From sequence record OQ973471.1: 64,000 nt of DNA; one strand, given 5' to 3'. Below the pieces are notes generated by a model, which did not search any database, had not been told where the DNA came from, and worked only from the letters and a program-made list of their open reading frames with translations. How positions within the stretch are numbered: the first letter of the stretch is position 1; the number at the start of each line of letters is the position of its first letter. Origin of the DNA: Escherichia phage AV101. Below, piece by piece: positions 1 through 64,000 of the stretch. The position numbers and the translations under genes are program-made.

Positions 1-176
1 ATGGGCACTTGCACAGCATCTATGGACACGCCGTTGTCTTCAAGATATTTGTGAAAATCTTCTTGTTTGTCGGCATCGATTTGTGGCATAGAAGAACGCG
101 AAAGCCCGAGGTTCCCAACAGGAATCCTCAGGCCGTTAATGATGTTCAACCAGTCAATAAAAGATGTAAGGAACAT
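1..176 (-). CDS. hypothetical protein, partial (3' end beyond window edge)
   Basis: Manual minus-strand translation from ATG at 176-174 (MFLTSFIDWLNIINGLRIPVGNLG...) stays open to the window edge; GAGGTG 6 nt upstream. Confidence 0.3.
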   Translation of the reverse strand, partial: MFLTSFIDWLNIINGLRIPVGNLGLSRSSMPQIDADKQEDFHKYLEDNGVSIDAVQVP

Positions 177-208
177 GACACACCTCGGGATATAGGGTTA
201 TCCCTTAG

Positions 209-400
209 TTAGCGCATCCATCGATCCTTTCTCTCTTTCTCCTTGCGTTCGCGACGTTTCTGGTCGGATCGGAATAACCAATAGAAGAAGTTCCCACCCA
301 AGATGAAAACCACCGCGATTATTACTAGGACACCCTTCACAATTTCCCAAACCAATTCTTTATCCAAATTATACCTCGTCTTCTTCAGGTCCACCGTCAA
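209..400 (-). CDS. small membrane protein (one predicted TM helix, basic C-tail)
   Basis: 63-aa ORF with hydrophobic core VLVIIAVVFILGGNFFYWLF; start is TTG and no clear RBS, so uncertain. Confidence 0.3.
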   Translation of the reverse strand: MTVDLKKTRYNLDKELVWEIVKGVLVIIAVVFILGGNFFYWLFRSDQKRRERKEKERKDRWMR

Positions 401-656
401 TCAGGATACGAGCGGTGTCGAAAGTTTCCCCGCCCGTGTTCAGCAGCTTAGTCAGATCGTCAAGATATCGAACCGTGCCAAGATCAGATGACCGCGATAT
501 AAACTCCAGCATACCATACAACGCTGTTTGGAATCGGCTGTTATCGATATCGTTCTTTATTACCATCAGGCGCAAGATGTTCTCTGACTGAGTATGGCCA
601 ACACACGCCTTGTCTCTGATCATCTCCTTGATAGAACTTCTCTCTGATGGTGTCAT
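369..656 (-). CDS. hypothetical protein
   Basis: 95-aa ORF; ATGA start/stop overlap with the upstream gene suggests translational coupling. Confidence 0.45.
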   Translation of the reverse strand: MTPSERSSIKEMIRDKACVGHTQSENILRLMVIKNDIDNSRFQTALYGMLEFISRSSDLGTVRYLDDLTKLLNTGGETFDTARILIDGGPEEDEV

Positions 657-1027
657 AACGTACCCCCGACAGAGATCAAGAACTCTTCTTGCATGGTCTT
701 GACCGGGTGGTGGTTGCGGGTTTCGATCATGAAGCCCCAGCCGCCGTCGGCGACGTTGCCAAAGGTCTTGACGCCAAAGGACTTCGTCCCGTTGGAGCAG
801 GAATAGATGTCCAGGACGTATGGGCTACCCTGATTGTCGATCCCACGATTCACGTCGTCTGATACGCAGCGCTCAATCATCTTCCCGTTCTTATACAGAA
901 CGAGGTCTTGGCCATACGCCTTGAAAGCATAAACACCGTTGGTAGACACTCCGGTGATGACAGGAGGGGCGGAAACAGCAGCAAAGGAAGCGCCTAGCAG
1001 GGCAACAGCGAGGATTAACTTTTTCAT
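653..1027 (-). CDS. secreted/periplasmic small protein
   Basis: Internal start MKKLILAVALLGASFAAVSA is a typical signal peptide; listed ORF N-terminal extension is not protein-like. Confidence 0.5.
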   Translation of the reverse strand: MKKLILAVALLGASFAAVSAPPVITGVSTNGVYAFKAYGQDLVLYKNGKMIERCVSDDVNRGIDNQGSPYVLDIYSCSNGTKSFGVKTFGNVADGGWGFMIETRNHHPVKTMQEEFLISVGGTL

Positions 1028-1042
1028 GATATAGTCTCTTGG

Positions 1043-1086
1043 TTTCAAATGGGCGGGGTAATCATACCCCGCCGTGGGTTTATAGA
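1043..1086. repeat. intergenic hairpin element, copy 1 (TTCAAAT-GGCGGGG..CCCCGCC..TTATAG)
   Basis: GC stem GGCGGGG/CCCCGCC with conserved flanks; near-identical copies at 1601-1645 and 16356-16400. Confidence 0.55.
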
Positions 1087-1586
1087 GTAACAAGTGATAC
1101 GGTAAAAACCATCGTCCCGTCTGTTGCCATTTTTCTTGAAACTGGTATGACGCGAGGCTGGCAGAATATCCATTCTTTCTCCATGGACGCCAAGTCCAGC
1201 ATATCCATTTCTGATTCATCGCCTTTGTTCACAAATTTTTCTAGAGAACCATAGACATTAAGCCCCTCCGGGAGTCTGTTTCGATGTTTGTAACAAATGC
1301 GGGCAACAGCTTTGGTTCCGTACGATTTAGAAAATTTTTTGGCCACATGCTTCAGTTCACTGAAGCTAAGACAAGAGTCCCATGTCTGGAACATGTCGCC
1401 TCGTTCAAACATTATCTCTAAACGCGCAACGTCCTCTTTAGGCAACCCACGATAAAGTGTGGTCGTCTGTGGTTCGCGCAATTCTTGCACCAGATCGCGG
1501 ACGGCAGGGGAAACAGTACCGGGGCGCATGATGTGGGACTTATCATGGACGAGGTAAAATAAATCTTGAATTTGTTGATCGGTCAT
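1080..1586 (-). CDS. hypothetical protein
   Basis: ORF with internal start MTDQQIQDLFY; AGGAA RBS upstream. Confidence 0.5.
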   Translation of the reverse strand: MTDQQIQDLFYLVHDKSHIMRPGTVSPAVRDLVQELREPQTTTLYRGLPKEDVARLEIMFERGDMFQTWDSCLSFSELKHVAKKFSKSYGTKAVARICYKHRNRLPEGLNVYGSLEKFVNKGDESEMDMLDLASMEKEWIFCQPRVIPVSRKMATDGTMVFTVSLVTL

Positions 1587-1600
1587 GGTATAGTTCCTGC

Positions 1601-1645
1601 ATTTCAAATAGACGGGGTAATCATACCCCGCCCAAAGTTATAGAA
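1601..1645. repeat. intergenic hairpin element, copy 2
   Basis: Same stem GACGGGGTAATCATACCCCGCC and flanking TTCAAATAG / TTATAG as copy 1. Confidence 0.55.
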
Positions 1646-1885
1646 TTAACTGATGTGCTTCAGAAGAGCGAAGAGGATCGCGGCCTTGGCCTTTACCTTT
1701 CCCACGATGCCTGTCTCGACATCAACTTCTTCAGCAACCCACTCTTTTCCCTTCTTGCTGATGATAACGTCACGGCGCTGTGCGTAGACTTCTTTGGTCG
1801 CATACACACGGCGGAACCCTTTAGCGCGGAGCAATCCCCAATTGCGATCAATTTCTACTGAGGTTTCTACCATTTTGTTCTTCAT
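1646..1885 (-). CDS. hypothetical protein
   Basis: 79-aa ORF with ATG start and AAAGGTAAG upstream. Confidence 0.45.
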   Translation of the reverse strand: MKNKMVETSVEIDRNWGLLRAKGFRRVYATKEVYAQRRDVIISKKGKEWVAEEVDVETGIVGKVKAKAAILFALLKHIS

Positions 1886-1955
1886 GTTATAATCTTACCT
1901 TTCAACCCGGTGAACCCATCGTTCGCCAGTTATTGAATAATAGGACATTCCTTAG

Positions 1956-1988
1956 AGGAAGTAAACCCCTAAAAGTAAAAATCCCCAA
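1956..1988 (-). terminator. rho-independent terminator
   Basis: Hairpin TCCCCAAC-GTTT-GTTGGGGA followed on the minus strand by a T-run. Confidence 0.5.
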
Positions 1989-2007
1989 CGTTTGTTGGGG
2001 ACTTCTG

Positions 2008-2331
2008 TTATTTGCGCAGGGCAACCACGAGTTCAGAGAGTTCACCCATGGTCGGGTCATCGCCTTTACTACCTAGCCACCCGTCGTCGATTTCGACCTG
2101 AAACTCTTCTTCGAGGTCCATTACAATTTCGATAGCGTCCAGTTCATCACCGCCGAGGTCTTTCTTGGTACGGAGGCCAGCCAGCTTGTCCAGGGCGTCC
2201 TCGTTCTGAGATGCCACGTCGTCCAGCAATTTGCGCTTGTCATCGTCACGCCACAGATCCATATTCAGATTGTCGGTGGCGTACTGAGCCAGATGACGCA
2301 TGACTTCAACATATGTTGGTTTACTGCTCAT
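2008..2331 (-). CDS. acyl-carrier-protein-like protein with Glu in place of the phosphopantetheine-attachment Ser
   Basis: DLGGDELDAIEIVMDLEEEF aligns to the ACP motif [20 protein letters not shown]; acidic helix-II pattern retained; GGGAGAAG RBS. Confidence 0.6.
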   Translation of the reverse strand: MSSKPTYVEVMRHLAQYATDNLNMDLWRDDDKRKLLDDVASQNEDALDKLAGLRTKKDLGGDELDAIEIVMDLEEEFQVEIDDGWLGSKGDDPTMGELSELVVALRK

Positions 2332-2342
2332 GCTACTTCTCC

Positions 2343-2368
2343 CAAAGAAAGGCGGGTTGCCCCGCCCG
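2343..2368 (-). terminator. rho-independent terminator
   Basis: Hairpin GGCGGG-TTGC-CCCGCC followed by TTTCTTTGGG on the minus strand. Confidence 0.5.
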
Positions 2369-2373
2369 TTGGA

Positions 2374-4575
2374 TTAGATTTTGATTTCTTTCTCTGTCAG
2401 TTCGGCAGTGACCTTGTACTTCACGCCATCCACTTCAACTTCCATGGTGGACTCTTCCAGGTCGAGGTCGGTGAACCAGCCGTGGCCAGCAACGATACCA
2501 TACACCACTTTAGACAGTGTCTTGTTCAGGGCACGGACTTCGGTGATGGCCGCCTTGGCAGCAGCGTCGATCCAGTTTTCGATCAGCTGTTTCTGTAAGG
2601 CTTCAGGCACGGCAGTGATCATAGGAGACTTCACGAATGCTTCGTACTCTTTCAGAGCATTGGCGATGAACAAGTCACCAGCATTGAGTTTCTTGTTCTC
2701 GGCAATCTTCTTCTGTACCGCTGCGATAGACGGTAGAGATGAAGCGCCAGCGATCTTCACGTTCAGCTCACGGCTCATGTAGAAGTCGGTAGACTCTTTG
2801 GTCTCAGTCTTCGGTGAGAAGCCGTAATCGCGGATGCCGTAGGAGGACAGGAACTCGGCCGCCTCAGCGCCGTACTGTACTGCCAGGCCTTTGGCGTTAC
2901 CCTTACCAACCAGGGCGTCTCGATAGAACTTCAGCACCTTCTGCTTGCCTTTCAGGGCTTCCAGACGGACATTATCCGCAAAGAACTGAGCAGCACTGAT
3001 GTTCTTGACCATGGCGCGGTTGACCAGCGGTACGCTTTCCAGGTTCAGGACAAACACTTCCGGACCACCAAACACGTGGACGCCCATTTCGATCAGCTTT
3101 TGTACAACTTCGATATCAGCCTTGAACGGCAGAGTCTTCACGTTAATGATACCGTCTTTGACGATGGTGTAGTTGCGCCACTGGAAGGTGTCCAGTTCTT
3201 CAGGTAGACCAAACTTCTTCTGTGCGAATTCAGGCACAGCCACAGTACCGTGTTGAATTGTACGCACACTGATGTTCGGGCGCTCGGAGTTATAGACCAA
3301 ATCACTGATTGGCACAACACCCAGATCGTTGGTAGGTTCGAACGTCGGGTTCCACTCTTCGTGTTCTGCCAGCTTGAGAGCCAGGGCTTTACGCTCTTCT
3401 TTGGACTGAGCATTCGCGATCTGTTCTGCCAGCTTGTCTTCGGTGTCGTCGGTTTTCTGCACAGTACCGCGCCCGATACTCTTATAGGAGAACATCGGAT
3501 GCTTGGTAGCAACAGGCACACCAGCTTCAGCCAGGTACGTCAGCACATCAACGACGGTCGTCGCATCTTCAGCCGGAACCAGGTCATAGTCAATACCGTC
3601 AACACCGCGCAGCTGGTCGTCAACGATGGCCTGGGTCAGATCGTTCTTGATGTTGGAATAGTCCTGCTTGGTGAAGCAGTTGCTGTACTGTTTGATGAAG
3701 CGGACGTCGCCCGTCTTCTTCAGCGCAGCCCAAACCAGATCTGCGTCCATAGTGTGTACACCGTAGAACGCCAGCACGTATGCCGCCTGGATGTCCGTCA
3801 GGCTATCCATCTGGTCGATCATGTTAGGGTTTACAACCCACAGCTTGGTGACGCTCTCAGGGATGCTCACATAGCCGACCGGGTGAGAGTCATCGTCCTG
3901 TACTGCCAGCACGGTTGCCACACCGTTTTCGACGTAGATGGCATGGGTGTAGATGACTGGGACATCAACAACCACCTTCGGCACTGAAGACTTCAGTACG
4001 TTTTCCAGCTCGGTCTGATATTCGGTCTGGCCTTCGGCAAACACGTGAGTCGCGCCAGAGCGCTCGGACATCAGAGCCAGCAGTTCGCGGTTACAGTGCC
4101 AGCCGTATTCGATAAATGTAATGTTATCGAAAGCAAATGGCAGGGTCTCAGCAACCAGTAGAATTTCGTTGGTACGCCAGCAGTTGTCATACCCGTCAGT
4201 CATAAATGCCAGGTTGTTGACGTAGCCAGGTTTCTTCAGGTCACGCGCAGTATCCATCGCCAGTTTCAATGGCTCAACGAAACCAGTACAGCCGGATGGT
4301 TGCAGGAAACGGTCGATCAGTTTGTTCAGCTCGCTCAGGTCAGACGCAGCACTAACCTGGCGGCCAGCGAACACAGTACCAAAGTCGCCTTTGGAGGAGA
4401 AATACAGAACGCTCACAGTGTCTTCCGGCTTCACCAGGGATGGCAGGTTCTCCTTCAGGTGCTTGCGGACTTCAGGGAGCGCACGGTACATAGAGCCGGA
4501 AATGTCTACAACGATTACATGGTTGGACGGAGCAGCAGTCGCAACCGCATTCTTAAATTCTAATGATTCAATCAT
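2374..4575 (-). CDS. von Willebrand factor A (vWA) domain protein, about 733 aa
   Basis: N-terminal MIDAS-type motif VIVVDISGSMY (DxSxS) with downstream T/D positions; start taken at MIESLEF with AAGAGAA upstream; about 530 aa of unassigned C-terminal sequence. Confidence 0.6.
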   Translation of the reverse strand: MIESLEFKNAVATAAPSNHVIVVDISGSMYRALPEVRKHLKENLPSLVKPEDTVSVLYFSSKGDFGTVFAGRQVSAASDLSELNKLIDRFLQPSGCTGFVEPLKLAMDTARDLKKPGYVNNLAFMTDGYDNCWRTNEILLVAETLPFAFDNITFIEYGWHCNRELLALMSERSGATHVFAEGQTEYQTELENVLKSSVPKVVVDVPVIYTHAIYVENGVATVLAVQDDDSHPVGYVSIPESVTKLWVVNPNMIDQMDSLTDIQAAYVLAFYGVHTMDADLVWAALKKTGDVRFIKQYSNCFTKQDYSNIKNDLTQAIVDDQLRGVDGIDYDLVPAEDATTVVDVLTYLAEAGVPVATKHPMFSYKSIGRGTVQKTDDTEDKLAEQIANAQSKEERKALALKLAEHEEWNPTFEPTNDLGVVPISDLVYNSERPNISVRTIQHGTVAVPEFAQKKFGLPEELDTFQWRNYTIVKDGIINVKTLPFKADIEVVQKLIEMGVHVFGGPEVFVLNLESVPLVNRAMVKNISAAQFFADNVRLEALKGKQKVLKFYRDALVGKGNAKGLAVQYGAEAAEFLSSYGIRDYGFSPKTETKESTDFYMSRELNVKIAGASSLPSIAAVQKKIAENKKLNAGDLFIANALKEYEAFVKSPMITAVPEALQKQLIENWIDAAAKAAITEVRALNKTLSKVVYGIVAGHGWFTDLDLEESTMEVEVDGVKYKVTAELTEKEIKI

Positions 4576-4783
4576 TGTTCTCTTCGCCTTGTGCGTAAGG
4601 GTTAAGTTCAGACTCATCAGCGGCTTCGATGCGCGTCTTTACAGAGTCCAGCATATTGTTGATAAACTCACGAGACTGCTCCAGCTGAGCCAAGAGCACA
4701 TCCTTTGGAGCATAGTTCTGAATGCAAGCCGGAATACTTTCAGACGTCGCCTTCAGGTCGGTAAAACATTCTTTCAGTATCAT
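4568..4783 (-). CDS. hypothetical protein
   Basis: 71-aa ORF with ATG start, overlapping the vWA gene start by a few nt. Confidence 0.4.
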   Translation of the reverse strand: MILKECFTDLKATSESIPACIQNYAPKDVLLAQLEQSREFINNMLDSVKTRIEAADESELNPYAQGEENND

Positions 4784-4852
4784 TTGATCTCACTTAACAG
4801 AGACGACGCCCTGTTGGGATTTAATAGCGGTCTTCACAGACATCAGGTTTCC

Positions 4853-4878
4853 CTCAAAACAGGGGAGTCTCCTCCCCT
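4853..4878 (-). terminator. rho-independent terminator downstream of the NAD+ operon
   Basis: Hairpin GGGGAG-GAGA-CTCCCC then TGTTTT on the minus strand. Confidence 0.5.
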
Positions 4879-4885
4879 TCGGTTA

Positions 4886-6550
4886 TCAGATTTGTGAGGC
4901 CAGTTCTGTCACCAGAGGAGCGGCACGGACACGCGCATCTTCCAGCGTTTGGGTGTTGAAGAACTCGCCATCACGATACACCAGCTGGTGCTGGTTGTCG
5001 GCGTCTTGCACCTGATCAAAGGTGATACCGTCAACCAACACTAGTTTACCCTGAGAGTCTTTAATGACTTTAAGGAAACCACGCGCAGACTTTTTAGTCC
5101 CGCCTTTATCGGTCTTCGGCTCTTTGAAGATCTCACGGAATTCACCGTTCACTTTACCAGCCGTGGCTTTCACTGCTGTGCCAGTACTGTCACGGGTGTT
5201 CATCTGGTAGGTGTAGGAACCGATACCGAACACCACGTTGATGGAAGCGAAGTTCCGGTCAGCCAGACGGCTAAAGATCTGGTCTTCACGCGACAGGGTG
5301 ATAGAATCACCGTAGATCAGGCCGATGTGCTCATCCAACAGGAAGTGCCCAGTTTCAGTCTGGGTGCCACCAAAGATCTCCCACAGGCGCTGGATAGAGC
5401 CGACCGCTTCTGAACGGCTGATGATATTACGGTCATCTGCCATCAGAGAGTTGATCGTGCCTTCGCCTGTGATCAGGTGATAGGTGTTCGTCTCTTCGAT
5501 GTGGATGACTTCGGTGCTGCTGGACACGCCGCTGATGTTCAGCGTAGCGCGGTCTTTGAACCCCTCGATACGGTAGCCGCCGACGATGTGCACAGGGTCA
5601 CCAGAGTCAGGGCGGATCACGACTTTACCATTGCGCGCCATGATAATGTCTTTCAGGCGAGGCAGATAGTCGTCGATGACCTGCCAGTAATCCCACGCAT
5701 CAGACACGATGCTGACGATGCCATCAGGATACACGTCCTGCACCAGGCGGCGGAAGGTTTCGAATTCGCCATCCTTCGTGCCCATACACATCACGGCGTG
5801 TTCGGTAGCCGCAACAGAACCAGCAACGACATAATCTTCGTCGATGTCTGCGCCATAATACTCTTCTACGAAGTCCAGGGCAGGGTTGGTGTCGGTGCCT
5901 TTGAAGAACACCAGATGACCGGAACCGGAAGACGCGGCGTCATGCCACCCGCTCATACCACGGAAGGAGAAGTCGTGGCCTTGGTAGTCGATGAACCAAT
6001 GGTCCGGTGATACTCCCGTAGCGAGGGCAGCTTTCACCATCAGTGCCTTGTAATGCAGAGCGATGGTGGCGTTCGTCATCGGCTTCCAGATCTCAGAGCT
6101 GAACACAGTCTCCAGATAGTTGGTCAGCCAGTAGAACTCCGGCAGGGTATTGAACATCACATACACCGGAACACCATACGGACACATGGTGCCTTCAGGC
6201 AGCGCACGGACTTCGATAGGCAGGTAGCCGAGGTCATGCAGGGCTTCAATATGCTCTGTGCCGACGCGGCCTGGACCCAGGACTTTGTTCATGCGACGGG
6301 CATACTTCTTCAGCACCTTGGTCTTCGGGCGCTGGAAGAATGCTTCGTCAAACAGTTCGTGGAACCAGGTCATGAAGCCCTGGATACCCCAGACCACCAC
6401 GCCGTTCTTCGGCAGGTGAGAGTTGAAAAGTTTGTTAGAGCGCGGAGTTCCGTTGGAGAACACCAGCTCACTGCCTTCAGGGAACTGATAGATGTGCCCC
6501 GATTTGTAGAAGTCGATCGCATGGATTGGGTCTAAGTGGCGCATGCTCAT
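4886..6550 (-). CDS. nicotinamide phosphoribosyltransferase family protein (Nampt/NadV-like; possibly Namat of an NAD+ reconstitution pathway)
   Basis: 554-aa protein with strong Nampt-family resemblance across its length (MSMRHLDPIHAIDFYKSGHIYQFPEG... GHDFSFRGMSGWHDAASSGSGHLVFFKGTDT); 4-nt overlap with the upstream PRS-like gene. Confidence 0.85.
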   Translation of the reverse strand: MSMRHLDPIHAIDFYKSGHIYQFPEGSELVFSNGTPRSNKLFNSHLPKNGVVVWGIQGFMTWFHELFDEAFFQRPKTKVLKKYARRMNKVLGPGRVGTEHIEALHDLGYLPIEVRALPEGTMCPYGVPVYVMFNTLPEFYWLTNYLETVFSSEIWKPMTNATIALHYKALMVKAALATGVSPDHWFIDYQGHDFSFRGMSGWHDAASSGSGHLVFFKGTDTNPALDFVEEYYGADIDEDYVVAGSVAATEHAVMCMGTKDGEFETFRRLVQDVYPDGIVSIVSDAWDYWQVIDDYLPRLKDIIMARNGKVVIRPDSGDPVHIVGGYRIEGFKDRATLNISGVSSSTEVIHIEETNTYHLITGEGTINSLMADDRNIISRSEAVGSIQRLWEIFGGTQTETGHFLLDEHIGLIYGDSITLSREDQIFSRLADRNFASINVVFGIGSYTYQMNTRDSTGTAVKATAGKVNGEFREIFKEPKTDKGGTKKSARGFLKVIKDSQGKLVLVDGITFDQVQDADNQHQLVYRDGEFFNTQTLEDARVRAAPLVTELASQI

Positions 6551-7401
6551 TTTACACGTCCTGTATTTTCAGTTTTGAAAGGAAGCCCGTCGGCGGTGAT
6601 GTTCTCCCACCAGACAGTGTCGGCATACACAGCATCATAGATCCCGTCGAAAACAGAGAGACCTTTGCTGAAGATGCCATGGGTAACGAAGAGCGTCATG
6701 TGCTTAGGCTTGTGCTTCTGAAGCTCTTTGCCTAACTCAACGAACGTGCGCCCACCGTCGCAGATATCATCGACCACCACCAGATAGCGGTCTTTGATCA
6801 GTTCAGGGTTTGTAACACTCACCCCAATGATCTCACCAGTCTTGGTATCGCGGTTCTTATGGCCGTAGACAACAGGAACACCGTCCAACGATAGGCTGAG
6901 GGCTTCGGTCTTCTTAGTCGCGCCGCCGTCAGGAGCTACCAACACAGCGTTGTTCCCACGGATGAACCAGCCCAGATACTGACGCACGATGTAATCTTGC
7001 GGGACAACATGAACGTTGTTGATCAGAGAAGACACAACATGGCTGTGAGGATCTTTGATTACCACGCGGTCAAAGTTCATGCTATTGATGAATTCAGCCG
7101 CCCACTTCACAGACAGAGGCTCACCGAAGTCACAATGGCGGTCCTGGCGAGCATACGGGAAGTAAGGGATATACGCATGGAATGTCGTCAGACGGTCCAC
7201 GTTACTCAGACCACGAACGGCGTTTACCAGAAGCGCCAGCTCAATGAAGTCGGCTGATGATTTGATGTGAGCATCAATCACCACGTTCTGAACGTGGCCG
7301 ATAGGGATACCAGACTTTTGGATCTTGATATGTTCCTCACCACCTGGGAAGGTGAAGTGTTTGTAGAACACATCTTGGTCGTTCAATTTCAAACGAAACA
7401 T
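6547..7401 (-). CDS. ribose-phosphate pyrophosphokinase family protein (PRPP-synthetase-like; possibly ADP-ribose pyrophosphokinase Adps)
   Basis: PRPP-binding loop YLVVVDDICDGGRTF and PRS-like N-terminal half; GAGG RBS; co-oriented and overlapping with the Nampt-like gene. Confidence 0.8.
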   Translation of the reverse strand: MFRLKLNDQDVFYKHFTFPGGEEHIKIQKSGIPIGHVQNVVIDAHIKSSADFIELALLVNAVRGLSNVDRLTTFHAYIPYFPYARQDRHCDFGEPLSVKWAAEFINSMNFDRVVIKDPHSHVVSSLINNVHVVPQDYIVRQYLGWFIRGNNAVLVAPDGGATKKTEALSLSLDGVPVVYGHKNRDTKTGEIIGVSVTNPELIKDRYLVVVDDICDGGRTFVELGKELQKHKPKHMTLFVTHGIFSKGLSVFDGIYDAVYADTVWWENITADGLPFKTENTGRVK

Positions 7402-7460
7402 AATGCAGCCTCATGGTGTATTGTACAGCCGTATTATACTGTGACGCACAAATTGAAACG
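7402..7460 (-). promoter_or_regulatory. candidate sigma70-like promoter for the NAD+ operon
   Basis: On the minus strand, TTTCAA (weak -35), about 16 nt spacer, then TATAAT, about 35 nt upstream of the PRS-like ATG. Confidence 0.3.
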
Positions 7461-7509
7461 CCCAGCAAATTCACTGGACGTTATTGATATTGAAAAGGTT
7501 TTGACAAAC

Positions 7510-7743
7510 TCAGGATTTGGAGGAAGCACCCTTCCATGTCTGACGTTTGTAGTGGGAAGCCATGGCCATCGACCCGGCGTATTGCGTTTCACCCCTGACT
7601 ACCACAGCCACAACCAGCTTATGTCGCAACAGGAAGTCCAGACCTGACTTAGACGGGATATCGCCAATGCTCAGTGGACCACGATTGTACAGGGCATACA
7701 TGGTGTCAAGCGCCGCCCCGGTAAAAATAATCTCTTTAGACAT
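7510..7743 (-). CDS. hypothetical protein
   Basis: Internal ATG start MSKEIIFTGAAL; 77 aa. Confidence 0.4.
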   Translation of the reverse strand: MSKEIIFTGAALDTMYALYNRGPLSIGDIPSKSGLDFLLRHKLVVAVVVRGETQYAGSMAMASHYKRQTWKGASSKS

Positions 7744-7750
7744 GGTGGTC

Positions 7751-8056
7751 TCACTTAAACGAGTCAACGGTGGATGTAAGAATTTCGGGGGTGGGTTTGG
7801 CGTCTTGTGGTTCACGGAAACCCACCTTTGCGATGCGGTCCAAGACATTGTACACTTCGCGCGGAAGGGTGTCTACGACCGTGTCCGACATGAACACCAC
7901 GTCTTCTTGGATGGCGTTGTATTCAGCCAGTTTAGCCAGTTCTGATTCTACCAGGGACTTCAGCTTTTGCAATGGGTCGTTGCAATAGTTGAGACGGTTG
8001 CAGTTAGTGAGCGCCTGAGTTAGATTCTCAAACGCTTCTTGTATTTCCTTTGACAT
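7751..8056 (-). CDS. hypothetical protein
   Basis: Internal ATG start MSKEIQEAFENL; 101 aa, helical and acidic. Confidence 0.45.
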   Translation of the reverse strand: MSKEIQEAFENLTQALTNCNRLNYCNDPLQKLKSLVESELAKLAEYNAIQEDVVFMSDTVVDTLPREVYNVLDRIAKVGFREPQDAKPTPEILTSTVDSFK

Positions 8057-8438
8057 TGATATGTGCCTCGTATTGTTGACAGACAACAACTACTTTACGG
8101 CACATGTCGATATCGAACAAGCCAATATGACACTCACGCTTCTTTATCCCCAGCTTATGCGCCAGCCAACTGTAAGCGTCGCTCCTGCTCCTCTCTCCGC
8201 TTTTCCACAATGGGTCAAACGATCTATGGGCTTCCTGCTTAGCAGCACGGAGAGCGGCATTCGCCATCCTTCCCAGAGGTTGTCTGCCGTCGCCATGGGC
8301 ATGGCAACCGACACGGGCATCACATGGAGTGCACACCCAGAACTTCAGATTGCGGAGGTCAGGGCGATGAGGGTAGAGAACATCACCACCGACGAATTCG
8401 GCTGGGAGGCCACAGTAATCACATATAACAGGTTTCAT
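8028..8438 (-). CDS. cysteine-rich (zinc-ribbon-like) protein
   Basis: CDYCG...CTPCDARVGCHAH cysteine/histidine clusters; listed ORF start is GTG, internal ATG (MKPVICDYCG) preferred. Confidence 0.45.
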   Translation of the reverse strand: MKPVICDYCGLPAEFVGGDVLYPHRPDLRNLKFWVCTPCDARVGCHAHGDGRQPLGRMANAALRAAKQEAHRSFDPLWKSGERSRSDAYSWLAHKLGIKKRECHIGLFDIDMCRKVVVVCQQYEAHINVKGNTRSV

Positions 8439-8498
8439 ATTCTTTGTCCAAAAGAAACCCCGCACATGGCGGGGTTGCTCAGGCTGAGGTCAGACAGA

Positions 8499-8870
8499 TT
8501 ATTTCAGGAGTGCTTCCAGTTCTTCAACAGATTTGCTTTCCAGCTCTTGCTGTTTCTTACGCTGGATCAGCTCCAGGATAACCTGGTTGTTCGCCTTACG
8601 CTCTGCCGCTTCTCTGCTGTCGTCACGTTCTTTCAGCTTAACGCCGATGATGTGCTTGACAACGTCGAAGCGCAGCTGCAGTTCGGAGTCAACGTTGCTT
8701 TTGGTACCAATGAAATCTTCTTCATCGGTTTCTGCTGCTTTCACCTGACGGCTCAGACCTTTCGCCATTTCGTTCAGGGCAGTCAGGCTCAGGTCCCAGA
8801 CCTGCTCAATAGACAGCAGACCTTTGTTAGACTCGAAGCGCAGTTTCATACGGGTTGCTTTATCAAACAT
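8499..8870 (-). CDS. hypothetical protein
   Basis: 123-aa ORF, ATG start, GAGGA RBS 9 nt upstream. Confidence 0.5.
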   Translation of the reverse strand: MFDKATRMKLRFESNKGLLSIEQVWDLSLTALNEMAKGLSRQVKAAETDEEDFIGTKSNVDSELQLRFDVVKHIIGVKLKERDDSREAAERKANNQVILELIQRKKQQELESKSVEELEALLK

Positions 8871-8914
8871 TTTACTATCCTCAATGATGAATGGGTTACA
8901 ATTTCAAATCAGGT

Positions 8915-10933
8915 TTAGAACACAACTTTCACAGTGCGGTTGAACGAACCGCTCACCTTCACGAACACGTGGTTGCGTTGGGTGGTAGAGAAGCCCAGAC
9001 CGGACAGCTGCTCAGTGCTTGGCTGTACTTTAATCTTACCACCTAACATTTCAAAAACCTTGCGGTGTTTATCAAGTTCCGGCTTCAGATATTCGTTATA
9101 GAAACCACGGGTGCCGACAGGGTTAGCACAACCTTCCAGGATGAAGAACACGTGCTTGTTGCCAGTCTGCTCGCCGTCCCAATGGTTTGGTGAGTTCAGA
9201 ACCAGCTGTACCTTCTGGAAGACGGAGGTCTTGATGCCCCAGATTTCCTGAGAGCGAGCGTCGTCTTTCAGGGTAGAACGGATGTCTACCACTTGTCCAG
9301 CGCGGACATCAATCACAACAGCCAGAGTGCGATCTTTGTGCTTCAGGCCAGGATGCGAAAAACGCTTGGTCTGGCCTTTGTATTCAACTTCGATTTCGAA
9401 GCCCATATCACAGGTTTCACGCTGGCTGAAGTTAGTGACATAGAACTCGTACAGACCATCACGCAGCTTGCGTTCATCGCTGAAGAAGATGTTCTCCACC
9501 GGACGGCGGTTTGGATCAATGCCGTCCATACCGTTCATGTCGATGTCTAGAGTTGCGCCAGTTGTCGAACGACGGTTGTGATAATACACGTGGTTGTGAA
9601 GAGGATCGTTCAGGCTCAGATCCAGGTCGTCGTTGTTATGCCAAGCCAGTGACACACGGAGGAAGCTGTCGACATTGCCGCCTGCGGTCTTCACGCGCTC
9701 TTTGATGGAGTCGGCCACTTCGCCATTGTACGACCAGCTGAAGCCGTTGTTCCACTTGAACAGGTTAGGAGCGCCTGCGGTGGCCGGAGCGATCAGGGAC
9801 ATCAGGTTGCCAATGTGAGAGTTTTCGACCAGCACTTCCAGGGAATGCGCCTTTGGCAACACGTTGGTCAGGAAGTCGTCGATCGTGATCTCTTCAACCT
9901 TGTCCAGGGACTTGGTCGGAGTCTTCACTTCAGACGCCAGCTGAGCAAACGGGTCCATCTTCTTCTGAGCTGCTAGGTCGGCGAACAGAACGTTGTTGAT
10001 GGTCAGATCGTCATACACGGCATAACGGCGACCCAGTGAATCAGTCAGACCCAGCGCTTCGACTTCTTTCTGCGCGTTTTCAATCATCGACTTCGTGACC
10101 AGCGCGGTTGGGCGCTTGTAGTTCGTCGGAGCGACTTTGGCTTCAAAGGACTTCACGGCGGTTTCCAGATCCCGACCTTCATTGAGGTCTACCAGCAGAG
10201 AGCCAATCACGGTATTACGAATGCCGTGAGGGGTATGACCGTTTGCACGGTAGCCAGTGCGCCAAGCCCACAGAGCGCGTTTCTCTTCTGCAGTTTGTTC
10301 GTACAGGGTCTTGTTCACCACGAACGCCTGCACTGCCGCTTTGTGCTCTTCACCGCGATACAGAGAATTCTGGTCAATCAATTCAAGAACGATTTCAGCC
10401 GATTCCAGAGACAGTTCACGCAGGCCGCGCTCAAACACTTCAATCGCCTGGCGGATTTCACCCTTCTTAGAAGCGATGGTATCTGCCCGCAGAACATAGC
10501 TGCTCAGCAGGTCGGTGTGGAAGTGGTTGTAGGTGCGGACAATACCGTCTTTCATTTCGTGATTCGACCCAACACCAACTTTCTTGGTGTCGTTGAAGTA
10601 CACATCGACGATTGCGTGCTGCTTAACATATGCTGACAGCGCCGCAGCGACAACGTCGTATTCGTTACCCAGCTGAATGTTATCCCAGATAGAGATCACG
10701 TTCAGGTCGGAGTCGATGGTGACCACACCGCCGATATTACGGATGAATTGTTTACAGCAGGTACAGTCGTGTTCGGTACGCTCACGATAAAGCGGGTTAG
10801 TGCCAGCAGGGAAAGAAGACAGATACAGATCCCACAGAGCATCTTTATCGATGTTGGTCATGAACAGACCAGTTGCTGACATGGCCAGCACATTATTGTT
10901 TACGGCTACTGCGAAGGGCTTAAATTCTGACAT
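8915..10933 (-). CDS. large uncharacterised protein (672 aa)
   Basis: Long ORF with AGGAAG RBS; N-terminal HDCTCC cysteine cluster; no family recognised by eye. Confidence 0.6.
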   Translation of the reverse strand: MSEFKPFAVAVNNNVLAMSATGLFMTNIDKDALWDLYLSSFPAGTNPLYRERTEHDCTCCKQFIRNIGGVVTIDSDLNVISIWDNIQLGNEYDVVAAALSAYVKQHAIVDVYFNDTKKVGVGSNHEMKDGIVRTYNHFHTDLLSSYVLRADTIASKKGEIRQAIEVFERGLRELSLESAEIVLELIDQNSLYRGEEHKAAVQAFVVNKTLYEQTAEEKRALWAWRTGYRANGHTPHGIRNTVIGSLLVDLNEGRDLETAVKSFEAKVAPTNYKRPTALVTKSMIENAQKEVEALGLTDSLGRRYAVYDDLTINNVLFADLAAQKKMDPFAQLASEVKTPTKSLDKVEEITIDDFLTNVLPKAHSLEVLVENSHIGNLMSLIAPATAGAPNLFKWNNGFSWSYNGEVADSIKERVKTAGGNVDSFLRVSLAWHNNDDLDLSLNDPLHNHVYYHNRRSTTGATLDIDMNGMDGIDPNRRPVENIFFSDERKLRDGLYEFYVTNFSQRETCDMGFEIEVEYKGQTKRFSHPGLKHKDRTLAVVIDVRAGQVVDIRSTLKDDARSQEIWGIKTSVFQKVQLVLNSPNHWDGEQTGNKHVFFILEGCANPVGTRGFYNEYLKPELDKHRKVFEMLGGKIKVQPSTEQLSGLGFSTTQRNHVFVKVSGSFNRTVKVVF

Positions 10934-11052
10934 GATGTAGTCTTCCTGTTTCAGTTCAAATGTGCGCCCCGTTTGCCAGGGCGCTTCGTTTAAGTGAGGT
11001 CAATAATACGTTGAAAAAAGTTATTGAAGAATGAAGTAAAGGGAATCTTTAT

Positions 11053-11277
11053 TCAGACGATCTTACCACCGTCACAAGGCCGAGTATCACCGGAGTTGTA
11101 TGCCAGCATCCCCTGCATCAACAAACGTCTTGGCCCAGAAACTGATTTCTGTTTCCTCAACGTACTGCAGAACCGAGTAGTGCCTGGGTAAGGAGTGTAC
11201 ACGAGACGACCTTGCATACGAGCTTCCAGTAGGAATTCATCTGTGGCTTTGCGTAACTTGAATAATTTCCAGCTCAT
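11053..11277 (-). CDS. hypothetical protein (doubtful)
   Basis: 74-aa ORF with ATGA overlap to the HNH gene stop; no other support. Confidence 0.25.
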   Translation of the reverse strand: MSWKLFKLRKATDEFLLEARMQGRLVYTPYPGTTRFCSTLRKQKSVSGPRRLLMQGMLAYNSGDTRPCDGGKIV

Positions 11278-12203
11278 TTTTCACCCTTGTATCTTTTTAA
11301 CCATTTGACGCATTTTAATGGTTCCCACCCTTTATTGAAACGTTCGATAATGCTGTTTGTCGCATTAAAAGCCTTCAAATCCTTTGTTCCGTACACATGC
11401 ATGAGGGCTTCCGCTCTTTTCATCGTCTTCAAAGATTGCATAAGCAAATCAGCTTTTGACCAATACACATCATTTTCGGGGTTCCATTTCGCTTTCTCCC
11501 AAGGCAACTTCACTAACATACCTTTCTGGGCGTTTTCTTTCTGTTTGGCTCGTTGTTCCGGTGTGAAAGAATTGGTTAAGTCCTTCCCATAATTGGGATT
11601 GAGTTTCCCGAGTTTTGCTTGTCTAGAACGCTCCGAAAATTGCTTCAAATCTGTATTGGCGCGACGCCGCTCTAAAACCTGCCTTTTATATTCAGGGTCA
11701 GAAGCCATTCTTTCATGGATTTTCATCAATCCTTTGGTAATTTTCTTGACTTGCTCTGGAGTTCTCTTATATCCATATTGGGGGTTATTCTTTCCTCTCC
11801 TTCCGTACATTGGGTTGTCTTTACCCACAAACCGAGAAACCCCTTTCCATTGTAAAGATAGTTGTTCGCTGAATTTAATTCTGAAACTTTCATATAAATG
11901 AGAATTAAACCGAATCCCCGATTTATTTCTTCTTCCCCCCTTTCTCATAGCCACCACAGCATACACCATTCTCGTGTTTGGGAAAGCCAATGCCAAGCAC
12001 AAATGCACAAGATAATGTTGCCTGCCTGTTAATCGAACCAAATTGTTCTTATCTTTAAAATATTCAGGGAACATGCTCTTGGGAAGGATGTGGTGTAATT
12101 CAGTGTAGTCACCATCAGAATATTTGAAAGATTGAACCATCCTCAAATACTTCTTGATGAAATGCGGTTTACCGCCTTTAGAAACCAACAATTCATAAAA
12201 CAT
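11274..12203 (-). CDS. HNH homing endonuclease with NUMOD3-like repeats
   Basis: HNH core ELHHILPKSMFPEY...NLVRLTGRQHYLVH; repeated GKDNPMYG / GKNNPQYG / KLNPNYGKD motifs; AT-rich codon usage unlike neighbours. Confidence 0.8.
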   Translation of the reverse strand: MFYELLVSKGGKPHFIKKYLRMVQSFKYSDGDYTELHHILPKSMFPEYFKDKNNLVRLTGRQHYLVHLCLALAFPNTRMVYAVVAMRKGGRRNKSGIRFNSHLYESFRIKFSEQLSLQWKGVSRFVGKDNPMYGRRGKNNPQYGYKRTPEQVKKITKGLMKIHERMASDPEYKRQVLERRRANTDLKQFSERSRQAKLGKLNPNYGKDLTNSFTPEQRAKQKENAQKGMLVKLPWEKAKWNPENDVYWSKADLLMQSLKTMKRAEALMHVYGTKDLKAFNATNSIIERFNKGWEPLKCVKWLKRYKGEK

Positions 12204-12234
12204 AACAGGAACTCCAAAAATGAAAGTTCCTGTT
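12204..12234 (-). promoter_or_regulatory. inverted repeat spanning the RBS of the HNH endonuclease gene
   Basis: AACAGGAAC-(13 nt)-GTTCCTGTT lies immediately 5' of the ATG and includes the GGAG Shine-Dalgarno. Confidence 0.45.
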
Positions 12235-12264
12235 ATAATATACTTTGTTAACTCACAAAGTAAG

Positions 12265-13464
12265 TTACTTTTTAAATAAATTTAGCAGGTTTTTAGAACC
12301 AGATGTCGTCGCTTTAGGTTGTCCTTCCCCATCGTAACCAACCTTCCCGCGCGGTTTTTTGCCTTGGTTGACGGCTTCTACACAACGGGTATATTTCGAC
12401 AATTCACAAAAGTGGTTCTCTAATTGTTGAACATTCATACACTGATCCCAAGGCTCTTCGGCCGACCAAAATTCTTCCCTGTTATACCCAAGAGGACCAT
12501 AAACTGCGTCCTGATTATCCCGTAGCCAGAAGATGCATTCTTCGTGGGTCATACCGTCTTTGTTCAGGAACATCAGGTCGATGCCTGCGCGACAGCCTGG
12601 TCCAGCAACCGTGAAGTGGTTCTCGCTGAAAGGATATCCAGGAATGTACGTGAAATCAACCCAGATCTGATAGGCCAGGAATGGACCAAGCCCTTCGATG
12701 TCGTCATACATGCGCTGGTATACTTCCAGAGGAGTACCAAGGCGCAGCAAGTCATGGAAATAGTTTGGATACTTGTTGACGAATGCCTTCAGAGAACGGA
12801 TAACACGCATCGGCATGTATGGTTCCCATCCCTCGATGGTATATTCACCAGGATTCTCTTCGACCAGCTTTTTGGCGACCTTGTAGTCCATCTCGTCCAC
12901 AATACCCTGGCCAACGCGATACACTTTCACCATCATCCCACCGAAGCACTGCTCCTTGTGGTTGACAACCATCTCAGGGAAAGCCAGGCATTGCTTCAGG
13001 CCGCCCGTGTTGAAGGCATTGGTGAATACCTTACCACCGTCGGCCTCGAACTTCTGAAGTCGTTCGCGGGTTGCATCGAGGTTGATCTCGGCGAATTCTT
13101 TGATCGTCATCGCGCCGCCGATAGCCTGGATTGGATCCCAGAGGTTGAACATGCGGAACATCACGCAGTTGAACATCTTGTCGGCCATACCCAGAGCATC
13201 GTTGTTGACGATGTTGTTGATCAGGTTGAGAGACTGTCTGTCGTGCTCTCTCCGGACGTTACAGAATTTAACCTGGCGTAGTATGGGATTATCAGTCCAA
13301 GGAGCAGGAAGGCGCTGGACGTCCTTCTTGACGTGGATCTGATAACGATCGCGCATCCATTCGTAAGACAGGCTGGTATGGGTCGGACTGAGAACCGGTT
13401 TGGCCGACTTTATCTTTTCTTCACGGACACCGCAGTACGGGACGTCCAGGGCTTTATCTTTCAT
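12265..13464 (-). CDS. hypothetical protein (399 aa)
   Basis: ORF with AAGAGGA RBS; sits where T4 has DNA polymerase gene 43 relative to regA. Confidence 0.6.
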   Translation of the reverse strand: MKDKALDVPYCGVREEKIKSAKPVLSPTHTSLSYEWMRDRYQIHVKKDVQRLPAPWTDNPILRQVKFCNVRREHDRQSLNLINNIVNNDALGMADKMFNCVMFRMFNLWDPIQAIGGAMTIKEFAEINLDATRERLQKFEADGGKVFTNAFNTGGLKQCLAFPEMVVNHKEQCFGGMMVKVYRVGQGIVDEMDYKVAKKLVEENPGEYTIEGWEPYMPMRVIRSLKAFVNKYPNYFHDLLRLGTPLEVYQRMYDDIEGLGPFLAYQIWVDFTYIPGYPFSENHFTVAGPGCRAGIDLMFLNKDGMTHEECIFWLRDNQDAVYGPLGYNREEFWSAEEPWDQCMNVQQLENHFCELSKYTRCVEAVNQGKKPRGKVGYDGEGQPKATTSGSKNLLNLFKK

Positions 13465-13482
13465 GGTATCCTCTTAGAATAC

Positions 13483-13512
13483 GAAAACAGAGGCCATTAT
13501 AGCCTCTGTTGT
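13483..13512 (-). terminator. rho-independent terminator
   Basis: Hairpin ACAGAGGC-TATAATG-GCCTCTGT followed by TTTTCGTATT on the minus strand. Confidence 0.5.
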
Positions 13513-13532
13513 TTAGTGAATAACCGTATATC

Positions 13533-14405
13533 TTAATCGATACGGGTCAGTTGGGTGATAGATGATTGCACTGGGCTGGCCACATAGATACGGACGTTGG
13601 CTTTCCATTCACCCCAGATCAACGGCAGAGTTGGGAAGTTGTCTTCATTGAAAACAAACACGGGAATGTAGCTCTCGACTGTTTCGCCAGAGAACGCCTG
13701 AAAGCCCATCTTGGTGTATCCCATGATCTCGTCAATAAAATCGAACGGAGCGAAGGCAACACCAGCGTGTTCGTTAGAACCGAGCTGGCCTGGAATGGCC
13801 GTGCCCGTCAGAATGATTTCGGTGATCTGGCGCTTAGGCTCGGTGGTCAACATATCAGAGAAGTCAGGCTCTTTGAAGGTTGCCATGTTCTTCAGGAACT
13901 TGCCAGCCGGGTACTCTTTGCCGTCGACAGTGATGGTGTCCACCACTTTGATGCACGCCTGAGGGAATTCCCCTTCGATGCGTAGACTTTCGCGTGGGAA
14001 TCCTTTGTTATAGTAATACTCCAGCGCTGGAACAACTTCACCTTCATTGCGAACGAACTTGCTCATGTTAGAGGCATACACGCGTTGTAGGCATTCGTCA
14101 CCGTCGAAACCAGCAATATGAGCCACACCGTCGTTGACAGTGGTGATGTCGCCCTGGGCATCCATGATCTGGCGCATAATGTCTTTGATGTCGACAACAA
14201 CGGGTTCTTTCAGGACTCGCGGAGATGCAGTGAACTCAATTTTCACCTCGTGGTCGAAATACACCGCTTCCAGCAGTTCACGGGTTTCTTCCAGCACCAG
14301 TTTCGCCTGATTGCGGATCTTACCAAAGTCAGGCGATGTGACGTCGCCCTTTGCATTACCGAAAGCCAGATTCAGATTCACGTTCTTAGAAAATGTAGTT
14401 GTCAT
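13533..14405 (-). CDS. hypothetical protein (290 aa), possible MazG-like NTP pyrophosphohydrolase N-terminal region
   Basis: LVLEETRELLEAVYF resembles the EExxE..EA helix of MazG/HisE-type enzymes; weak, by eye only. Confidence 0.45.
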   Translation of the reverse strand: MTTTFSKNVNLNLAFGNAKGDVTSPDFGKIRNQAKLVLEETRELLEAVYFDHEVKIEFTASPRVLKEPVVVDIKDIMRQIMDAQGDITTVNDGVAHIAGFDGDECLQRVYASNMSKFVRNEGEVVPALEYYYNKGFPRESLRIEGEFPQACIKVVDTITVDGKEYPAGKFLKNMATFKEPDFSDMLTTEPKRQITEIILTGTAIPGQLGSNEHAGVAFAPFDFIDEIMGYTKMGFQAFSGETVESYIPVFVFNEDNFPTLPLIWGEWKANVRIYVASPVQSSITQLTRID

Positions 14406-14421
14406 GATTTAGCGACTCCAG

Positions 14422-14817
14422 TTATTCGCTTTTTGCCTTCGTAGGCCGGATGATGTATTTTGGAACCAGCTTCCATTCAGGAACCTGATCGTGTTTAACC
14501 ACTTTAATGCGAGACATATCGGCTGCTTCGGTGACCTGCTCAGGATGAATGACCTTCACCATGTTCCACTGCTCCAGCAGCTTGATGATTCGGTTCATCC
14601 TCAGGACATCTTCGCGGTTAAATCCGTTGTAATGCCCGTCCAGCATAAATAGATGCTTAAAGTGGACGATATAATACTTGCCGCACTTATGAAGAATATG
14701 GCAAGTTTGATACAGAGTATTCGGCTCTTGGCGCGTGTTTACCCCAATTCGACTCAGTGTTTCCTTGATCCCCAGGAATATACCTGGCCGATCTTGGTTC
14801 AATTGAACTTCAACCAT
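14422..14817 (-). CDS. regA: translational repressor RegA
   Basis: LYQTCHILHKCGKYYIVHFKHL and EWKLVPKYIIRP match T4 RegA (LYQSCHILQKKGLYYIVHFKEM, HEWKLVPKYTIG); GGAG RBS; sits beside the clamp-loader genes as in T4. Confidence 0.8.
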   Translation of the reverse strand: MVEVQLNQDRPGIFLGIKETLSRIGVNTRQEPNTLYQTCHILHKCGKYYIVHFKHLFMLDGHYNGFNREDVLRMNRIIKLLEQWNMVKVIHPEQVTEAADMSRIKVVKHDQVPEWKLVPKYIIRPTKAKSE

Positions 14818-14915
14818 ACAATCAACGATGCTGGCCTCATCGTTGACTGCTGAAATATTCAATATGTCTAGCGTATTACGCGCCATGACTCATTCCCCTT
14901 TTACAATAGTTTGAA

Positions 14916-15338
14916 CTACTTAGCCTTGCGCGGTTTCGCTTTGGCGTTCAGCTCAGTGCGTCTCATCTTCTCGCGTATCTCGGCCAGGACTTCCTTCGGC
15001 AAGAAACGGACGTACTCCGATGCCTTCTCCATGCTGATGTAGAAGTACTCTGAGAGTAACTTCACGTCAGGATCAATCGGACCTTTCTTAGACCATTTGT
15101 CGTAGCGTTTCCGAGCCGGAATGGTGTAAAAGGCATATGACCATTGCATCCATGGAGTGATAGCATGTAGCTTATTCATCTGTTGCGCAGCCACTAGAGT
15201 GTCTTTGCTCTGAGCTAAACCACGCCGCGTCATAAACGGGTCGAATCCTTTCAACACTTCTGGGTCATCAGACCGCAAAAGGTTTTCTTTGCTGCTGTTC
15301 AGAGCAGACAGGTAATCGAACAATCCAAGGGCGGCCAT
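14916..15338 (-). CDS. clamp loader small subunit (T4 gp62-like)
   Basis: ARKRYDKWSKK resembles the T4 gp62 GKRYGKWAK segment; immediately downstream of the gp44-like gene; internal ATG start MAALGLF with GGAAGTGA RBS. Confidence 0.55.
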   Translation of the reverse strand: MAALGLFDYLSALNSSKENLLRSDDPEVLKGFDPFMTRRGLAQSKDTLVAAQQMNKLHAITPWMQWSYAFYTIPARKRYDKWSKKGPIDPDVKLLSEYFYISMEKASEYVRFLPKEVLAEIREKMRRTELNAKAKPRKAK

Positions 15339-15342
15339 AATA

Positions 15343-16332
15343 TCACTTCCACTTGATGTTGAGCATGACATTGGTCAGGAAAAACACAGCATGCAGCCAG
15401 ACATCGCCGACTTGACGGTGTTCAATCTGAGACTGACCACATACGCATACTAGATCAGGGATAGACTCATTCTGAACCAACATTTGCTTCTCTTTATCCT
15501 GTGGTACACAGAACTGGAAGAAGCGGGAATAGAAGTCTTCAGTGATATAGTTCTGGTTGTCGGTCACCCACTGCTTCATCCCAGCCCAGTCATTATCCTT
15601 CAACATATTCACCAACATGCCCATATCGGCCGATTTTAACACAGCCAGTGCACGTTCGTCGATCTTGCCGTAAGTGGTGACGTTATCCTGTAGAACACCC
15701 ATGATGCGGCGGTTATCAGGGAAATGGCGCTTGACAATAGCAGCCAACACAGGAGGGTCATACTCAACACCTTCGCAGCGAAGGATTTCAGCACAGCGGC
15801 GCATGAACTGAAGTTTGACCTCATCAGCCTCGGTCTCATTCCAGATAAAGTCGATTTCACGGCAACGAGAGCGCAGAGGTTCGTTCACACGTTGCTTGGC
15901 GTTGGTGGTCAAGATGAATGAACAGTTCTTGGAGACCTTCTCCACAATACCCTTCAGCGACTCCTGTGCCGCCATAGACAGACGCTCTACTTCGTCGAGG
16001 ATAACGACTTTGCGGCCACCGAATACGCTCACACCAGTAGAGTACTGAATCACGCGGTCACGGATAACGTCGATGCTGTTGTCCAGGGATGCGTTGATCA
16101 TCAGTGGTTGCTTACAACCGATTTCATTACACACGGCCAGGGCGGAGGTAGTCTTGCCAGTACCAGGCTGAGGAGAGTAGAACAGCATAGACGGGATGTT
16201 GCCGTTGCCGCTGGTGATGTAGCCATGGATTTTAGCGCGGACGTCTTGAGGGATGATAATCTCGTCCAGGTTGTCAGGGCGGTACTTGTTTTCCCATGCG
16301 TACTGGTCGGAAACGATAGTGATATTAGACAT
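15343..16332 (-). CDS. clamp loader large subunit (T4 gp44-like AAA+ ATPase)
   Basis: Walker A PQPGTGKTT, clamp-loader-type N-terminus ENKYRPDNLDEIIIPQ, Walker B ILDEVERL. Confidence 0.85.
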   Translation of the reverse strand: MSNITIVSDQYAWENKYRPDNLDEIIIPQDVRAKIHGYITSGNGNIPSMLFYSPQPGTGKTTSALAVCNEIGCKQPLMINASLDNSIDVIRDRVIQYSTGVSVFGGRKVVILDEVERLSMAAQESLKGIVEKVSKNCSFILTTNAKQRVNEPLRSRCREIDFIWNETEADEVKLQFMRRCAEILRCEGVEYDPPVLAAIVKRHFPDNRRIMGVLQDNVTTYGKIDERALAVLKSADMGMLVNMLKDNDWAGMKQWVTDNQNYITEDFYSRFFQFCVPQDKEKQMLVQNESIPDLVCVCGQSQIEHRQVGDVWLHAVFFLTNVMLNIKWK

Positions 16333-16355
16333 TTTCAGCCTCGTGTAGAAGAATC

Positions 16356-16400
16356 ATTTCAAATAGGCGGGGAACGCCCCCGCCCACACATTATAGCATC
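16356..16400. repeat. intergenic hairpin element, copy 3
   Basis: TTTCAAATAG-GCGGGGAACGCCCCCGCC-...TTATAG between the gp45-like and gp44-like genes. Confidence 0.5.
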
Positions 16401-16414
16401 AGGCTGGAGATTGA

Positions 16415-17083
16415 TTACTCAATCTGTGCGCCGACGAAGTAATTGATCGTCGCGTCGGATGATTGGAAGTTCACCATTTGTAGATCAGCACATGCACGCA
16501 GAGTGTAGTTGCCTTCGATCATTTTCAGGTTGGCAACATCCAGTGGCATTACGAAGTCCGGCAGCGCGGTTTCGCCCAGCTCAACAGTGTAGTTGTTGGA
16601 GTTGTCCAGGGTAGTGGTGGTTGCAACCAGGCGAGTTTTGCCACCCTGAGCAACCAGGCGCACAGTCTTGTGTCCGAGGGTAGAACAGGCGCGGGTCAGT
16701 TCTTTCATCTTCTCTGGAGTGATGATCGCTTCAAAGTCGACAGACGGCAGTTCAATAGTATCAGCCGGGACAACCGTGAGTTCTTTAGCAGAACGCCAGA
16801 ATTGCAGCTGAGAACTTTCGCCTTTCAACAGGATGTAGTCCTGATGGAATTCGGCTTTGGCACCTTTGAAGGAAGGTAGGCGCTGGATGGCCAGAAGTTT
16901 GGTCAGGTCCAGAATCGGGAACTCAAACGGGAAGTCTTCTTCGATCTGCGCCACGGCGATCACAGTAGAAGAATCATTAATACTGCGCAGCATCTTGCCC
17001 GGTGTCAGAACGATAGATGGGTTGATGGTCTCAAAGTTGGCCAGCAACTGAAGTGTACGTTCGGAGAGAGTGATCTCTTGCAT
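16415..17083 (-). CDS. sliding clamp (T4 gp45-like)
   Basis: TLQLLANFETINPSIVLTPG and VANLKMIEGNYTL resemble T4 gp45 (TTALLKNFATINSGIMLKSG, MANMKMQPGNYKL); 222 aa. Confidence 0.7.
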   Translation of the reverse strand: MQEITLSERTLQLLANFETINPSIVLTPGKMLRSINDSSTVIAVAQIEEDFPFEFPILDLTKLLAIQRLPSFKGAKAEFHQDYILLKGESSQLQFWRSAKELTVVPADTIELPSVDFEAIITPEKMKELTRACSTLGHKTVRLVAQGGKTRLVATTTTLDNSNNYTVELGETALPDFVMPLDVANLKMIEGNYTLRACADLQMVNFQSSDATINYFVGAQIE

Positions 17084-17099
17084 TTGTATGTATCCTCAA

Positions 17100-17425
17100 A
17101 ATATAGTGGGGGTTCAAGTCATGTTTGACGCAATCTAGTATCGCTGTGTTTTGCTTATAGAACAAGTGGCAAATTGCGCTACGCGTTATTAATAAATGCC
17201 TTCGGCATTTATGGACTTTATTAAAGATAATAATCTTTATTAATCCTATTCGCTTCGCTCATAAAACAAATACTCGTTGTTCGCTAACGCTCACAACTCG
17301 TATAATACCACGCCATTGTTCAACAAGAAAGCAGTTTTTATTCAACAGCAAAAATAATTTATTTGGTCTAAACATGCACGCGAAATAATATGTATGTCAT
17401 GTTAACCAACACACGAGAGTAATAT
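17100..17425. promoter_or_regulatory. AT-rich divergent intergenic region with promoter-like elements
   Basis: TATAAT at 17301-17306, MotA-box-like TTTGCTTAT near 17150, UUCG-loop hairpin AAATGCC-TTCG-GCATTT near 17197; separates divergent transcription units. Confidence 0.3.
17274..17300. repeat. conserved 27-nt box CTCGTTGTTCGCTAACGCTCACAACTCG (second copy at 61160-61187)
   Basis: Near-identical copy in another divergent intergenic region; internal GTTGT/ACAAC inverted symmetry. Confidence 0.5.
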
Positions 17426-17797
17426 ATGAAACAGTTCGTAGGATTATACGCAGTCGGGTGTAGTAAGCCAGACGCCAACCTCACCACAGATCAATTTACC
17501 ACAGGCACCCCAGTTTATCTGACACAACTGGCGTCAGACAAGAACTTACCATCGGAGCCGCGATTTGTCCCTATGGGGTTGATGACAGGTCTGAAAGTTG
17601 GTCTGTATGTCGGTGTGGTGACGTTTGAAAATGGCGTCGAAGCGAAAGTTCTGCCATTCAAATTGGGCAGCGAAGAAATGCTGAAGGATACGATCAGTGA
17701 ACACCTGAACGCACAATGTCTGGCTTCCCTGGACAAATTGTTCGGTGTAGTAACTGATGAAGGCGAGGCCACCCCCGCCTATGTGAATCAAGATTAA
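17426..17797 (+). CDS. hypothetical protein
   Basis: 123-aa plus-strand ORF with GAGAG RBS; convergent with the helicase gene. Confidence 0.45.
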   Translation: MKQFVGLYAVGCSKPDANLTTDQFTTGTPVYLTQLASDKNLPSEPRFVPMGLMTGLKVGLYVGVVTFENGVEAKVLPFKLGSEEMLKDTISEHLNAQCLASLDKLFGVVTDEGEATPAYVNQD

Positions 17798-19302
17798 TCG
17801 TGATTACCCAGCGCCACCTTCATGAATTCCACAGGGTGGCGCTCTGCCAGGTAAAACTTGTAACGCTCGTGAGAGTGCCTAAGAGCGTGGTTCGTGCTGG
17901 CGTTGTACGATGCATCATCCACTAAGTCCCATATCCACGCGACGTCCTTAGAGGAGTGCTGACGCATCAGACGACCCAATGTCTGTATGACGCGGATATA
18001 TGACTTGCTCGGGTGTGCCAGTACAAGGTGGTGTAGCTTCTTGATCGACACTCCCTGCTGCATTGTCCCGTATGATGCCAACAGGGTGATGTCCTCTCCA
18101 TCCTCCATCGCTTTCTGTATGCGGCGGCGGTCTTCGATCTTCACTTCCCCGTTGATGACAAACACGTTGGGCTTGACTGCGCTCAGCATATCATACACGA
18201 CCATCATGTGACCATCAATACGTTCGAACATGATGGCCACGTTTCCTTTCAGATTCAGTGCCATCTTGGCGATCAGTTCGTTGCGGGACTGGTGTGTGAT
18301 AAGGTATTCTATTTCCTTGGAATAATCCCCGTCCAGACCAACAGCATCCGCCGGAGTGTGCTTCAGCTGAATCATCTTCACTTTGATGTCAGTGGCGTAC
18401 CCGAGATTGATAAGATCGCGAGCCGTGATGATCTTATGGTACGCCCCGAAGTGAGCCACCACCTGAAGCCCGGCAACTTTGGTATTCGCCAGCGTACCTG
18501 TAACCCCCAGGCGCTGGTCGGCATAGATGCAGTTGTTTAGGATGTAAGACAGTTTATCAGACTTGGAGGTGTGCACTTCGTCCACCACGACATCACCGAA
18601 CTGGTGGAACCATTCCTTCGGCTGGTCTTGAATGCCTTGCCATGTGCTGATGACGATTGGTTTGCTGATCTCCTTTGTCGCGCCCTCAAAAATCAGTTGG
18701 GTGTTAACAACGGGCTTCCAATCACTGCCATGCGCATACTCTTCGAAGTTGTCGTACAGCTGAGTGACTAGGTGGATTGACGGCACCACGATAAGCGTCT
18801 TCAGAGGACTTTCGAGAGCTTCTCTGCGCCGCCTGTAGTACCGCGCCATGACATACAGAATAAAGGACTTACCGGCACTCGTAGCCAGTTCACAGACGCA
18901 TCTGGTTTGACGCATAGCCTTGGCAATGGTGTCGTACTGGTAGTCACGAGTCTCGGCATCGATATATTCGTGATTTTCGGTGCGGATCTTTGGATGCAGA
19001 CTGTCGATGAAGTCACGGATTTCTTCATCTGGGATGTCCTGAATGTACTTCAGTGCCGGATCCAGTTCAATGGTGTATCCGTTGTTCTTACAGAACTTAA
19101 ATACCTCAAACAGCAGACCGATATCGATTAGACCAGATGACTTGGTAAATAGGCGGACAACCCCGTCCCATTTAGAGAAGGGGTTGGGAACGAAGTTCGG
19201 GTCTTCGAATTTGAAGTAGTCATTAAGTTCTTCCCTGATAGAAAGATCTGCGATACAACGCATGCGGACTTCGTTAACCTTAACAATCTGAATGTCTGCC
19301 AT
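17794..19302 (-). CDS. SF2 DNA/RNA helicase (UvsW-like)
   Basis: DEAH-type box VVDEVH and helicase C-terminal region; start set at MADIQIV, downstream of a CTAAATACCCC late-promoter-like motif and GGGAG RBS. Confidence 0.65.
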   Translation of the reverse strand: MADIQIVKVNEVRMRCIADLSIREELNDYFKFEDPNFVPNPFSKWDGVVRLFTKSSGLIDIGLLFEVFKFCKNNGYTIELDPALKYIQDIPDEEIRDFIDSLHPKIRTENHEYIDAETRDYQYDTIAKAMRQTRCVCELATSAGKSFILYVMARYYRRRREALESPLKTLIVVPSIHLVTQLYDNFEEYAHGSDWKPVVNTQLIFEGATKEISKPIVISTWQGIQDQPKEWFHQFGDVVVDEVHTSKSDKLSYILNNCIYADQRLGVTGTLANTKVAGLQVVAHFGAYHKIITARDLINLGYATDIKVKMIQLKHTPADAVGLDGDYSKEIEYLITHQSRNELIAKMALNLKGNVAIMFERIDGHMMVVYDMLSAVKPNVFVINGEVKIEDRRRIQKAMEDGEDITLLASYGTMQQGVSIKKLHHLVLAHPSKSYIRVIQTLGRLMRQHSSKDVAWIWDLVDDASYNASTNHALRHSHERYKFYLAERHPVEFMKVALGNHD

Positions 19303-19323
19303 ACAAAATCTCCCAAGGATTAT

Positions 19324-19334
19324 GGGGTATTTAG
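19324..19334 (-). promoter_or_regulatory. late-promoter-like motif CTAAATACCCC (minus strand)
   Basis: About 25 nt upstream of the helicase start; same motif recurs upstream of structural genes. Confidence 0.4.
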
Positions 19335-20077
19335 TGATCCGGCCAGACTCCATTTTGTTCTTTGTCCATGCGATGATACAGACGAACACGCTCAAACATC
19401 TTAGTCAGAATGTCATCACGGTTGAACTCAATGACGGTTGGTAGAGGGGAAGACTCGTTGGCGATCACGTTGATGAGGCGGGTGATCTTGACGCCGAACA
19501 TCTGCTGGAACATGACCGAATATAAACACAGCTGGATACTGTAATCCTCGATCATGCCCCGCGTCTTCATGGTGTTTGATGTCTTGAAGTCGATGACAGC
19601 AGGTTTACCCTCATAAACCCCGATAAGGTCTACACGACCTGCAAGACCAAGCACCTCGCTATATAATGGGATCTCCTGAGCATAGATCTTTGTCATCTTG
19701 TTCAGGTAAGGGAACAGCTGCTTGAACATGAACATGTATTCGCCAGCCGCTTCCAACACTTCTTTCATTGGGCGGTTCTTTAGATACAGTTCACACGCAA
19801 GGTGCAGCTTCTCCCCTCGGTCAGCACAGCGCATGGTCTCAAGATCAGCGGCCTCTGCGCCCAGCTTCTTCCTCCAAGACTCAAGCCATTCATGATCTCC
19901 AGTGCGTCCCAGCATAGTCGTGACGGATGTCAGTTTAACACCAGACGGTGAAACGTAATGACGACCATTCTCCGTCGTAACACACTCCAGTTCCTTATGA
20001 GGAAGTTCGTATTGCTGGAATGTGTAATGACGGTTTTCGAAGTCATTCAGCTTGCGTAGATCCTGGAGAGATGCCAT
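19331..20077 (-). CDS. PD-(D/E)XK nuclease (RecB/Cas4-like core)
   Basis: GRVDLIGVYEGKPAVIDFKTS matches the GxxD...(V/I)D(Y/F)KT nuclease motif. Confidence 0.55.
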   Translation of the reverse strand: MASLQDLRKLNDFENRHYTFQQYELPHKELECVTTENGRHYVSPSGVKLTSVTTMLGRTGDHEWLESWRKKLGAEAADLETMRCADRGEKLHLACELYLKNRPMKEVLEAAGEYMFMFKQLFPYLNKMTKIYAQEIPLYSEVLGLAGRVDLIGVYEGKPAVIDFKTSNTMKTRGMIEDYSIQLCLYSVMFQQMFGVKITRLINVIANESSPLPTVIEFNRDDILTKMFERVRLYHRMDKEQNGVWPDH

Positions 20078-20092
20078 TATGTGCGATCCTCG

Positions 20093-20545
20093 TTATACAC
20101 CATCAATATATTTTCTCCACTCAATAGCATTTTTCACTTCGTATCCCAGTTTGTTCAGGCGATCCAAACAAGTCTCTATGAACTTGACTTTTGCTTTTTG
20201 TTCTTGTAACAGAACAGACAACTCCACATAGTCATCGTCTGCTTTGACCCATGTATCTAGGTCAGACTTCAGGGGGCGAACCTTCAGGGGGCGATCTGCG
20301 TAGATGTTAGGGGGTAACTCCCCTGCATAGTAGCGGCGCAGATAGAGATCGATTTGGCGGAAGCGCCCGTTGAGAAATTCAAGATAACGTCCCTCGCGCA
20401 GATAATGCCGCTGTACAGCCATCCAAGAGCGCCCGATTTTCAGTGAGATCTGGTCAAGGTTCATGTCTTCTGGGTCCACTGTGATCAGCGGCTCCAGTTC
20501 GTTCATGATGTCCTCGGTAGCCATTGTCTGTAGTTGTTCTTTCAT
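20093..20545 (-). CDS. UvsY-like recombination mediator (tentative)
   Basis: LYLRRYYAG and YEVKNAIEWR resemble T4 UvsY segments (RLDYYSG, FAIKHIQDMR); adjacent to the UvsW-like gene as in T4. Confidence 0.4.
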   Translation of the reverse strand: MKEQLQTMATEDIMNELEPLITVDPEDMNLDQISLKIGRSWMAVQRHYLREGRYLEFLNGRFRQIDLYLRRYYAGELPPNIYADRPLKVRPLKSDLDTWVKADDDYVELSVLLQEQKAKVKFIETCLDRLNKLGYEVKNAIEWRKYIDGV

Positions 20546-20575
20546 AAAATATCCCAGCTTGTCAATGTCATAGAA

Positions 20576-21088
20576 TTATACCGCATTTCGTGGATTAGAA
20601 TCAATCGCCTTCCCACCAGATAGTGGAACCAGCTGTTGGAACTTGAAGGTCACTGTCGTCACCAGCTGAGGTACAGCCGCGTCTACGTCCACCAGTACGT
20701 TGTCCAAAGCAGTCGGGCGGGCTTCCTCCAGCACGAGAGTGAGGCCAATCGGTCGGTTGAGGTTATCCAGCAATTCAATGGTAATGTCCTTGCTGACAGG
20801 CAAATCCTTGCCGACGTTGCTGGTAATCCATTGGTGGATCTGTAACCATGATTTCCAGTCCTCGTCTATAACGAAAGTAAATACGACGGGATCATAGGTT
20901 AAACGCTCTGAAGGTATAGAAACCAACACGTCACCAGGAGACGGACCATCGATGCCTTCGGAGTACACCCCTGGTATACTGAAGTCGTGGATGTTACGGG
21001 TTAGGAGTACAAGGTCTCCGATAGTCAGACGCCACTTATCGGACGCCGCGAAATTAGGGTTTTCGTTCTTGAATTGTACGTTGGACAT
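20576..21088 (-). CDS. hypothetical protein
   Basis: Protein-like sequence begins at internal ATG MSNVQFKNEN with AAAGGTG RBS; listed N-terminal extension rejected. Confidence 0.5.
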   Translation of the reverse strand: MSNVQFKNENPNFAASDKWRLTIGDLVLLTRNIHDFSIPGVYSEGIDGPSPGDVLVSIPSERLTYDPVVFTFVIDEDWKSWLQIHQWITSNVGKDLPVSKDITIELLDNLNRPIGLTLVLEEARPTALDNVLVDVDAAVPQLVTTVTFKFQQLVPLSGGKAIDSNPRNAV

Positions 21089-21359
21089 AATAGCACCTTT
21101 GCTGTGGAGATATTTTGTGACCCTGATGCGCGGGATCAGTAGATTGTTGTTGGCATGCTCGATGCTCTTGTTTACGAGCTGTCGCATCTTTGTCACGCCA
21201 ATAATTTCTGTTTCCGAACTCTGGAACCCAGAAGTGCGCACTGTACCTGTGACGTTGTCGGCCAGCGTTCCCACTTGTAACAAGGGTATGCTGGACATCA
21301 TCGTGCAAGAGTTCCAGCCCTTCCAGAAGCTCGTACCTTTAGGTTGCTTTGATGAGAAC

Positions 21360-21767
21360 ATGAGCACCCTCAAGCCATACTGGAAGACCACAATTCCTCT
21401 CCTGCGGCATGGCGATGAAGGGAAGATTCCATACCTATCAGCAAGTATTTATTACTCTCAGAATAACAGCATCATTATCACTTTTAATCCATCATTCCAT
21501 GCCAAGCTGAAGCAACACATGGTTGGGCGACTGGATACAACATCAGATATAATCGTGACGTTCAAGATCATGAATGACTCAGATAAACCAGTACGAATCG
21601 CAACTCAGGGTGTGTTCGTTAACAACGACGCGGTTGGAAATGGGATGAGTATCTTTGAAGTTAACCCAGGGGGAACGATCTTGATCAGACTGAGTAATGT
21701 GGGTGTGAACTCCCTGCTGTTGGATGGCATCGAACCAGTGGGAGTTCTTCCGGCGCGGGAGCACTGA
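21360..21767 (+). CDS. hypothetical protein (plus strand, AT-rich)
   Basis: Only the C-terminal part of ORF 20952-21767 is protein-like, from MSTLKPYWKTT; convergent with the next minus gene. Confidence 0.4.
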   Translation: MSTLKPYWKTTIPLLRHGDEGKIPYLSASIYYSQNNSIIITFNPSFHAKLKQHMVGRLDTTSDIIVTFKIMNDSDKPVRIATQGVFVNNDAVGNGMSIFEVNPGGTILIRLSNVGVNSLLLDGIEPVGVLPAREH

Positions 21768-22496
21768 TTACTTCAGCGCGTTCTTCAGATTATCGGAACC
21801 AATGCTGTTGATGACACCTCCGGCGCAGATATCTTTCGCCCACTCTGATATCACGTTGGCAAAAGAGAAGTTAAGACACTTACCAACCATGTCTTGGATA
21901 TGGGCTAACTCTGCTGCAATACCGTTCGTGATGTCCTGAGCAATAGAGGCTACTGATGCGACAGCAGTGTCGATGGCCTGAGTAACTTCAGCAGCCAGTG
22001 CCCGAATAGCATCAAGACCAGCACTGACACCCTGAGCTACCAACTCAGCCAGCTCATTCATCTTGTTTGTGATAGTTGTGAGAACACTTTGCATGGTGTT
22101 GATCCACTGTTTGCCGAGGTTCTGAATAACCCCAAATGCATTATTGATCAGATCACAGTTGTTCGGTTCTCGACCTATAGACTTCAGGGCGGACTTATAT
22201 GACACAGATGTACCGATGCGGGAATATGCCTCGTTCACTGACTGGTAGCCATAGTTGTTCAAAGTAGTGATGCTGTCGTTGGCTGAGTTAAACATTGCTG
22301 TAGATTCGTTGAGTTTGGCTGTAGTCAACCCACCTGCCGTCAGCGCTTCCTGAATCTGCGTATTTCCGGTGTTAGCCAGTGACGCTGTAGTCGCCTTACC
22401 ACTGGTGATTAACCCCTGCGAGGCGCTGCTGAGGGACGGGAGAGGATTGGTAAAGGCGTTGCCCTGCGATAGGGCGTCATAGATCTGTGCGTTCAT
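21768..22496 (-). CDS. putative virion structural protein (Ala/Ser/Thr-rich)
   Basis: Start at MNAQIYD preceded by CCCTAAATACCCC late-promoter-like motif. Confidence 0.5.
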   Translation of the reverse strand: MNAQIYDALSQGNAFTNPLPSLSSASQGLITSGKATTASLANTGNTQIQEALTAGGLTTAKLNESTAMFNSANDSITTLNNYGYQSVNEAYSRIGTSVSYKSALKSIGREPNNCDLINNAFGVIQNLGKQWINTMQSVLTTITNKMNELAELVAQGVSAGLDAIRALAAEVTQAIDTAVASVASIAQDITNGIAAELAHIQDMVGKCLNFSFANVISEWAKDICAGGVINSIGSDNLKNALK

Positions 22497-22510
22497 AAGA
22501 AAATACCCCC

Positions 22511-22521
22511 ATGGATGATGG
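22511..22521 (-). promoter_or_regulatory. late-promoter-like motif CTAAATACCCC with flanking inverted repeat
   Basis: Motif and its complement form a palindrome around 22500-22535. Confidence 0.4.
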
Positions 22522-22541
22522 GGGTATTTAGGGATCATGGT

Positions 22542-22715
22542 AGTTTGTAAACGAAGTTGGACCAGAACTTACGAACAAACTTCTTGACATAAACCATTCG
22601 GTTGGCGTATTCCCCATCCTTCAGGTCATTGTAGGTCTCGATCCCTACCGCGCCCAAGAAGTACGCCGTGAAGATATAGCAGAACAGATTGATGACGACA
22701 AACATGATGTATCTC
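22542..22715 (-). CDS. small membrane protein (57 aa, below the ORF-track cutoff)
   Basis: Manual translation MFVVINLFCYIFTAYFLGAVGIETYNDL...; GGAG 7 nt upstream of ATG. Confidence 0.35.
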
Positions 22716-22746
22716 CGCTGTGTGTACTCAAATTATTTATGATATG

Positions 22747-23169
22747 TTACAAAAGGCGCTTGGTCTTCGGCTTACCCATTAGAGTGATATCCACAGGGAG
22801 GCCAGCTTTCTTGCAACGGTTGATCATGTCCAGGGTGCCAGTGGACGAACCATCCCACATCGCAATCGGATACACTTCCAGCTTGGTCTGCCTGACGAGA
22901 TCCAATGCCTTGTCTAACATGTCCTGATTGCGTTTGTTGCCCATCCCTTTCCCATACTTTTCATAATAGCTCGGAGGTATTGGCATAGGAGTGATATGAA
23001 CATAATTGATTTCAGCCCAATCACGGCAAATCGTGTCGACACCCGTGGCCTCACCCTCAATCAGTGTATAGACCTCACGAGGATCCAAGAGTTCGTCCAG
23101 CTTGGCGAATACCTTATCCCGCTCGGTGATTGAGCGGGAACCCGTAATGAGAACGATATACTTCTTCAT
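22747..23169 (-). CDS. SLOG-superfamily (DUF2493/YpsA-like) Rossmann-fold nucleotide-binding protein
   Basis: Paired glycine-rich motifs ITGSRS and IEGEATGVDT typical of SMF/DprA-LOG proteins; start at MKKYIVLITG. Confidence 0.5.
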   Translation of the reverse strand: MKKYIVLITGSRSITERDKVFAKLDELLDPREVYTLIEGEATGVDTICRDWAEINYVHITPMPIPPSYYEKYGKGMGNKRNQDMLDKALDLVRQTKLEVYPIAMWDGSSTGTLDMINRCKKAGLPVDITLMGKPKTKRLL

Positions 23170-23174
23170 AGAAC

Positions 23175-23519
23175 TCACAGCGCCCCAAGATTGCCGATTA
23201 CGTACAGGGAGCACAGAGGAGTGCCTGACGAACGCGGTTCGATCGTCATCCCGCTCAGGCGGATCAGTTCCAGTAAGCCGTCAGTGGTCCGATACGCGCG
23301 TGTCGAACCGTTCGGTCGATATAGCTCCAGCTCAGTTCGCCCTTCCTTTATTGCATTGCGAATGCGAGTGAACACGCTGTGGTCGCCGAACTTCTGTTTC
23401 AGAATATCCAGTTTGGTGGTCAGGCGGCGCGTTTTGCGTGGCTTGCGCTCACTCGGCTTTTCGAATTTGACGATGTGGGGGATCTCCACGGATTTGTTCA
23501 GTTTGGTGTCTGCTGCCAT
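23175..23519 (-). CDS. hypothetical basic protein
   Basis: 114-aa ORF with a Lys/Arg-rich segment; upstream hairpin. Confidence 0.45.
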   Translation of the reverse strand: MAADTKLNKSVEIPHIVKFEKPSERKPRKTRRLTTKLDILKQKFGDHSVFTRIRNAIKEGRTELELYRPNGSTRAYRTTDGLLELIRLSGMTIEPRSSGTPLCSLYVIGNLGAL

Positions 23520-23588
23520 GGTAAAGTCCTCTATTTGTAGGGGATAGGGTATGCGGTTAACATACCCTGTTCAAAGGTTTAGAACAAA

Positions 23589-23918
23589 TCACAGATCCTG
23601 ACACTGATCGCAGTATTCATCGTATGTGAAGGACTCATCACACAGGCCGTCCACGATCATAGCCGCTTTTGCTTCAGAGAAGATCGCGAGAGTGATATCA
23701 TTGTCATCCAAGTCTTGACGGATGAACGGTTCATCTTCAGGGCGATTGAAGAAGACTTCAGCAGGTTCGATATAGAACTCCGCTTCAAGATCTTTGCGGG
23801 TTTGATGGCCAGTGATTCCCATCACCCACTGGCGCATTTCAGAGATGGTTTCCAGCTGCGGGTTGCTCAGCACGTTGGTTTTGGTTGCGTCGAATGCTAC
23901 AAAGCCTTTAAAAGTCAT
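23589..23918 (-). CDS. hypothetical acidic protein
   Basis: 109-aa ORF. Confidence 0.45.
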   Translation of the reverse strand: MTFKGFVAFDATKTNVLSNPQLETISEMRQWVMGITGHQTRKDLEAEFYIEPAEVFFNRPEDEPFIRQDLDDNDITLAIFSEAKAAMIVDGLCDESFTYDEYCDQCQDL

Positions 23919-24019
23919 GATATATTTCCTTCATTTCAGAGTCAGTGTTGTGCTGCTTATGGAATGAAGTATACGGGGTTTATTGAAGAAGTAAACCCCG
24001 TATTCAACTTTTATTGAAT

Positions 24020-24256
24020 TTATTTAAAACGGTCAGGAAGGGTGTCGTGAACCTCGGCGCTCAGCACCAGAAACTTACCATCCGTCGTTGGGAAGCAATA
24101 GTCTTTCTTGATGTGACGCAAATGTTCAGCTACAGCTGCCACGCAGTCATCTGTCACGTCAGTCTTCTCACCAACCCACATGCTGGTTTTGGTGTTCAAC
24201 CTGCCCTGGAATATAGTACCAGTGAGAGGACTTGTGCCGATCTTTTTGATAATCAT
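24020..24256 (-). CDS. hypothetical protein
   Basis: 78-aa ORF. Confidence 0.4.
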   Translation of the reverse strand: MIIKKIGTSPLTGTIFQGRLNTKTSMWVGEKTDVTDDCVAAVAEHLRHIKKDYCFPTTDGKFLVLSAEVHDTLPDRFK

Positions 24257-24264
24257 GTTTGACC

Positions 24265-24708
24265 TCAGTTGTTAATGCGGAACAGTTGTGGATAACCACC
24301 TGGATGCCCTTCTCCGGTCACGAAGACCTCGTACCGGGCACCTTTAACCAAACCGGGCAAATTGCCTGAGTCGAGTAGATATCGGATTTTATCCATAGTA
24401 CCCATCCAGGACTTAGCAGGTTCAGCTTCAGCCTCTCCACGATTGAGGACGAGTTCACCTTCAGAATAATACTTCCCGCTGTCCTTCATGTAGTACAGCT
24501 TGATATGGATATACTGAGGGGATGGGACCAAACGCCAGCCGTCATCAATCAGATCCTGGCGATCATTATCCAGGGACTGGTAATCGATCTCACCAGACGC
24601 CAGACCATAGCTGCGCATGTAGCGGAACTTCTCAACACGGTCTTTCACGTCAGAGATGAAGAACTCCTTCGTGGCTGGACTGATGAAAATGTATTTCTCT
24701 TTTGACAT
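24265..24708 (-). CDS. hypothetical protein
   Basis: Start at internal ATG MSKEKYIFISPATK. Confidence 0.45.
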   Translation of the reverse strand: MSKEKYIFISPATKEFFISDVKDRVEKFRYMRSYGLASGEIDYQSLDNDRQDLIDDGWRLVPSPQYIHIKLYYMKDSGKYYSEGELVLNRGEAEAEPAKSWMGTMDKIRYLLDSGNLPGLVKGARYEVFVTGEGHPGGYPQLFRINN

Positions 24709-24725
24709 GATATAGTTCCTTCCTT

Positions 24726-25049
24726 TCAAAGAATGATGTGTTCGTCGATATCGGACTGCGTTGCAATCTCCCAGCGGACGATGTTCTCGGTTGTGATGAA
24801 ATCACGGTTCAGGTGAGAGGCTGGTACATACACCATCGTATTGACCATGAAGTAGCGCTGCTCATTGTTCCAGGAGTCAACATAAGCCTCAATAAGGCAC
24901 ACTTCGATCACTTCGCCTTTCGGATTCTTCACAGTCTTTTTCAGATACATGACACAGCCCTCGGTAGTAGACGGGGCAATAATACCTCTCACCCCGTTAT
25001 TGAAATGTTCTTTTAGTTCAAGACATATTTGATCAGTCCACAATTCCAA
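24726..25049 (-). CDS. hypothetical protein
   Basis: 107-aa ORF; start uncertain. Confidence 0.4.
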   Translation of the reverse strand: MELWTDQICLELKEHFNNGVRGIIAPSTTEGCVMYLKKTVKNPKGEVIEVCLIEAYVDSWNNEQRYFMVNTMVYVPASHLNRDFITTENIVRWEIATQSDIDEHIIL

Positions 25050-26485
25050 ATCCTGACCAGCCCGGCTTCGGTTGCTAACTGGCTTTCTGTTTTGCCTTCT
25101 ACGTCATACCCCATGCGAGCAAATGAACCTTTTCTGAAACCGAATTTGTGCTCACGCATAAATGTGCCAGGCTTGTGATATTTGTAGTCTGGCTTCTGTA
25201 CTTCCTCTTCTACGAATCCGTGGGATAGGTAAATGTTGGACAACCTGCTTGCAACACACCTATCCCCAAAGGAATAGATTTTGGTGTCGGCAAATTTTCT
25301 TCTGAAGTGTGAAAGAAGTTTACTGAATGCCCCGTGGCAATCATTAGAGGCAAATCTGACTAATTCCAGGCCATCTTTCCTTTTAGTGAATAGCATCACG
25401 GCTTGTATGACCCCACTCTTGTCAATTAACGATAAATGGTGGGTAGAAGAAACGGAACCTTGTATGTGGTGGTTGTCTAAAAACTCCCTCAAGCCGCTTA
25501 TATTCCCCCAAACGACTTTGTGTTGGCGAGCATATGACGCAGGCGTTTTAATGCCAAGTTTAGCTTTCAGAAGAGATTTGACCACTTCCTGTTTCTCAAC
25601 CCATTCATCTTCCCAGATGTGAATCAACTGGATACCCTGAGATTCACATATTTCAGTCTTTTCCAGGTGATAATGTTTCTCTTTAAAAACTTCTGAATGC
25701 CAGTACAGGCCATTAAATTCAATCGCCAATTTGTGTTCAGGGCAATAGATATCCAGTTGTTTACCGGATAATATACTGTAATCAGAAACAGTGTTTACAA
25801 CTCCCATTGAGGTGAGAAACTCGGATATTTCCTTTTCATAAGAAGATTTCTTGTTCCTGATAGAACCATTGCTGAACAACGCACGTTTTAGTATGTTCGA
25901 GTTTTTCATAGGGTTGTCAACACCATAACGTTCTTGTAACGTTGCCAACGCCTTCTCCCTCACACCAGGTAATTGTAGTGTGGAGCAGCTTCCGTATTTG
26001 GATATATTCGAAGTCTCTATGACTTTCCGACCAATCCCACCTTTACACATAGAAACCTGATAACATTCTTCAGAACAATATGTTCTGTAATCTTTATTAT
26101 TGATGTAAAAGTTGGTTTCCTTGGAACACACCGGGCATATTTTCACGGCTCTATTGTACAGCCAAGCTGTGACTTTACAAGCCAAATCTTGTAGGGTGTT
26201 GTGGGTATTGGCGAACACTAAAAGGTCTACATTGATGTGCTTCATAAGCAGTTCAGATTTGCATTTTTGGATATCCAATTTGTTGTTCTTGGTAAACATA
26301 TATTTGTAGAAAAATTGGCGATATGATTCCTCGTCAGATAATTCATTCACTGCTTCAAGGAAACCTTCCGGGAGGTTCTTTAGGGTGTTCGATGCGAAGG
26401 TCTTGCAAGCATCTGAACAAAATTTCTTATCTTTCCTGGATGCTTTGAACTGTTCATGGCAGACACTACAGATTACCTGATACAT
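25013..26485 (-). CDS. putative free-standing homing endonuclease: N-terminal zinc ribbons plus PD-(D/E)XK (Vsr/DUF559-like) nuclease core
   Basis: CSVCHEQF..CSDAC and CPVCSKE..CSEEC ribbons; QLDIYCPEHKLAIEFNGLYWHSE is a PD-(D/E)XK signature; AT-rich; own GGAGGAGAA RBS and TATACT -10-like box. Confidence 0.55.
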   Translation of the reverse strand: MYQVICSVCHEQFKASRKDKKFCSDACKTFASNTLKNLPEGFLEAVNELSDEESYRQFFYKYMFTKNNKLDIQKCKSELLMKHINVDLLVFANTHNTLQDLACKVTAWLYNRAVKICPVCSKETNFYINNKDYRTYCSEECYQVSMCKGGIGRKVIETSNISKYGSCSTLQLPGVREKALATLQERYGVDNPMKNSNILKRALFSNGSIRNKKSSYEKEISEFLTSMGVVNTVSDYSILSGKQLDIYCPEHKLAIEFNGLYWHSEVFKEKHYHLEKTEICESQGIQLIHIWEDEWVEKQEVVKSLLKAKLGIKTPASYARQHKVVWGNISGLREFLDNHHIQGSVSSTHHLSLIDKSGVIQAVMLFTKRKDGLELVRFASNDCHGAFSKLLSHFRRKFADTKIYSFGDRCVASRLSNIYLSHGFVEEEVQKPDYKYHKPGTFMREHKFGFRKGSFARMGYDVEGKTESQLATEAGLVRIWNCGLIKYVLN

Positions 26486-26534
26486 AATTATTCTCCTCCA
26501 TATGGTATCTAGTATAACCTGTTCGATAATATGA

Positions 26535-26562
26535 ACAAATAAAAACCCCGCCGAAGCGGGGT
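26535..26562 (-). terminator. rho-independent terminator (UUCG tetraloop on the minus transcript)
   Basis: AAAAACCCCGC-CGAA-GCGGGGTTT downstream of the capsid gene. Confidence 0.6.
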
Positions 26563-26589
26563 TTGTCAGGGTTAAGGACAACTGTTCTA

Positions 26590-27924
26590 TTAGAACAGGC
26601 CTTTGATCAGCCCTTTACGGAAGTACACGTTGGTGTCCTTGGCGATACCATCCGCAGTCACATAGACCTGTGGATCCTGGTTCGCTGGGATCTGAACGAA
26701 TGGGTTAGCACAAATCCCGTAGCGGGTCTTGAACGCCATACGTGGTGCGAAGGTGGTTTCACCCTGGGTGCGGTACATTTCCAGCGGCACGTATGGCGCG
26801 AAGAAGATACCAGCATCCAGTGCGGTTGCACCTTTGTATGCCAGGGTGATGTATTCTGCTACTGCATACGGGTCGATGTAGACACGCATACCGTTAGACA
26901 GCACACCAGCGAAGGTCTGGCCAGTCGGATCAATCGCCAGCTTGGTGTTTTCCTGCAGAGCCGGAGCATAATCCAGCATGCCGGACATCGCCAGAGCGGA
27001 TGCTACGTTCGGGGAGCACAGAACACGGTTGCCTTTACCACGACGGGTGTCAACACCGATGCCGTTCGCTTCAACTTCCAGCATGAAAGTCATGTACTTC
27101 CATTTTTCCAGCGCCCAACGACCGGAGATGTCAGTGGAGATGTCTACGATACCGTTGGTGCCGAATTTTTTGAAGCGTACTGCGCTGAAGTTCATGGTGC
27201 GGATAAACTCACGGTTCATCTCTGCCTGAATTTCAGTTACCATCACGTCGGACAGGATGCTGTCAACGTCTTCGCCGTGGATCGCCATCATGTCCTGGCG
27301 CAGTTCGTGGCTGTAGTCAGCGTACAGGCCGCGAGACTTCGCAGTCACGGTTGCTTTCTGAACGGTGATACCGACACGTGCCCATGGGTTGGTGGTGGTG
27401 CCCAGCAGTTCAGCGTCGGAAGTTGACATGCCTTTACCGATGGTGGTGGTAGCAGCGCCGGAACCTTCGATCTCAGTCTGGGTAAAGCCAGATGGGTCGC
27501 CAGCCTGAGCAGTGTCGTCACCAGAGTAGCCAGAATCAGCTTCCTGCATGAACAGTTCTTTACGGGAATGTTGGGTGTTGGAGCCGCCGTCTGAAATGCC
27601 CTGGCGAGCACGCAGAGCAAAGATCTGACCGTCAGGACCAGACAGCGGCTGAACGCCGAAGAAGTCCATCGCGATGTTGACCGGAGCCAGACGTTTGGCC
27701 ATGTCGATCAGGACTGGCTGCCATTTGCCCACAGAGGCGTTCACGGAGCCAGGAGCGTCGGATTCGCCCAGGTTTTTGGCGTTCCACTCAGCCTGGTTTT
27801 GCAGCAGACGGACGGCAACGTTTTCGGCAGAAAGCGGCTGGATGCTTTCAGATTCTTTCTGAAGAACTGGCAGCCACTGCTCGCGCATTTGTTCGGTAAC
27901 AAGTTTCTTAGCCATGATGGTCAT
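26590..27924 (-). CDS. major capsid protein (T4 gp23-like)
   Basis: 444 aa; by-eye resemblance to gp23-type capsid proteins; position after scaffold and protease as in T4; strong terminator downstream. Confidence 0.75.
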   Translation of the reverse strand: MTIMAKKLVTEQMREQWLPVLQKESESIQPLSAENVAVRLLQNQAEWNAKNLGESDAPGSVNASVGKWQPVLIDMAKRLAPVNIAMDFFGVQPLSGPDGQIFALRARQGISDGGSNTQHSRKELFMQEADSGYSGDDTAQAGDPSGFTQTEIEGSGAATTTIGKGMSTSDAELLGTTTNPWARVGITVQKATVTAKSRGLYADYSHELRQDMMAIHGEDVDSILSDVMVTEIQAEMNREFIRTMNFSAVRFKKFGTNGIVDISTDISGRWALEKWKYMTFMLEVEANGIGVDTRRGKGNRVLCSPNVASALAMSGMLDYAPALQENTKLAIDPTGQTFAGVLSNGMRVYIDPYAVAEYITLAYKGATALDAGIFFAPYVPLEMYRTQGETTFAPRMAFKTRYGICANPFVQIPANQDPQVYVTADGIAKDTNVYFRKGLIKGLF

Positions 27925-28006
27925 TCCTTACATTGATATTCAGTTAAGTTGAAATTACTTAGTAGTTCAAAATCAAGCCCCCTTTCGAGGGCTGTGGCTG
28001 CTAAAA

Positions 28007-28858
28007 TTAGCCGTTGATGCCGAAGCGACGATTATAGTCGGCCAACTGACGCTTGATAGATTCTTTCAGCTCTTTGTCTGTTTCATCTTCATCGTCATCT
28101 TCATCGCCTTCTTTCTTAGGCTTTTTGCCTTCGGCTTTAACATCTTTGTTGTCGTCATCGCCGTCTTTACCGCCGACTTTGTCCTGGAAGTCATCGTCAT
28201 CGTCATCGCCTTCTTTCTTCACGGACTTACCTTCTACCAGGTTGCGGAAGGTGTGTACGCGGGAAGCGAATTCGCTTTCGGTGGTGAACTGCACAGCTTC
28301 CAGCAGATTGACAACCGTTGCTTTCTTGGTGTCGACCATACCTTCACAGATACGGGCGATCACAGAGTCACGCAGAGTCGCATTCGCGGCTTCTTTGATT
28401 TGACGGTTTTCGCTTTCGGCAATCGCAGCACGTCGTTCTGCTTCGGTCAGGCGGGCAGTCAGCGCAGCGATCTGGCCGTTTTCGTCGGTGGCAAAGTTGA
28501 TACCAGCTTCTTTCAGAACACCAGTCAGGCCAGTCAGCAGATTTTCAGCCGCTTCACGTTTGATCTGAGCATCGATTGCAGGAGCGTTCTTGTTAGCCCA
28601 CTCTTCTACAACAGCATTCAGGAAGCCATCGACTTTCGTCGCGATTTCCATCAAGTGAGACTCTTTCAGCTGAGCAATCTCAGCCTGATGAGCTTCAACC
28701 AGACGCAGGCGCTCAATGTTGGCAGCGTTTTCGGTTTCTTGAATAGCGGTCAGGCGAGCGGCTTCTACTTTAGATTCCAGCAGACCAGACACTTTATCCA
28801 GGAAGTCGGTGCTGAGGCCGTTAACGCCCTCAAACAGTTTTTGCAATTCAGGTTTCAT
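28007..28858 (-). CDS. prohead scaffold protein (T4 gp22-like)
   Basis: Highly acidic, coiled-coil, poly-Asp/Glu C-terminal region; between protease and capsid genes; CTAAATAC motif upstream. Confidence 0.7.
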   Translation of the reverse strand: MKPELQKLFEGVNGLSTDFLDKVSGLLESKVEAARLTAIQETENAANIERLRLVEAHQAEIAQLKESHLMEIATKVDGFLNAVVEEWANKNAPAIDAQIKREAAENLLTGLTGVLKEAGINFATDENGQIAALTARLTEAERRAAIAESENRQIKEAANATLRDSVIARICEGMVDTKKATVVNLLEAVQFTTESEFASRVHTFRNLVEGKSVKKEGDDDDDDFQDKVGGKDGDDDNKDVKAEGKKPKKEGDEDDDEDETDKELKESIKRQLADYNRRFGING

Positions 28859-28884
28859 GATTGTTTCCTTCTGAACGATTTTCA

Positions 28885-28892
28885 GTATTTAG
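28885..28892 (-). promoter_or_regulatory. late-promoter-like motif CTAAATAC
   Basis: About 30 nt upstream of the scaffold ATG. Confidence 0.35.
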
Positions 28893-28903
28893 TGAGGCTG
28901 AAT

Positions 28904-29572
28904 TCAGCCCAGATGTTTCAATGCGATATCGAGGCGGCGCAGGAAGTCGTCTTCTAACTGAATATTGGTTTTCACCAATGAATCGACCACATGCCCCTTA
29001 ATGTCCTTAGGAACCCAAATTCCTGAAGATTCATCAAGCTGCCATTCCACAGATTCGCTCACAGCCTTTACATAACAAACTTGTCCAGAAGGACGGTCGA
29101 CTGCATCAACAGCAGTGAGCATAAAGCCGGGTTGAACGTCATCATAGCCGTTCACTGACTTGGTCTCACCAAGGCCACGTGTAGACACGGCCAGGTTGAA
29201 GTCTGCTTCAGCCAGAGCACGAATGATCTGACCTTTCGGTGTATTCAGGATCCGCGCTCGACCGATAGCGTTGGTGCCTTCCCAGCGCAAAGATTCGGTT
29301 TTGAGTGCAGCGTGTTCGATATCGGGGAAAGGATAATCCGGATGCTTGAGTTCACCGATTGCACGACGATCCTGGATATACTCTTTGTCGTATGCTTCGA
29401 CAGCAGGGATACCCACCTTTTGGAGATCGTAGTTGCGACCATTACGGTTCACCTGGTTACACATCACGAATGGACCTTCGATGTACATGGCTTTGCCGCC
29501 AGTAGCCGTGGCCGCTTCACCAATCTGAAGGTCTTTCCCTATCGCAGTGATCTCACGCAACAGTTTCATCAT
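28904..29572 (-). CDS. prohead core protease (T4 gp21-like)
   Basis: 222 aa; order portal, small core proteins, protease, scaffold, capsid matches T4. Confidence 0.65.
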   Translation of the reverse strand: MMKLLREITAIGKDLQIGEAATATGGKAMYIEGPFVMCNQVNRNGRNYDLQKVGIPAVEAYDKEYIQDRRAIGELKHPDYPFPDIEHAALKTESLRWEGTNAIGRARILNTPKGQIIRALAEADFNLAVSTRGLGETKSVNGYDDVQPGFMLTAVDAVDRPSGQVCYVKAVSESVEWQLDESSGIWVPKDIKGHVVDSLVKTNIQLEDDFLRRLDIALKHLG

Positions 29573-29579
29573 TCGCTCC

Positions 29580-29885
29580 TTAACTCAGTCCCATCATACG
29601 ACGGAACTTCATTGCTTTTTTCTTACGACGCTCGATTTTGCGCTGGTATCCCATACCCATGCGTTTCTTGGCTCGGATCGCCTTGCGGTTGCCCAGCTTG
29701 CGAGTACGGCGCTCACTGGCGACCATCACCTCACAACGGGAACCATCCGCAGACAGTTTGAAACCAGGAGCACACTGCAGACGGCGACGGCGTTTGCCTT
29801 TTGCGTTCACCTTGTCAATGACTTTCTGCTCATCCATGCGGGAAGCCAGGAAATCAGCGAACGTTGCAACTTCTTCGATTTCCAT
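29580..29885 (-). CDS. small basic prohead core protein (T4 gp68-like position)
   Basis: 101 aa, Arg/Lys-rich. Confidence 0.45.
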   Translation of the reverse strand: MEIEEVATFADFLASRMDEQKVIDKVNAKGKRRRRLQCAPGFKLSADGSRCEVMVASERRTRKLGNRKAIRAKKRMGMGYQRKIERRKKKAMKFRRMMGLS

Positions 29886-29897
29886 GATACATTCCTC

Positions 29898-30074
29898 TTA
29901 CTGGTCGTCGCCGAAAGGACCCATGTCTTGGCTCAGGGAGTTCAAGACATATTCAGTGCCCTGCTGGACCAGTTCTTGGGCGCGAGCGGACAGTTCCATT
30001 TCGCATTCAGCAGCAGCGGCATCAGTATCACCAGCGATGATTGCTTTTACCAGATCGATAGCGGCCATGTTCAT
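29898..30074 (-). CDS. small acidic prohead core protein (T4 gp67-like position)
   Basis: Start at MNMAAID with GAGGA RBS. Confidence 0.4.
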   Translation of the reverse strand: MNMAAIDLVKAIIAGDTDAAAAECEMELSARAQELVQQGTEYVLNSLSQDMGPFGDDQ

Positions 30075-30105
30075 ATCCTCTAAATGTTTTCTATACTTAG
30101 TCGAA

Positions 30106-31800
30106 TTATTCTTCACCACCAGGAGGGTTAGTCGCTGGGATGACGTTAGGTCTGAATTTCAGTGGACTGACTTCCCCGCTGCCGAAGCCGCCGGACTCAT
30201 CTGCCTGCACTTCAGGGTATTTGCCTTCTTTCTTCTCTTTCTCGATCTTCTCTTGCTGGTCTTTGATGTCTTCATCGGACATACGCAGCAAATTGCGTTG
30301 AGCAAAATCGATAGAGAAGAGAGTGCCGATATATGGTTCGATCTGACCGAGAGCCGCCATACGCTGTGACAAGATTTCGTTCTCTTGTTGTTCACGGATG
30401 AAGCTGTCAGAAGTGAATTCGAACTTGACGAACGGCTTGATCTTCTCATTCCAGTCAGCCTGATCTGTAATGCCTTTCAATATCAGCTGACGGCGCAGAA
30501 GTTCCAGGAAGATACCAGAAGAATAACGACGGCGCAGGCTCGCACAGAACTTGTTGAAGCGCAATTCTTCCTGTGTGATTTCAGCAAGATTGGAACCACC
30601 GATGTTGATGGAACCTTCCTCTTGCAAGCGGCTCTTAGGGATCATCAGAGCCTCGTAGAGCTTCTCGCGGAAGTACACCACATGATCCATTTGACCCAGT
30701 TGATCGCCACCGCCTACGTTGGAGATCTCGGTTGCGTTCTGCCCTTCGCGACGTGGTAGCCAGTAGTCCTCAGCGATACCCATCAAATGAGTGTTACCAG
30801 CCACCTTACCAGTGGTGCGATCATACGCCAGACGGTTCTTGAATTTGCCCATCATGGCTTGCATGTATTCTTCGGCCGACTTCTTACCCAGCGTACCCAC
30901 GTCGAGATAGAACGCTCGCTTCTCAGGAGCACGTGTGATCGCATAGATCACCGTTGCATCTTCAGTTGTAACAAGGTTGTTCAGGGGACGGATAGCTGGG
31001 TTCAGCAGGCTTGGTACAACCCCATTCGCCAGAGGCTCTTCACCACTGTCCAGATACACTATGCTCTCATCATCAAACACCAGCTCTTGCTGTGACGGTT
31101 GGAAGTTCTGAGACGTTCCGGACTGGCCAGTGAATTGGTTGCGGTTGTAGTTCGGGTTGTAGTAGTATTGAAGTTTTACGTCATTGATGACTTCGATACC
31201 GTCGCGCATCGCCTTTTGAACGATGTACACTGGGCGGATACAGCGTGAGTCCATCATGATGAGTTTGGCGATACCCGCTTTCTTGTTCTTCGGGTCCACT
31301 ACAACGTGGAATGCCTGACGGCCTTCAATATACCATTTGCGGATCTTCTGATACGCCGTGTTGTCAAAGTCAAGGAGATGCATGATCTCTTTGAATGCGT
31401 CAGTGATCTTCTCTTTGACTTCGTTTGTGATGCCATCTACCTTTTCCAGGTTGATGGTTACAGGAGTCTCTTCCTCTTCACAGGTGACGATGTCGTTGAC
31501 AATGATATCCACAGCCTTACGAATCTCAGGCTGCTGAGCCATAGACTGGTACTCTTCGACCAGCTGTTTGACGTTGAGCAACTCATTCTCAACACCAACG
31601 AAATTGAATGTGTTCGCGCCGCCCTGGAGGATGATGGAACCATCCTGAGAATCGTCCAGCGCAACAACAGTCGCTTTTGAAAGCAACTTCTCTTCTTGGT
31701 TCGTGACCATCTTGTCGGTATCAATCGGCGCTTCTACTTTGCCGCCTCTGCCGAACAAGCCGAAGAACCCATTTCCGAATGCACCATTACCGAATGCCAT
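30106..31800 (-). CDS. portal vertex protein (T4 gp20-like)
   Basis: 564 aa; glycine-rich N-terminus; position between tube and prohead core genes; GAGGA RBS. Confidence 0.8.
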   Translation of the reverse strand: MAFGNGAFGNGFFGLFGRGGKVEAPIDTDKMVTNQEEKLLSKATVVALDDSQDGSIILQGGANTFNFVGVENELLNVKQLVEEYQSMAQQPEIRKAVDIIVNDIVTCEEEETPVTINLEKVDGITNEVKEKITDAFKEIMHLLDFDNTAYQKIRKWYIEGRQAFHVVVDPKNKKAGIAKLIMMDSRCIRPVYIVQKAMRDGIEVINDVKLQYYYNPNYNRNQFTGQSGTSQNFQPSQQELVFDDESIVYLDSGEEPLANGVVPSLLNPAIRPLNNLVTTEDATVIYAITRAPEKRAFYLDVGTLGKKSAEEYMQAMMGKFKNRLAYDRTTGKVAGNTHLMGIAEDYWLPRREGQNATEISNVGGGDQLGQMDHVVYFREKLYEALMIPKSRLQEEGSINIGGSNLAEITQEELRFNKFCASLRRRYSSGIFLELLRRQLILKGITDQADWNEKIKPFVKFEFTSDSFIREQQENEILSQRMAALGQIEPYIGTLFSIDFAQRNLLRMSDEDIKDQQEKIEKEKKEGKYPEVQADESGGFGSGEVSPLKFRPNVIPATNPPGGEE

Positions 31801-31834
31801 GATTAAGTCCTCAACATTTTCTTGTAATTAGTGA

Positions 31835-31852
31835 GGGGGAATAAGATCCCCC
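31835..31852 (-). terminator. hairpin terminator between tube and portal genes
   Basis: GGGGGA-ATAAGAT-CCCCC. Confidence 0.4.
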
Positions 31853-31865
31853 AGCACTGAGGACA

Positions 31866-32399
31866 TTAGAGAGACTTGTCTGAGATGGCCTGGAAGTAAC
31901 GCAGGTCAACAGTGAACTGAGTATAAGAGTCCATTGCAGACATGTCCAGTTCCAGCTGACCGAGGTTCTGAGGCCAGGTGCCCTGAAGGGTCCAGGTCTT
32001 GGTGACGTTGTCATTCGCATCCAGTAGTTCCATGATTACATCACGGAAATAATCATCTGGGTTAGCAGACGCACGGTTGTTGTTGCTGCCGTTGATATAC
32101 TGCTGCCAGACTTCGAATGCGTTGTACGGGGCGTTGTCCACAACGTTGATAAACGTTACAGGCAGAGCCTCGAAGCGGCGGTCACCTGGGAATGGAAGTT
32201 CACGGCCACCCCATGGGACAAGTATTTCCCCGAGCTGGCCTGTTGGGGTATTTGTGGTAACCGCCAACAGCGAAACATCACGGATAGTATCGCTTCCAGC
32301 CACGAAGGAAGGGAAGTTAACAGTCACACGCCAACGGTGTTGGCGCTGAACGCCACCCCCGCGTGACATAGCTGCTCTGAATTCATTAACTGTAGCCAT
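31866..32399 (-). CDS. tail tube protein (T4 gp19-like)
   Basis: 177 aa; placement between sheath and portal as in T4; by-eye resemblance to gp19. Confidence 0.7.
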   Translation of the reverse strand: MATVNEFRAAMSRGGGVQRQHRWRVTVNFPSFVAGSDTIRDVSLLAVTTNTPTGQLGEILVPWGGRELPFPGDRRFEALPVTFINVVDNAPYNAFEVWQQYINGSNNNRASANPDDYFRDVIMELLDANDNVTKTWTLQGTWPQNLGQLELDMSAMDSYTQFTVDLRYFQAISDKSL

Positions 32400-32419
32400 T
32401 ATAGATTCTCCAGAAAGAG

Positions 32420-33118
32420 TTACACAATTCTAATTAGCTGCCAACCCGTCGTATTCAAACGCTCTGCGGTCGCAGTTTTCCTATGATACACAGACGGTGG
32501 TGGAACTGGAATACCCTTGTCGATGTAATCATAGAGTGCTGAATATTTAAGTCCCAACCTCTCCACATATTCACGACAGTTCCCGTGGATTTCGTGTTCT
32601 TCGCCGGAAGGAGATACCAATTTGAATCGCTTGGCATTGGAGTTCTTGGATCCGGTTCTTGCTTTGGCGAATTCAGACAGGCTCTTTGAGAAAGAACGCT
32701 TGACCCCGACCTTGCAGTGTATTATCTCTCCTGTCGACCATCTAGGGTCATCACAGTCTACGAGGCCGATACGCTCTCCGGTCGATGCATCAATAGCGCC
32801 GGTCTTGCCAGTGAATGTTGCACCATCACCGCCCCAAGTTTTGTTGTACCCTTTCTGAGTTGACATGTGGGTGCCATGCTGCTTGATCAGGATGATCTCT
32901 AATTCTTTAAGATCTTTTATGGACTTGGTCTGGGCAATCACTTGGAACGAGAATGATTCTTCACCGTGCTTGCGAATAGCTTGATGGATACCGTAGTCGG
33001 AACCATTTCGAGCGCTGTTACAATGTTCCCACCACCTATGGCTTGGGTCTCTTGTGGTGATACCGATATACGCTTTCCGATTGGCGAGATTTGCAATTTT
33101 ATAAACACTTCCGATCAT
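32420..33118 (-). CDS. GIY-YIG homing endonuclease (Seg-like)
   Basis: VYKIANLANRKAYIGITTRDPSHRWWEH plus downstream Arg/His/Glu positions; inserted between sheath and tube genes. Confidence 0.8.
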   Translation of the reverse strand: MIGSVYKIANLANRKAYIGITTRDPSHRWWEHCNSARNGSDYGIHQAIRKHGEESFSFQVIAQTKSIKDLKELEIILIKQHGTHMSTQKGYNKTWGGDGATFTGKTGAIDASTGERIGLVDCDDPRWSTGEIIHCKVGVKRSFSKSLSEFAKARTGSKNSNAKRFKLVSPSGEEHEIHGNCREYVERLGLKYSALYDYIDKGIPVPPPSVYHRKTATAERLNTTGWQLIRIV

Positions 33119-33167
33119 TTCGATGCTCTCTTAACAAAAACGATCTATTTTAACCTGTAGAGATCAT

Positions 33168-33193
33168 TGAAATGCCCTCCGAAGAGGGCATTG
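33168..33193 (-). terminator. rho-independent terminator (UUCG tetraloop)
   Basis: AATGCCCTC-CGAA-GAGGGCATT downstream of the sheath gene. Confidence 0.55.
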
Positions 33194-33201
33194 TGTCATA
33201 T

Positions 33202-35097
33202 TTAAGACGCCGCGACGATACCACCGCCAGATTCGATCTCGGAGAACTCCATGTCTGGTCGAACGGAAGCAAAATCCAAAAATATCCAATTTATTGAGTA
33301 TTCCGGCTTGAGCCAGATACCCGCGACCATGGTGTTGGCTGCGATAACATCAGCGGTGTTGTTGTCCTCGTCACACTTCACCATCCCGTCATAGATCGCG
33401 CCCATGTTGGCCAACTGGCGGATATATGGGCGGACAGCGTTGCTGAACAACCCACGAGTGAATGCATCGTTGTTCTCACCAAGGTAGTATTTGGCGATGG
33501 CTGCGATGTTCTGCTCTGCCATAATGAACAGACCACGAACGTTGATGCGGTCGAACGCAGATGGGCGGGTCAGGCCAGTCTTGTCGCCGTACAACACGAT
33601 GCCTTCGTTGGAGAAGGTGACGATGCTGTTGATCTGGTTGCGATACAGCACAGCACGCTCATCAGAAGACGCAGACCACGCCATTCGATTATAGTTGTTG
33701 TATTTACCACGGTTGTGGAACGCCGGAGATTTGTAGATACCCGCGATTTCAATGCTTCGCGCCCAAACACCTGCGGTGCCGCCACAAGCCGGAATCCAAC
33801 GCATTTTGTCGTTGTACTTGTCGTACACATACGCCCAGTTGTCATCCATGAAGAAGTAGGAGGAGTCGCGAACAAGGCTTTCACGCCAGGCCACAACATC
33901 ATCCATCTCACGGCCACGGTTTCCGACGACCGTATCGCGAAGAGGAGACACGAAGGACACTGTGTCTTTACGCTCAGTGGACAGGTCGATCAGTGCCTGC
34001 TGCTCAATCAGTTCTTCACAGAAACCGAACACTGGCTTGGCATCATACGCTTCGGCGTTGTTCAGTGCCTGGATAGCCGCAACACGGTTCCCAGTGTAAT
34101 CGTCTACACCACCTTCGAGTTCAATGACACCAGCAGCCAGGGTAGTGGCGAAGGTGTACACCCAATTTGAGGTGCCGTTGATCACGTCTTTGAAGTACGC
34201 ATTGGATCCATCAGATTTCTTAGAACCCTGAGCGGTCTGCACCAGTTCATACTTCTCGATGATCGTACCGGAAGCACCAACAGTGGTGACGGCAGCGGTA
34301 GCAGTCAGACCATTCGCGTCTGGAACAATCGCAGTCGCAGCCTGAGGACCGATTGCTTTGTGAGTGACGGTGACGGTGTTGGACTTCACGACAACAGAAG
34401 AATACACGTCAGACAGGGACGTCAGCGCGGTTCCGATCTTTGTCGCCAGAGTCGCCGGGGTGTCAGCGTCAGTGTACGCCACGGCTTCACCAGCAACAGA
34501 GATGGAACCAGCAGCGGTGGCAGTACCGGATACAGAGATACGATCAACCTGACTAACAGCGCCAGAAGAGTCGGTGATGCGACCTACTTTGTCAACGATG
34601 GCGATATGGTACTCGCCATCCTGCGGAGCATATGCGAAGTTGTTACGGAATTCCCAGGTCGGGAACAGCGCAGCGTCACAGATGTTCACAGCAATGTCGT
34701 TACCCAGAGAGCCAGCATAGCGGCCTGTCCAGGTAATAGACGCAGATGGAGACGCAGTTTCGAAGTCTAGTTTGTTGCGGATAAGGATTGCAGTCTGACC
34801 TTTGGTTACAGCGTTGCGTGCCGCCGGACCGACCACACGGGTCACCCATGCAACAGAGCTGTAAGACAGGAAGTCGGCAATCACCAAGAAGTCGGTCGCA
34901 GTTGCATCGTTTGGCTTGAAGAATTTCTTCACCAGACCAGTTTCACCACCAGTGACCAACACAGGGAGTTCTGCCTCACCCCATTGGAATTTGCCGACAG
35001 TCGCACCCTGAACAACAACGGATGGAGACGTCTGAAGCGTGGCATCACGCTCAGTCCACTGTACGGACGGCGCAACGCTGAAGCTTTGAGTTGCCAT
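33202..35097 (-). CDS. tail sheath protein (T4 gp18-like)
   Basis: 631 aa from MATQSFS (listed ORF start is TTG); GAAGGAA RBS; CTAAATAT motif upstream; position as in T4. Confidence 0.8.
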   Translation of the reverse strand: MATQSFSVAPSVQWTERDATLQTSPSVVVQGATVGKFQWGEAELPVLVTGGETGLVKKFFKPNDATATDFLVIADFLSYSSVAWVTRVVGPAARNAVTKGQTAILIRNKLDFETASPSASITWTGRYAGSLGNDIAVNICDAALFPTWEFRNNFAYAPQDGEYHIAIVDKVGRITDSSGAVSQVDRISVSGTATAAGSISVAGEAVAYTDADTPATLATKIGTALTSLSDVYSSVVVKSNTVTVTHKAIGPQAATAIVPDANGLTATAAVTTVGASGTIIEKYELVQTAQGSKKSDGSNAYFKDVINGTSNWVYTFATTLAAGVIELEGGVDDYTGNRVAAIQALNNAEAYDAKPVFGFCEELIEQQALIDLSTERKDTVSFVSPLRDTVVGNRGREMDDVVAWRESLVRDSSYFFMDDNWAYVYDKYNDKMRWIPACGGTAGVWARSIEIAGIYKSPAFHNRGKYNNYNRMAWSASSDERAVLYRNQINSIVTFSNEGIVLYGDKTGLTRPSAFDRINVRGLFIMAEQNIAAIAKYYLGENNDAFTRGLFSNAVRPYIRQLANMGAIYDGMVKCDEDNNTADVIAANTMVAGIWLKPEYSINWIFLDFASVRPDMEFSEIESGGGIVAAS

Positions 35098-35137
35098 AAT
35101 CTTATTCCTTCTCTGTAGAGTTTCGCTCAATTTGAAA

Positions 35138-35146
35138 GATATTTAG
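35138..35146 (-). promoter_or_regulatory. late-promoter-like motif CTAAATATC
   Basis: About 45 nt upstream of the sheath ATG. Confidence 0.35.
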
Positions 35147-35149
35147 TGA

Positions 35150-37369
35150 TCACCGTCTCAGCCATTCTTCCATAGACATACCAGAGCGTTCATCATAAAC
35201 CTGAATTCCACCGAACCCTGGGATGTTCTCCACAGAGTGAGGATCTGGCGTCGACATCATACCTCCAAATGGTAGCATCTGTGATTCTTCCATCGCAGAC
35301 AACCGCCCCCTCATATCAACCGAGATGCTGGAGTTGGTGAGATCACTAAACCATTCTTGTTTCACCGCCCATGCATAGAGCACAAGAGGCATTACACAGT
35401 CATCATGACAACCATCATCGGCTTCATACCTTGTTCCAGTCCATACGAATGTACTGAGTTCATCTATCGTGTCCTGGTCATCTATCACCAGCATTTCACG
35501 TTCAATCAGGGCTTTCAGGTTGGCGCAGCCGTTTGTGCGCACCTTCTTGTTGGTATTGATACCAGGTTCAGGGCGGCGACCACCGATTCTCTTGCCTGTA
35601 CCCTTGGTATCTGTTGTGGTGAAGATGATCTCGGGATATTCAATTTCCTGGTATAGAATTGTGATTACCTGACCACCCACGTCGTTGTTAGTCTCGACTA
35701 GCATCGGGCACGTTCCATACTTCTCGCCCATATCGGCGATTGTGTACGCATACATCATTGGAGGTATCGTGTTATTTCGATACTTGGCTGCGATCTTGTG
35801 AGGATAGTCTGTGATGTCGATAATGGTCAGCACAGAATAATCCCCTTCAACACCCTTGCCTGTATCTGCGATACCCATATAAATGCGCTTAGGATCGTAA
35901 TCGTGATAAATCTTGGTGAACTCGTTCGGCTCCTGATACAGCTTCGAGGTCATCTTGTCCAGACACTTGGCAGGTATCAGTGATCCCACAGAACCACGGA
36001 ACTTAATGCCAAATTCTTGATCGAAACGCGCATCACCCAGCTTCGCCCTTTGTTTGGATTCCCAGTCTGGATCTTTGGTATACGTTGGAACACGATACCA
36101 TGGGACCTCTGTGAGTTTGAAGTCGTTGTATTGTGGGTGTTCTGGGTTCGCCTTGGTGACGATGTCGTAGAACAACCCGCGCTGACCTTTCGGCGTACTG
36201 GTCAGAATACAACGTGAAGTCTCTGCAGATGCAATCGCCGGGAATGTAGACTCCCAGAATTCAAAGTCGTTTTCAATGAACGCCACTTCGTCCACATACA
36301 GGAGCGATACAGATCGACCACGGATGGAGTCGGAAGATGTCGCATAGGCGTAGATCTTTGATCCGTTTTCGAACTCTATCAGCGTGGAACCGAACTTCTC
36401 ACAACCCTGTTGGAGGAAGAATGGCAAATCCTGGTATGCCTTGCGGATACGGTCTAGGATTTCAATCGCCTGCTTCTCTTTGTTCGCCAGTACCGCGATC
36501 TCTTTGTCAGAGTGGAACATCGCATACCAGAGCAGGAACGCTGCCACGACTGTCGTGTTGTGGCTGAGGAAGCCGTTGGTGTAGTAGCGCTGATCACTAG
36601 ATTTCACCTGTAGGTCATACATGTGATGCGTCTCACCAGTCTGCCAAACCTCACGGATTTCTTCTGGACCTTCTGACGTCATGATGTATGACCCGGCATT
36701 CAGGTCTTTGGCAAATATCTCCTTCATTTCCGGAGTGAAGAACATATGTTTGTCGGCCACGTTAATTCGTCGCCCGGTAACGGTGACAATAACGAATTCC
36801 GCATATTTCTTCGTCTTATGCGCTGCGATAACCGGAACCCAGCCACTATCGGATTGCACAAAGTAACGTTTGCCGAAGCGGCTGTCCACGAACTTGTCAT
36901 GGTTGCCAATGGTATTCAGCGGCACAGCGTGGTTGACGTCCTCGAAGCGGCTGTGAAGCTCCCCTATGGTCAGGAGCAACTGCTCTTGGCTGAGAGTATC
37001 GTAAACTGTGACAAGCGTGTCACCTTTTACACATTTCCCAGACTGACGAGCCTGGACGACCGCATTGAATCGATAGTCCTGGAAGTCATGGAACAACTGC
37101 TTCTGGTAATCGTGCATGTCAAAGAGGATGAAGCCTTTATCGATGGTCGTGATCTTGTAGTAGTTGGCGGCGAAGTAATGGGCGTCCATCGCACACTCGA
37201 CGAACTCCGATTCTTGTTCGTCGGTTAGCATCAACTCCACACGAGGAGCACGCACAGACGGCTTGCGCATGAACGTTTGGTCCATACGCAGTCTGACGTC
37301 TTCTGTCTTAAACCCCGTCTTGAGTGGGGCGTATTCTACATCACGCTTCTGATACGCCATTGTCTTCAC
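35150..37369 (-). CDS. terminase large subunit (T4 gp17-like) containing a mini-intein
   Basis: Walker A QSGK/T split by the intein; nuclease domain follows; 739 aa including 159 intein residues. Confidence 0.85.
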   Translation of the reverse strand: MKTMAYQKRDVEYAPLKTGFKTEDVRLRMDQTFMRKPSVRAPRVELMLTDEQESEFVECAMDAHYFAANYYKITTIDKGFILFDMHDYQKQLFHDFQDYRFNAVVQARQSGKCVKGDTLVTVYDTLSQEQLLLTIGELHSRFEDVNHAVPLNTIGNHDKFVDSRFGKRYFVQSDSGWVPVIAAHKTKKYAEFVIVTVTGRRINVADKHMFFTPEMKEIFAKDLNAGSYIMTSEGPEEIREVWQTGETHHMYDLQVKSSDQRYYTNGFLSHNTTVVAAFLLWYAMFHSDKEIAVLANKEKQAIEILDRIRKAYQDLPFFLQQGCEKFGSTLIEFENGSKIYAYATSSDSIRGRSVSLLYVDEVAFIENDFEFWESTFPAIASAETSRCILTSTPKGQRGLFYDIVTKANPEHPQYNDFKLTEVPWYRVPTYTKDPDWESKQRAKLGDARFDQEFGIKFRGSVGSLIPAKCLDKMTSKLYQEPNEFTKIYHDYDPKRIYMGIADTGKGVEGDYSVLTIIDITDYPHKIAAKYRNNTIPPMMYAYTIADMGEKYGTCPMLVETNNDVGGQVITILYQEIEYPEIIFTTTDTKGTGKRIGGRRPEPGINTNKKVRTNGCANLKALIEREMLVIDDQDTIDELSTFVWTGTRYEADDGCHDDCVMPLVLYAWAVKQEWFSDLTNSSISVDMRGRLSAMEESQMLPFGGMMSTPDPHSVENIPGFGGIQVYDERSGMSMEEWLRR
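36557..37033 (-). other. mini-intein (159 aa) in the terminase P-loop
   Basis: Begins CVKGDTLV directly after ARQSGK; ends MYDLQV...NGFLSHN followed by Thr +1 and TTVVAAF; too short to hold a homing-endonuclease domain. Confidence 0.7.
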
Positions 37370-38054
37370 CTTCTTCCTTCGGCTGCGGCTCGGCCTGAAC
37401 GTCGATTACATCTTCTTCGGGATCAGGTCCTTTGGACGCAGCTTTCGCTGCAGCACGTTCTTCAGCACGTTTACGGGCGTCTTCGATGGTCTTCAGTAGA
37501 TCACGGGAAGACCTGGCCTGTTTACCGACGTTGACCGTGGTTGTGCCATCAGGGGACGTGGTGACCTCGACGGTTGTTTCGTCTCCAGGAGGTGGCTCTC
37601 TGTCGCCCGTGACCGCCTTGATAGTTTTCTGGTTCTCCATCAGGTCTTTGTTCAGACCGCGCATGAGTTCACCCAACTCTTTGAAGACTGTGAAAGCACG
37701 GGGTGCTTCAGTCGTCGTCGCAAGTTTGGCTGCCTGTCCCATCATGAACATCGTGGCTTCCTGCATGGCATAAGTTGTGTCACGGATGCGTTTGTAGTCG
37801 GTGGTGGCATCAGTGTCTTCGAAGTCTGGAACCTTAGATTCCTTGGGCTTCAGCTCTTCTGGGTCCAATGAAGGAGGAAACACCACAGGCTCATACCCCA
37901 CAGGCTTTTCACCCAACCACACGCCTGTATCCGGATCGTAATCCTTTCCAGCCACAGGCGAGGTCTTCTCCATGACTTCTTGAGCGACCTCATCTCGCGC
38001 TTGGATAGCGCTGAGGGTGGATAATAGGCGTTCTGACATAGCACTCATAATCAA
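37341..38054 (-). CDS. terminase small subunit (T4 gp16 position; tentative)
   Basis: 237 aa immediately upstream of and overlapping the large terminase gene; assigned by synteny. Confidence 0.45.
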   Translation of the reverse strand: MIMSAMSERLLSTLSAIQARDEVAQEVMEKTSPVAGKDYDPDTGVWLGEKPVGYEPVVFPPSLDPEELKPKESKVPDFEDTDATTDYKRIRDTTYAMQEATMFMMGQAAKLATTTEAPRAFTVFKELGELMRGLNKDLMENQKTIKAVTGDREPPPGDETTVEVTTSPDGTTTVNVGKQARSSRDLLKTIEDARKRAEERAAAKAASKGPDPEEDVIDVQAEPQPKEEGEDNGVSEA

Positions 38055-38746
38055 TCTCCAGGATGATGTACACCGTCTTTGTCAACACGGAACCATTCTG
38101 GCAGTTCCGTCCACGGTGTTTTCAAATCATTAGACATTTCGATAATTATCTCTTTGATCCCGTTAGGATCCCCGCCTCCACCGTTGTCCACCCAATAGTC
38201 ATACCCATAGATGAAGCCGCTCAGCTGGAACATGAAGGAGCAGTCGACGTGTGGTGAATCAGAAGCATCCCCTTCCCAATTATCGGACATCTGGTGGCTA
38301 ATCAGTTGGATCTTGATCTTCTGGTCTTGCTGTAGTGTATCGTTGTCCTTGATACCACAGTCTAGAGAGGGAGTGAATACCGAATAAACCTGCTCTAGCA
38401 CCTGTAACATCTCAACCAATTTCTTGGTTCGGATATTGTACTCAAAATCGATAATCAGGGGGATTCGCTGCTTCGCCCCTGCTGTTGGTGTCGATTGTCG
38501 ATTGTGGTACGTCTTCGTCACCTGTTTGTTGATCTCAAACTGACCAAAAGAGAAGGTCGCAAATGGAAGCATGTTGGATGGCACGTTCCTGTTGAGGTCA
38601 TTGCGTCTCCCGATGGCCATGTGTAATGGGACTTCCATAAGTCCACGCTCTGTGTTCACCTTCAGGTCAGACATAATGGTGGCAAACAGATTGATGTATT
38701 TCATCAATGAATCATGGTAGAAGTAATTTTCAAATGGTCTGGCCAT
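38051..38746 (-). CDS. tail completion/sheath stabiliser (T4 gp15 position)
   Basis: 231 aa; synteny gp13-gp14-gp15-gp16-gp17. Confidence 0.5.
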   Translation of the reverse strand: MARPFENYFYHDSLMKYINLFATIMSDLKVNTERGLMEVPLHMAIGRRNDLNRNVPSNMLPFATFSFGQFEINKQVTKTYHNRQSTPTAGAKQRIPLIIDFEYNIRTKKLVEMLQVLEQVYSVFTPSLDCGIKDNDTLQQDQKIKIQLISHQMSDNWEGDASDSPHVDCSFMFQLSGFIYGYDYWVDNGGGGDPNGIKEIIIEMSNDLKTPWTELPEWFRVDKDGVHHPGD

Positions 38747-38748
38747 GA

Positions 38749-39399
38749 TTATTCTCCAAAGTCGATCTTCATATTGTCTGTTGCAAGCCCCTTCTCAAGA
38801 ACATCTGCTAAAGCATTGTCGGTCTGTAGAGAAGAATCCTTGTACACGTCCGGTTCGTTCTCTTCGTCCAAGATGGACAGACGTTTGTCGATATCGTCGA
38901 TCTCCGGAACGCCCGTATCGAAGTTTTCGTTGCCGTACTGGAACAATGTGCACGGTAGAGAGAACGTATACCATTTGCCAAATTGCATGAAGTCTTCATC
39001 GTTGTTCGGGTTGTTGACCTTGAAGATCTTGTTCGCCAGTGGTAGATAGATCAGGTCACCTTCCTGAGGTTGTTGTTCAATCCCAACACCGTTGCCTATT
39101 ACCTCGGCAAATCGGCGGCGCGAGATAGAGAACGTCACTTCGTCTTGTAATTGGATACCCCCAAACTTCTCCCACATCTGGGTGTTGAAGCCCTGATAAT
39201 CCTGCATGTACGCTTCGATGTCGAACGCCTGGTCGAACCTGTGGTTAGCATCGTTGGTGATAGGAAATTTTTCAACGATGGAACGGGGTATATACTTGAT
39301 GTCTATCCCGCGCAACTCAATCATTTCCTGTACCAAATCTTCAATCAGCTTCTGTGTGCCTTGGTGATTGGTGGCGTTGAAATATTTAGAAGTGGCCAT
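38749..39399 (-). CDS. neck protein (T4 gp14 position)
   Basis: 216 aa; GAGGG RBS; CTAAATACC motif upstream. Confidence 0.5.
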   Translation of the reverse strand: MATSKYFNATNHQGTQKLIEDLVQEMIELRGIDIKYIPRSIVEKFPITNDANHRFDQAFDIEAYMQDYQGFNTQMWEKFGGIQLQDEVTFSISRRRFAEVIGNGVGIEQQPQEGDLIYLPLANKIFKVNNPNNDEDFMQFGKWYTFSLPCTLFQYGNENFDTGVPEIDDIDKRLSILDEENEPDVYKDSSLQTDNALADVLEKGLATDNMKIDFGE

Positions 39400-39420
39400 A
39401 TCGATACCCTCAATTTTGAA

Positions 39421-39429
39421 GGTATTTAG
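39421..39429 (-). promoter_or_regulatory. late-promoter-like motif CTAAATACC
   Basis: About 25 nt upstream of the gp14-like ATG. Confidence 0.35.
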
Positions 39430-39458
39430 TCGAAGTTTATTCTTTTGAGGAATAGCTC

Positions 39459-39671
39459 ATGCAAGTGGAAGACATCAAAGAAGTTCGCAGCGGTCGTCGC
39501 GTCCGAATCATCTGTGTAGACGCCAAGATTGGAGGTGGTGATTACGACATCGTCGGTCTGGTGAAAGAAGTAGATGGTACAGACTTCATTGAGTGGTGGA
39601 ACTCCAAAGACAAGACAGAAGACGGTCTGCTGCGTGGTAGTGGCAACGGAAACCTGGATTTGAAAATCTAA
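39459..39671 (+). CDS. small plus-strand protein inside the neck module
   Basis: 70-aa ORF with GAGGAA RBS 8 nt upstream; followed by its own terminator. Confidence 0.45.
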   Translation: MQVEDIKEVRSGRRVRIICVDAKIGGGDYDIVGLVKEVDGTDFIEWWNSKDKTEDGLLRGSGNGNLDLKI

Positions 39672-39700
39672 AAGAAGGGCGGGTAATCCCGCCTTTCCTT
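39672..39700 (+). terminator. rho-independent terminator
   Basis: GGCGGG-TAAT-CCCGCC followed by TTTCCTT. Confidence 0.5.
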
Positions 39701-40457
39701 ATCCCATGTAGAAGTCGATAGGGTACTGCTGACCAGTACGCAGTTCTTCCTCTAAACGCTCGATCTCCGCTTCAGCCTCACTGAACATACTATCGCCATC
39801 CAGCTCGATACCGCCAGGGAGACGGATGCCTCTTGCCTTCTTGAGCACTTCTGCCCAGCGGCGCTTAACCAACGCAGTTGCATATGCCTTCAGCCACATA
39901 TCATTCCATGCTTCTTCATTACCCTCAACCTCTGGGTCGATGTTCTGGAAGCATTTGAACGCCAACACCTCGTCCTTTATCAGGGCGAATTGTGGGTAGA
40001 GTTTGCGCTGGAATTTCTTGTAAACGAAGGTGCGCTTCACGTTCAGCACACTGGTGATGTCAGACAAACGCTGTTGCATTGAAACATAGTCGACCAAGCG
40101 GATGGAAACGAGGGCTGCCTTTGGTACCAACATGGCTTGGGCCATCTGCCATTGAGGGGTTGCCCAGTTACCGATCGATTCAATCGGAGGACCAACGATG
40201 ACTTCAACCACGTCGTCGATGTCTTTGGGGAATTCGATGTAACCGTTGGTGATAGTTTCTTCAGTCACCTGGTGAACAAAGAATGCGTCCTGACTGCCAT
40301 CACGATGATACTCCCAAAACTTCTGTAGAGCATCGTCTACAGCATCCGAAACTTGCGTTGGGTCAAGGTTGATCTGAATTACAGGTGCCCCCAATTTCTT
40401 GAGAATGTAATTCATAAATCCTTTACGATCAACAATAGAATTAACGGCCATTGCCAT
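39699..40457 (-). CDS. neck protein (T4 gp13 position)
   Basis: Start at MAMAVNSIVDR with AAGGGG RBS. Confidence 0.5.
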   Translation of the reverse strand: MAMAVNSIVDRKGFMNYILKKLGAPVIQINLDPTQVSDAVDDALQKFWEYHRDGSQDAFFVHQVTEETITNGYIEFPKDIDDVVEVIVGPPIESIGNWATPQWQMAQAMLVPKAALVSIRLVDYVSMQQRLSDITSVLNVKRTFVYKKFQRKLYPQFALIKDEVLAFKCFQNIDPEVEGNEEAWNDMWLKAYATALVKRRWAEVLKKARGIRLPGGIELDGDSMFSEAEAEIERLEEELRTGQQYPIDFYMG

Positions 40458-40779
40458 TCCCCTTGTTGCTCTGGATATCAGCGACGGTGATACGTAAAGT
40501 GCGAACGTCATCGGATAGACTGTTGCTATTGAGTTTCAACTCAGCAACGTTCTGCTTGACGTAGTTAACGTCTGTGTTTAACACAGCAATCTTCTCATTC
40601 ATATCGTTCACCTTGGTGAGGATTAGGTCGACCTTGTTGGAGTCACGCTCAACCACATCAAGGCGATTCTCAAATTTACCCATCATCCAAACAACCGAGC
40701 CAACAGAGACTATCGTCGCCGTCAGCACCCCGGTGAGGATCGCTTTCACATCGATCACAGTGTCAGTTTGGGTTGCCAT
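40441..40779 (-). CDS. membrane-anchored coiled-coil protein
   Basis: Start MATQTDTVID with AGGAGG RBS; hydrophobic helix ILTGVLTATIVSVGSVVWMM then heptad-like region. Confidence 0.5.
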   Translation of the reverse strand: MATQTDTVIDVKAILTGVLTATIVSVGSVVWMMGKFENRLDVVERDSNKVDLILTKVNDMNEKIAVLNTDVNYVKQNVAELKLNSNSLSDDVRTLRITVADIQSNKGNGNGR

Positions 40780-41011
40780 CTTGTCCTCCTGACGGGAGTT
40801 CAATCCCGAGGTGTTCCGCCATGAGTTGTACCATCGCTGTCAGTTGATCTATTTGCGCTGCCTGCGCTGCAATAGTTCTGTTCTTTTCTTCCTGATTTCG
40901 ACGAGCGTTCAGTGCTGCCAAACCGGCAGCATTGTCTGTGCAGATGATAGCCCCAGGGCAAGAGCTACTTCTCATCATCGATGCATGCCCTTGTACTTTT
41001 ACACCACGCAT
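40763..41011 (-). CDS. hypothetical protein
   Basis: 82 aa; AGAGGA RBS; downstream of a terminator hairpin. Confidence 0.45.
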   Translation of the reverse strand: MRGVKVQGHASMMRSSSCPGAIICTDNAAGLAALNARRNQEEKNRTIAAQAAQIDQLTAMVQLMAEHLGIELPSGGQDGNPN

Positions 41012-41027
41012 GATAATATCCTCTGTT

Positions 41028-41050
41028 AATGGCGGGGCAACCCCGCCTTG
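41028..41050 (-). terminator. hairpin terminator after the large structural gene
   Basis: GGCGGGG-CAA-CCCCGCC. Confidence 0.45.
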
Positions 41051-41060
41051 TTAATACTAC

Positions 41061-44000
41061 TTATGCCAGAGCAATCAAACGGAAATCTTTGAATGACGGC
41101 GGTGCTGTGCGGTTGCCTCTGACCAGCAGGCGGATCTTCAGACCAACGAAAGGATTGGTGCTGTCTACAGTCTTGTCATACTCATATTCGAAGAATGTAG
41201 AACCGTCATTGACCAGAGGGGATGTCGGTGTCACAGTTTCCCATGCCACATTATCCATCTCCTGGCCTGCGCGCAGCAGTTTAACCTGCACAGTCATTGA
41301 AGACTGAGAAGGTAGCATCGCGCCGAAGTATTGTTTCAGAGTGGTGCAAGGGTTATCGAATCCGATATCCTTGGTCACGTAGCTGAACACGTCTTCAAAC
41401 GGATCCACACCGTATGTGTTGAAGATGATAGTGAAATCATCCCCATCAATCATTGGAGCCGTGTAGACATTACTCTCGTTGCGAGTCATGGTTGCACGAA
41501 CCTGGAAGTCACCCACCTGACGATAGATACCTTCCGTCGGCAGAGACACGTCCGTATCGGATTCGAACTCAACCCAATCAGAGAATGAGTTGGAGGTTGC
41601 ATCGCGATAGCGGTATTCCAGTTTCAATACAGATCCTTCTAGGGCTGAATTGGTGACGCTTGCATAGAACATGTCTACCAAGTAGTTGCCCAGGAAAGAT
41701 GCTGCTTCACCACCAATCTGACCGTCGGAGTCGGCGTTGGAACTCAGAACGAATTTGAACGTCGTGAACGTCGCATCAGTCACAGTGTGTTGAGCGTTCA
41801 GCTGCTCAGGAGTGAAACCGCAACCACCCGTCAACCCAGACAGAGTAACACTTTCGCCCGCAGTCAGGCCATGCCCCGGAGCGTACACAGTAACAGTTGA
41901 AGAACCGTTGACACATTTCACGGTGTTCAGACCCAGAGGGCGGATCTTCGGACCGACTTTAGCATCGAAGGTCACGATGTTTGAACCAGCGGAGAAGTTA
42001 CAGCGATACACACGGAACTTCATATCGGCAGTCTGGTTTGGAGTCCAGGTCGTACCATTTGAAGATGTGAAGAACACGCCAGTGTACGGCTGTTTGGCAA
42101 TGAACTCGTTGGTCAGCAAGTTCTTCTTGCCCATCTCTGCGATGTATGCATTGTAATCTTGAGTGTTGGCCAAGAGAACAATCGCGAACTCGGTTTGCGC
42201 CTGCAGATACACAGGATAATCAAACTTGAACATCGTTGGTACAGAAGAGTCTGTGGAGACGGAAACTTCTGATGGATTCAGAGTCTTACGAGTGACGACA
42301 GTCGTCGCTGGCAGACCATTGCTCATCTCACGGATTTCCAGAGTGATCGGGATATCACGGGACTTGGTAGAGAAGAACACTTCGATGCCTTCGATGTATT
42401 CGCCGCCGATATTGGTGGCAACCATGAAGGACTGGGCGATAGGATCTTTCCACTTCGCGACTTCAACCGTCTCTGTTTTGTTTTCCGTAGACTTGGTCGC
42501 AGTGTATCCCAGGACGCGAGTGTTGACATAAGTCTTCTGGATACCCTGTTTCTTGCCGAAGGACTTATGAACCGCCTCAGCATTGGTCAGGGTATCATCA
42601 GCAGACTTGCTGTCCACAGGACTGTCAGTCAGACGGAAGACGTTGTCACCCGTGTTAAACTTGATAGTCTCGTTCTGAGGAACCGCAAACACGCCTTTGA
42701 TGTTACCGTTGGCATCGGTGTTCAGCGCACCACCCAATACACCGCCGTTTGGGGTACAGTACGCGCTCACATCACGCCCAGAGAAGAACGGATACACACG
42801 AGTGAACGGACGCAGGCCTGTGGCTTCGAAGTTGATGTTCGTTTTGCGCATGTATGGGATTACCTGCGTTTCAACGATCTGCTCACCAGTCATGGTGGTA
42901 GTCGTCCTGTCGGTGTACGTGTACGTGGTAATGTCACGGGTGGACACAGTCGTGCGGTAGCGGTAGCCCCACCATACACCACCCGCACCATGCGGTTCCC
43001 ACACACGCTCAGACACGGACACAGTACGCCATGTGCCGTACACAGAACCTTCTTTGATCGCACCACGGGTGTTGATCGTTTCGTTGATCACGCGTGGAGT
43101 AACATAGTAGTTCTCAAACCAGTAATCAGTAGTCGGGTTCAGCTTCAAGAAACCTTCCCAGTTGAACACCGCATACGGGTTCACGTTGATGGTCGTGGTT
43201 GCATAGTCCTGGCGGACAGAGATCTCACGGGTGTAGTTGCATACAACCATGCCATCCTGAACGTTGTTCCAACCGACTGGCGTCAGGTCAATCGCGTTCT
43301 GCTGAACAAACGGACGCAGGCGACCATTGTCAGTGTCGATTGAACCCACCCAGTCTGTAGACAAATCGTCGATAAGACGGAAGTCTTTGAACGGGTCTGC
43401 TGCGATACCGTTCTTGAAGCGCGGGTTGCCAGTAATTGGATCGAACACCTGTTGTGCCATCGCCGAGGATTCCAGCTGAGACAGTGAGGTGTAATATTCG
43501 ACATTGGAGATACGGGTCTCCAGTTTACCGATATCGCGCATCGTGTAGCGGCGGTTGTCGATAGTACGAATCTGAATGTCATCGATGTTGGCCGTGTAAG
43601 GTGGGATCATCAATTCGTACAGACGCATGCTGTTGTCTGGGATCGCAGGGGAAGCCAGGTTGTTGGAACTCACACCACGCGCAACGTTGAACACACCGTT
43701 GTCGGCCAGATACACAGCATCAATACGAGGCAGATAGTACTCTGCATCTAGGATGATCGCGGTGTTCGGGCGAACCATGTCCGTGTCAGACGCTCCGCTG
43801 GTGATCTTGGGACGGAAGTCCAGACTGTCGGCCAACCCATACACAGTACCAGAACTGGATGAAACATAGTTCGGGATGTCTGGGTAGTTGATGGACGAAT
43901 AGGAGTCCGCTGTGAAGAAATCACCAGAGCTGTGAGCGAAATACTGATACACCACCGTGAACGTCCCTGAAATGGCTCCAGTGGACGATATGAGGTTAGA

Positions 44001-45899
44001 AAGGTAGTATGCCGCATCGCGTTGACCGCCGTCCAGAGTGAAGTTAGAGGTGACGTCAGCGCCATTTGCGTTCTTCACGCTGATCAGCTTGTAGCCGTCG
44101 TGGTTCCCAAGTTGTGCGCTGGCCGCCGCAGTAAACGTCACAGTCTCGGTGACTTCGGTAACAGTCTTGGTCTTGATCGTCGCTGTGGTGCGGACCATCA
44201 ATGCCAACAGGTTGATAGACTGGTTGGCATACCCCGCGCCCAGGGAAATCTGCAGTGCTGAGCCAACCGGAGTACCAGCCAGGGACAGTCCCGAAGAGAT
44301 ATCAAACTGAGCTGCAGTGCCATCTGCTTTCGCTGCGGAGTACAGTGAAAACTCAGGGCTGAAGCTGTAACCCAGAGGAGCGGAGATTGAGCCTGCACCA
44401 GCAGCGTTCAACGTGATCTTGTTTGACCGCAGGACGGTGTAGTTGATGTCGATGGTGCCTGTAGGTGCTAGAGTCTTCACACCAAATACAGGCAGAGGGA
44501 AGATCAGGTCAATTGCTGAACTCTGGCTGAACTGATTGGACTCCAGTTCGCAAGAGAACATCGTTGTGCCGCTTTCTTCATAAGCGACTTTGGTCACCGT
44601 GCCCATGTCCCCAGTCACAACCAGGTCGCGCATATACAGACGGAATTCAGTACCAGAGCGCTCTGCCGAAATCAGCAGGGCGGTGGCCTGTACATCGCTG
44701 GATGCGTTCAGGAACTTGTAGCGGATTGTGCGGGAGACAACCGGAACCCCTTTGGAGTTCTTGGACACCAGATAGTTGCCAGTCGAAACAGCCACAGGGT
44801 TGTTGTTCAGGATATCAGTGTCACGGGCTTTGTCAATTATGACCAGCTCTTCGCCGAGGTTTTCGATACGACGACCACGAACGTAGGATATCCCTGGCTT
44901 CATAACCGCCACGAATTTGCTTTCGTCGCCACCTTCGGCCGGAGTGTACACGCCGCCGTTGTTGTTCTGTTTCAGATGTTCGCGCAGGTCGATCTGGTGA
45001 GTAGAGACGTTGTAGTCACCATTGGTCTCATAGGTGCGCTGAGCCATCGCGTCTTCGAGGATGTTGTACGTTGACTGGGCGACCATAGACTGAATGCGAC
45101 CGTCTTTCACCTTCGCCAGTTCAACGAAGTCGGCCACTTCTTCATCATAACCGTAGCGAGACAACACGAGGTCGACGCGCAGGCGATGCGCACCAGGGGC
45201 TTTAGAGTTCGGAGTACCCTGAGCATTGGAGAACAGACTTTCATCTTCTGCTTCGGTCACGATTGTTTCTGTAACTTTGAAGCCAATGCGGTGAGATGTA
45301 GAGTTCGATGCGTTGTCTACGATCAAAGTGGTTGGTTCAACATCCAGGAACATACCACGAACGAAATAAACACCCTTTGTCATGCGAGCGACAATCGAAC
45401 CACCAACAGTAGCGGCCACACCATAGCCGACACGGATGAAGTTATCGTTCACGTCATAGGTGTTGAAATATAGATTGTCACCAGCTTCGAAACCGTCTGA
45501 ACTACCACTCTCAGTCATCTCTAAGATAGCATACATTGTATCCGGCTCAACTGGGTAACGTTCCAGAGACAGGACGCGTGCTTTCGCATTGTTGTCCTTG
45601 CCCAGAACATAGAGTTCGGAGATACCTTCCAAATCAGTGAACTCACTACCACCAGCCAGAGTGAACTTCATGGACACAGCAGTGTTGGTGATCGTTAGGC
45701 CGCCGGGGATAACCATTGAACCGTCTTTGAACAGATGGTTGCCAAGTTTCTCCAGTTGATCCTGGAAGATGGTCTGCATCTGGTTCAGTTCACGAGTCTG
45801 AACTTTGATCGGTGCCGGACGGAATAGAATGCGCGAAAAACGCTTCTCTGGATTCCAGTCATCCCAATATGGGCGGCGGTTGAGGTTCATTTCTTGCAT
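41061..45899 (-). CDS. large virion structural protein (about 1612 aa; baseplate or tail-fibre component)
   Basis: Listed ORF start is TTG; ATG at MQEMNLN has GGAG RBS and CTAAATAT motif about 40 nt upstream; Ser/Thr/Gly/Asn-rich beta-type composition. Confidence 0.7.
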   Translation of the reverse strand: MQEMNLNRRPYWDDWNPEKRFSRILFRPAPIKVQTRELNQMQTIFQDQLEKLGNHLFKDGSMVIPGGLTITNTAVSMKFTLAGGSEFTDLEGISELYVLGKDNNAKARVLSLERYPVEPDTMYAILEMTESGSSDGFEAGDNLYFNTYDVNDNFIRVGYGVAATVGGSIVARMTKGVYFVRGMFLDVEPTTLIVDNASNSTSHRIGFKVTETIVTEAEDESLFSNAQGTPNSKAPGAHRLRVDLVLSRYGYDEEVADFVELAKVKDGRIQSMVAQSTYNILEDAMAQRTYETNGDYNVSTHQIDLREHLKQNNNGGVYTPAEGGDESKFVAVMKPGISYVRGRRIENLGEELVIIDKARDTDILNNNPVAVSTGNYLVSKNSKGVPVVSRTIRYKFLNASSDVQATALLISAERSGTEFRLYMRDLVVTGDMGTVTKVAYEESGTTMFSCELESNQFSQSSAIDLIFPLPVFGVKTLAPTGTIDINYTVLRSNKITLNAAGAGSISAPLGYSFSPEFSLYSAAKADGTAAQFDISSGLSLAGTPVGSALQISLGAGYANQSINLLALMVRTTATIKTKTVTEVTETVTFTAAASAQLGNHDGYKLISVKNANGADVTSNFTLDGGQRDAAYYLSNLISSTGAISGTFTVVYQYFAHSSGDFFTADSYSSINYPDIPNYVSSSSGTVYGLADSLDFRPKITSGASDTDMVRPNTAIILDAEYYLPRIDAVYLADNGVFNVARGVSSNNLASPAIPDNSMRLYELMIPPYTANIDDIQIRTIDNRRYTMRDIGKLETRISNVEYYTSLSQLESSAMAQQVFDPITGNPRFKNGIAADPFKDFRLIDDLSTDWVGSIDTDNGRLRPFVQQNAIDLTPVGWNNVQDGMVVCNYTREISVRQDYATTTINVNPYAVFNWEGFLKLNPTTDYWFENYYVTPRVINETINTRGAIKEGSVYGTWRTVSVSERVWEPHGAGGVWWGYRYRTTVSTRDITTYTYTDRTTTTMTGEQIVETQVIPYMRKTNINFEATGLRPFTRVYPFFSGRDVSAYCTPNGGVLGGALNTDANGNIKGVFAVPQNETIKFNTGDNVFRLTDSPVDSKSADDTLTNAEAVHKSFGKKQGIQKTYVNTRVLGYTATKSTENKTETVEVAKWKDPIAQSFMVATNIGGEYIEGIEVFFSTKSRDIPITLEIREMSNGLPATTVVTRKTLNPSEVSVSTDSSVPTMFKFDYPVYLQAQTEFAIVLLANTQDYNAYIAEMGKKNLLTNEFIAKQPYTGVFFTSSNGTTWTPNQTADMKFRVYRCNFSAGSNIVTFDAKVGPKIRPLGLNTVKCVNGSSTVTVYAPGHGLTAGESVTLSGLTGGCGFTPEQLNAQHTVTDATFTTFKFVLSSNADSDGQIGGEAASFLGNYLVDMFYASVTNSALEGSVLKLEYRYRDATSNSFSDWVEFESDTDVSLPTEGIYRQVGDFQVRATMTRNESNVYTAPMIDGDDFTIIFNTYGVDPFEDVFSYVTKDIGFDNPCTTLKQYFGAMLPSQSSMTVQVKLLRAGQEMDNVAWETVTPTSPLVNDGSTFFEYEYDKTVDSTNPFVGLKIRLLVRGNRTAPPSFKDFRLIALA

Positions 45900-45931
45900 T
45901 TTGATGCTCCATCGATAGGTGCCATTATAGA

Positions 45932-45940
45932 GATATTTAG
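45932..45940 (-). promoter_or_regulatory. late-promoter-like motif CTAAATATC
   Basis: Upstream of the 1612-aa gene. Confidence 0.35.
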
Positions 45941-46469
45941 TATACAACCAACCGAGGAATAGAAAGAAATAAGCCCGAAGGGGCTTTGATTATCTTTCTG
46001 TGGTGGCCTCAGCAGAAGCCGTACATCAATTATTTGCCATCGTTCAGGTCTCCCAGGTACACTCGGACGCCGTTGATACCTGACGCCGAAGAAATCAGAA
46101 TTTTCAGAGTACTATCGACGTACACCGCCCAACTGGATGTTACCAGACAACGCATAAGTTGGCATATTGACCTCAACGTTCTTTAGTCTATTGCCTATGT
46201 CATTGTTTGAATCTAGGAGTTCTACCAGAGTCTCTTCCATTTTCTCCCTTTCCCTCGATTCACGGGTTTTGGTTTTCGAAAATGTTTCTCAGTCTCTCTT
46301 CGAGTCTGGCTAGAGTTACGTTATCTGGTTCATTTCCCATAGGGATTTTCTCAGGTTAGTTAAGTCGGAATTGACTGAAACAGTCTACCTAATGACTTGT
46401 TTGTGGTACAACAAAACCCCCTCCCCTCATGGGCTTCGAAGATTAAATACTTTTTCTAATGATAAAAAT

Positions 46470-46496
46470 AACCCCGCCGAAGCGGGGTTTTTGTTA
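46470..46496 (-). terminator. rho-independent terminator (UUCG tetraloop)
   Basis: AACCCCGC-CGAA-GCGGGGTTTTT. Confidence 0.6.
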
Positions 46497-46497
46497 G

Positions 46498-48699
46498 TTA
46501 CTGGATAACAATACTACACTCCATATCTGAAACAACACCCGCATTGCTGTATGTTGTAATAGTCCATGATGTTGTTGATGTTTTATTAACAACAACATAC
46601 CGTCCAGTACCAGGTGAAGAAAAAGTGTAGCCCGCGCGTGACATATCAGTAGGGAAGTTGATGACCCAAATACCAACGGATGATTTAGTCGCGGTACAAC
46701 CAGCAGCAAGAGCAAGCGCACCAGAAGAGTTGATATTAACTACGCACGGTGAACTTACCAGCTTAACCACACCAGAGTCGAGAGTATATGTATCGTAAAC
46801 TGTGCCGATGCGGTTCATCCCAAGATATGTCACCGCAGAAGAAGCCAATCCCGCCCGGTTACGTAGCACGACAGACACCCCAAGACCTGAGCAGTTAGTA
46901 ACTTGCTGGTCAGAAACCATACCGGAAGTGGAACTGTATTGTTCAAGAACTGCGTCAACCGTGTTTGATCCGTTGTAGCAATTGAACGTTACATTTTCCA
47001 ATCTGTTTCTGCGCACGCTTTTCCCAAAATCAGACCTAACATTACATATACGGTTATATTGCCCAGGGGTATTAATGGTGACCATACCTCCACTGATAAC
47101 GTTATCTAAGCAGTCTGTTAAAGAAATTTGATGGTCAAAAAATCCATATGCGCTCTTGAAGTCGCCGTTGTTCTGCATGAATATCTGAACGTTTTCGATT
47201 CGGTTATTGCTGCACCCCTGTAAAGCCACCACGTGGTCGTTACCGTTAAATGCTCCATTGGAAATACTGGTAAACTTACCGCCGATGATTTTGCAGTTGG
47301 TGCAGCCTCTAGAGAATTTAATATTATTATTACCGCCTACGGCGCCATCAACACTCCCCAAAACGGATGAATTCATAACGCCCTCACAATCTATGAATTT
47401 AAAATCCGTGGTCGGGAACCCAGTGCCATCTGCGGATGTAGCATGGTAGTTTATTAGTAGCCCGTTTTCTGCGTACCCTTCAGATACATATCCACCTTTA
47501 ACACCTAGAACCTCCATATTCCCCCCGGCTTTAGGCTGCCCAATGAAGCGAGGAAATGTAATCTCGGGATATAGTGCACCAATTAATACAAAATTACCGT
47601 GGTTTGGACCCTTGAATCCTGTGTTATCAAATGTGCAACTATTGGATCTTACACCTACTCGACGAGAAGAATCTGATGCGCCATAGGCTGTATTACCCAT
47701 ACGTAGAGGGGTTACTTCTGTGGATAGCGTGGTAAAGTAAATACCAGAGACTTCGGTATAATTTCCTGTTAACTCCACTGCACCTTTTGTTTGGTCGAAA
47801 GATGACCCGACCAATGTTATTATACCACCGCGACCTATCAATCTACGGTTATCAAGATCACTGATAACATTACTTGATAAAGTCACATTAATGTCAATAT
47901 AAACTGTTTTATAGTGAGTAATCAGTACATATAGCAAAGAGCTTACATCGTCACCCTCAGCAGCCCATGCTGATATAAAAGTATCAACGTCATCCTCTAT
48001 TTTTTCAAGGTAAACAATTGTAGAGTCAATTGTCATGGTTTGATCACTTATTGACCCTATAACTCCAGATACTTCTGGCTTAATTCTGTAGATACCAGAA
48101 TCAGTATTAACAAATGACGTACCAACTGGAACTGTACCTCCAACCTGTGCAACTGATGAGATATCTAATGGGTAAACGTTACCGCCAATAACTTTATTTC
48201 TCATATCATTAACGTCACATCGAAGTGAAGCATCCCCAACACTAATCCACGCTCCTAAACCTTCTCCACCCGTTGACCCTGGAGTTGTGTCAGCAGGAAC
48301 TACTTTAGGCAGTACACCATCCCATCGGTACTTACCATCAGTAAATACAACCAGTTCATTCTTAGTATTAACTGTTACGCCCGTAGAAAATGATCCAGGT
48401 AGGGTTACATACTCTTCGCGGGTAACAGCTAGTGCACCCAAGTCCACATTACCAGCAGAGTGAACTAATACCCCAGTAGGACTAAGGCTTACAGCAGTAA
48501 CCCCTGAACCAATGTCAGCAGGTAGGGAATAAGCCCGTTGTGACACTTTGTCATAGATGACTTTATAACCGCTTAGTACAGCACCCACCGAGAAGTAAAC
48601 AACCTCGGATTGTTTAACCCCAAAGTGTCGGGCCACTGCTTGTTTATTGGTTAAGATTCCGGTTGAACCTTTACCACCTTGTGAGAACATTTCGTTCAT
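46498..48699 (-). CDS. tailspike protein (733 aa) with shared N-terminal module
   Basis: N-terminus (GVKQSEVVYFSVGAVLSGYKVIYDK...GKYRWDG) also found in the 648-aa and 1102-aa proteins; Gly/Asn/Thr/Ser-rich C-terminal body. Confidence 0.8.
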   Translation of the reverse strand: MNEMFSQGGKGSTGILTNKQAVARHFGVKQSEVVYFSVGAVLSGYKVIYDKVSQRAYSLPADIGSGVTAVSLSPTGVLVHSAGNVDLGALAVTREEYVTLPGSFSTGVTVNTKNELVVFTDGKYRWDGVLPKVVPADTTPGSTGGEGLGAWISVGDASLRCDVNDMRNKVIGGNVYPLDISSVAQVGGTVPVGTSFVNTDSGIYRIKPEVSGVIGSISDQTMTIDSTIVYLEKIEDDVDTFISAWAAEGDDVSSLLYVLITHYKTVYIDINVTLSSNVISDLDNRRLIGRGGIITLVGSSFDQTKGAVELTGNYTEVSGIYFTTLSTEVTPLRMGNTAYGASDSSRRVGVRSNSCTFDNTGFKGPNHGNFVLIGALYPEITFPRFIGQPKAGGNMEVLGVKGGYVSEGYAENGLLINYHATSADGTGFPTTDFKFIDCEGVMNSSVLGSVDGAVGGNNNIKFSRGCTNCKIIGGKFTSISNGAFNGNDHVVALQGCSNNRIENVQIFMQNNGDFKSAYGFFDHQISLTDCLDNVISGGMVTINTPGQYNRICNVRSDFGKSVRRNRLENVTFNCYNGSNTVDAVLEQYSSTSGMVSDQQVTNCSGLGVSVVLRNRAGLASSAVTYLGMNRIGTVYDTYTLDSGVVKLVSSPCVVNINSSGALALAAGCTATKSSVGIWVINFPTDMSRAGYTFSSPGTGRYVVVNKTSTTSWTITTYSNAGVVSDMECSIVIQ

Positions 48700-48719
48700 A
48701 TAAACCTCTTTGTTTTTCT

Positions 48720-48746
48720 AGTAAACCCCTCCGAAGAGGGGATTGT
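48720..48746 (-). terminator. hairpin terminator (UUCG tetraloop)
   Basis: CCCCTC-CGAA-GAGGGG. Confidence 0.5.
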
Positions 48747-51050
48747 TTAATTACTAATCTTACCACGTATGGATAGCTCAAGAGCGCCAGTTGATACACC
48801 TGCTGCGTTAATTTGGGTTCTTGAACCATTTGCCGTTTTATAAAAGAATTCTATAGAGCTGCCGTTCAAAACAGCTATTACCCCAATGTTGCTTTGGTTG
48901 ATGTTCCCAAAGCAGGAATTCTGGCTTGGTTCTGATGTAGGCCCAAAATAGCACTTAAGTCCACGAGGCAGAGTAACGGATAACGAACCCGAAGGGCTGG
49001 AAATTGCCGTCACATTAATAAGTAAAGAAATGTCTATGTGTTCACCGTCTCTGCGTAAACTATATGTGCCGGAAGAAGTTATTCCTACGCCATTGAATGA
49101 TATGCTTCCTGTAAGATTGCTTAAATTACCAGCGATATACTCAGGGAGCCTAACAAGGTTAGTAAACAATGTATCTTGATGACCAGAGTCGTATGATGCT
49201 CTTTCAACAATTAACTTAGATGGATTTATTACATCTGCAATTTCAATCTCATTTCTGGCAGACTCTCCTTTAAAATACACCAAAGCCATGTTTGTGTTTA
49301 CGTCTTCCGGATGGATCAACGCATTCCCCGCTATTATCTTATTACGCCAACCCTCTATGTAAAACCCTACACCACCGTTTGATCTACTTGAGCCAAGTGA
49401 ACTGTTAATTTTTGTCACAGTGTCTGCGTAAGGTCTAATGAAAGTTGAAGCGCTACCAGAAATGAGAAACGGTATTTTACACTGCATATTAGGGTATTTT
49501 TGGGATGAATCGGTTGAAGTTACAGGATAACCCCACGGGTGAGGGTTGATAAAAACTGTACCACTACCTTTTACATCGTGAATTCCGATACCGTAAGCGA
49601 CGGTTACTACATCTTTGAACGTTGAATCGGTTACATTAGAACGGAAACCGATCTTCTCTGAATCCTCCCATGCGTGAATCCATGATAAACATTTGTCGAT
49701 TACTATTTCGTAACCTTTCCCAGAAACCCCTCCAACGTCAACCCCACCGTTAAGAAAGCCGAAAGTTTGTAGATTGCGTATATACACATTAGCTATGTCG
49801 GTAATTACTACTCCTTTCGAAGCAATATGCTGGTCAGTGTAGCCGGAAGGCTCTCTGTTCGCGGTGTATGTTAAGGTTAGTCCCGTAACAGAGGCAGACT
49901 TAGCATTATTAAACACTCCATTTTCTGTAGTAATAATATAAGCAGCGTTCTCTGTGTTACTTTGCGCAGTGGTAAAAGTGTAATTCCCGGAAGGGGAAGC
50001 TATGATTCTACCTGTGCATAAAACATTCAAACCATCATAGTGTATGACACTTGAAGATATATTGTAGTCATTGGCAAGCAACACGCTCTTATTATTTGAA
50101 CGAGCATATGCGTATGCCTCATTTATCATAACGGCCCAGTCAGTTTCCCCTGGATGATTTTCATAGAACTGTTCTGGAGTTACGAATCGGAAAGAGTCTT
50201 TTAACTTAACAAGAGATTCTTCAACAGTGTCACCGGAGCTAGTATGAATCATACTTGACCCAGTATTGGCAGCAAGTTCACTCTTCAACTTGGCAGCCGA
50301 ATCAGGCACTTCAACTAGAGGGACTGTAATAGGACCAGGATTATAGGTTAACTGCCCATTGGATACGGAGCCAATATAGACATTGGACGGTAACGACGGC
50401 AAGCCATAAGACTTCTGTTCATTAACAGAGTAAACAACCTTCTTACCATTGAGGGACTGAGTAGTATCAGTGCTGAGAATTACTTCAGAGTCTTTTACAT
50501 TAGCTGCACGAGCGATTTCTTGAATACTTCGGTCAAACAACGGACTGATATTCGGTTGTTTAACAGACATTTCAGCGACTACCCAAACGCCTGCAGTCAG
50601 CGCGGTTTGTAAAGACACTTTCCCTGTCGTGCTGTTATAGGAATATTCAATTTCGGGTGTTTTGTACTCACCACCGATATAAAGAGATTGGACTCCATAA
50701 GATGTGTAATCAGGAGTGAACTCGGTTTCACCTCCTATAGCCTGGAACTTATAGATTCGAATCCCGGTTTTATAATCTTCTGGAGACAGAATCTTATCAA
50801 ACAGACAGAACACAACATCACCTTTGGACAATGCGCGTCCGAGATTCAACGTATTTCCATCGATTTCAAAGTTGTCTAACGGAACTTGCATACCACCGTT
50901 GATTGTGACTATACCAGTGACAGGGTAGAAAGGGAGGGAGATAAACTTCTCTCCGCCCGTTGCTGTGTAAGTGTATGGAATCTGGTGCGGAGCTGTTACG
51001 ACCGCTCCAAAGATGCTCTCGACGTTTCTGGTCATTTGAAGATACCCCAT
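48747..51050 (-). CDS. tailspike protein (767 aa)
   Basis: Contains the VKDSEV linker-type segment shared with the 1102-aa protein; beta-rich body. Confidence 0.75.
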   Translation of the reverse strand: MGYLQMTRNVESIFGAVVTAPHQIPYTYTATGGEKFISLPFYPVTGIVTINGGMQVPLDNFEIDGNTLNLGRALSKGDVVFCLFDKILSPEDYKTGIRIYKFQAIGGETEFTPDYTSYGVQSLYIGGEYKTPEIEYSYNSTTGKVSLQTALTAGVWVVAEMSVKQPNISPLFDRSIQEIARAANVKDSEVILSTDTTQSLNGKKVVYSVNEQKSYGLPSLPSNVYIGSVSNGQLTYNPGPITVPLVEVPDSAAKLKSELAANTGSSMIHTSSGDTVEESLVKLKDSFRFVTPEQFYENHPGETDWAVMINEAYAYARSNNKSVLLANDYNISSSVIHYDGLNVLCTGRIIASPSGNYTFTTAQSNTENAAYIITTENGVFNNAKSASVTGLTLTYTANREPSGYTDQHIASKGVVITDIANVYIRNLQTFGFLNGGVDVGGVSGKGYEIVIDKCLSWIHAWEDSEKIGFRSNVTDSTFKDVVTVAYGIGIHDVKGSGTVFINPHPWGYPVTSTDSSQKYPNMQCKIPFLISGSASTFIRPYADTVTKINSSLGSSRSNGGVGFYIEGWRNKIIAGNALIHPEDVNTNMALVYFKGESARNEIEIADVINPSKLIVERASYDSGHQDTLFTNLVRLPEYIAGNLSNLTGSISFNGVGITSSGTYSLRRDGEHIDISLLINVTAISSPSGSLSVTLPRGLKCYFGPTSEPSQNSCFGNINQSNIGVIAVLNGSSIEFFYKTANGSRTQINAAGVSTGALELSIRGKISN

Positions 51051-51140
51051 AGAGGATTTGCCAATATGGGGTATTTAGTCTGAACTAATAAATTTATGAA
51101 CAAAGGTATAACAAGAACCGCCGAAGAGGGGGTTTGATTT
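51036..51140. repeat. about 100-bp duplicated upstream cassette, copy A
   Basis: Near-identical to 53518-53632; includes CTAAATACCCC (as GGGGTATTTAG), an ATACCCCAT/ATGGGGTAT inverted repeat and a terminator hairpin. Confidence 0.7.
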
Positions 51141-51330
51141 TACTCTCCAAAATCACGATCCTGTCTTCCCTTGCCTGATTATCAAACAGAGTCTTCAATC
51201 GTTCCTCCAGTCTGAATAGGAACAGTTCACCTGATTCATTCATAATATTACCGTAATTGTACCCCAATGAGGCCGTATCATAGGATGGCTCTTAGATAAT
51301 GCTTAGTATGATGGGATACATCCATACATA

Positions 51331-51546
51331 GTGTCTGGCACTATATCTATAGCAGGAACTCTTAGCTATAGCATATACCTTACACATCAGACGGTAATGT
51401 TCTCCGTTGTTAATATATTTTCAGCCATTTCAACTAAAGAAATGATGACAACATATGCATTACTTACAACCGCATTAATTTCGGCTGTGATAACAATGAT
51501 CGTATCGATACTTCTGTACAACAAAGTTGAGAAAAAGTTCATATAA
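51331..51546 (+). pseudogene. C-terminal remnant of an acyltransferase-3 family (O-acetyltransferase-like) membrane protein
   Basis: LSYSIYLTHQTVMF resembles the AT3-family SYSIYLWH motif, followed by a hydrophobic helix; AT-rich; no ATG start (GTG in frame); plus strand within the minus-strand tailspike cluster. Confidence 0.4.
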
Positions 51547-51551
51547 TAACA

Positions 51552-51575
51552 AGGCCCATTATCGGGCCTTTTGTT
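51552..51575 (+). terminator. rho-independent terminator
   Basis: GGCCC-ATTATC-GGGCC followed by TTTTGTTTAT. Confidence 0.5.
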
Positions 51576-53521
51576 TATAGCTGGCAAGTAAAGCTCAAGT
51601 CTATTGATGCATGACCTGTTATCAGATCTGTTATCTGAACATCTTCAGGAGATCCACTTCTGAAGATCTTTCTAAAAAATATTTTACCTCCAGTAATATA
51701 CCCAATAACTTCAATTAGGTTGGTGTCAGCGCGTATAGTATTATTCAATATTGTGAATATTGAGCCAGTGCAATCACCCTTGAATGAGCTTAGGTAAGGG
51801 GGAAGAGATATTGAAAACGCACCGGATCCAACGTTGCTTGTTATGTTGCATTCAATAGTTAACCTTCCTGATACGCTGCGCTGAGTCAATTCATGCCTAT
51901 ATACTTGTGAAGTATATGCGCAAGGTGCGTTTATGGTTGGGTTGAATCCAGTGGACTGAGGGAAAACGTAGAAGCTTTGTAAGTTACCACCAGATACAGT
52001 ATTATTGATTGGCGTTGCTGAACCAGAAAACACATACACACCACCATCTTCGATACCTGAAACATCAGAACTAACAGGTTCTCTAATGCTATTATCCGTT
52101 CCACTAATGTAGAATACCTTCCCATACTTAGGACCATCATTTTCATGAAAAAGGACTCTTGGGCACACCAAGTTGTTATTGAAACCAGATATTACATATC
52201 CGATCCCACCATTAGCTATACTTGCTGGCTGTGTTTTGTCAAGCTTATGTGGCGTGTCAGAATAATAATTAATAACGTTATTTGAACTACCACCAAGCTT
52301 TAAACCAATTAACATCACGCGTGTTGTTCTAATTCCATCTAACCCCCAGACGTGTGTGTTAACTATGTCATTTGCTCCGCTTGTAACTTCCATGCCGACA
52401 GGATATCCAACTACCGTTGTATTGATATACATACTATCAGAAGTACGGTGTAATATCCCACTAACGCCAGATGTTCCAAGCTGGTCTTCCGGTGCTACAA
52501 CTACTGTATTATTGAATTTCCACTCATAACCCTTTTCAATATTAATACCTCCATTTAGCATATTGAAAATTCTTGCGTTATTTATCACTGGTCCAACACC
52601 ATCAGTACCATAGATTCCAACAGCCGATATTGACGATTCTGGCTCAATATAAAGATTGTCAATAAGGACTCTATTTCCTGTTTGTATAGCTGTTATACCA
52701 TCATTATAAGGTGATCTCCATTTATCATCTTTTACTTCTATAACAACTGTATCAGTAAAATTCTTGGGTACGATAGACCCTATATTATGCATTCTTGCTC
52801 CACTATTTAAAACAAGACGCGATGTTATGCATGTTTTACCAATAAACAATACGGTTCTTTTATTTGTTGCTGACCAATCTAAAGCTTGCTGATTAGGAAT
52901 GGTATCATCATCAATACCATTACATTTAGCGCCAAATGATCGGTTTGTAATGCAATCAGTCAATACATCTTCAACAATTCTTGTTGAAAAACCTGTTGGC
53001 CCAAATCCTATTAATCCTGCCCCTGTTGGCTTAGCGAGGTCAGATCTTAGCGCCGCATCACCAACACTAACCCACGCACCAACAGCAATACCTCCAGCAG
53101 TTTCAGGGGTTGAACCAGCTGGCACTACTTTGGGAAGCTCCCCATCCCAGCGATACTTCCCCGTTGTATAGGTAAGTAATTCATTTTTAACATTAAGGGT
53201 AGCACCTGTATCGAAAGATCCTGGTAAGGTTACGTATTCTTCGCGGCTTACTGCTAATTCCCCAAGATCAACAGAACCCGCTGAATGAGTGAGGATAGCT
53301 CTTTTATCCAGACTTATCGCAGTCGTTCCTGAAACAATACCTGAAGGAAGAGAATAAGCCCGTTGGGTAGACTCATTATAAATTACTTTAAATCCACTGA
53401 GATCAATACCAGCAGTGAAATAAATGACTTCGTCTTCTTTGACACCGAAATTTCGAGCGATAGATTGTTTGTTAACTTCTATAGAAGTGGAGCCGCGTGG
53501 TTGATTGAATTGAGAAATCAT
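51575..53521 (-). CDS. tailspike protein (648 aa) with shared N-terminal module
   Basis: N-terminus MISQFNQPRGSTSIEVNKQSIARNFGVKEDEVIYF... parallels the 733-aa protein. Confidence 0.8.
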   Translation of the reverse strand: MISQFNQPRGSTSIEVNKQSIARNFGVKEDEVIYFTAGIDLSGFKVIYNESTQRAYSLPSGIVSGTTAISLDKRAILTHSAGSVDLGELAVSREEYVTLPGSFDTGATLNVKNELLTYTTGKYRWDGELPKVVPAGSTPETAGGIAVGAWVSVGDAALRSDLAKPTGAGLIGFGPTGFSTRIVEDVLTDCITNRSFGAKCNGIDDDTIPNQQALDWSATNKRTVLFIGKTCITSRLVLNSGARMHNIGSIVPKNFTDTVVIEVKDDKWRSPYNDGITAIQTGNRVLIDNLYIEPESSISAVGIYGTDGVGPVINNARIFNMLNGGINIEKGYEWKFNNTVVVAPEDQLGTSGVSGILHRTSDSMYINTTVVGYPVGMEVTSGANDIVNTHVWGLDGIRTTRVMLIGLKLGGSSNNVINYYSDTPHKLDKTQPASIANGGIGYVISGFNNNLVCPRVLFHENDGPKYGKVFYISGTDNSIREPVSSDVSGIEDGGVYVFSGSATPINNTVSGGNLQSFYVFPQSTGFNPTINAPCAYTSQVYRHELTQRSVSGRLTIECNITSNVGSGAFSISLPPYLSSFKGDCTGSIFTILNNTIRADTNLIEVIGYITGGKIFFRKIFRSGSPEDVQITDLITGHASIDLSFTCQL

Positions 53522-53632
53522 GATAATACCCCATAAAGGATGACCAATATGGGGTATTTAGTCTGAACTAATCAAATTTATGAACAAAGGTATAATAAGA
53601 ACCCCGCCAAAGCGGGGTTTGACACTCCTATT
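53518..53632. repeat. about 100-bp duplicated upstream cassette, copy B
   Basis: See copy A. Confidence 0.7.
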
Positions 53633-53799
53633 CCAGACACATTTCAAAATATATACCAACATCACCCCACCCATCATAAACAGACGACCCCGATATTCTT
53701 GATATCATCTATGACAACCTGAGAGAGCCAACAGCATTATCAATTAGGGTAATGCAAACAGTAAACTCTATATAAAAAGTATTATTAATAAGTAAAACT

Positions 53800-53822
53800 A
53801 ACCCCGCCGAAGCGGGGTTTTT
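53800..53822 (-). terminator. rho-independent terminator (UUCG tetraloop)
   Basis: AACCCCGC-CGAA-GCGGGGTTTTT immediately downstream of the 1102-aa gene. Confidence 0.6.
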
Positions 53823-53824
53823 AC

Positions 53825-56800
53825 TTATATTACTGACGTCACAGTTCCAGATATAGACGCTTTTACACTTGAAGTTGGATTTGGTCTAACTTGAACAGTA
53901 CCCCTGTTACCAGATGCTCCGATAAACACATCATATCCGGTTGAAGCATTAAAGTCAGAGAACAGACTTACAGGAGCATTATTTTGCGCAACTAGTGTAG
54001 CTGATGATGTCCCATATCGCTTCAATATACCAGGTGTAGTAGCAGAAGAATTACCATCCCTTCTGCATACAATATCCAAGTCAAACGTGTAACCATCAAA
54101 CCCGTACTGTGCAGTATCCTGGAAGAACTTCATTACTTCAGTGGTTGAGCCCCCAGCCGGAGCAACATGGTTGAAACCGGAGAAGGTCATACGAGTAAAT
54201 CGGTTATCTTGTACAACAGTATCAAATGTCTTTTCAATCTTAAGACTACTAAGCCCATATACACCGTTTAAGATAATGGGGTTTTGTACTCGGGCGTTCA
54301 TGCGAATATCTAGCGCAGGGGCACTGTATAAATCTATACGTTCGCCCACAGCCCCAGAACGATCGGTAATGTTAACAGCAATAGAAAAAGTGGTATCGTT
54401 TCCTTCAATTTTGATGGAAGAGCGTTTATCCGCATTAATTGAAATGGCAGGGGATGTCTCAGCTGTTGACATTCCAATAATCGTTAACGCTCGCACATAC
54501 TTAGTGATATATATCTTTGCTTCTTCACTATAGTTACCTGCCAAATATGTTGCCTGGCTGTCACCAATTCTTACCTCACCTGTTTCAATTGTACTTGAAA
54601 TTACTGACGTACCAATAATGGGAACTTCAACCTTAGTCCCAGATTGAAACTCAGAAGTCATTGCACGGTCAAGTGTCAACACATTCCCAGAGATTGCTGT
54701 TATACGCCGTGTTTCTACACCTCCAGTAGAATTAGTGAAAGCAATCTCAAACCAAGTATCGAATCCAGCTGCGTCAGCAACAGTAACAGTAGTATCCCCA
54801 ATATTTGCTGCTGAGCTAAGTGTCGTACTCATTCCTTCAATAGAAACCGTACACTGTCCCGTACTACCACCAATATAGCCCATCAACTTTATCGAGTTAT
54901 TTCGGACGCGAACACCATACTTAGTTCTGGTGGAGCCATTTGTTGTTCCTTGCGAATGACCATGCCAATTAATAACCAGATGTAAAAGATCATAATTACT
55001 GATGCGGTGGTTAATTGATTTATTTCTAATGGTTGTATAGGGCGCTGTGTAAATAGCTCTCCCAGCTGCTGATGATCCTTTTTCCTCTACTCCACCATTA
55101 ACCGTGAAACCCTCAATGGTTTGATGCCAGTGTAGTCGATCTCGATTCCTATCTCGTGGGTCAATACCAACGTGGTGTAGCGAAATATCTGAATCTGCTG
55201 ACATAAGAATAGTTGCGTCATTGCCAGCACCAGAGAAGGTGAACCCACGACGGTCAACATCAAGAGTCACTTGGTTGGTACTAAAAGTACCAGATGGAAA
55301 ACTGAGCTTTCTAATAACTGCATTAGCTCGTGCTACACGGTTAGCCTCATCTATAGCAGCAGAGTTAGCAACAGGGTCAGTTCCACCAAAACCAAACTCT
55401 TCATAACCCATATTACGGTGTAATATTAGGTTAGCAAATAAACCATTTGCAAGGGTTATAGCATATGTGCTGCTATCTTTCGTAGCACTGACTCGCCATT
55501 TCGATATTGTTTTAATACCATATTCGTTAGCTGCTGTTTCAACTAGCATTCCCTCTACTAATGGAATATTCTCACCCGATGGTAGGGTTCCTGTCACAAG
55601 TTCGCTAACCGTTTTAAAATTAATTGTAATATTCTTATTCACCCATTTCTTAATGGAGTGGACACCTACACTAATCCATAAACCACTACCAATACCTCCA
55701 GTTGTTGCTGGAGTAGAGTCAGCGGGGACTTCTTTAGGCAATGCACCATCCCAACGGTATTTACCATCTGTAAAGACAACTAACTCATTCTTGGTATTAA
55801 CAGTTACACCTGTATCGAATGAACCAGGTAAGGTCACGTACTCCTCACGAGATACAGCTAATGCGCCCAGATCAACACTACCAGCAGAATGCACAAGTAC
55901 AGCCGAAGAACTAAGGCTGACTGCCGTGGTTCCAGTCGGTAGCTCTGGAATAAAATATGATCTCTGTGTTACTTTATCATAGATAACTTTATACCCACTT
56001 AACACAGCACCAACACTAAAATAAACGACCTCTGTATCTTTAACATTGGTTACACGAGCCACTTCCCGCAAAGTATAATCAATTTGATTATAGATGTTTG
56101 GTGTTCCATTGATAATTACAACAACTTCATCCTCTGGTTCCAGTTCTTGCGCAAGAGTGATTTTACTGGTTAATGGATCGAATGTGAACCCCAGATTTTT
56201 ATACTGGCGACTTCCGTTTATATCAATGGCCGGAACATCATCAACAACGACGTCCAACGTGATTTCGGTTTCACCACCAATCGCTGAACCCCCATTATAG
56301 ACCCAGGTAATCGTAGAAGAACCAGAACCACCGCCAGTGCCCAACTGAACCGGAGTATATTCTATTACCTGCAATTCAGTGCTGGCGGGCAAAGAAGGAC
56401 TGAAAGTGATTACATTCCCATCTAGTGAATATTTGGATTCCACAAGACGTTTTCCGTCAGCATATACGTCCACGATTATTGGTGGAGTATTGAGAGCGAC
56501 AGAACTTGTTTCAGACGCCAAAATTTGTGTAAATATTTCACGACTGTAGACACGACCTTGGCCAAGACCGACGCCGGATGTAATAATCCAACCTTGTTCA
56601 GGTCCAGACCAAGTGAACGTTGCTGATACGTTATCAGTTGTTATAGCCATGTCTTCAGTGGAGCCATACAAATTATTTCCAGAAGGAGACACGGTCAATG
56701 GGTAAGTGGCAAATTTCCCATAAGCATCACAAATAGTAACAGAATCCCCAATACGCGTAGGGGAAGGGAGAACCACTGTAGATGCCCCTGTGGTATTATT

Positions 56801-57133
56801 AATGAGATAGCCTCGCCCTTCAGTGAGCGTTGCCGTAGAGGCATGCGGAAGGACTTCCCAGCGGATGCCACCGCCACCCAGCGGCAACCATCCACCATTT
56901 TCATAGAAACCCTCAAATTCGTCGGAGTCGGCATTGTAGCGAACGGAAGACGGGAGTCCTGCGCTGGCATTACCCTCGGGTAAAGTCAGGACAGCATCTG
57001 GTCCATGCTCAATCGTACCCGTGTTGAGGACACCAGCCAAAGTAGACTGCTCTTCAGCCGCCAGACCGAGAGGGAAAACAGGCTGTGTTGGTTTATTAGC
57101 CATTTCAAATACCCCTAAATGTGTTCGTTTCAT
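53825..57133 (-). CDS. tailspike protein (about 1100 aa) with extended N-terminal region and internal shared module
   Basis: Internal VKDTEVVYFSVGAVLSGYKVIYDK...GKYRWDG module; true start may be MANKPTQ at 57103. Confidence 0.8.
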   Translation of the reverse strand: MKRTHLGVFEMANKPTQPVFPLGLAAEEQSTLAGVLNTGTIEHGPDAVLTLPEGNASAGLPSSVRYNADSDEFEGFYENGGWLPLGGGGIRWEVLPHASTATLTEGRGYLINNTTGASTVVLPSPTRIGDSVTICDAYGKFATYPLTVSPSGNNLYGSTEDMAITTDNVSATFTWSGPEQGWIITSGVGLGQGRVYSREIFTQILASETSSVALNTPPIIVDVYADGKRLVESKYSLDGNVITFSPSLPASTELQVIEYTPVQLGTGGGSGSSTITWVYNGGSAIGGETEITLDVVVDDVPAIDINGSRQYKNLGFTFDPLTSKITLAQELEPEDEVVVIINGTPNIYNQIDYTLREVARVTNVKDTEVVYFSVGAVLSGYKVIYDKVTQRSYFIPELPTGTTAVSLSSSAVLVHSAGSVDLGALAVSREEYVTLPGSFDTGVTVNTKNELVVFTDGKYRWDGALPKEVPADSTPATTGGIGSGLWISVGVHSIKKWVNKNITINFKTVSELVTGTLPSGENIPLVEGMLVETAANEYGIKTISKWRVSATKDSSTYAITLANGLFANLILHRNMGYEEFGFGGTDPVANSAAIDEANRVARANAVIRKLSFPSGTFSTNQVTLDVDRRGFTFSGAGNDATILMSADSDISLHHVGIDPRDRNRDRLHWHQTIEGFTVNGGVEEKGSSAAGRAIYTAPYTTIRNKSINHRISNYDLLHLVINWHGHSQGTTNGSTRTKYGVRVRNNSIKLMGYIGGSTGQCTVSIEGMSTTLSSAANIGDTTVTVADAAGFDTWFEIAFTNSTGGVETRRITAISGNVLTLDRAMTSEFQSGTKVEVPIIGTSVISSTIETGEVRIGDSQATYLAGNYSEEAKIYITKYVRALTIIGMSTAETSPAISINADKRSSIKIEGNDTTFSIAVNITDRSGAVGERIDLYSAPALDIRMNARVQNPIILNGVYGLSSLKIEKTFDTVVQDNRFTRMTFSGFNHVAPAGGSTTEVMKFFQDTAQYGFDGYTFDLDIVCRRDGNSSATTPGILKRYGTSSATLVAQNNAPVSLFSDFNASTGYDVFIGASGNRGTVQVRPNPTSSVKASISGTVTSVI

Positions 57134-57147
57134 CTAGGGGTATTTAG
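57105..57147 (-). promoter_or_regulatory. late-promoter-like motif within an inverted repeat
   Basis: AAATACCCCTA...TAGGGGTATTT palindrome spanning the 5' end of the 1102-aa gene. Confidence 0.4.
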
Positions 57148-57155
57148 TTTTCACT

Positions 57156-58367
57156 TTAGAAAGAAGCGACTAAATTGTAGTCAACGGAGCAAGCAGTCGT
57201 CGTGTTCGCATTTGTTATCGTCAAACGAAGTTTTGAAGACACTACAGAACCCGCGAATGTCACCGTACCGGAAGTGGACTTCTGTACCAACAGTTCAGAC
57301 TTGATAGTCCCGTCACGGGTGATCGTCACGCGGTACGTATCCACGACGTTGCCTGTACCCCATTGTGCACTGATCAACACCTGGCAAAGGTTCACCAAAT
57401 CGAAGTCGGGCAACGCAGAGTTCCCAGAAGCAGAGACAGTGATACCGCTTGGGTTGGTCTTCCCGATCTTCACACGGGCAGCAATGTCGGCGTCCAGGCT
57501 TGTCATTTTGGCGTTGTAGGTCGATGTGTTGACCTTTCCAGACAACGTGGTATTGATCGTGCCAATATCACTCTGAATGCCGCTGATGGAACTGTCCAAC
57601 GCCGCCATCTTCGTGTTATACGTACTGACGTTCACTTTGTTGTTCGTCAGATCCAGTATACTGGTGTCTAGGCTAGACATCTTGGAGTTGTAAGTCGACG
57701 TGTTGACCTTCGCAGCCAGAGTGGTGTTGACAGTGTTGAACTGAGACTGGATATCCAACATATCGGCATCGTAATCAACAACCTTCAGATAAGCGTTGAA
57801 ACGCGTATCATTGAAGATAGAAGTCACAAACGCAGATGTGTCGTACTTGACAGTGTCGGTTCCACTCACCAGTAACATGGTAGTTGGCACACCAGTACCA
57901 GAGTAAGTGGCCAGATTTGTGCCATCGAAAGTGAGTTTGTTGTAGCCGCCAGGTAACAACTCTATTTTCAGACCAGAGTTAACCCCGGCAGTGTCTTCGC
58001 TCACGCCGTGCTTGCGCAGCATAGACAGATTGACGCCATCAGTGGAATCAACTGGCTCATCTGCGATGGTAAGTTTCTTCCCCGTAGGGATACTGACACC
58101 AGCATTGGCTCGGATTTCTGCGGCAAAAGTCTTCCGCCCGTTGATAGTTTGTTCACCACCGTCGGTGCGGATCACTTTGTTTTCCAGTGTGTCGTAGATA
58201 TTATCCACAGAACGCTTCAGCTCATACGTCAGATGAGCTGAAGGAGGGAACAACGGATCATCAACAGCGAAATCGTTGACAACATCAGTCTTGCTTATTT
58301 TATCGTCAACAGAAGAAAGGATTGCATCAATCTGCTGACCTGTGTATTGACTCAGAAAATCGGCCAT
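57156..58367 (-). CDS. tail fibre/fibritin-like protein with tandem repeats
   Basis: Three tandem repeats of about 24 aa (VNTSTYNSKMSSLD, VNVSTYNTKMAALD, VNTSTYNAKMTSLD). Confidence 0.6.
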   Translation of the reverse strand: MADFLSQYTGQQIDAILSSVDDKISKTDVVNDFAVDDPLFPPSAHLTYELKRSVDNIYDTLENKVIRTDGGEQTINGRKTFAAEIRANAGVSIPTGKKLTIADEPVDSTDGVNLSMLRKHGVSEDTAGVNSGLKIELLPGGYNKLTFDGTNLATYSGTGVPTTMLLVSGTDTVKYDTSAFVTSIFNDTRFNAYLKVVDYDADMLDIQSQFNTVNTTLAAKVNTSTYNSKMSSLDTSILDLTNNKVNVSTYNTKMAALDSSISGIQSDIGTINTTLSGKVNTSTYNAKMTSLDADIAARVKIGKTNPSGITVSASGNSALPDFDLVNLCQVLISAQWGTGNVVDTYRVTITRDGTIKSELLVQKSTSGTVTFAGSVVSSKLRLTITNANTTTACSVDYNLVASF

Positions 58368-58369
58368 TT

Positions 58370-59224
58370 TTAACTCCTTGAACTTTCTAGGAATACAGTA
58401 AACCCAGCAGGATGGAAATGCTGACGGAAGACGCGATCAAACACACCTTCAAAATCAGATACGTTGCCAGGAACTCTTATCACATACGTGAATTCATCAT
58501 AGTAGTAATCGTCACGCATTCCTGTCGCGCCGTCACATTCAAAGTTGTCGTCCAGGCCACCAATTTCTTCCTTGGGATAATACACACTCACTGGGCAACC
58601 AAAGTAAATCCAGAAGAACAATTCAATCGCTTTCTTCGTCCCGCGAATGCGATAAATGTGTTTAAGTAACTTCAACCAGCGTACATGGTCCAGTGTCCGG
58701 CGTTCAGTTCCCTCGACATACACAGAGAGCGTGTCTCCGTCTGAAGTCACCAAACTGTCCGAACCAACTGGCACAAACTTCCCGAACTCCAGGAAGGACT
58801 TATCAACCGTTCTCTGGAATCCAAAATCAGCATACCAATCGTCGATGCGTTCGTTCTTGTCTTCCATTGAGATTAATGGCCGACCGTCCACGTCCAGCAA
58901 ATCTTCGAAGTCTAGCGCCATCATGTTCTCAAACGTGCGCGTCAGGAACTTGTCTTCCAAGAAGTCTTTGGCCTCAGTACCTGGCGTCTTGCGCTTCTTG
59001 ATGTCAATCAACTGCTCAATAGGAGACTGATCCGTATTTGGGTTCACCCAACCATCAGTGTCTGCCAGATACGCCAAGATCTCCTCTTCGGTGAATCCCT
59101 GCTGGCGATACAACCAGTTGAAGAACGTATCCATAAACTCGATGAATACTGGGAATTCATTCTGGTAGAACAATGGGGTTTCATATTTCACCCCATTGTG
59201 TCCGTTATTAAGATCTTTGGACAT
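58370..59224 (-). CDS. putative baseplate protein
   Basis: 284 aa between the baseplate-wedge-like and fibre genes; overlaps the upstream gene end. Confidence 0.45.
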   Translation of the reverse strand: MSKDLNNGHNGVKYETPLFYQNEFPVFIEFMDTFFNWLYRQQGFTEEEILAYLADTDGWVNPNTDQSPIEQLIDIKKRKTPGTEAKDFLEDKFLTRTFENMMALDFEDLLDVDGRPLISMEDKNERIDDWYADFGFQRTVDKSFLEFGKFVPVGSDSLVTSDGDTLSVYVEGTERRTLDHVRWLKLLKHIYRIRGTKKAIELFFWIYFGCPVSVYYPKEEIGGLDDNFECDGATGMRDDYYYDEFTYVIRVPGNVSDFEGVFDRVFRQHFHPAGFTVFLESSRS

Positions 59225-60986
59225 AACGCACCTCCGGCTCCACAGTTACAGCACCGATGCGGAGCACCTGATTCTGTGTGGCCTGAATGTTCTGGTCAAG
59301 ACCGTCTGGAGACACAATTATTGTCACACCCTCAGTGTTGTAGTTGGATACTATGATACGCTGGAGTTCAACAACGCCATTCACATAATCAACCGTCCCA
59401 ACAGCTTGTACCAGATATTCCTTGGTCGTGTCTGTTGCACTCACCTTGTACATATTCAGGACACCACTGACGTCGCGCATGTAGTAAGTGAAGTCGACCT
59501 CGGCCGGAAGCGGCTTAAACCCACTGATAAGCACAGAACCAGATGCAATCGAGCGCCCATAATCGAACGTGAAGCTGTCCAGTACCCCATAGTCTGGCTT
59601 GAAATGGCGCTTATACTTCACAGAAGTGATGTTTGACACTATCGATCTGTCCATGTCGGTGATTGCCGACTGTAACTGCTCTTTATCGAACAGTTCGTCG
59701 AATCCTTCTAGATTCCCCAAACCCCAGTTGACAACACCGTTCTTCACGACTGTCTTCAACTGCTCTTCGGTATAGGACGTGGAAGTCGGATCCCAGAACA
59801 CGCGGGTGGTGACATCAACATAAGTCAGTTCAGCGTCGACAATCTTGGGTGTGATCGTGCCCACATTGTACTTGTCTAACGTCGCCACGATATCTGCCTT
59901 CTCAGCGTCCGAGAGCGACTCACCAACAGAAGGTATCACAGCAATGTAAACGTATCCGGAGTCGGGCGGAGAGAGCGTGTCGCCGCCATATGCTTTGGCG
60001 CGGGAGACGTTGGAGAACAGACGCTCGGTCAACACAGCATAATCGACTTCGGCTACCGCCGCACCCTCAGTCTGATAAGCCAGCGGAGCAAGGCGCTTGA
60101 TGTCCTCAATGCTCTCTGGGTCCGCACCACCGGAAGAACGTTCTGACACCAGCTCAACATCTACAAGGTTGAATCCCCCGATGGAAGACGCGGAGGACAA
60201 GGCAGTGATGTCATTGCCGTCTGCACCAGCTGTCTCCAGATACTGGAGGTACACGACGTTCCCGTCTTCTACTCGCTTACAGATATACCCATCACCGAAT
60301 TCGAACGTGTACATCCCGTCCAACCCCAGCTCAACGAAGTAGAGTTGCGCATACTGGCTCAAATCGAACGGGCTGACGTATCGTGAGAAGGTAGACCGCA
60401 CGTCAGATGTCTCAGATTCCTGCACCTGCACCACCATATGGTCGATGTCCACGGAAGAAGATGGGATCACATAGGTAGAGATCGCGCTACCTTCCACATC
60501 ATAGGACTTGTACAGCCAGTTACCCTGTATGAGTTTGATGTTCTCGAACTTGTAAGAGCCGTCTACAAGAGAGGCGCTCACAGGTTGGTCAACCGTGAAG
60601 TTATAGGATTTGCCATCCTTCACCCCAATGAACATCGCGCGGCGATCCATTATAATCGTGTCCGGAGCCGTGCTGGCGTCATATGGAGTGACTGTGACGT
60701 TTGCGTACAGGTACGCCGCCTGGTAGTTGTGAGGGGTGTACGACAAGAACCCAGCCGCAAGACCGACATTAGAACGCTGTTGAGCAGAGTGAAGATGGCT
60801 TTCGCCATTCAGCATGTTCTGCATGAACCCGATAGAGTTGGCATCCGAGGCCAAGATACGCACGATTGCACTGAGACCAGAACCTTCAAAGTCATAATCC
60901 TTGAAAGTTGGATCAGCTTTCATGCGCTTCTTGATAAGATACTCGAAAGCCCTGACATCGAGTGAAGGGACTGTTTGCGTGGCCAT
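59208..60986 (-). CDS. baseplate wedge protein (T4 gp6-like, tentative)
   Basis: About 592 aa from MATQTVPS (GGAG RBS); CTAAATATC motif upstream; identity is a by-eye impression. Confidence 0.5.
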   Translation of the reverse strand: MATQTVPSLDVRAFEYLIKKRMKADPTFKDYDFEGSGLSAIVRILASDANSIGFMQNMLNGESHLHSAQQRSNVGLAAGFLSYTPHNYQAAYLYANVTVTPYDASTAPDTIIMDRRAMFIGVKDGKSYNFTVDQPVSASLVDGSYKFENIKLIQGNWLYKSYDVEGSAISTYVIPSSSVDIDHMVVQVQESETSDVRSTFSRYVSPFDLSQYAQLYFVELGLDGMYTFEFGDGYICKRVEDGNVVYLQYLETAGADGNDITALSSASSIGGFNLVDVELVSERSSGGADPESIEDIKRLAPLAYQTEGAAVAEVDYAVLTERLFSNVSRAKAYGGDTLSPPDSGYVYIAVIPSVGESLSDAEKADIVATLDKYNVGTITPKIVDAELTYVDVTTRVFWDPTSTSYTEEQLKTVVKNGVVNWGLGNLEGFDELFDKEQLQSAITDMDRSIVSNITSVKYKRHFKPDYGVLDSFTFDYGRSIASGSVLISGFKPLPAEVDFTYYMRDVSGVLNMYKVSATDTTKEYLVQAVGTVDYVNGVVELQRIIVSNYNTEGVTIIVSPDGLDQNIQATQNQVLRIGAVTVEPEVRYVQRS

Positions 60987-61023
60987 GATAATCTCCATCA
61001 CCTGAGTTTGAATATGGTGTTGA

Positions 61024-61032
61024 AGATATTTA
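61024..61032 (-). promoter_or_regulatory. late-promoter-like motif CTAAATATC
   Basis: About 40 nt upstream of the gp6-like ATG. Confidence 0.35.
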
Positions 61033-61159
61033 GCCAACGGGAATCAAAACGCTCGCGCGCGTTTAATTTATTCGAATATAACTCGCGAGGGGGCTGACGC
61101 CCTCGCTCGTAACACCGCCCTGTGCGGGCAGCACCATTCCACAGCCATGGAGGCTGCTT

Positions 61160-61187
61160 CTCGTTGTTCGTTAACACTCACAACTCG
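61160..61187. repeat. conserved 27-nt box, second copy
   Basis: CTCGTTGTTCGTTAACACTCACAACTCG, near-identical to 17274-17300. Confidence 0.5.
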
Positions 61188-61351
61188 AAGGGCACTGCGT
61201 TAGGATACAGTTTCTTGATGTTGTAGAAAAGTAGTTTTTACCTATTAATAATCACTGTCATTATTTTATTGGTCATTCCTGTGTTTATATTCAATAAACA
61301 TACTCCCAATATAATAACGGAGACATTTAATCAATCCAGTGAGGCTCCGGA

Positions 61352-61921
61352 ATGCACATTAACACAGCAATCATGAAACACATTATTCCTTTGTTAGCAA
61401 AATACGAAGGGGAACGCGCCACGAATATCCCTTTTGAAACAATCACCGATGAAGTAAAACGCCTGACAGGTAAAAGTATCAATTTCCGTCGCGTTATTGA
61501 ATCTGCGTTAGAGTTGGCCCGTTCTGATTTACGAAATCCAACATTTTCATTTAACATTGACATAACTTCTTCACTTCGACAAGAATTGGAAGAATCATCA
61601 CAAGCACGGCGCGATCGCTTCCGTCATTTATATGTTCGTAACGAATTCTCTGAAGGTCGTGTTGGTATGAAACTGGAGTCTATTCGTTCTGACATTTGCT
61701 TCACTGTCAACTACGTTTTAGAGCCAGAGAGCCAGCGCATTTATTTTGGCGCGATTATCGGTTTCTATGGGAACTCCATTAATGGTTGGGCAGAACGTGT
61801 TGGATTAAAAGAAACTCAGAACACTCATTCCACACCTTCTACCCATTATATGACGCATGAAGCTGCTGGTGAATATGTTTACCTTCTGCGTCGTGTTGTG
61901 AAGTTAGAAGTGTTAAAATAA
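61352..61921 (+). CDS. hypothetical protein
   Basis: 189-aa plus-strand ORF with GAGG RBS; divergent from the late cluster. Confidence 0.5.
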   Translation: MHINTAIMKHIIPLLAKYEGERATNIPFETITDEVKRLTGKSINFRRVIESALELARSDLRNPTFSFNIDITSSLRQELEESSQARRDRFRHLYVRNEFSEGRVGMKLESIRSDICFTVNYVLEPESQRIYFGAIIGFYGNSINGWAERVGLKETQNTHSTPSTHYMTHEAAGEYVYLLRRVVKLEVLK

Positions 61922-61978
61922 CGCTTTATTCAATAAATAATTACAGTAAAGTTATTTGCATGGAAGGGAGGGAACACT

Positions 61979-62125
61979 ATGTTTTACATGATGTTACTCC
62001 TCATCCTCCTGATCGGGATTACCTTTACTCTCCTGGGTCTACCCGATCAGTCCGGTAAACAGACGCCCACTTCGGCGCATCCGGTTTTGAGTTCAGGTTC
62101 GTCCGCACTGCTGTGGGCAGTGTAG
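61979..62125 (+). CDS. small hydrophobic peptide (48 aa, below the ORF-track cutoff)
   Basis: Manual translation MFYMMLLLILLIGITFTLLGLPDQSGKQT...; GGAAGGGAGGG upstream. Confidence 0.4.
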   Translation: MFYMMLLLILLIGITFTLLGLPDQSGKQTPTSAHPVLSSGSSALLWAV

Positions 62126-62636
62126 CTCAAAGAGGAGAGGACTTTTCAAATTAGTTGGGCTGTAGTATAGTAAATTTTATGGTGTAAAGAGTCGGGCGAC
62201 TAGCGGTGTAAAGGTTGAGGCCAAGCACAGTCCTAGGACGAGGACTCCGGCTCCATAAGTCAATATCCACCTTGCATGGTGTCAGTGGACGCACTTGACC
62301 GTCGGAGAACGAAACTCCCTGTTGTAGCGTGATTAGCTCAGAAATAGAGAGCACCCCGTTGGCAAGTCGACACCAACACAAGGGGAGGTCGGGGGCGCTA
62401 ATCTCCATCACGCCGACAACATTATGAGTCTTCCATAGAGGGTTCATAATGTTGCGTCAAAGGGCAACAAGGTTCCTGTTGGTCGAATTAACTTGATTCA
62501 TAGTTCCTACTGATCTTCCCGGATTCGAAGGAGCACCAACAGGCGAGACCGGATGCGTAAGTTCCGGCAAAATGTTGGTGGGTGTGACATAGTCCGCGAA
62601 TGGAAATGTCCAACAAACAACAACAAAGAGGTAGTT
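62126..62636 (+). ncRNA. candidate structured RNA or long structured leader
   Basis: About 510 nt with no credible ORF; perfect 11-bp hairpin CAACATTATGA/TCATAATGTTG (62414-62457) and CCTGTTGG/CCAACAGG pairing. Confidence 0.25.
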
Positions 62637-62885
62637 ATGATCAATTTAGAGAATTTACAGAAGCAACTGGGTTGGGATGGGGTTTCATGCACTCTGGTGA
62701 AATCTGAAGACTCAACCAAGGTAGAAATCTCAGGACGGAAGCGTGCCATCGCTCTGGTGGACAAGAAGTTTGAGAACTACGATGCCCTGTATAATTTCTC
62801 GGCCTCGTGTCAGGCTGTTTGGGTTGAGTCTGTGGAAGTTAATTCAGACAACACCATCAAAGCAGTCATGGGCTGGCTGAAGTAG
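62637..62885 (+). CDS. hypothetical protein
   Basis: Start at MINLENLQ with AAGAGG RBS. Confidence 0.5.
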   Translation: MINLENLQKQLGWDGVSCTLVKSEDSTKVEISGRKRAIALVDKKFENYDALYNFSASCQAVWVESVEVNSDNTIKAVMGWLK

Positions 62886-62889
62886 ATTA

Positions 62890-63763
62890 ATAGTGCGGTG
62901 GTCTTGAGTACACCGCAACTTAATTTAAGGTTTTGTCAATAACGGGTTACAAAGTATAGTTAACCTACTGAACGAAAAGCTGTTTGGGCATTAGACAAAC
63001 ACTTCGATGTGAACCCAGGACATGGCGTCTTGTGCTCAAATAGGTTTTCGTTTTCGTTGTGCGTGACTTTGCGGGTTTTTAGAAACTGACCAAGCAAATA
63101 ACTGCTAATGATTCCGAAGTTCTGATGGCGGCGTAACAGCCTATAAGTCAGTGAGGTCTTCCGATTCCTCATCACCAAATTCGGCGCACTAAAATAGACG
63201 GGAGGGTGTGATTAATAATCTCCCGTCGACAATGCCGTTATATCTGACTGCCCAAAGGGGATAAGCTCCTGAGTAAGCAGAGGTGGGTTGCCTAAGTCAG
63301 ATGGGATGTAAGGTCAGCGCTGGCCGAGCATTTGGGTTCGACTCCCTAAAACGGCACCACATCTTTGAGGATATTCTCACGAGTATCTTGAAAGATGTGA
63401 GCGAAGTCTTGCCATCAGCCCTGATCCCTGGCAGGTGAAGGGCACACAAATCGAAGTGCCTTGACAATTTATCTTAAACCCAAAGGTTGATCTACAAATT
63501 GGACGGCCAATCCGGTGGACGATAACAGCATATTGGGCTATACTGTTGAGTCAGGGCACTTCGATTTGTGAACTTGAGAGAGCATTGGGTGAAATAGACC
63601 ATGCCTTGCAGATTGCGATGCCTACACATTCCGGACACTGGTGGGCACCAAGAAGAACTCAGTAGCAGACGAGCCATCAGGGTTAGCTACCCGGCGCGGC
63701 GAGGACTGGGAGGCCGAACTAAGGGGAAACCCGAGACAGGCGTAGTATTCTCAAGTTCACAAA
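62890..63763 (+). ncRNA. candidate structured RNA locus
   Basis: About 870 nt without credible ORFs; 16-nt and 12-nt exact long-range complements; tRNA-like 3' end at 63332-63359. Confidence 0.25.
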
Positions 63764-63973
63764 ATGAAGAGCATTAAAGAACTCGCAAAGGACCTGAAAT
63801 TGGTATCCCTGGCTTGTACCACTGAGTGTTCTTCATCTTTGGGTGATTCTATGTTGCCGGGCTATCAACCCATGCTTGCTGGAGCAACCAGCGGCTCTGA
63901 ATCAACCAGCCAGTCTCGTTTGGTCCGAGCGTTAGAGGACAAGTTGCTTCTACATGGAAGCTGCGAGTTGTAA
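63764..63973 (+). CDS. hypothetical protein (doubtful)
   Basis: 69-aa ORF with ATG start but no recognisable RBS. Confidence 0.2.
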   Translation: MKSIKELAKDLKLVSLACTTECSSSLGDSMLPGYQPMLAGATSGSESTSQSRLVRALEDKLLLHGSCEL

Positions 63974-64000
63974 CATTTGGTTGCAACTTTGATGGCTCTG

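Follow-up and report, generated by a model that had tools for sequence, protein, structure and literature searches.

Directly after its 5-hmdU DNA kinase gene, Escherichia phage AV101 carries an endonuclease gene whose translation start is embedded in an inverted repeat, and the locus raises the question of how this gene came to be there and whether its own leader RNA restrains its translation. We addressed this in a 64,000-nucleotide stretch of the phage sequence (record OQ973471.1), hereafter the window; the features discussed are collected in Table 1.

Table 1. Features of the endonuclease locus, with positions in the window
Feature	Coordinates	Strand	Remarks
Genes upstream of the endonuclease gene			5-hmdU DNA kinase (PF18723, 2.6e-79), MazG-like gene, RegA, clamp loader
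Probable co-conversion tract, 3' part of kinase gene	12329..12700	minus	Identity in 100-nt bins
Replacement kinase C-terminus, presumably from the cassette	12265..12328	minus	Ends ...GEGQPKATTSGSKNLLNLFKK (stop) versus ...GGGEYKKRCDEVVLKRGSVNLLDRLKKPE (stop) in alleles without the endonuclease gene
Leader, kinase stop codon to endonuclease AUG	12204..12264	minus	61 nt; part of the putative mobile cassette
-10-like hexamer TATTAT, candidate promoter	12235..12240	minus	Overlaps the first two stem bases
Predicted occluding RNA hairpin	12202..12236	minus	12-bp perfect stem plus two U·G pairs, 14 pairs
Free-standing Mob-like HNH homing endonuclease gene (putative)	11274..12203	minus	ATG start, 309 aa; from the ORF listing
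Nuclease region, N-terminal	residues ~15-90		H37 H38 ... N54 ... H63 ... H67
NUMOD3 motif	residues 136-155		Within the C-terminal DNA-binding region, ~132-305
74-aa ORF	11053..11277	minus	PHROG 19743, unknown function, 5.4e-52
Genes downstream of the endonuclease gene			74-aa ORF, then a 672-aa gene (DUF8224 in relatives)

The 309-aa protein matches PHROG 655 ('homing endonuclease', 7e-61), and residues 16-90 match PHROG 12434 ('HNH endonuclease', 3.1e-17). By tblastn, residues ~15-159 are 32-37% identical to mobD, mobE and Mob-like genes of T4-like phages (E 4e-6 to 7e-12), these names being annotations of the records and not assayed functions. The NUMOD3 match (PF07460) is marginal, at 21.9 bits against a cut-off of 20.4. 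No Pfam HNH-type domain (HNH or HNH_3) matched residues 1-114, even at E <= 10, and an NCBIfam search gave nothing relevant. The nuclease region does contain the HNH motif ELHHILPKSMFPEYFKDKNNLVRLTGRQHYLVH, with the pattern His-His ... Asn ... His, and its five motif residues listed in Table 1 are unchanged across eight orthologues, down to 60% identity. The PHROG, NUMOD3 and tblastn matches and the invariant motif residues thus agree and support what a sequence-only reading of the locus had proposed, a free-standing homing endonuclease gene of the HNH class with a NUMOD3 motif, and they place its product with the T4 Mob-like enzymes. The same reading had called the gene AT-rich, and its GC content is indeed 39.8%, compared with 48.0% for the window, which places it in the 4th percentile of 930-nt windows. 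With dN/dS values of 0.06-0.18 and no internal stops, the coding sequence appears to be under purifying selection. Among public collections consulted for further orthologues, IMG/VR gave three loci and one pattern match, and a scan of JGI metagenomes gave distant nuclease-domain relatives only.

Comparison of the insertion site with related genomes, which the sequence-only reading had put forward as a check, showed a patchy distribution. Of 281 related Ackermannviridae records, 42 have the endonuclease gene behind the kinase gene, and near-identical backbones exist without it: YX22, Marshall and SKML-39 have flanks 97-100% identical to those of AV101 and no endonuclease gene. Homology to the empty sites of YX22 and Marshall stops after GGTTACGATGG (12339-12329) and restarts at CTGAATAAAGATTCCC (11056-11041). 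Within the kinase gene, identity to the otherwise nearly identical YX22 drops from 0.98 to 0.60 across the tract in Table 1, and identity to carriers from other genera (Det7, SS3 and phiD3) is 0.81-0.96 in the tract bins and 0.95-0.97 in the junction bins. Mosaic alleles also occur at the locus, and the 3' part of the kinase gene has probably been co-converted. We propose that, in an Ackermannviridae phage, a mobile cassette of ~1.28 kb (about 12328-11056) homed into the 5-hmdU DNA kinase gene, at the 3' end, bringing with it a replacement kinase C-terminus, the 61-nt leader, the Mob-like HNH gene and, here, the 74-aa accessory ORF. The replaced C-terminus would presumably destroy the nuclease target and so leave the carrier immune.

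The 74-aa ORF appears to be a variable accessory of this cassette. Its ATG overlaps the endonuclease stop codon (ATGA), and it terminates at the TGA that serves as the kinase stop codon in empty sites. It is found in PMBT18, Det7 and CRW-SP2 and is missing from RPN242, SS3 and Se_AO1; at two further loci its place is taken by other ORFs, of 97 aa in L016 and 120 aa in L012.

Two groups of relatives invite comparison. Phage T4 MobE and MobD, to which the N-terminal nuclease region is ~35% identical, home without an intron and co-convert flanking DNA (PMC2790892); the kinase 3' part shows the same kind of co-conversion here, whereas the place of insertion and the DNA-binding region at the C-terminus are not alike. 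A 92%-identical orthologue, Det7 gp37, is annotated 'T4 MobE-like'. The second relative, F-LimVI of Dickeya Limestonevirus (LIMEstone1, XF4 and JA15), sits at this very site, immediately behind the kinase gene, ends at the same TGA and has the C-terminal region in common (68% identity over residues 132-305). It differs in its N-terminal nuclease, which is GIY-YIG-like (YVYRV...GRFYYG; Pfam SegE_GIY-YIG at 8.7e-4, below the cut-off), and in having neither leader nor hairpin, its start lying 1 nt past the kinase stop codon.

The inverted repeat at the endonuclease start consists, on the minus strand, of the arms ATAACAGGAACT (12236-12225, 5') and AGTTCCTGTTAT (12213-12202, 3') with 11 nt between them. 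It had been described as a perfect 9-bp repeat that contains the GGAG and abuts the ATG. The repeat is perfect, but over 12 bp, and RNAfold adds two U·G pairs to give 14 pairs around a loop at 12222-12216. The GGAG (12215-12212) is only half inside the perfect arm, its AG belonging to that arm and its GG to the wobble pairs. At the ATG the repeat does more than abut: the last two bases of the 3' arm are the A and U of the start codon (AUG, 12203-12201). Folding the region upstream of the ATG, another check named by the sequence-only reading, gave a stable hairpin: an 85-nt segment folds at -26.7 kcal/mol, compared with -12.1 +/- 2.7 kcal/mol in 200 shuffles (z = -5.35; no shuffle was as stable), and the isolated hairpin at about -17.8 kcal/mol. 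When the stem is folded in contexts of 210 and 450 nt, pairs 1-11 form with probabilities of 0.86-1.0 and pair 12 with 0.69. Perfect hairpin-type inverted repeats of at least 12 bp occur only three times in the window, and positions -14..+3 of the endonuclease gene have a pairing probability of 0.92, the highest among its 54 gene starts. A known RNA family was considered and rejected, as an Rfam search returned a sub-threshold miRNA-precursor match only, which reflects a generic hairpin. Occlusion of the Shine-Dalgarno sequence and the AUG by a stable hairpin is thus a well-supported prediction. Translational repression by that hairpin is what we infer from its folding.

According to the explanation we favor, read-through RNA from the kinase operon would fold its leader into the 14-pair hairpin, which would enclose everything from the Shine-Dalgarno sequence through the spacer to the A and U of the AUG. 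With the start region enclosed in this way, the 30S subunit would rarely bind, and a potentially harmful nuclease would therefore be made at a trickle. Relief, if any, might come from RNA processing or from transcripts that the adjacent TAnnAT initiates within the 5' arm; alternatively, the hairpin may attenuate expression constantly, which is what one would expect of a cassette that lacks a promoter. We put the probability of the explanation as a whole, a homed cassette with a leader hairpin that throttles translation of the nuclease, at roughly 0.65.

The leader travels with the gene. It is missing from empty sites and present in exactly the 42 phage records that have the endonuclease gene, once in each and at 94.7-97.3% identity; a covariance model of the leader found no further match in the window or in other loci. 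All 14 orthologous loci examined, among them metagenomic alleles of 59-60% amino-acid identity, have the hairpin in the same place within a leader of 58-61 nt. Overall, leader identity is 73-97%, as against 38-86% difference at synonymous sites of the gene: it is 0.93-0.97 where the synonymous difference is 38-69%, and 0.87 and 0.73 in the comparisons with saturated synonymous sites. By this comparison the leader is under purifying selection, far above neutral expectation.

The stem itself also seems to be maintained in evolution, with two compensatory and several wobble-compatible changes. Loop length varies among orthologues (4-7 nt after 14 pairs) with the stem retained, and pairing is preserved despite single-sided changes at pairs 11-14 in Det7, SS3, Se_AO1 and L015. 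In L012, pair 4 has changed from A-U to G-C and pair 10 from A-U to U-A. These counts come from a pair table in which each sequence was anchored on its AUG, as the MAFFT alignment misplaced the 3' arm of L012; the covariance-model alignment, which contains reverse-strand echoes of the palindrome, was left out. Covariation support is thin, because both fully compensatory changes come from this one lineage, whose stem is itself broken at pairs 8, 9 and 13. On these grounds, a start region that is the most occluded of 54 and a conserved stem that moves with the gene, the start-site occlusion first suggested from the sequence holds up well. It is no family-wide requirement, however, because such a hairpin is lacking both in paralogues at another site (L008 and L009) and in F-LimVI, a chimera at the site studied here, with start-region pairing of 0.32-0.50. 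Nor does occlusion explain the leader's 5' half, TAACTTACTTTGTGAGTTAA (12267-12248, a stretch that takes in the kinase TAA), which is almost invariant, is conserved at least as well as the stem and can form a small hairpin of 8 bp.

The perfect 12-bp palindrome and this nearly palindromic, almost invariant 5' half could instead work as DNA, either as an operator for the endonuclease or another phage protein or as a site related to recombination or cleavage. There is a precedent in I-TevI, which represses itself at an operator overlapping its own promoter (PMC2988022). The changes seen in the stem, U·G wobbles and compensatory pairs, are compatible with RNA pairing and would not be predicted for a protein-binding palindrome, and the arms are placed precisely over the Shine-Dalgarno sequence and the AUG. 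An I-TevI-like operator was rejected: similarity between the leader and the empty-site region scored 8.0, no better than the shuffled controls (8.2 +/- 0.9). A RegA operator was dropped as well; there is an 8-nt identity, UGUUAUGU, with the T4 RegA SELEX consensus (PMC3014915), but when starts are aligned on the AUG the endonuclease start region is not among the best-matching of the 54. We consider a role as DNA highly improbable.

A second alternative, which is compatible with translational throttling, is that the hairpin is mainly an intrinsic terminator or insulator carried by the cassette. Transcripts of the kinase operon would then end shortly after the start of the endonuclease gene, leaving that gene transcribed little or from its own promoter only, and the ribosome-binding site would be occluded as a by-product. 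The -17.8 kcal/mol stem is followed directly by UUUUAU, and a scan for terminator-like structures lists it with 15 pairs, 4 G-C pairs and the tail TTTTATGAAT; the hairpin may therefore terminate transcription, whether or not it also gates translation. In the intergenic regions of this phage, moreover, a hairpin behind the stop codon is the rule. Its usual terminators, however, have short G+C-rich stems, tetraloops and longer T runs, whereas the endonuclease stem is A+U-rich, with G-C at 4-5 of its 14 pairs, and has a long loop. The U run doubles as codons 2-3 (Phe-Tyr) of the conserved N-terminus, and in L012 it is lost (AUGUUGCUG) although start occlusion is retained. In the Mansal and vB_SenM-2 records a ribosome-binding site is the only feature annotated under the leader, and the Marshall record marks a terminator at a different hairpin. 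Termination here would also keep read-through transcription from reaching the 74-aa ORF and the 672-aa gene. On balance we think it unlikely that termination is the main function.

If translational throttling is the function, the remaining matter is how, or whether, the hairpin is bypassed. A hairpin that blocks translation on read-through transcripts had been suggested by analogy with T4 I-TevI and the seg genes, and for sequestration of a ribosome-binding site the analogy is apt: hairpins of this kind are described for I-TevI, I-TevII, I-TevIII, segB and Aeh1 mobE (PMC2988022, PMC3014915). As in I-TevI, I-TevII, I-TevIII and segB, the AV101 hairpin would bury both the AUG and the Shine-Dalgarno sequence when early or middle transcripts read through, and the latter sequence lies ~8 nt from the AUG, as it does in I-TevI. 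I-TevI differs in being an intron-encoded GIY-YIG enzyme, in its release through a late promoter of the type TATAAATA and in autorepression through an operator that looks like its homing site; in AV101 we found neither such an operator nor TATAAATA. Aeh1 mobE is likewise a free-standing Mob-type HNH gene of a T4-related phage, in or next to a nucleotide-metabolism gene and with a stem-loop that contains the ribosome-binding site. For mobE, the work of Gibb & Edgell (2007, 2009), as relayed in PMC2988022 and PMC3014915, reports that a phage-specific late promoter has been mapped and that there is an internal site of RNase E-like processing. At the AV101 gene no late-type promoter is recognizable; its neighbor is the 5-hmdU DNA kinase gene instead of nrdA, and the family is Ackermannviridae.

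For the T4 scheme to work, a promoter has to initiate transcription within the 5' arm of the hairpin. The sequence-only reading had looked to a late start at this position, which our analysis does not support. The T4 late motif TATAAATA has no site in the 64-kb window, and a T4-type late promoter was accordingly rejected. AV101 has a late-promoter motif of its own, CTAAATAYC, with nine perfect sites in the window, all on the coding strand and many of them in the 5' arm of similar hairpins, and the hairpin device is widespread at late genes of this phage; the endonuclease leader contains no such motif. Two near-matches at the kinase 3' end, CTAAAAACC (12296-12288) and CTAAATTT (found by eye), were set aside, as one-mismatch matches occur at chance rate; lying upstream of both hairpins, they would in any case not free the ribosome-binding site. 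What adjoins the stem is only the -10-like TATTAT of Table 1. Because no recognizable late promoter lies in or beside the 5' arm, a T4-style temporal switch is not demonstrated, and a literature search found no published transcript maps for Ackermannviridae.

A full switch of the T4 type could still operate from the TAnnAT (12240-12235), which would initiate at about 12230-12226, inside the 5' arm, and yield a stem-free RNA as the only translated class at a defined time. An RNA that starts at or beyond 12228 has its start-region pairing cut from 0.91 to 0.47 or less. All six leader variants retain the motif, with variation at its third and fourth positions (TATTAT, TAGTAT, TATCAT and TAAAAT among orthologues), and the geometry is like that of I-TevI and gene e (PMC2988022, PMC3014915) and is repeated with CTAAATAYC promoters at about nine other genes in the window. 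The hexamer has, however, no -35 element and no TGn, was not called by a sigma-70 scan and resembles neither CTAAATAYC nor TATAAATA; with six distinct variants only, TAnnAT could be chance in A+T-rich sequence. T4 mobA, mobC, mobD and mobE, moreover, are described as promoter-less cassettes, mobE having no hairpin of this kind at its ribosome-binding site (PMC2988022). A temporal switch thus seems to us somewhat unlikely.

A broader conjecture, which we regard as doubtful, is that the leader is a portable expression module, made up of the invariant 5' element, a private TAnnAT promoter starting in the 5' arm and the hairpin, that moves with the gene between Ackermannviridae genera, and that HNH and GIY-YIG-like (F-LimVI) heads are interchangeable on one DNA-binding tail for the same target site. 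If true, such a module would free the timing of the nuclease from the phage's own CTAAATAYC late system.

A hairpin that hides the ribosome-binding site of a selfish nuclease gene is already known from phage T4; the AV101 case is a well-supported, ordinary further example, and by itself it opens no new question. It would extend the regulatory logic worked out in T4 and Aeh1 to the Ackermannviridae, which are widely used in biocontrol of Salmonella, E. coli and Dickeya. The hairpin would belong to the mobile cassette and be held by selection while the gene spreads among genera, and the cassette would explain both the presence/absence polymorphism and the mosaic 3' end of the 5-hmdU DNA kinase gene. 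The 3' end of this kinase gene would then be a recombination hot spot, which is relevant to the taxonomy and engineering of these phages.

Around the endonuclease locus every gene lies on the minus strand, and megablast places the sequence within the Ackermannviridae, with Escherichia phages YX22 and RPN242 and Salmonella Kuttervirus phages as the best backbones. The sequence-only reading took the gene after the kinase for an AT-rich HNH/NUMOD3 homing endonuclease, and this description holds. The ORF has a GC content of 39.8%, versus 48.0% for the window, and its product matches PHROG 655 'homing endonuclease' (7e-61), PHROG 12434 'HNH endonuclease' over residues 16-90 (3.1e-17) and NUMOD3 (21.9 bits, cut-off 20.4). 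An HH...N...H...H array (H37, H38, N54, H63, H67) is unchanged across eight orthologues, down to 60% identity. Residues 15-159 show ca. 35% identity (tblastn) to T4-type phage genes annotated mobD, mobE or Mob-like; Det7 gp37, which is 92% identical, is annotated 'T4 MobE-like', and in many relatives the gene already bears the annotation homing or HNH endonuclease. The Pfam HNH domain was not found in the protein, even at E <= 10, and PDB sequence searches gave no matches; the HNH assignment is therefore based on sequence, not fold. The dN/dS values are 0.06-0.18, there are no internal stops, and the gene is subject to purifying selection. In the window, the start codon of the small ORF that follows overlaps the endonuclease stop codon (ATGA). 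This ORF varies (74 aa in the window, against 97 and 120 aa in alleles from metagenomes) and is absent in RPN242, SS3 and Se_AO1.

Features of the endonuclease locus, its counterparts in compared loci (L-numbers) and the candidate late promoters
Feature	Position	Strand	Remark
Clamp loader gene		minus	upstream of endonuclease ORF
RegA homologue		minus	upstream of endonuclease ORF; PF01818
MazG-like gene		minus	upstream of endonuclease ORF
5-hmdU DNA kinase gene	13464..12265	minus	upstream of endonuclease ORF; PF18723, 2.6e-79
GGTTACGATGG	12339-12329		homology with empty sites stops just past it
TAACTTACTTTGTGAGTTAA	12267-12248	minus	leader 5' half
-10-like hexamer	12240-12235		
Hairpin 5' arm, ATAACAGGAACT	12236-12225		
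GGAG	12215-12212		
Hairpin 3' arm, AGTTCCTGTTAT	12213-12202		
Endonuclease ORF	12203..11274	minus	ATG start, 309 aa
Region shared with F-LimVI	11274-11810		residues 132-305
74-aa ORF	11277..11053	minus	downstream of endonuclease ORF; PHROG 19743 (unknown function)
CTGAATAAAGATTCCC	11056-11041		homology with empty sites starts again
672-aa gene		minus	downstream of 74-aa ORF
Small ORFs replacing 74-aa ORF	L016 3427-3720; L012 3426-3788		metagenomic alleles
F-LimVI gene	L010 2234-3019; also L007		Dickeya phage XF4 (L010)
orf154	L032 1532-1939		CBA120
Second HNH gene	L004 2759-3388; L016 620-1249		Marshall; metagenomic
Candidate late promoters, CTAAATA(Y)C starts	61033, 57147, 53561, 51078, 45940, 39429, 35146, 28892, 22531, 19334	minus	
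Regions with doubtful mechanical ORF starts	57103-57147, 22496-22538, 19302-19395	minus	

The inverted repeat before this gene had been described as a perfect 9-bp repeat; it exists and is perfect, but its length is 12 bp, with arms 11 nt apart. RNAfold adds two U·G pairs to the stem, which thus takes in the GGAG, the spacer of 8 nt and the first two bases (A and U) of the AUG. Folding bore out a stable hairpin upstream of the ATG: an 85-nt segment folds at -26.7 kcal/mol versus -12.1 +/- 2.7 for shuffles (z = -5.35), and the isolated hairpin at -17.8 kcal/mol. In 210-nt and 450-nt contexts, pair probabilities are 0.86-1.0 for pairs 1-11 and 0.69 for pair 12. Only three perfect hairpin-type repeats of at least 12 bp occur in the 64-kb window, and the endonuclease start has the highest pairing probability of 54 gene starts (0.92, positions -14 to +3). 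No Rfam family matched the hairpin. Because UUUUAU directly follows the stem and a simple terminator pattern is matched, the stem may also terminate transcription. Against this as its main role, the stem is A+U-rich whereas the phage's own terminators are G+C-rich with tetraloops; the U run comprises codons 2-3 and is lost in metagenomic allele L012, although occlusion persists there; and records annotated with ribosome-binding-site features list no terminator at the hairpin.

The post-kinase position, a 58-61-nt leader and the hairpin were found at all 14 orthologous loci examined, including four metagenomic contigs (protein identity 84, 77, 60 and 59%). A 75-nt leader query matched exactly 42 phage records, once in each, at 94.7-97.3% identity, and a covariance model of the hairpin matched at these endonuclease-leader sites only. 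The leader is 0.93-0.97 identical in Det7, phiD3, Se_AO1 and L014, where endonuclease synonymous sites differ by 38-69%; identity is 0.87 in L015 and 0.73 in L012, where synonymous sites are saturated (78-86%). Loop length and sequence vary, but the stem is retained. Pair 12 becomes U·G in Det7, SS3 and Se_AO1 (GGAG to GGGG), and L015 has compatible changes at pairs 11-14. In L012, pair 4 is G-C instead of A-U and pair 10 is U-A instead of A-U, with pairs 8, 9 and 13 broken (-12.7 kcal/mol). The covariation is thus suggestive and limited to this single lineage; the conservation is the strong argument for selection on the hairpin. A DNA-level operator at the palindrome is unlikely: the stem changes are RNA-compatible, and the leader resembles empty-site DNA no more than shuffled controls do. 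A RegA operator at the endonuclease start was considered and dropped. The hairpin is absent (pairing 0.32-0.50) in the Klebsiella and Salmonella phage paralogues (L008, L009), which lie at a different site. The leader 5' half, which includes the kinase stop codon, is near-invariant in the 14 alleles, its sole change being in L012, even though the most distant alleles have saturated synonymous sites. This half can itself fold into a hairpin (8 bp, UUU loop), and none of the models considered accounts for its near-invariance.

Comparison of the insertion site with relatives showed that the endonuclease region is a mobile cassette and that the hairpin is part of it and under selection. A full-length orthologue is present in 42 of the 281 phage records matching the 4-kb neighbourhood; YX22 and Marshall lack the gene, with both flanks 97-100% identical to the window. 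Homology with these empty sites breaks within the kinase gene, and the TGA within CTGAATAAAGATTCCC, which is their kinase stop codon, ends the endonuclease gene in RPN242 and the 74-aa ORF in the window; the diverged kinase C-terminus therefore comes from the cassette. It reads SKNLLNLFKK before the stop, versus SVNLLDRLKKPE in empty sites, and is ca. 8 codons shorter. In 100-nt bins, identity to YX22 drops from 0.98 to 0.60 between ca. 12800 and 12300, while the kinase 3' part is 0.81-0.96 identical to the other-genera carriers Det7, SS3 and phiD3 (junction, 0.95-0.97). This pattern is a co-conversion signature. The endonuclease alleles are mosaic: at 12000-11800 the window's identity is 0.58-0.65 to RPN242 versus 0.93-0.97 to Det7. 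A second mosaic patch lies in the kinase gene at 12900-13000, where identity is only 0.64-0.82 to YX22 and RPN242, almost identical to the window outside it, and 0.90-0.94 to Dickeya phage phiD3. The kinase gene is an insertion hot spot: in CBA120 the endonuclease site downstream of it holds an unrelated ORF of 135 aa (orf154), and in Marshall and in L016 the kinase and MazG-like genes are separated by a different HNH endonuclease gene, which in L016 matches Pfam HNH. F-LimVI, an endonuclease of Dickeya Limestonevirus phages, occupies the same post-kinase site. Its N-terminus is GIY-YIG-like (weak Pfam SegE_GIY-YIG, 8.7e-4), whereas that of the window's enzyme is HNH; the C-terminal regions are 68% identical. 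The arrangement suggests that nuclease heads have been swapped on a common DNA-binding tail. The chimeric F-LimVI lacks such a hairpin (pairing 0.32-0.50).

In transcripts reading through from the kinase operon, the stem would cover the Shine-Dalgarno sequence and AUG, and nuclease synthesis should stay very low. The occlusion principle is textbook in T4-type phages; its use has been demonstrated or proposed for I-TevI, I-TevII, I-TevIII, segB and Aeh1 mobE (PMC2988022, PMC3014915). The T4 scheme additionally requires a promoter with its start inside the 5' arm. The T4 late promoter TATAAATA is absent from the whole 64-kb window. The phage's candidate late motif CTAAATAYC has nine perfect sites in the window, all on the coding strand, and the shorter CTAAATAC has seven versus 1.15 expected; neither occurs in the endonuclease leader. 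The only promoter candidate there is the -10-like hexamer, with neither a -35 nor TGn, which reads TATTAT, TAGTAT, TATCAT or TAAAAT (TAnnAT) across six leader variants. RNA starting at or beyond ca. 12228 is predicted to reduce start-region pairing from 0.91 to 0.47 or less. With no late motif and only a bare TAnnAT, the hairpin may or may not be relieved, and constant attenuation of a promoter-less cassette is equally compatible; T4 mobA, C, D and E are described as promoter-less cassettes (PMC2988022).

A 2011 paper stated the late motif of ViI-like phages as unidentified (PMC3184105). At the 10 sites listed, CTAAATA(Y)C precedes an ATG by 23-42 nt; in most cases the motif's C-rich tail provides the 5' arm of a hairpin, and the 3' arm (GGGGTATTT and similar) contains the Shine-Dalgarno sequence. 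Predicted start-region pairing on read-through RNA is 0.63-0.89 at nine of the 10 (0.40 at 28892), and 0.27-0.55 at nine of the 10 (0.72 at 22531) for RNA starting 7 nt past the motif. From this geometry and the pairing drop, late genes in this phage family seem in general to be controlled in the manner of T4 gene e / soc, and the hairpin role may account for the late motif's 'cCcc' extension. Three of the mechanical ORF starts (57133, 22538 and 19395) fall upstream of or inside such hairpins; translation likely begins instead at the ATGs 57103, 22496 and 19302, which come shortly after the respective 3' arms. For the endonuclease, what is new is the anatomy of its insertion and the documentation that, in the Ackermannviridae, the hairpin is conserved and carried on the cassette.

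Follow-up and report, generated by a model that had tools for sequence, protein, structure and literature searches.

Organization of the regA locus

The window analysed here is a 64-kb stretch of DNA from an Agtrevirus-type member of the Ackermannviridae that shares identical proteins with Escherichia phage AV101. Its minus strand carries genes for the sliding clamp gp45 (16415-17083), the clamp loader gp44 (15343-16332), gp62 (14916-15371), and the translational repressor RegA (14422-14886), all recognized by Pfam and PHROGs; RegA, our upstream synteny anchor, matches Pfam Translat_reg at E 2.1e-34 and phrog_242 at E 3e-53. Downstream of this gp45-gp44-gp62-regA cluster and on the same strand, the ORF list shows two ATG-initiated ORFs, one for a 290 residue MazG-like two-domain protein (13533..14405) and one for a 399 residue member of Pfam family PF18723 (12265..13464). 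Together they span exactly 12265-14405, where a sequence-only reading had placed two proteins of these lengths after regA and no polymerase.

Both ORFs are genes and not chance ORFs. Only 16 nt separate the regA stop from the start of the 290-aa gene, which has GGAG 5' of its ATG; the 399-aa gene has the ribosome-binding site AAGAGGA; and each protein has hundreds of homologs. The order regA, MazG-like protein, 399-aa protein is kept in RPN242 and Salmonella phage ViI, and the same product names recur under the match in many further Ackermannviridae records. The two proteins are 100% identical to the consecutive AV101 entries WJJ54103 (290 aa) and WJJ54102 (399 aa), each annotated 'hypothetical protein'; the genes and their families have already been described. 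A terminator-like hairpin lies between the two genes (13486..13510, minus strand; 11-bp stem, 3-nt loop, T-rich tail), as predicted by a consensus scan only, and in the LIMEstone1 record a terminator is annotated under the match to the gp160 ortholog. The 399-aa gene, whose 3' half is unusually diverged from that of its nearest relative RPN242, is followed by a gene for a 309-aa HNH/NUMOD3 homing endonuclease.

In T4 the corresponding cluster is ordered 45-44-62-regA-43. Genes 45, 44, 62 and regA are present here in the same order and orientation, whereas gene 43, the polymerase, does not adjoin regA. A tblastn search with the ViI polymerase as query found no DNA polymerase homolog in the 64-kb window, in keeping with the suggestion that the gene should be sought elsewhere in the genome; in ViI it is located at 145128-148124, near gp243 and gp247 and about 57 kb from the regA cluster (about 87-92 kb). 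The polymerase gene of Ackermannviridae is simply sited elsewhere. In Acinetobacter phage SH-Ab 15599 (phage 15599), a distant family member, the slot after regA holds a characterised amino-acid:DNA transferase (ADDT).

A predicted MazG-type pyrophosphohydrolase with a family-specific C-terminal domain

In ViI the ortholog of the 290-aa protein is Vi01_131c/orf00161 (59% identity), found in the same order after regA. The protein of the window matches phrog_2144, 'MazG-like pyrophosphatase', at E 7.6e-132; neither the whole protein nor its halves matched a Pfam family (E up to 10) or an NCBIfam model (E up to 1), and direct sequence search against PDB returned nothing. By sequence profile, its best solved-structure match is DR2231 of Deinococcus radiodurans (PDB 2YEU; E 1e-8), a MazG-like NTP pyrophosphohydrolase that cleaves dUTP (PMC5122711). 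The MazG-like helix noticed earlier belongs to an N-terminal all-alpha NTP pyrophosphohydrolase domain of the DR2231/MazG type (aa 1-187; 13845..14405, minus strand), the helical-bundle core of which is homologous to solved MazG-like enzymes. Codons for the predicted metal-binding acidic residues E40 and E43 (ExxE) and D82 and D86 (DxxD) fall within 14148..14288 (minus strand), as judged from homolog alignments. Alignments of 58 and 81 homologs show no variation at E40, E43 or D86 and at least 90% conservation of D82, and the four residues align with the DR2231 segments EESAE and ELAD, leaving the metal motif intact. The phage domain shares with DR2231 its ExxE and (E/D)xxD acidic motifs and an SNxSK motif, and differs from it in an inserted loop (aa 45-72), a beta extension with a GKFLK motif and fusion to an additional C-terminal domain of ~100 aa.

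This C-terminal domain (aa 190-290; 13536..13838, minus strand) is beta-rich, as delineated from a structural model and from its distribution among clusters. In the model its pLDDT is 55-75, with disorder over the last 20 residues. The full-length two-domain architecture occurs in three 50%-identity clusters only (P0241-P0243); the domain is missing from the homologs in Erwinia phage phiEa2809 and phage 15599, has no Pfam match, and has no detectable relatives outside the family. Homology identifies the 290-aa protein as an active-looking, predicted DR2231/MazG-type NTP pyrophosphohydrolase fused to a family-only C-terminal domain.

Homologs are present in the hypermodifying phages PhiW-14 (gp206, E 2e-8) and 15599 (E 5e-35 to profile A2). 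The N-terminal domain also occurs in ~75-kb Klebsiella and Pectobacterium phages, in Felixounavirus and in Pseudomonas phages, none of which is, to our knowledge, an hmdU phage.

A PF18723 protein with a probable distant relationship to ADDT transferases

The 399-aa protein matches Pfam PF18723 (HMUDK_hel, formerly aGPT-Pplase clade 1) with 267 bits against a cutoff of 25 (E 2.6e-79), over positions 4-279 of the 281 in the profile. It is the full-length ortholog (81% identity) of ViI gp160 (Vi01_130c, orf00160, YP_004327501; 'aG/PT-PPlase1'), the correspondence between ViI orf numbers and gp names having been verified with gp67, gp226 and gp243. The two share the position two genes after regA as well as the Pfam family; the homing endonuclease gene that follows here does not do so in ViI. 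Two alignments of diverse PF18723 members, with 10 and 19 sequences, from Ackermannviridae and from Vibrio, Pseudomonas, Ralstonia, Bacillus, Brevibacterium, Microbacterium and Acinetobacter phages (Pfam assigned PF18723 to seven of those from outside the Ackermannviridae, a set that does not include RP13 ORF120), identify R40, N69, R72, D75, D270, GPG288-290, C353, E354 and K357 as invariant across the family, and all are present in the 399-aa protein.

Among hypermodification enzymes, the closest to compare are the ADDTs (PF18724, formerly aGPT-Pplase2) PaMx11 gp46/PUGT (PDB 8Z2M), M6 gp51, ViI gp247 and 15599 Pplase2. The predicted relationship is distant: the 399-aa protein has no match to the Pfam ADDT model at E up to 10, where ViI gp247 scores 197.6 bits, and no BLASTP similarity to gp247 itself. 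Alignment of profiles by hhalign gives modest support for kinship with ADDT, at E 6e-5 and 65% probability, with C353 falling opposite the catalytic C247 and E349 opposite the metal ligand E243; with a more diverse PF18723 profile the probability is 19%, in an unchanged register. In both runs a helix-hairpin-helix (HhH) motif, G258-L-G-P-F-L-A-Y-Q266 (12667..12693, minus strand), aligned to LFGPWIGFK (142-150) of PaMx11 gp46; within the PF18723 family F262 does not vary and Y265 is at least 90% conserved. The family alignment also defines the motif N345-V-Q-Q-L-E349-N-H-F-C353-E354-L-S-K357 (12394..12432, minus strand), with a predicted active-site Cys-Glu, which aligns with NIQEVE243TILC247K of gp46. 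The Cys and Glu of the gp46 motif are essential (PMC8989533, PMC11472151, PMC13458397). E349 is replaced by Gln in actinophage PF18723 members.

Several features set the protein apart from ADDTs. The gp46 residue D175, tested by mutation (PMC11472151), aligns with G288/P289, and Thr244, which stands beside the metal ligand, is Asn350 here; the ADDT metal site includes a Glu-Thr pair, E222/T223 in 15599 numbering (PMC13458397). The 399-aa protein also has an extra beta-hairpin insert (roughly aa 150-215) and a second GPG hairpin, and is dispensable for the serine transfer and decarboxylation steps. Helix-hairpin-helix fold similarity to the HhH-GPD DNA glycosylase superfamily is present; there is no match to Pfam HhH-GPD even at E 10, identity to glycosylases is 6-12%, and the glycosylase catalytic Asp (and Lys) is absent. 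Searches of PDB with the protein and with its profile found nothing. On homology, we assign the 399-aa protein to PF18723 with a predicted HhH DNA-glycosylase-like fold and as a probable distant relative of ADDT/aGPT-Pplase2.

Genomic context of PF18723

PF18723 is present in every thymidine-hypermodifying phage examined (ViI, M6, PaMx11, 15599), and gp160 is among the gene set unique to such phages. The same aGPT-Pplase1 label was given to PhiW-14 gp72 and the C-terminal half of SP10 gp186 (Lee 2018). The domain is fused to a kinase in Bacillus phage Goe26 (SP10-like), directly follows the kinase gene in PaMx11, M6 and Pherbot, and directly precedes the dUMP hydroxymethylase gene in 15599; it has no kinase gene next to it in ViI-type phages and 15599, and in LuckyBarnes it stands beside glycosyltransferases with no kinase within 5 kb. 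We considered absence of PF18723 from 15599 as a test of a thymine-making role, but the family is present there (AXF41385) and the comparison does not discriminate. Neither a 5-hmdU DNA kinase nor a dUMP hydroxymethylase is encoded within the 64-kb window; ViI carries gp67, gp243 and thyA, and a review describes the modification genes as conserved family-wide (PMC11721090).

Proposed roles in thymidine replacement

The sequence-only reading proposed the two proteins as candidate nucleotide or DNA modification enzymes, and the phrog_2144/DR2231 match of the one and the PF18723 match of the other bear this out. We consider it likely that both genes are conserved members of the Ackermannviridae apparatus that replaces thymidine, by way of 5-hydroxymethyl-dU (5-hmdU), with 5-(2-aminoethoxy)methyl-dU (5-NeOmdU); the 290-aa protein would serve as an NTP pyrophosphohydrolase and the 399-aa protein as a Cys353-dependent enzyme. 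Purified kinase together with gp247 and gp226 is enough to make 5-NeOmdU, the M6 and PaMx11 pathways were reconstituted without PF18723 proteins (PMC8989533), and the 15599 homologs were left out when dapT was installed in E. coli (PMC13458397); neither gene is therefore required for the known chemistry.

The 290-aa protein would split a (d)NTP into the monophosphate and pyrophosphate, with a pyrimidine dNTP such as dUTP as the most likely substrate, and its activity may shape the nucleotide pool that feeds the phage polymerase. A more specific proposal, that it is the phage dTTPase/dUTPase and clears dTTP so that only 5-hmdUTP enters DNA, draws on the dUTP-cleaving activity of its closest solved relative by profile, DR2231 (PMC5122711), on its intact metal-binding motifs, and on its homolog in PhiW-14, infection by which induces a dTTPase (PMC13458397). 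We regard that proposal as unlikely. The group has a single characterised enzyme of the kind, the bifunctional dTTPase/dUTPase gp18 of 15599 (PMC13458397), which is like the 290-aa protein in its proposed dNTP-pool editing in a thymine-hypermodifying Ackermannviridae-like phage and in belonging to the all-alpha NTP-PPase superfamily in the broad sense, but it joins a PF08761 dimeric dUTPase to a dNMP-kinase-like domain, and its ViI counterpart is orf00063, not orf00161. Both gp18 and orf00063 match PF08761, and they match each other at E 4e-8; orthology of the 290-aa protein to gp18 was rejected (BLASTP E 1.5, and no alignment with orf00063). ViI-type genomes contain three NTP-PPase genes, orf00063 adjoins dnk-thyA-gp67, and the 290-aa N-terminal domain is common among phages that are, as far as we know, without hmdU. 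It is the separate dimeric-dUTPase-type gene adjoining thyA that suits the role of main dTTPase/dUTPase, and for this reason the 290-aa protein probably does not fill it. The opposite proposal, a general house-cleaning or host-reprogramming MazG with no relation to thymidine hypermodification, which would clear away aberrant dNTPs, skew the dGTP/dCTP pools or break down signalling nucleotides, is in our estimate doubtful, if slightly less improbable. Stand-alone homologs of the N-terminal domain are indeed widespread in unrelated phages, and a cyanophage MazG is reported to be a pyrophosphohydrolase unable to hydrolyse magic-spot (p)ppGpp (PMC6850273); yet in the enterobacterial Ackermannviridae examined the gene keeps its place beside that for PF18723, homologs are retained in hypermodifying PhiW-14 and 15599, and neither the 290-aa nor the 399-aa protein matches the defence-related models of PADLOC.

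The 399-aa protein, in the reading we prefer, would bind duplex DNA after replication and flip out 5-hmdU phosphorylated by the kinase, whereupon the invariant Cys353, with Glu354 and Lys357, would attack C6 and expel phosphate in the manner of ADDT, to give a product other than O-serinyl-thymidine. These phages convert all of their 5-hmdU to either the hypermodified base or thymine (PMC8989533), and the leading candidate reaction would be conversion of leftover 5-hmdU to canonical thymine, the alternative being a different adduct. In its most explicit form, which we think quite unlikely, PF18723 would be a polymer-level 'thymine synthase', a Cys-dependent HhH enzyme that takes kinase-activated 5-phosphomethyl-dU in DNA through the exocyclic-methylene intermediate of ADDT and reduces this to canonical thymine; no reductant- or cofactor-binding domain that could give the hydride for thymine formation is visible in the protein. 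A non-catalytic role is rather unlikely, though we rate it slightly higher than the other alternatives considered here: the protein may be a helical DNA-binding or base-flipping accessory of the 5-hmdU DNA kinase that raises the efficiency of phosphorylation or sets its sequence context, as the current Pfam name 'kinase helical domain' implies. The Goe26 fusion and the adjoining kinases of PaMx11, M6 and Pherbot favour such a helper, as do the DNA-binding nature of the HhH fold and the dispensability of PF18723 in all in vitro reconstitutions (PMC8989533), and with M6 kinase by itself only about 23% of 5-hmdU became phosphorylated, which leaves room for one. Conservation of Cys-Glu-x-x-Lys together with Asp75, Asp270, Arg40, Arg72 and Asn69 at ~20% identity, however, is typical for an active site and not for a scaffold, the Cys aligns with the catalytic Cys of ADDT at the two hhalign probabilities given above, and the gene does not adjoin a kinase in ViI-type phages and 15599. 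It is very improbable that the fold betrays a true DNA glycosylase excising, for example, uracil, unmodified T or host-type bases, since besides the missing HhH-GPD match and the low identity, fusions and gene neighbourhoods tie the family to 5-hmdU kinases and dUMP hydroxymethylases, and its conserved Cys corresponds to an ADDT-type nucleophile, not to the glycosylase Asp/Lys pair.

Implications for Ackermannviridae

Both genes are mostly known. One is the standard Ackermannviridae MazG-type nucleotide pyrophosphatase; the other is the family's standard copy of ViI gp160 (aGPT-Pplase1/HMUDK_hel), previously linked to thymidine hypermodification. They add no new kind of system; two conserved nucleotide/DNA-modification genes have been found again from raw sequence. 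PF18723 nonetheless combines an invariant Cys-Glu at the place of the ADDT catalytic Cys with dispensability in every reconstituted pathway. The step from leftover 5-hmdU to thymine is without an assigned enzyme in the literature cited here, and gp160-type proteins are therefore a concrete and cheap candidate to test; if the thymine-synthase reading were true, PF18723 would decide at which sites T is kept and at which 5-NeOmdU arises. A hypermodification enzyme occupies the position after regA in both family branches, PF18723 here and ADDT in 15599, which ties base modification to the clamp/clamp-loader transcription unit.

Gene order downstream of regA

Beginning from the sliding clamp, the minus strand encodes gp45 (16415-17083), the clamp loader gp44 (15343-16332), gp62 (14916-15371) and regA (14422-14886), all recognized by Pfam and PHROGs, followed in the ORF listing by a 290-aa ORF (13533-14405) and a 399-aa ORF (12265-13464), each with an ATG start and a plausible ribosome-binding site. 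These two proteins and the 309-aa product of the next gene are exact matches of three consecutive AV101 entries labeled 'hypothetical' (WJJ54103, WJJ54102 and WJJ54101, respectively). The region has 94.7% DNA identity to Escherichia phage vB_EcoM-RPN242 (Ackermannviridae, Aglimvirinae) and DNA matches in 282 phage records, nearly all with enterobacterial hosts; RPN242 and Salmonella phage ViI both have regA, the MazG-like gene and the 399-aa gene in this order. A tblastn search with the ViI polymerase found no homolog in the 64-kb window, and in ViI itself the polymerase gene (Vi01_190, 145-148 kb) is located ~57 kb away from the regA cluster, near the hypermodification genes gp243 and gp247. 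Because ORF coordinates, the order in RPN242 and ViI, and the lack of a polymerase in the window all agree, the sequence-only reading was correct that two other proteins, not polymerase, follow regA and that the polymerase should be sought elsewhere. This departure from T4 synteny is shared by the family as a whole.

Between the 290-aa and 399-aa genes is a 68-nt gap that contains a terminator-like hairpin (13510-13486, minus strand, 11-bp stem, T-rich tail). The 290-aa gene is therefore probably the last of the gp45-gp44-gp62-regA transcription unit, and the 399-aa gene is probably transcribed either by read-through or under a signal of its own. The LIMEstone1 record carries a terminator annotated under the match to its 399-aa ortholog.

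Directly downstream of the 399-aa gene is a 309-aa HNH/NUMOD3 homing endonuclease (11274-12203, minus strand, considered with its flanks over 11100-12900; phrog_655, E 7e-61), at a position where ViI, unlike AV101, has no gene. Identity to RPN242, the nearest relative, is 98-99% on both sides and 73-86% across 11400-12900, with gradual recovery by 13500. The diverged stretch covers the endonuclease and the 3' half of the neighboring 399-aa gene, a pattern resembling a tract of homing-associated co-conversion or recombination. A 672-aa conserved protein (8915-10933, minus strand; phrog_1735), without a match in Pfam, NCBIfam, PADLOC or PDB, is a single ORF in AV101 and RPN242, whereas the ViI annotation has two CDS (491 and 183 aa, Vi01_129c and 128c), reflecting either a frameshift or sequencing error in ViI or a real split. 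Elsewhere, G+C drops to 0.39-0.43 at 46000-56000 (vs ~0.48-0.52 in the rest of the window) over four large minus-strand ORFs (733, 767, 648 and 1102 aa) that correspond by position to the ViI tail-spike/tail-fibre gene block, compatible with horizontally exchanged receptor-binding genes.

The MazG-like protein

PHROGs assigns the 290-aa protein to phrog_2144, 'MazG-like pyrophosphatase' (E 8e-132); Pfam and NCBIfam return no match. A profile built from 58 N-domain homologs finds DR2231, a MazG-like enzyme of Deinococcus, at E 1e-8 and detects classical MazG proteins more weakly. Residues E40/E43 and D82/D86 fall on the ExxE and ExxD motifs and are invariant or nearly so. Judged from its sequence, the protein looks like a catalytically competent (d)NTP pyrophosphohydrolase, in keeping with the MazG-like helix noted earlier. 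PMC5122711 cites DR2231 as an enzyme that can cleave dUTP. Only residues 1-187 are widespread, and several groups of unrelated phages encode them as a stand-alone protein: ~75-kb phages of Klebsiella and Pectobacterium, a 249-kb Enterobacter phage, Pseudomonas phage SM1, PhiW-14 (gp206; 31% identity, E 2e-8) and, more weakly, Felixounavirus. Among 1.8 billion cluster representatives searched, only three clusters had the full two-domain architecture.

ViI-type genomes contain three NTP-PPase genes, orf00011, orf00063 and orf00161 (cf. ViI 7891-8469 and 36055-36600), the last being the ortholog of the 290-aa gene. One dTTPase/dUTPase of this phage group has been characterised, gp18 of Acinetobacter phage SH-Ab 15599 (PMC13458397), which carries a PF08761 dimeric-dUTPase domain. 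The 290-aa protein was considered as its counterpart and rejected: the two share no similarity, and gp18 instead matches orf00063 (E 4e-8), the only one of the ViI three to do so, itself a PF08761 protein whose gene adjoins dnk, thyA and gp67. Phage 15599 also has a separate N-domain homolog (AXF41522) that lacks the C-terminal domain. A main dTTPase role for the 290-aa protein is unlikely, and its separation from the characterised enzyme is one small addition of the present analysis.

The 399-aa protein

Pfam places the 399-aa protein in PF18723 (HMUDK_hel) as a full-length member, with 267 bits and E 2.6e-79; the label 'aGPT-Pplase1 domain-containing protein' for this family persists in some GenBank records. 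It is 81% identical to ViI Vi01_130c, noted in its record as orf00160. In Lee et al., 'gp' numbers correspond to ViI orf numbers (YP_004327432 = orf00067, gp67; YP_004327553 = orf00226, gp226; YP_004327565 = orf00243, gp243), and Vi01_130c is therefore gp160. This protein was in the five-lysate mixture that converted 5-hydroxymethyl-dU (5-hmdU) DNA to 5-(2-aminoethoxy)methyl-dU (5-NeOmdU) (Lee et al., PMC5889632). A kinase (gp67 or gp243), the serine:DNA transferase gp247 and the PLP decarboxylase gp226 explain the chemistry, with no role assigned to gp160 or its phage M6 counterpart gp55 (Lee et al. 2021, PMC8989533). The identity of both genes is already known, because both are deposited in AV101, each family has a name and the hypermodification literature discusses gp160; the suggestion that they are candidate nucleotide or DNA modification enzymes is supported.

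Membership in the amino-acid:DNA transferases (ADDT, Pplase2) is not supported, BLASTP finding no similarity to ViI gp247 and Pfam ADDT giving no hit at thresholds up to E 10. Comparing profiles with an ADDT alignment gave E 6e-5 and 65% probability, placing GLGPFLAYQ (258-266) opposite the HhH segment LFGPWIGFK of PaMx11 gp46, and NVQQLENHFCE (345-354) opposite NIQEVETILCK (gp46 239-248), with E349 on E243 and C353 on C247; with a second profile of greater diversity the register was unchanged, but at only 19% probability. ADDT enzymes require the aligned Cys as their nucleophile and also need a metal, which the Glu binds together with the following Thr (PMC8989533, PMC11472151, PMC13458397). 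Alignments of 10, then 19 diverse PF18723 members show R40, F67, N69, R72, D75, F262, D270, G288-P289-G290, G294, C353, E354 and K357 to be invariant; the E349 position is Gln in actinophage members. Placement of the 399-aa protein in PF18723 and in 5-hmdU-based DNA modification is well supported, and a mechanism shared with ADDT, in which Cys attacks a flipped 5-substituted uracil, is no more than a reasonable inference. A second small addition is the register, which sets the invariant Cys-Glu of the family on the catalytic Cys of ADDT.

Gene neighborhoods and proposed function

Phage 15599 (MH517022, 1618-5251), a distant Ackermannviridae member, encodes gp45, gp44, gp62 and regA followed directly by a diaminopropane:DNA transferase (Pplase2/ADDT) that has been characterised by experiment and whose gene starts within the end of regA, so the post-regA slot is occupied by a thymine-hypermodification enzyme in both lineages. 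This conserved use of the slot is likewise a small addition.

A catalytic role for the 399-aa protein has one main rival, namely that it helps the kinase without catalyzing a reaction itself. In Bacillus phage Goe26, PF18723 and a 5-hmdU kinase domain are fused. The family directly follows the kinase in PaMx11 (gp49, then gp50) and M6 (gp54, then gp55), and in Microbacterium phage Pherbot it lies downstream of a P-loop kinase. In 15599 it immediately precedes a dUMP hydroxymethylase, and in Brevibacterium phage LuckyBarnes (1822-5837) the PF18723 protein gp38 (E 5e-68) comes after two glycosyltransferases and a 517-aa homolog of thymidylate synthase, with no kinase found within 5 kb. LuckyBarnes suggests a different, possibly glycosylated, 5-hmdU-derived modification, and PF18723 acting without its usual kinase partner.

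Replication in these phages uses 5-hmdUTP; a DNA kinase yields 5-phosphomethyl-dU (5-PmdU), and ADDT attack by Cys at C6 with phosphate loss gives an exocyclic methylene that is captured by a nucleophile. All leftover 5-hmdU becomes thymine before packaging, by an enzyme not named in the cited literature (PMC8989533). The family assignments, folds, conserved residues, orthology to gp160 and orf00161 and gene-order associations used here derive from homology and structure prediction. On the catalytic reading, the 399-aa protein would apply ADDT-like Cys chemistry to 5-PmdU DNA with a different outcome, thymine formation being the leading candidate. The 290-aa protein may trim a pyrimidine dNTP pool. 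We consider it improbable that PF18723 is the polymer-level thymine-forming enzyme; if true, it would be of considerable interest.

Follow-up and report, generated by a model that had tools for sequence, protein, structure and literature searches.

DUF2493 proteins, named YAcAr in Pfam (PF10686, 'YspA, cpYpsA-related SLOG family', formerly DUF2493), are among the most widespread small viral domains, with members in phages, archaeal viruses and giant viruses. An exhaustive profile search returned 26,510 cluster representatives of the family at E<=0.001, of which 8,360 also pass E<=1e-10. By tblastn against 50,697 phage records, the family was found in 909, among them 274 of Mycobacterium, 169 of Salmonella, 108 of Klebsiella and 99 of Vibrio, and among predicted viral structures it also occurs in an archaeal virus, Marseillevirus, Pandoravirus and Pithovirus. 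In the literature on YAcAr/DUF2493, we found no measured binding, activity or tested function for any member.

More is known about several proteins to which a YAcAr member can be compared. The structure of DprA with ssDNA assigns ssDNA binding by the DprA domain to two motifs, 'G-S/T/A-R' and 'F/L/Y-x-x-R-N/D', which set DprA apart from LOG with its motif 'PGGxGTxxE' (PMC3950713). ORF83, a phage protein described as 'Smf/DprA Rossmann', is reported as an experimentally identified inhibitor of type III Avs; the AMP site predicted for it consists of R89, N90, T112 and D114, and its amoeba-virus homologues are fused to DUF4326 (EVADES preprint, 10.1101/2025.06.06.658234). For the C-terminal tail described below, the closest precedent comes from phage T4, in which gp33, gp55 and gp43 bind the sliding clamp through highly similar C-terminal epitopes that can be exchanged for one another (PMC2988020).

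The window analyzed here, a stretch of 64,000 nt from Escherichia phage AV101 (OQ973471.1), encodes a YAcAr protein on the minus strand at 22747..23169 (140 aa; coordinates include the stop codon), referred to below as the SLOG protein. Its ORF starts with ATG at 23169..23167 and stops with TAA at 22749..22747, and the product begins MKKYIVLITGSRSITERDKV. A 155-aa ORF with a GTG start was rejected as the gene, given that the homologues begin at the methionine of MKK or MSK and that the extension overlaps the upstream gene; a single record annotated at 155 aa (P0009) is the exception among the homologues. Both motifs on which the preliminary description had based a SLOG/DUF2493 call, ITGSRS (residues 8-13) and IEGEATGVDT (residues 37-46), are present in the 140-aa product. 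PF10686 matches at E=1.3e-10, well outside what chance would give, scores 41.4 bits where the curated cut-off is 28.2, and is present in all but three of the homologues listed for the protein; PHROG 289 matches at E=4e-39. The AlphaFold2 model, for which 20 homologues were used, has a pLDDT of 92.8 and a pTM of 0.85 and is confident except for the last residues. The best matches in a structure search with this model were all SLOG proteins, namely YpsA, TRPM2, ShosA, the ThsA SLOG domain, DprA and LOG.

The model has the Rossmann-like alpha/beta fold common to YpsA, DprA, LOG, the ThsA SLOG domain and TRPM MHR1/2, and the glycine-rich loops TGSRS, GEATGVD and SSTGT, which follow strands 1, 2 and 4, are conserved. 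Because PF10686, PHROG 289 and the AlphaFold2 model agree, the call and the observation behind it are confirmed: the protein is a single-domain member of YAcAr (DUF2493), with its fold and family established. An unrelated Rossmann family, which the preliminary description had named as the result that would overturn its call, was assigned neither by Pfam profiles nor by the structure search. It had also proposed a comparison with SLOG, LOG and DprA profiles, and here the outcome was divided, with PF10686 of the SLOG family matching and the Pfam models of DprA (PF02481, at E<=1) and LOG (Lysine_decarbox, PF03641) remaining unmatched. Searches of NCBIfam and PADLOC with the protein returned nothing meaningful.

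The family assignment is correct, and near-identical orthologues already carry it in public databases. In UniRef and GenBank, orthologues appear as 'YspA cpYpsA-related SLOG domain-containing protein', 'DUF2493 domain-containing protein', 'DprA-like' and 'GTP-binding domain'. What is new here is the predicted early three-gene unit, the lack of detection in the virion proteome of phage LIMEstone1 and the gp33-like tail. The label 'GTP-binding domain', propagated by PHROG 289, is unsupported, and we found no supporting evidence for GTP binding by the SLOG protein or by DUF7217, the product of a nearby gene. PHROG 289 ('GTP-binding domain', 500 positions) covers both proteins, with SLOG on positions 20-146 and DUF7217 on 250-500. 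This span prompted the idea of a SLOG-DUF7217 fusion, which was discarded, as no fused protein exists among the DUF7217 homologues. An apparent fusion of 475 aa, SP38_106 of Salmonella phage 38, is an artefact in which the frame changes after 'RMKK', from SLOG to DUF7217; the polymerase, capsid, terminase and portal genes of that genome are all split by frameshifts. SP38_106 is the likely, though untraced, origin of the PHROG 289 merge, and the label was most likely extended to DUF7217 through this one frameshifted genome. In Felixounavirus, DUF7217 occurs without SLOG. Since it stands alone there and has a late-promoter-like site of its own, DUF7217 is not a functional partner of SLOG.

To judge from its sequence, the phage of the window is an Agtrevirus-like member of the Ackermannviridae. 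The region 21700..25100 is 97.5% identical to that of Enterobacter phage fGh-Ecl02 and matches 273 phage records, nearly all of them Ackermannviridae (Agtrevirus, Limestonevirus, Kuttervirus and Taipeivirus among them). In annotated relatives, the block is flanked by the major head protein gene on one side and by the tail-completion/uvsY genes on the other. The SLOG protein itself has 268 Ackermannviridae matches at >=60% identity, with further matches in Erwinia and Serratia phages at 42-48%; for comparison, the capsid protein (>=80% identity) is found in 278 records and gp33 in 291. The SLOG gene is thus core and syntenic in essentially all Ackermannviridae (about 280 genomes). Even in Nezavisimistyvirus, the most distant genus, the gene order of partner (described below), SLOG, membrane protein and DUF7217 is retained.

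The SLOG gene is the last of a predicted early unit. A sigma-70-type promoter-like site, TTTACT-16 nt-TATACT, is predicted on the minus strand at 23968..23995 within a conserved hairpin, and its counterpart in LIMEstone1 is annotated as 'putative early promoter'. The core of promoter and hairpin is identical in four Agtrevirus/Limestonevirus genomes, with a mean column identity of 93% over 131 aligned columns. Behind this site lie, in order and all on the minus strand, a gene for an acidic protein of 109 aa (pI 4.1; 23589..23918), whose positional counterpart in LIMEstone1 is ORF133, a partner gene for a basic protein of 114 aa (pI 10.2; 23175..23519) and the SLOG gene. The TGA stop codon of the partner gene is 5 nt before the SLOG ATG.

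Downstream of SLOG, a gene for a single-pass membrane protein of 56 aa (22535..22705, minus strand; PHROG 4845) is preceded by the late-promoter-like CATAAATA, at a place where LIMEstone1 has an annotated late promoter. The DUF7217 gene (21768..22496, minus strand; 242 aa from MNAQ..., the length of its homologues; Pfam PF23854, E=8e-91) would form a separate late unit behind the late-promoter-like CCTAAATACCCC at 22521..22532 on the same strand. The block of small genes in which the preliminary description placed SLOG does exist (22535..25049), but not as a single unit, with the predicted early promoter inside it and late-promoter-like sites before its last two genes. The local late promoter motif, ACTAAATA, has eight exact matches in the window, where 1.3 would be expected; each of them precedes structural genes on the minus strand. 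None of these exact matches falls within 21768..26500, so none is in the SLOG unit. The T4 late promoter, TATAAATA, has no match in the 64,000-nt window. A strong terminator is found after the capsid gene (26564..26543).

Virion mass spectrometry of LIMEstone1 bears on the same division. ORF129 (DUF7217, 25 kDa) was detected, and none of ORF130-137 was, including ORF131, which corresponds to SLOG. Judged from the MS-confirmed LIMEstone1 ORF129, DUF7217 is a virion protein. The SLOG protein is probably early and does not belong to the detected virion proteins, since ORF131 is missing from the LIMEstone1 virion data, the gene lies behind an early-promoter-like site and its unit has no ACTAAATA; this timing comes from promoter predictions only.

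The protein ends in a C-terminal tail, G132-KPKTKRLL-140 (codons at 22750..22776, minus strand), which is predicted to be disordered and is specific to the Ackermannviridae. In the AlphaFold2 model, residues 131-140 have a mean pLDDT of 55 and residues 137-140 fall below 50. The tail pattern K-P-K-[ST]-K-R-L-[LI] is invariant or nearly so within the clade, and other YAcAr proteins lack it; in particular, no tail-like motif was found in the YAcAr protein of the T4-like Vibrio phage K575. Between AV101 and a Kuttervirus, 8 of the 9 tail codons differ synonymously. The peptide has thus stayed constant while its codons drifted, which points to selection at the level of the peptide rather than the DNA.

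The phage's own gp33 ends in the same short motif. When all 731 ORFs of the LIMEstone1 genome were scanned for a C-terminal K[ST][KR][KR][LI][LIVFM], only two were returned, SLOG (KPKTKRLL) and gp33 (LKSKKLV); the pattern had been framed after both tails were seen, and its background expectation is 0.0076 among 201 gene ends. Sequence comparison establishes the Ackermannviridae protein as a genuine gp33 (PF16805, E=3e-18; BLASTP against T4 gp33, E=4e-7), and its tail stands where T4 gp33 has ..TNTLDFLL. The SLOG tail reads KPKTKRLL in Agtrevirus/Limestonevirus, Kuttervirus and Taipeivirus-like phages, and the corresponding gp33 tails are LKSKKLV, LKSKKLI and LKSKKIL; in one contig of 157.8 kb, the two tails are KPKSKRLI and KPRSKKLI. 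In Nezavisimistyvirus, the gp33 tail has changed (KRSKKLDMFHGVL) and the SLOG tail has not (KPKTKRLL). The end of gp33 in Bue1, KKLDMFHGVL, bridges the basic tail and the L-D-F-L motif of the T4 type.

Given that the SLOG tail resembles the gp33 tail and that the T4 gp33 tail binds the clamp, the SLOG protein is a candidate clamp ligand. Its putative docking partner would be the product of a gp45-type sliding clamp gene at 16415..17083 (minus strand), which is annotated in relatives as processivity factor/sliding clamp and has a weak match to Pfam gp45-slide_C (E=0.002). A single clamp motif is not established for these phages, because their gp55 has a T4-like, acidic tail (..TQFDLDEIQEEKE) and the end of their gp43 differs (..KRRVNLLAMMQKKKG). 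Being basic, the SLOG tail could instead touch DNA or bind another partner.

We then compared the conserved residues of the protein with those of DprA, LOG and ThsA. Among 144 distant relatives, conservation reaches 85-100% at G10, R12, G39, A41, G43, D45, W69 and G73, and likewise at A76, G77, R80, N81, M84, S109, G111 and T112. The SLOG protein keeps 14 of these 16 family-wide invariant residues (GxR, GxAxGxD, W...G.AG..RN..M, SxGT), the exceptions being W69, replaced by Y, and A76, replaced by M. Those of the pocket are complete, namely G10-S11-R12, G39/A41/G43/D45, G77, R80-N81 and S109/G111/T112. The loop after strand 1, G10-S11-R12 (codons at 23134..23142, minus strand; G 99% and R 97% conserved in the distant relatives), is the equivalent of the DprA 'G-S/T/A-R' ssDNA motif. 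In a profile of 80 YAcAr proteins, this G-S-R is aligned to G50-T51-R52 of H. pylori DprA, and motif 1 of DprA is therefore present. Searched against PDB sequences, that profile had DprA chains as its best four matches, all with marginal E-values of 0.006-0.008 (3uqz, E=0.006; 5mll, 4ljr and 4ljk, E~0.007-0.008). Only this broad profile reached DprA; a narrow profile of the clade had no match in the PDB sequence search. Sub-threshold matches to the DprA Pfam model were seen in the relatives P0041 and P0087.

The GxAxGxD loop after strand 2, G39-E-A41-T-G43-V-D45 (codons at 23035..23055, minus strand), aligns with GLAKGID / GGALGVD of DprA in the profile alignment; in the distant relatives, G39, G43 and D45 are invariant and A41 is 87% conserved. 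A long helix carries the invariant R80-N81 pair (codons at 22927..22932, minus strand; 99% conserved), and strand 4 is followed by the SxGT loop, S109-T-G111-T112 (codons at 22834..22845, minus strand; S 89%, G 99% and T 98% in the 144 distant relatives). Motif 2 of DprA is incomplete, with R80-N81 in place and the aromatic (F/L/Y) platform position occupied by Gly77, a glycine in 97% of the family. As for all pocket equivalences outside the G-S-R loop, we infer the correspondence of R80-N81 to the DprA/ORF83 site from motif order and not from superposition. Where LOG has its motif, the stretch reads G107-S-S-T-G-T-L-D-M115, which lacks PGGxGTxxE and its catalytic Glu. The Glu position of LOG and ThsA is Met115 here, and M is found at it in 79% of relatives. 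Position 114 is D in 52%, N in 22% and H in 21% of the YAcAr family, so there is no conserved acid at this place. Of the basic residues that are common round the pocket in the wider family, at positions 42, 110 and 113, none is present here (T, T and L); across the Ackermannviridae clade, positions 42 and 110 are non-basic and 113 is variable, occasionally K or R.

The gene contexts of relatives lean towards DNA transactions, though not uniformly. HelB of phage ICP1 is an SF1B helicase that carries a C-terminal DUF2493 domain, and in Vibrio phage K575 the YAcAr gene abuts a Dda-like helicase gene. In mycobacteriophage Expelliarmus, the YAcAr gene comes after a phosphoribosyltransferase gene; a DnaB-like helicase gene lies another two genes upstream, and a primase gene is located about 2.8 kb downstream. 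The YAcAr gene of a Drulisvirus-like Klebsiella phage comes after the gene for RNA polymerase, and that of CAjan lies among small unknown genes. One bacterial protein combines NADAR (a DNA ADP-ribose glycohydrolase) with three YAcAr domains and DUF4326. The gene contexts of P0040 and P0041, the nearest relatives outside the Ackermannviridae, gave no functional clue.

Our tentative proposal for the SLOG protein is a DprA-like protein, early and non-virion, that binds ssDNA or nucleotides and is docked by its gp33-type tail, probably on the clamp. In this model, the pocket would take one nucleotide unit (phosphate and base), as the DprA pocket does with one base of ssDNA, and the tail would dock the protein on the phage clamp gp45, as the tails of T4 gp33, gp55 and gp43 do. 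A nucleotide pocket together with a clamp-docking tail would imply action on DNA at clamp-loaded places, such as forks, nicks and recombination intermediates. The basic 114-aa partner perhaps acts together with the SLOG protein. The SLOG protein would then assist replication, recombination or repair as an accessory factor that binds ssDNA or nucleotides, rather than act as a free cytosolic sponge. It is possible, though rather doubtful, that the protein represents a new sliding-clamp client, in which the tail, either copied from the late-transcription coactivator gp33 or held in common with it, would tether a DprA-like single-nucleotide pocket to gp45. Such a client might read or protect ssDNA or a modified/ADP-ribosylated base at forks, and could compete with gp33.

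A role in counter-defense, which we consider unlikely, would have the SLOG pocket bind or hydrolyze a host signal or metabolite (cADPR isomers, ADPR, AMP), or block a sensor such as Avs3, in the manner of a relative of ORF83. R80, N81, T112 and D114 mirror the R-N...T-x-D pattern of ORF83, yet this likeness comes from residue pattern and description and not from a sequence alignment. [quoted passage not shown] The family does include the NADAR+YAcAr+DUF4326 protein and giant-virus members, and early expression of the SLOG gene is predicted. A NARP1-like gene pair for NAD+ reconstitution is also present in this phage, which argues that the phage faces NADase-type immunity, and Salmonella hosts of such phages carry Avs3. 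However, no fold or sequence similarity to known sponges (Tad1, Tad2, Acb2 and similar) and no PADLOC match was found for the protein, a docking tail is unnecessary for a sponge, and a core gene that is syntenic in about 280 genomes is unlike the typical, patchy counter-defense gene. The preliminary description had suggested that the protein sequesters or processes a host immune signalling nucleotide, and this idea of an immune-signal sponge is not specifically supported.

An enzymatic role of the LOG type is improbable. As a nucleotide N-glycosidase (phosphoribohydrolase), the protein would then act on AMP or some other (deoxy)nucleotide and would remodel the nucleotide pool of a phage whose thymidine is hypermodified. 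For ORF83, a LOG-like activity has been proposed from an AF3 model, the phage encodes a 5-hmdU DNA kinase (the corresponding gene of a relative is annotated as MazG-like), and the invariant polar residues R12, D45, R80, N81, S109 and T112 could make an active site. The methionine at the Glu position of the unmatched PGGxGTxxE, the lack of a conserved acid at the neighbouring position 114 and the unmatched Lysine_decarbox model all speak against such an enzyme. Highly improbable, in our view, is a YpsA-like regulator, which would bind a host protein in a nucleotide-dependent way (for YpsA, the cell-division machinery) and take over host physiology; the SLOG protein is not a member of the Pfam YpsA (DUF1273) model. 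Should the reading as a clamp client be true, it would be the first mechanistic foothold for the very large DUF2493 family and might also explain how the relative ORF83 blunts Avs-type immunity. The Ackermannviridae SLOG protein could thus anchor the whole family biochemically.

Taken together, the SLOG protein shares with YAcAr (PF10686) an above-threshold match and nearly all invariant residues, and differs from other members by an additional helical insert (residues ~89-100), a pocket with fewer basic residues and an invariant C-terminal tail that is unique to the Ackermannviridae clade. DprA/Smf (PF02481), a recombination mediator, provides the closest solved sequences and shares the G-S-R motif and the R-N pair; in contrast to DprA, the SLOG protein is about half the size, is without SAM or C-terminal domains and has Gly in place of the motif 2 aromatic residue. 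Unlike the SLOG domain of ThsA, the sensor of the Thoeris effector (PDB 7uxs), it is phage-encoded, stand-alone and single-domain, with Met115 for E403 and no fused effector. LOG phosphoribohydrolases (PF03641) differ in the PGGxGTxxE motif and catalytic Glu, both absent here, as is a Pfam match. ORF83 is likened to the SLOG protein by description and residue pattern, as a small phage Smf/DprA-like Rossmann protein with R-N...T-x-D and DUF4326-fused giant-virus relatives. ICP1 HelB has a domain of the same family (tblastn E=4e-5, with the match lying under helB) fused to a helicase, whereas the SLOG protein is free-standing, with a docking-type tail in place of the fusion. The tail itself resembles the T4 gp33, gp55 and gp43 epitopes in being short, flexible and extreme C-terminal with a hydrophobic end; in T4 these epitopes combine hydrophobic with acidic residues (TLDFLL), whereas the tails of Ackermannviridae gp33 and SLOG are basic with two hydrophobic residues.

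The motif ACTAAATA, of which ACTAAATACCCC is a frequent form, occurs eight times in the window (starts at 19328, 28886, 35140, 39423, 45934, 51072, 53555 and 57141), against 1.3 copies expected. All eight copies lie on the minus strand, each immediately 5' of structural genes. No copy of the T4 late promoter TATAAATA was found within the 64-kb window, and ACTAAATA is its local counterpart here. At 23968..24003 (minus strand), a perfect 10-bp hairpin, ACGGGGTTTA...TAAACCCCGT, encloses a predicted early promoter. Conservation is higher in the core of this promoter and hairpin than in the coding DNA on either side, pointing to a regulatory element or to a terminator and promoter in one.

The DUF7217 gene (21768..22496, minus strand) has its own late-promoter-like site at 22521..22532, followed in the leader by the hairpin AATACCCCCAT...ATGGGGGTATT. 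Its product is a virion protein in the related phage LIMEstone1 (ORF129), as confirmed by mass spectrometry, and in Felixounavirus the homologues directly precede the terminase gene. The DUF7424 gene (~21288..21767, plus strand) is convergent with it, the two stops abutting exactly; the LIMEstone1 counterpart of DUF7424 carries a signal-peptide annotation. PHROG 289, labeled "GTP-binding domain", covers two proteins that are not related to each other; the merger probably stems from an ORF fused by a frameshift at 59288..60715 (positions 5289..6716 of the stretch compared) of Salmonella phage 38 (KR296692), whose genome is of low quality. Newer annotations, for example that of vB_CECAV_050, pass this label on to the virion protein DUF7217.

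The three classical clamp ligands of LIMEstone1 (HE600015) have unlike C-termini: that of gp33 is basic (KSKKLV), that of gp55 is acidic and T4-like (QFDLDEIQEEKE), and gp43 ends in KRRVNLLAMMQKKKG. As judged from these protein ends, which differ within a single phage, clamp-ligand recognition in Ackermannviridae may differ from that of T4.

Three homing-endonuclease-like genes are found on the minus strand (11274..12203, 25013..26485 and 32420..33118), one of which (PHROG 3339, E=2e-155) is located between the terminator of the capsid gene and the small-gene block. Also on this strand are a 5-hmdU DNA kinase gene (12265..13464; PF18723, E=3e-79) and, next to it, a gene (13533..14405) that corresponds to one annotated as MazG-like in a relative. 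Together they constitute thymidine hypermodification machinery, as expected for ViI-like phages.

A metagenomic protein of 1099 aa (P0098) combines a DarT1-associated NADAR domain with three YAcAr domains and DUF4326; through this architecture the YAcAr family is connected with reversal of DNA ADP-ribosylation. In Mycobacterium phage Expelliarmus (2248..3363 of the stretch compared), a phosphoribosyltransferase gene lies directly upstream of the YAcAr gene. The bacterial defence system Shosta has this domain pair too (the phosphoribosyltransferase ShosT and the DprA-like ShosA); the Expelliarmus pair is located in a phage replication module. The window itself encodes, in overlapping minus-strand genes (4886..7401), a Prs-like protein (6547..7401; Pribosyltran_N and Pribosyltran domains) and a NAPRTase-family protein (4886..6550; PF04095, E=3e-32). 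These look like Adps and Namat, the NARP1 pair by which phages reconstitute NAD+ and counter NAD+-depleting immunity.
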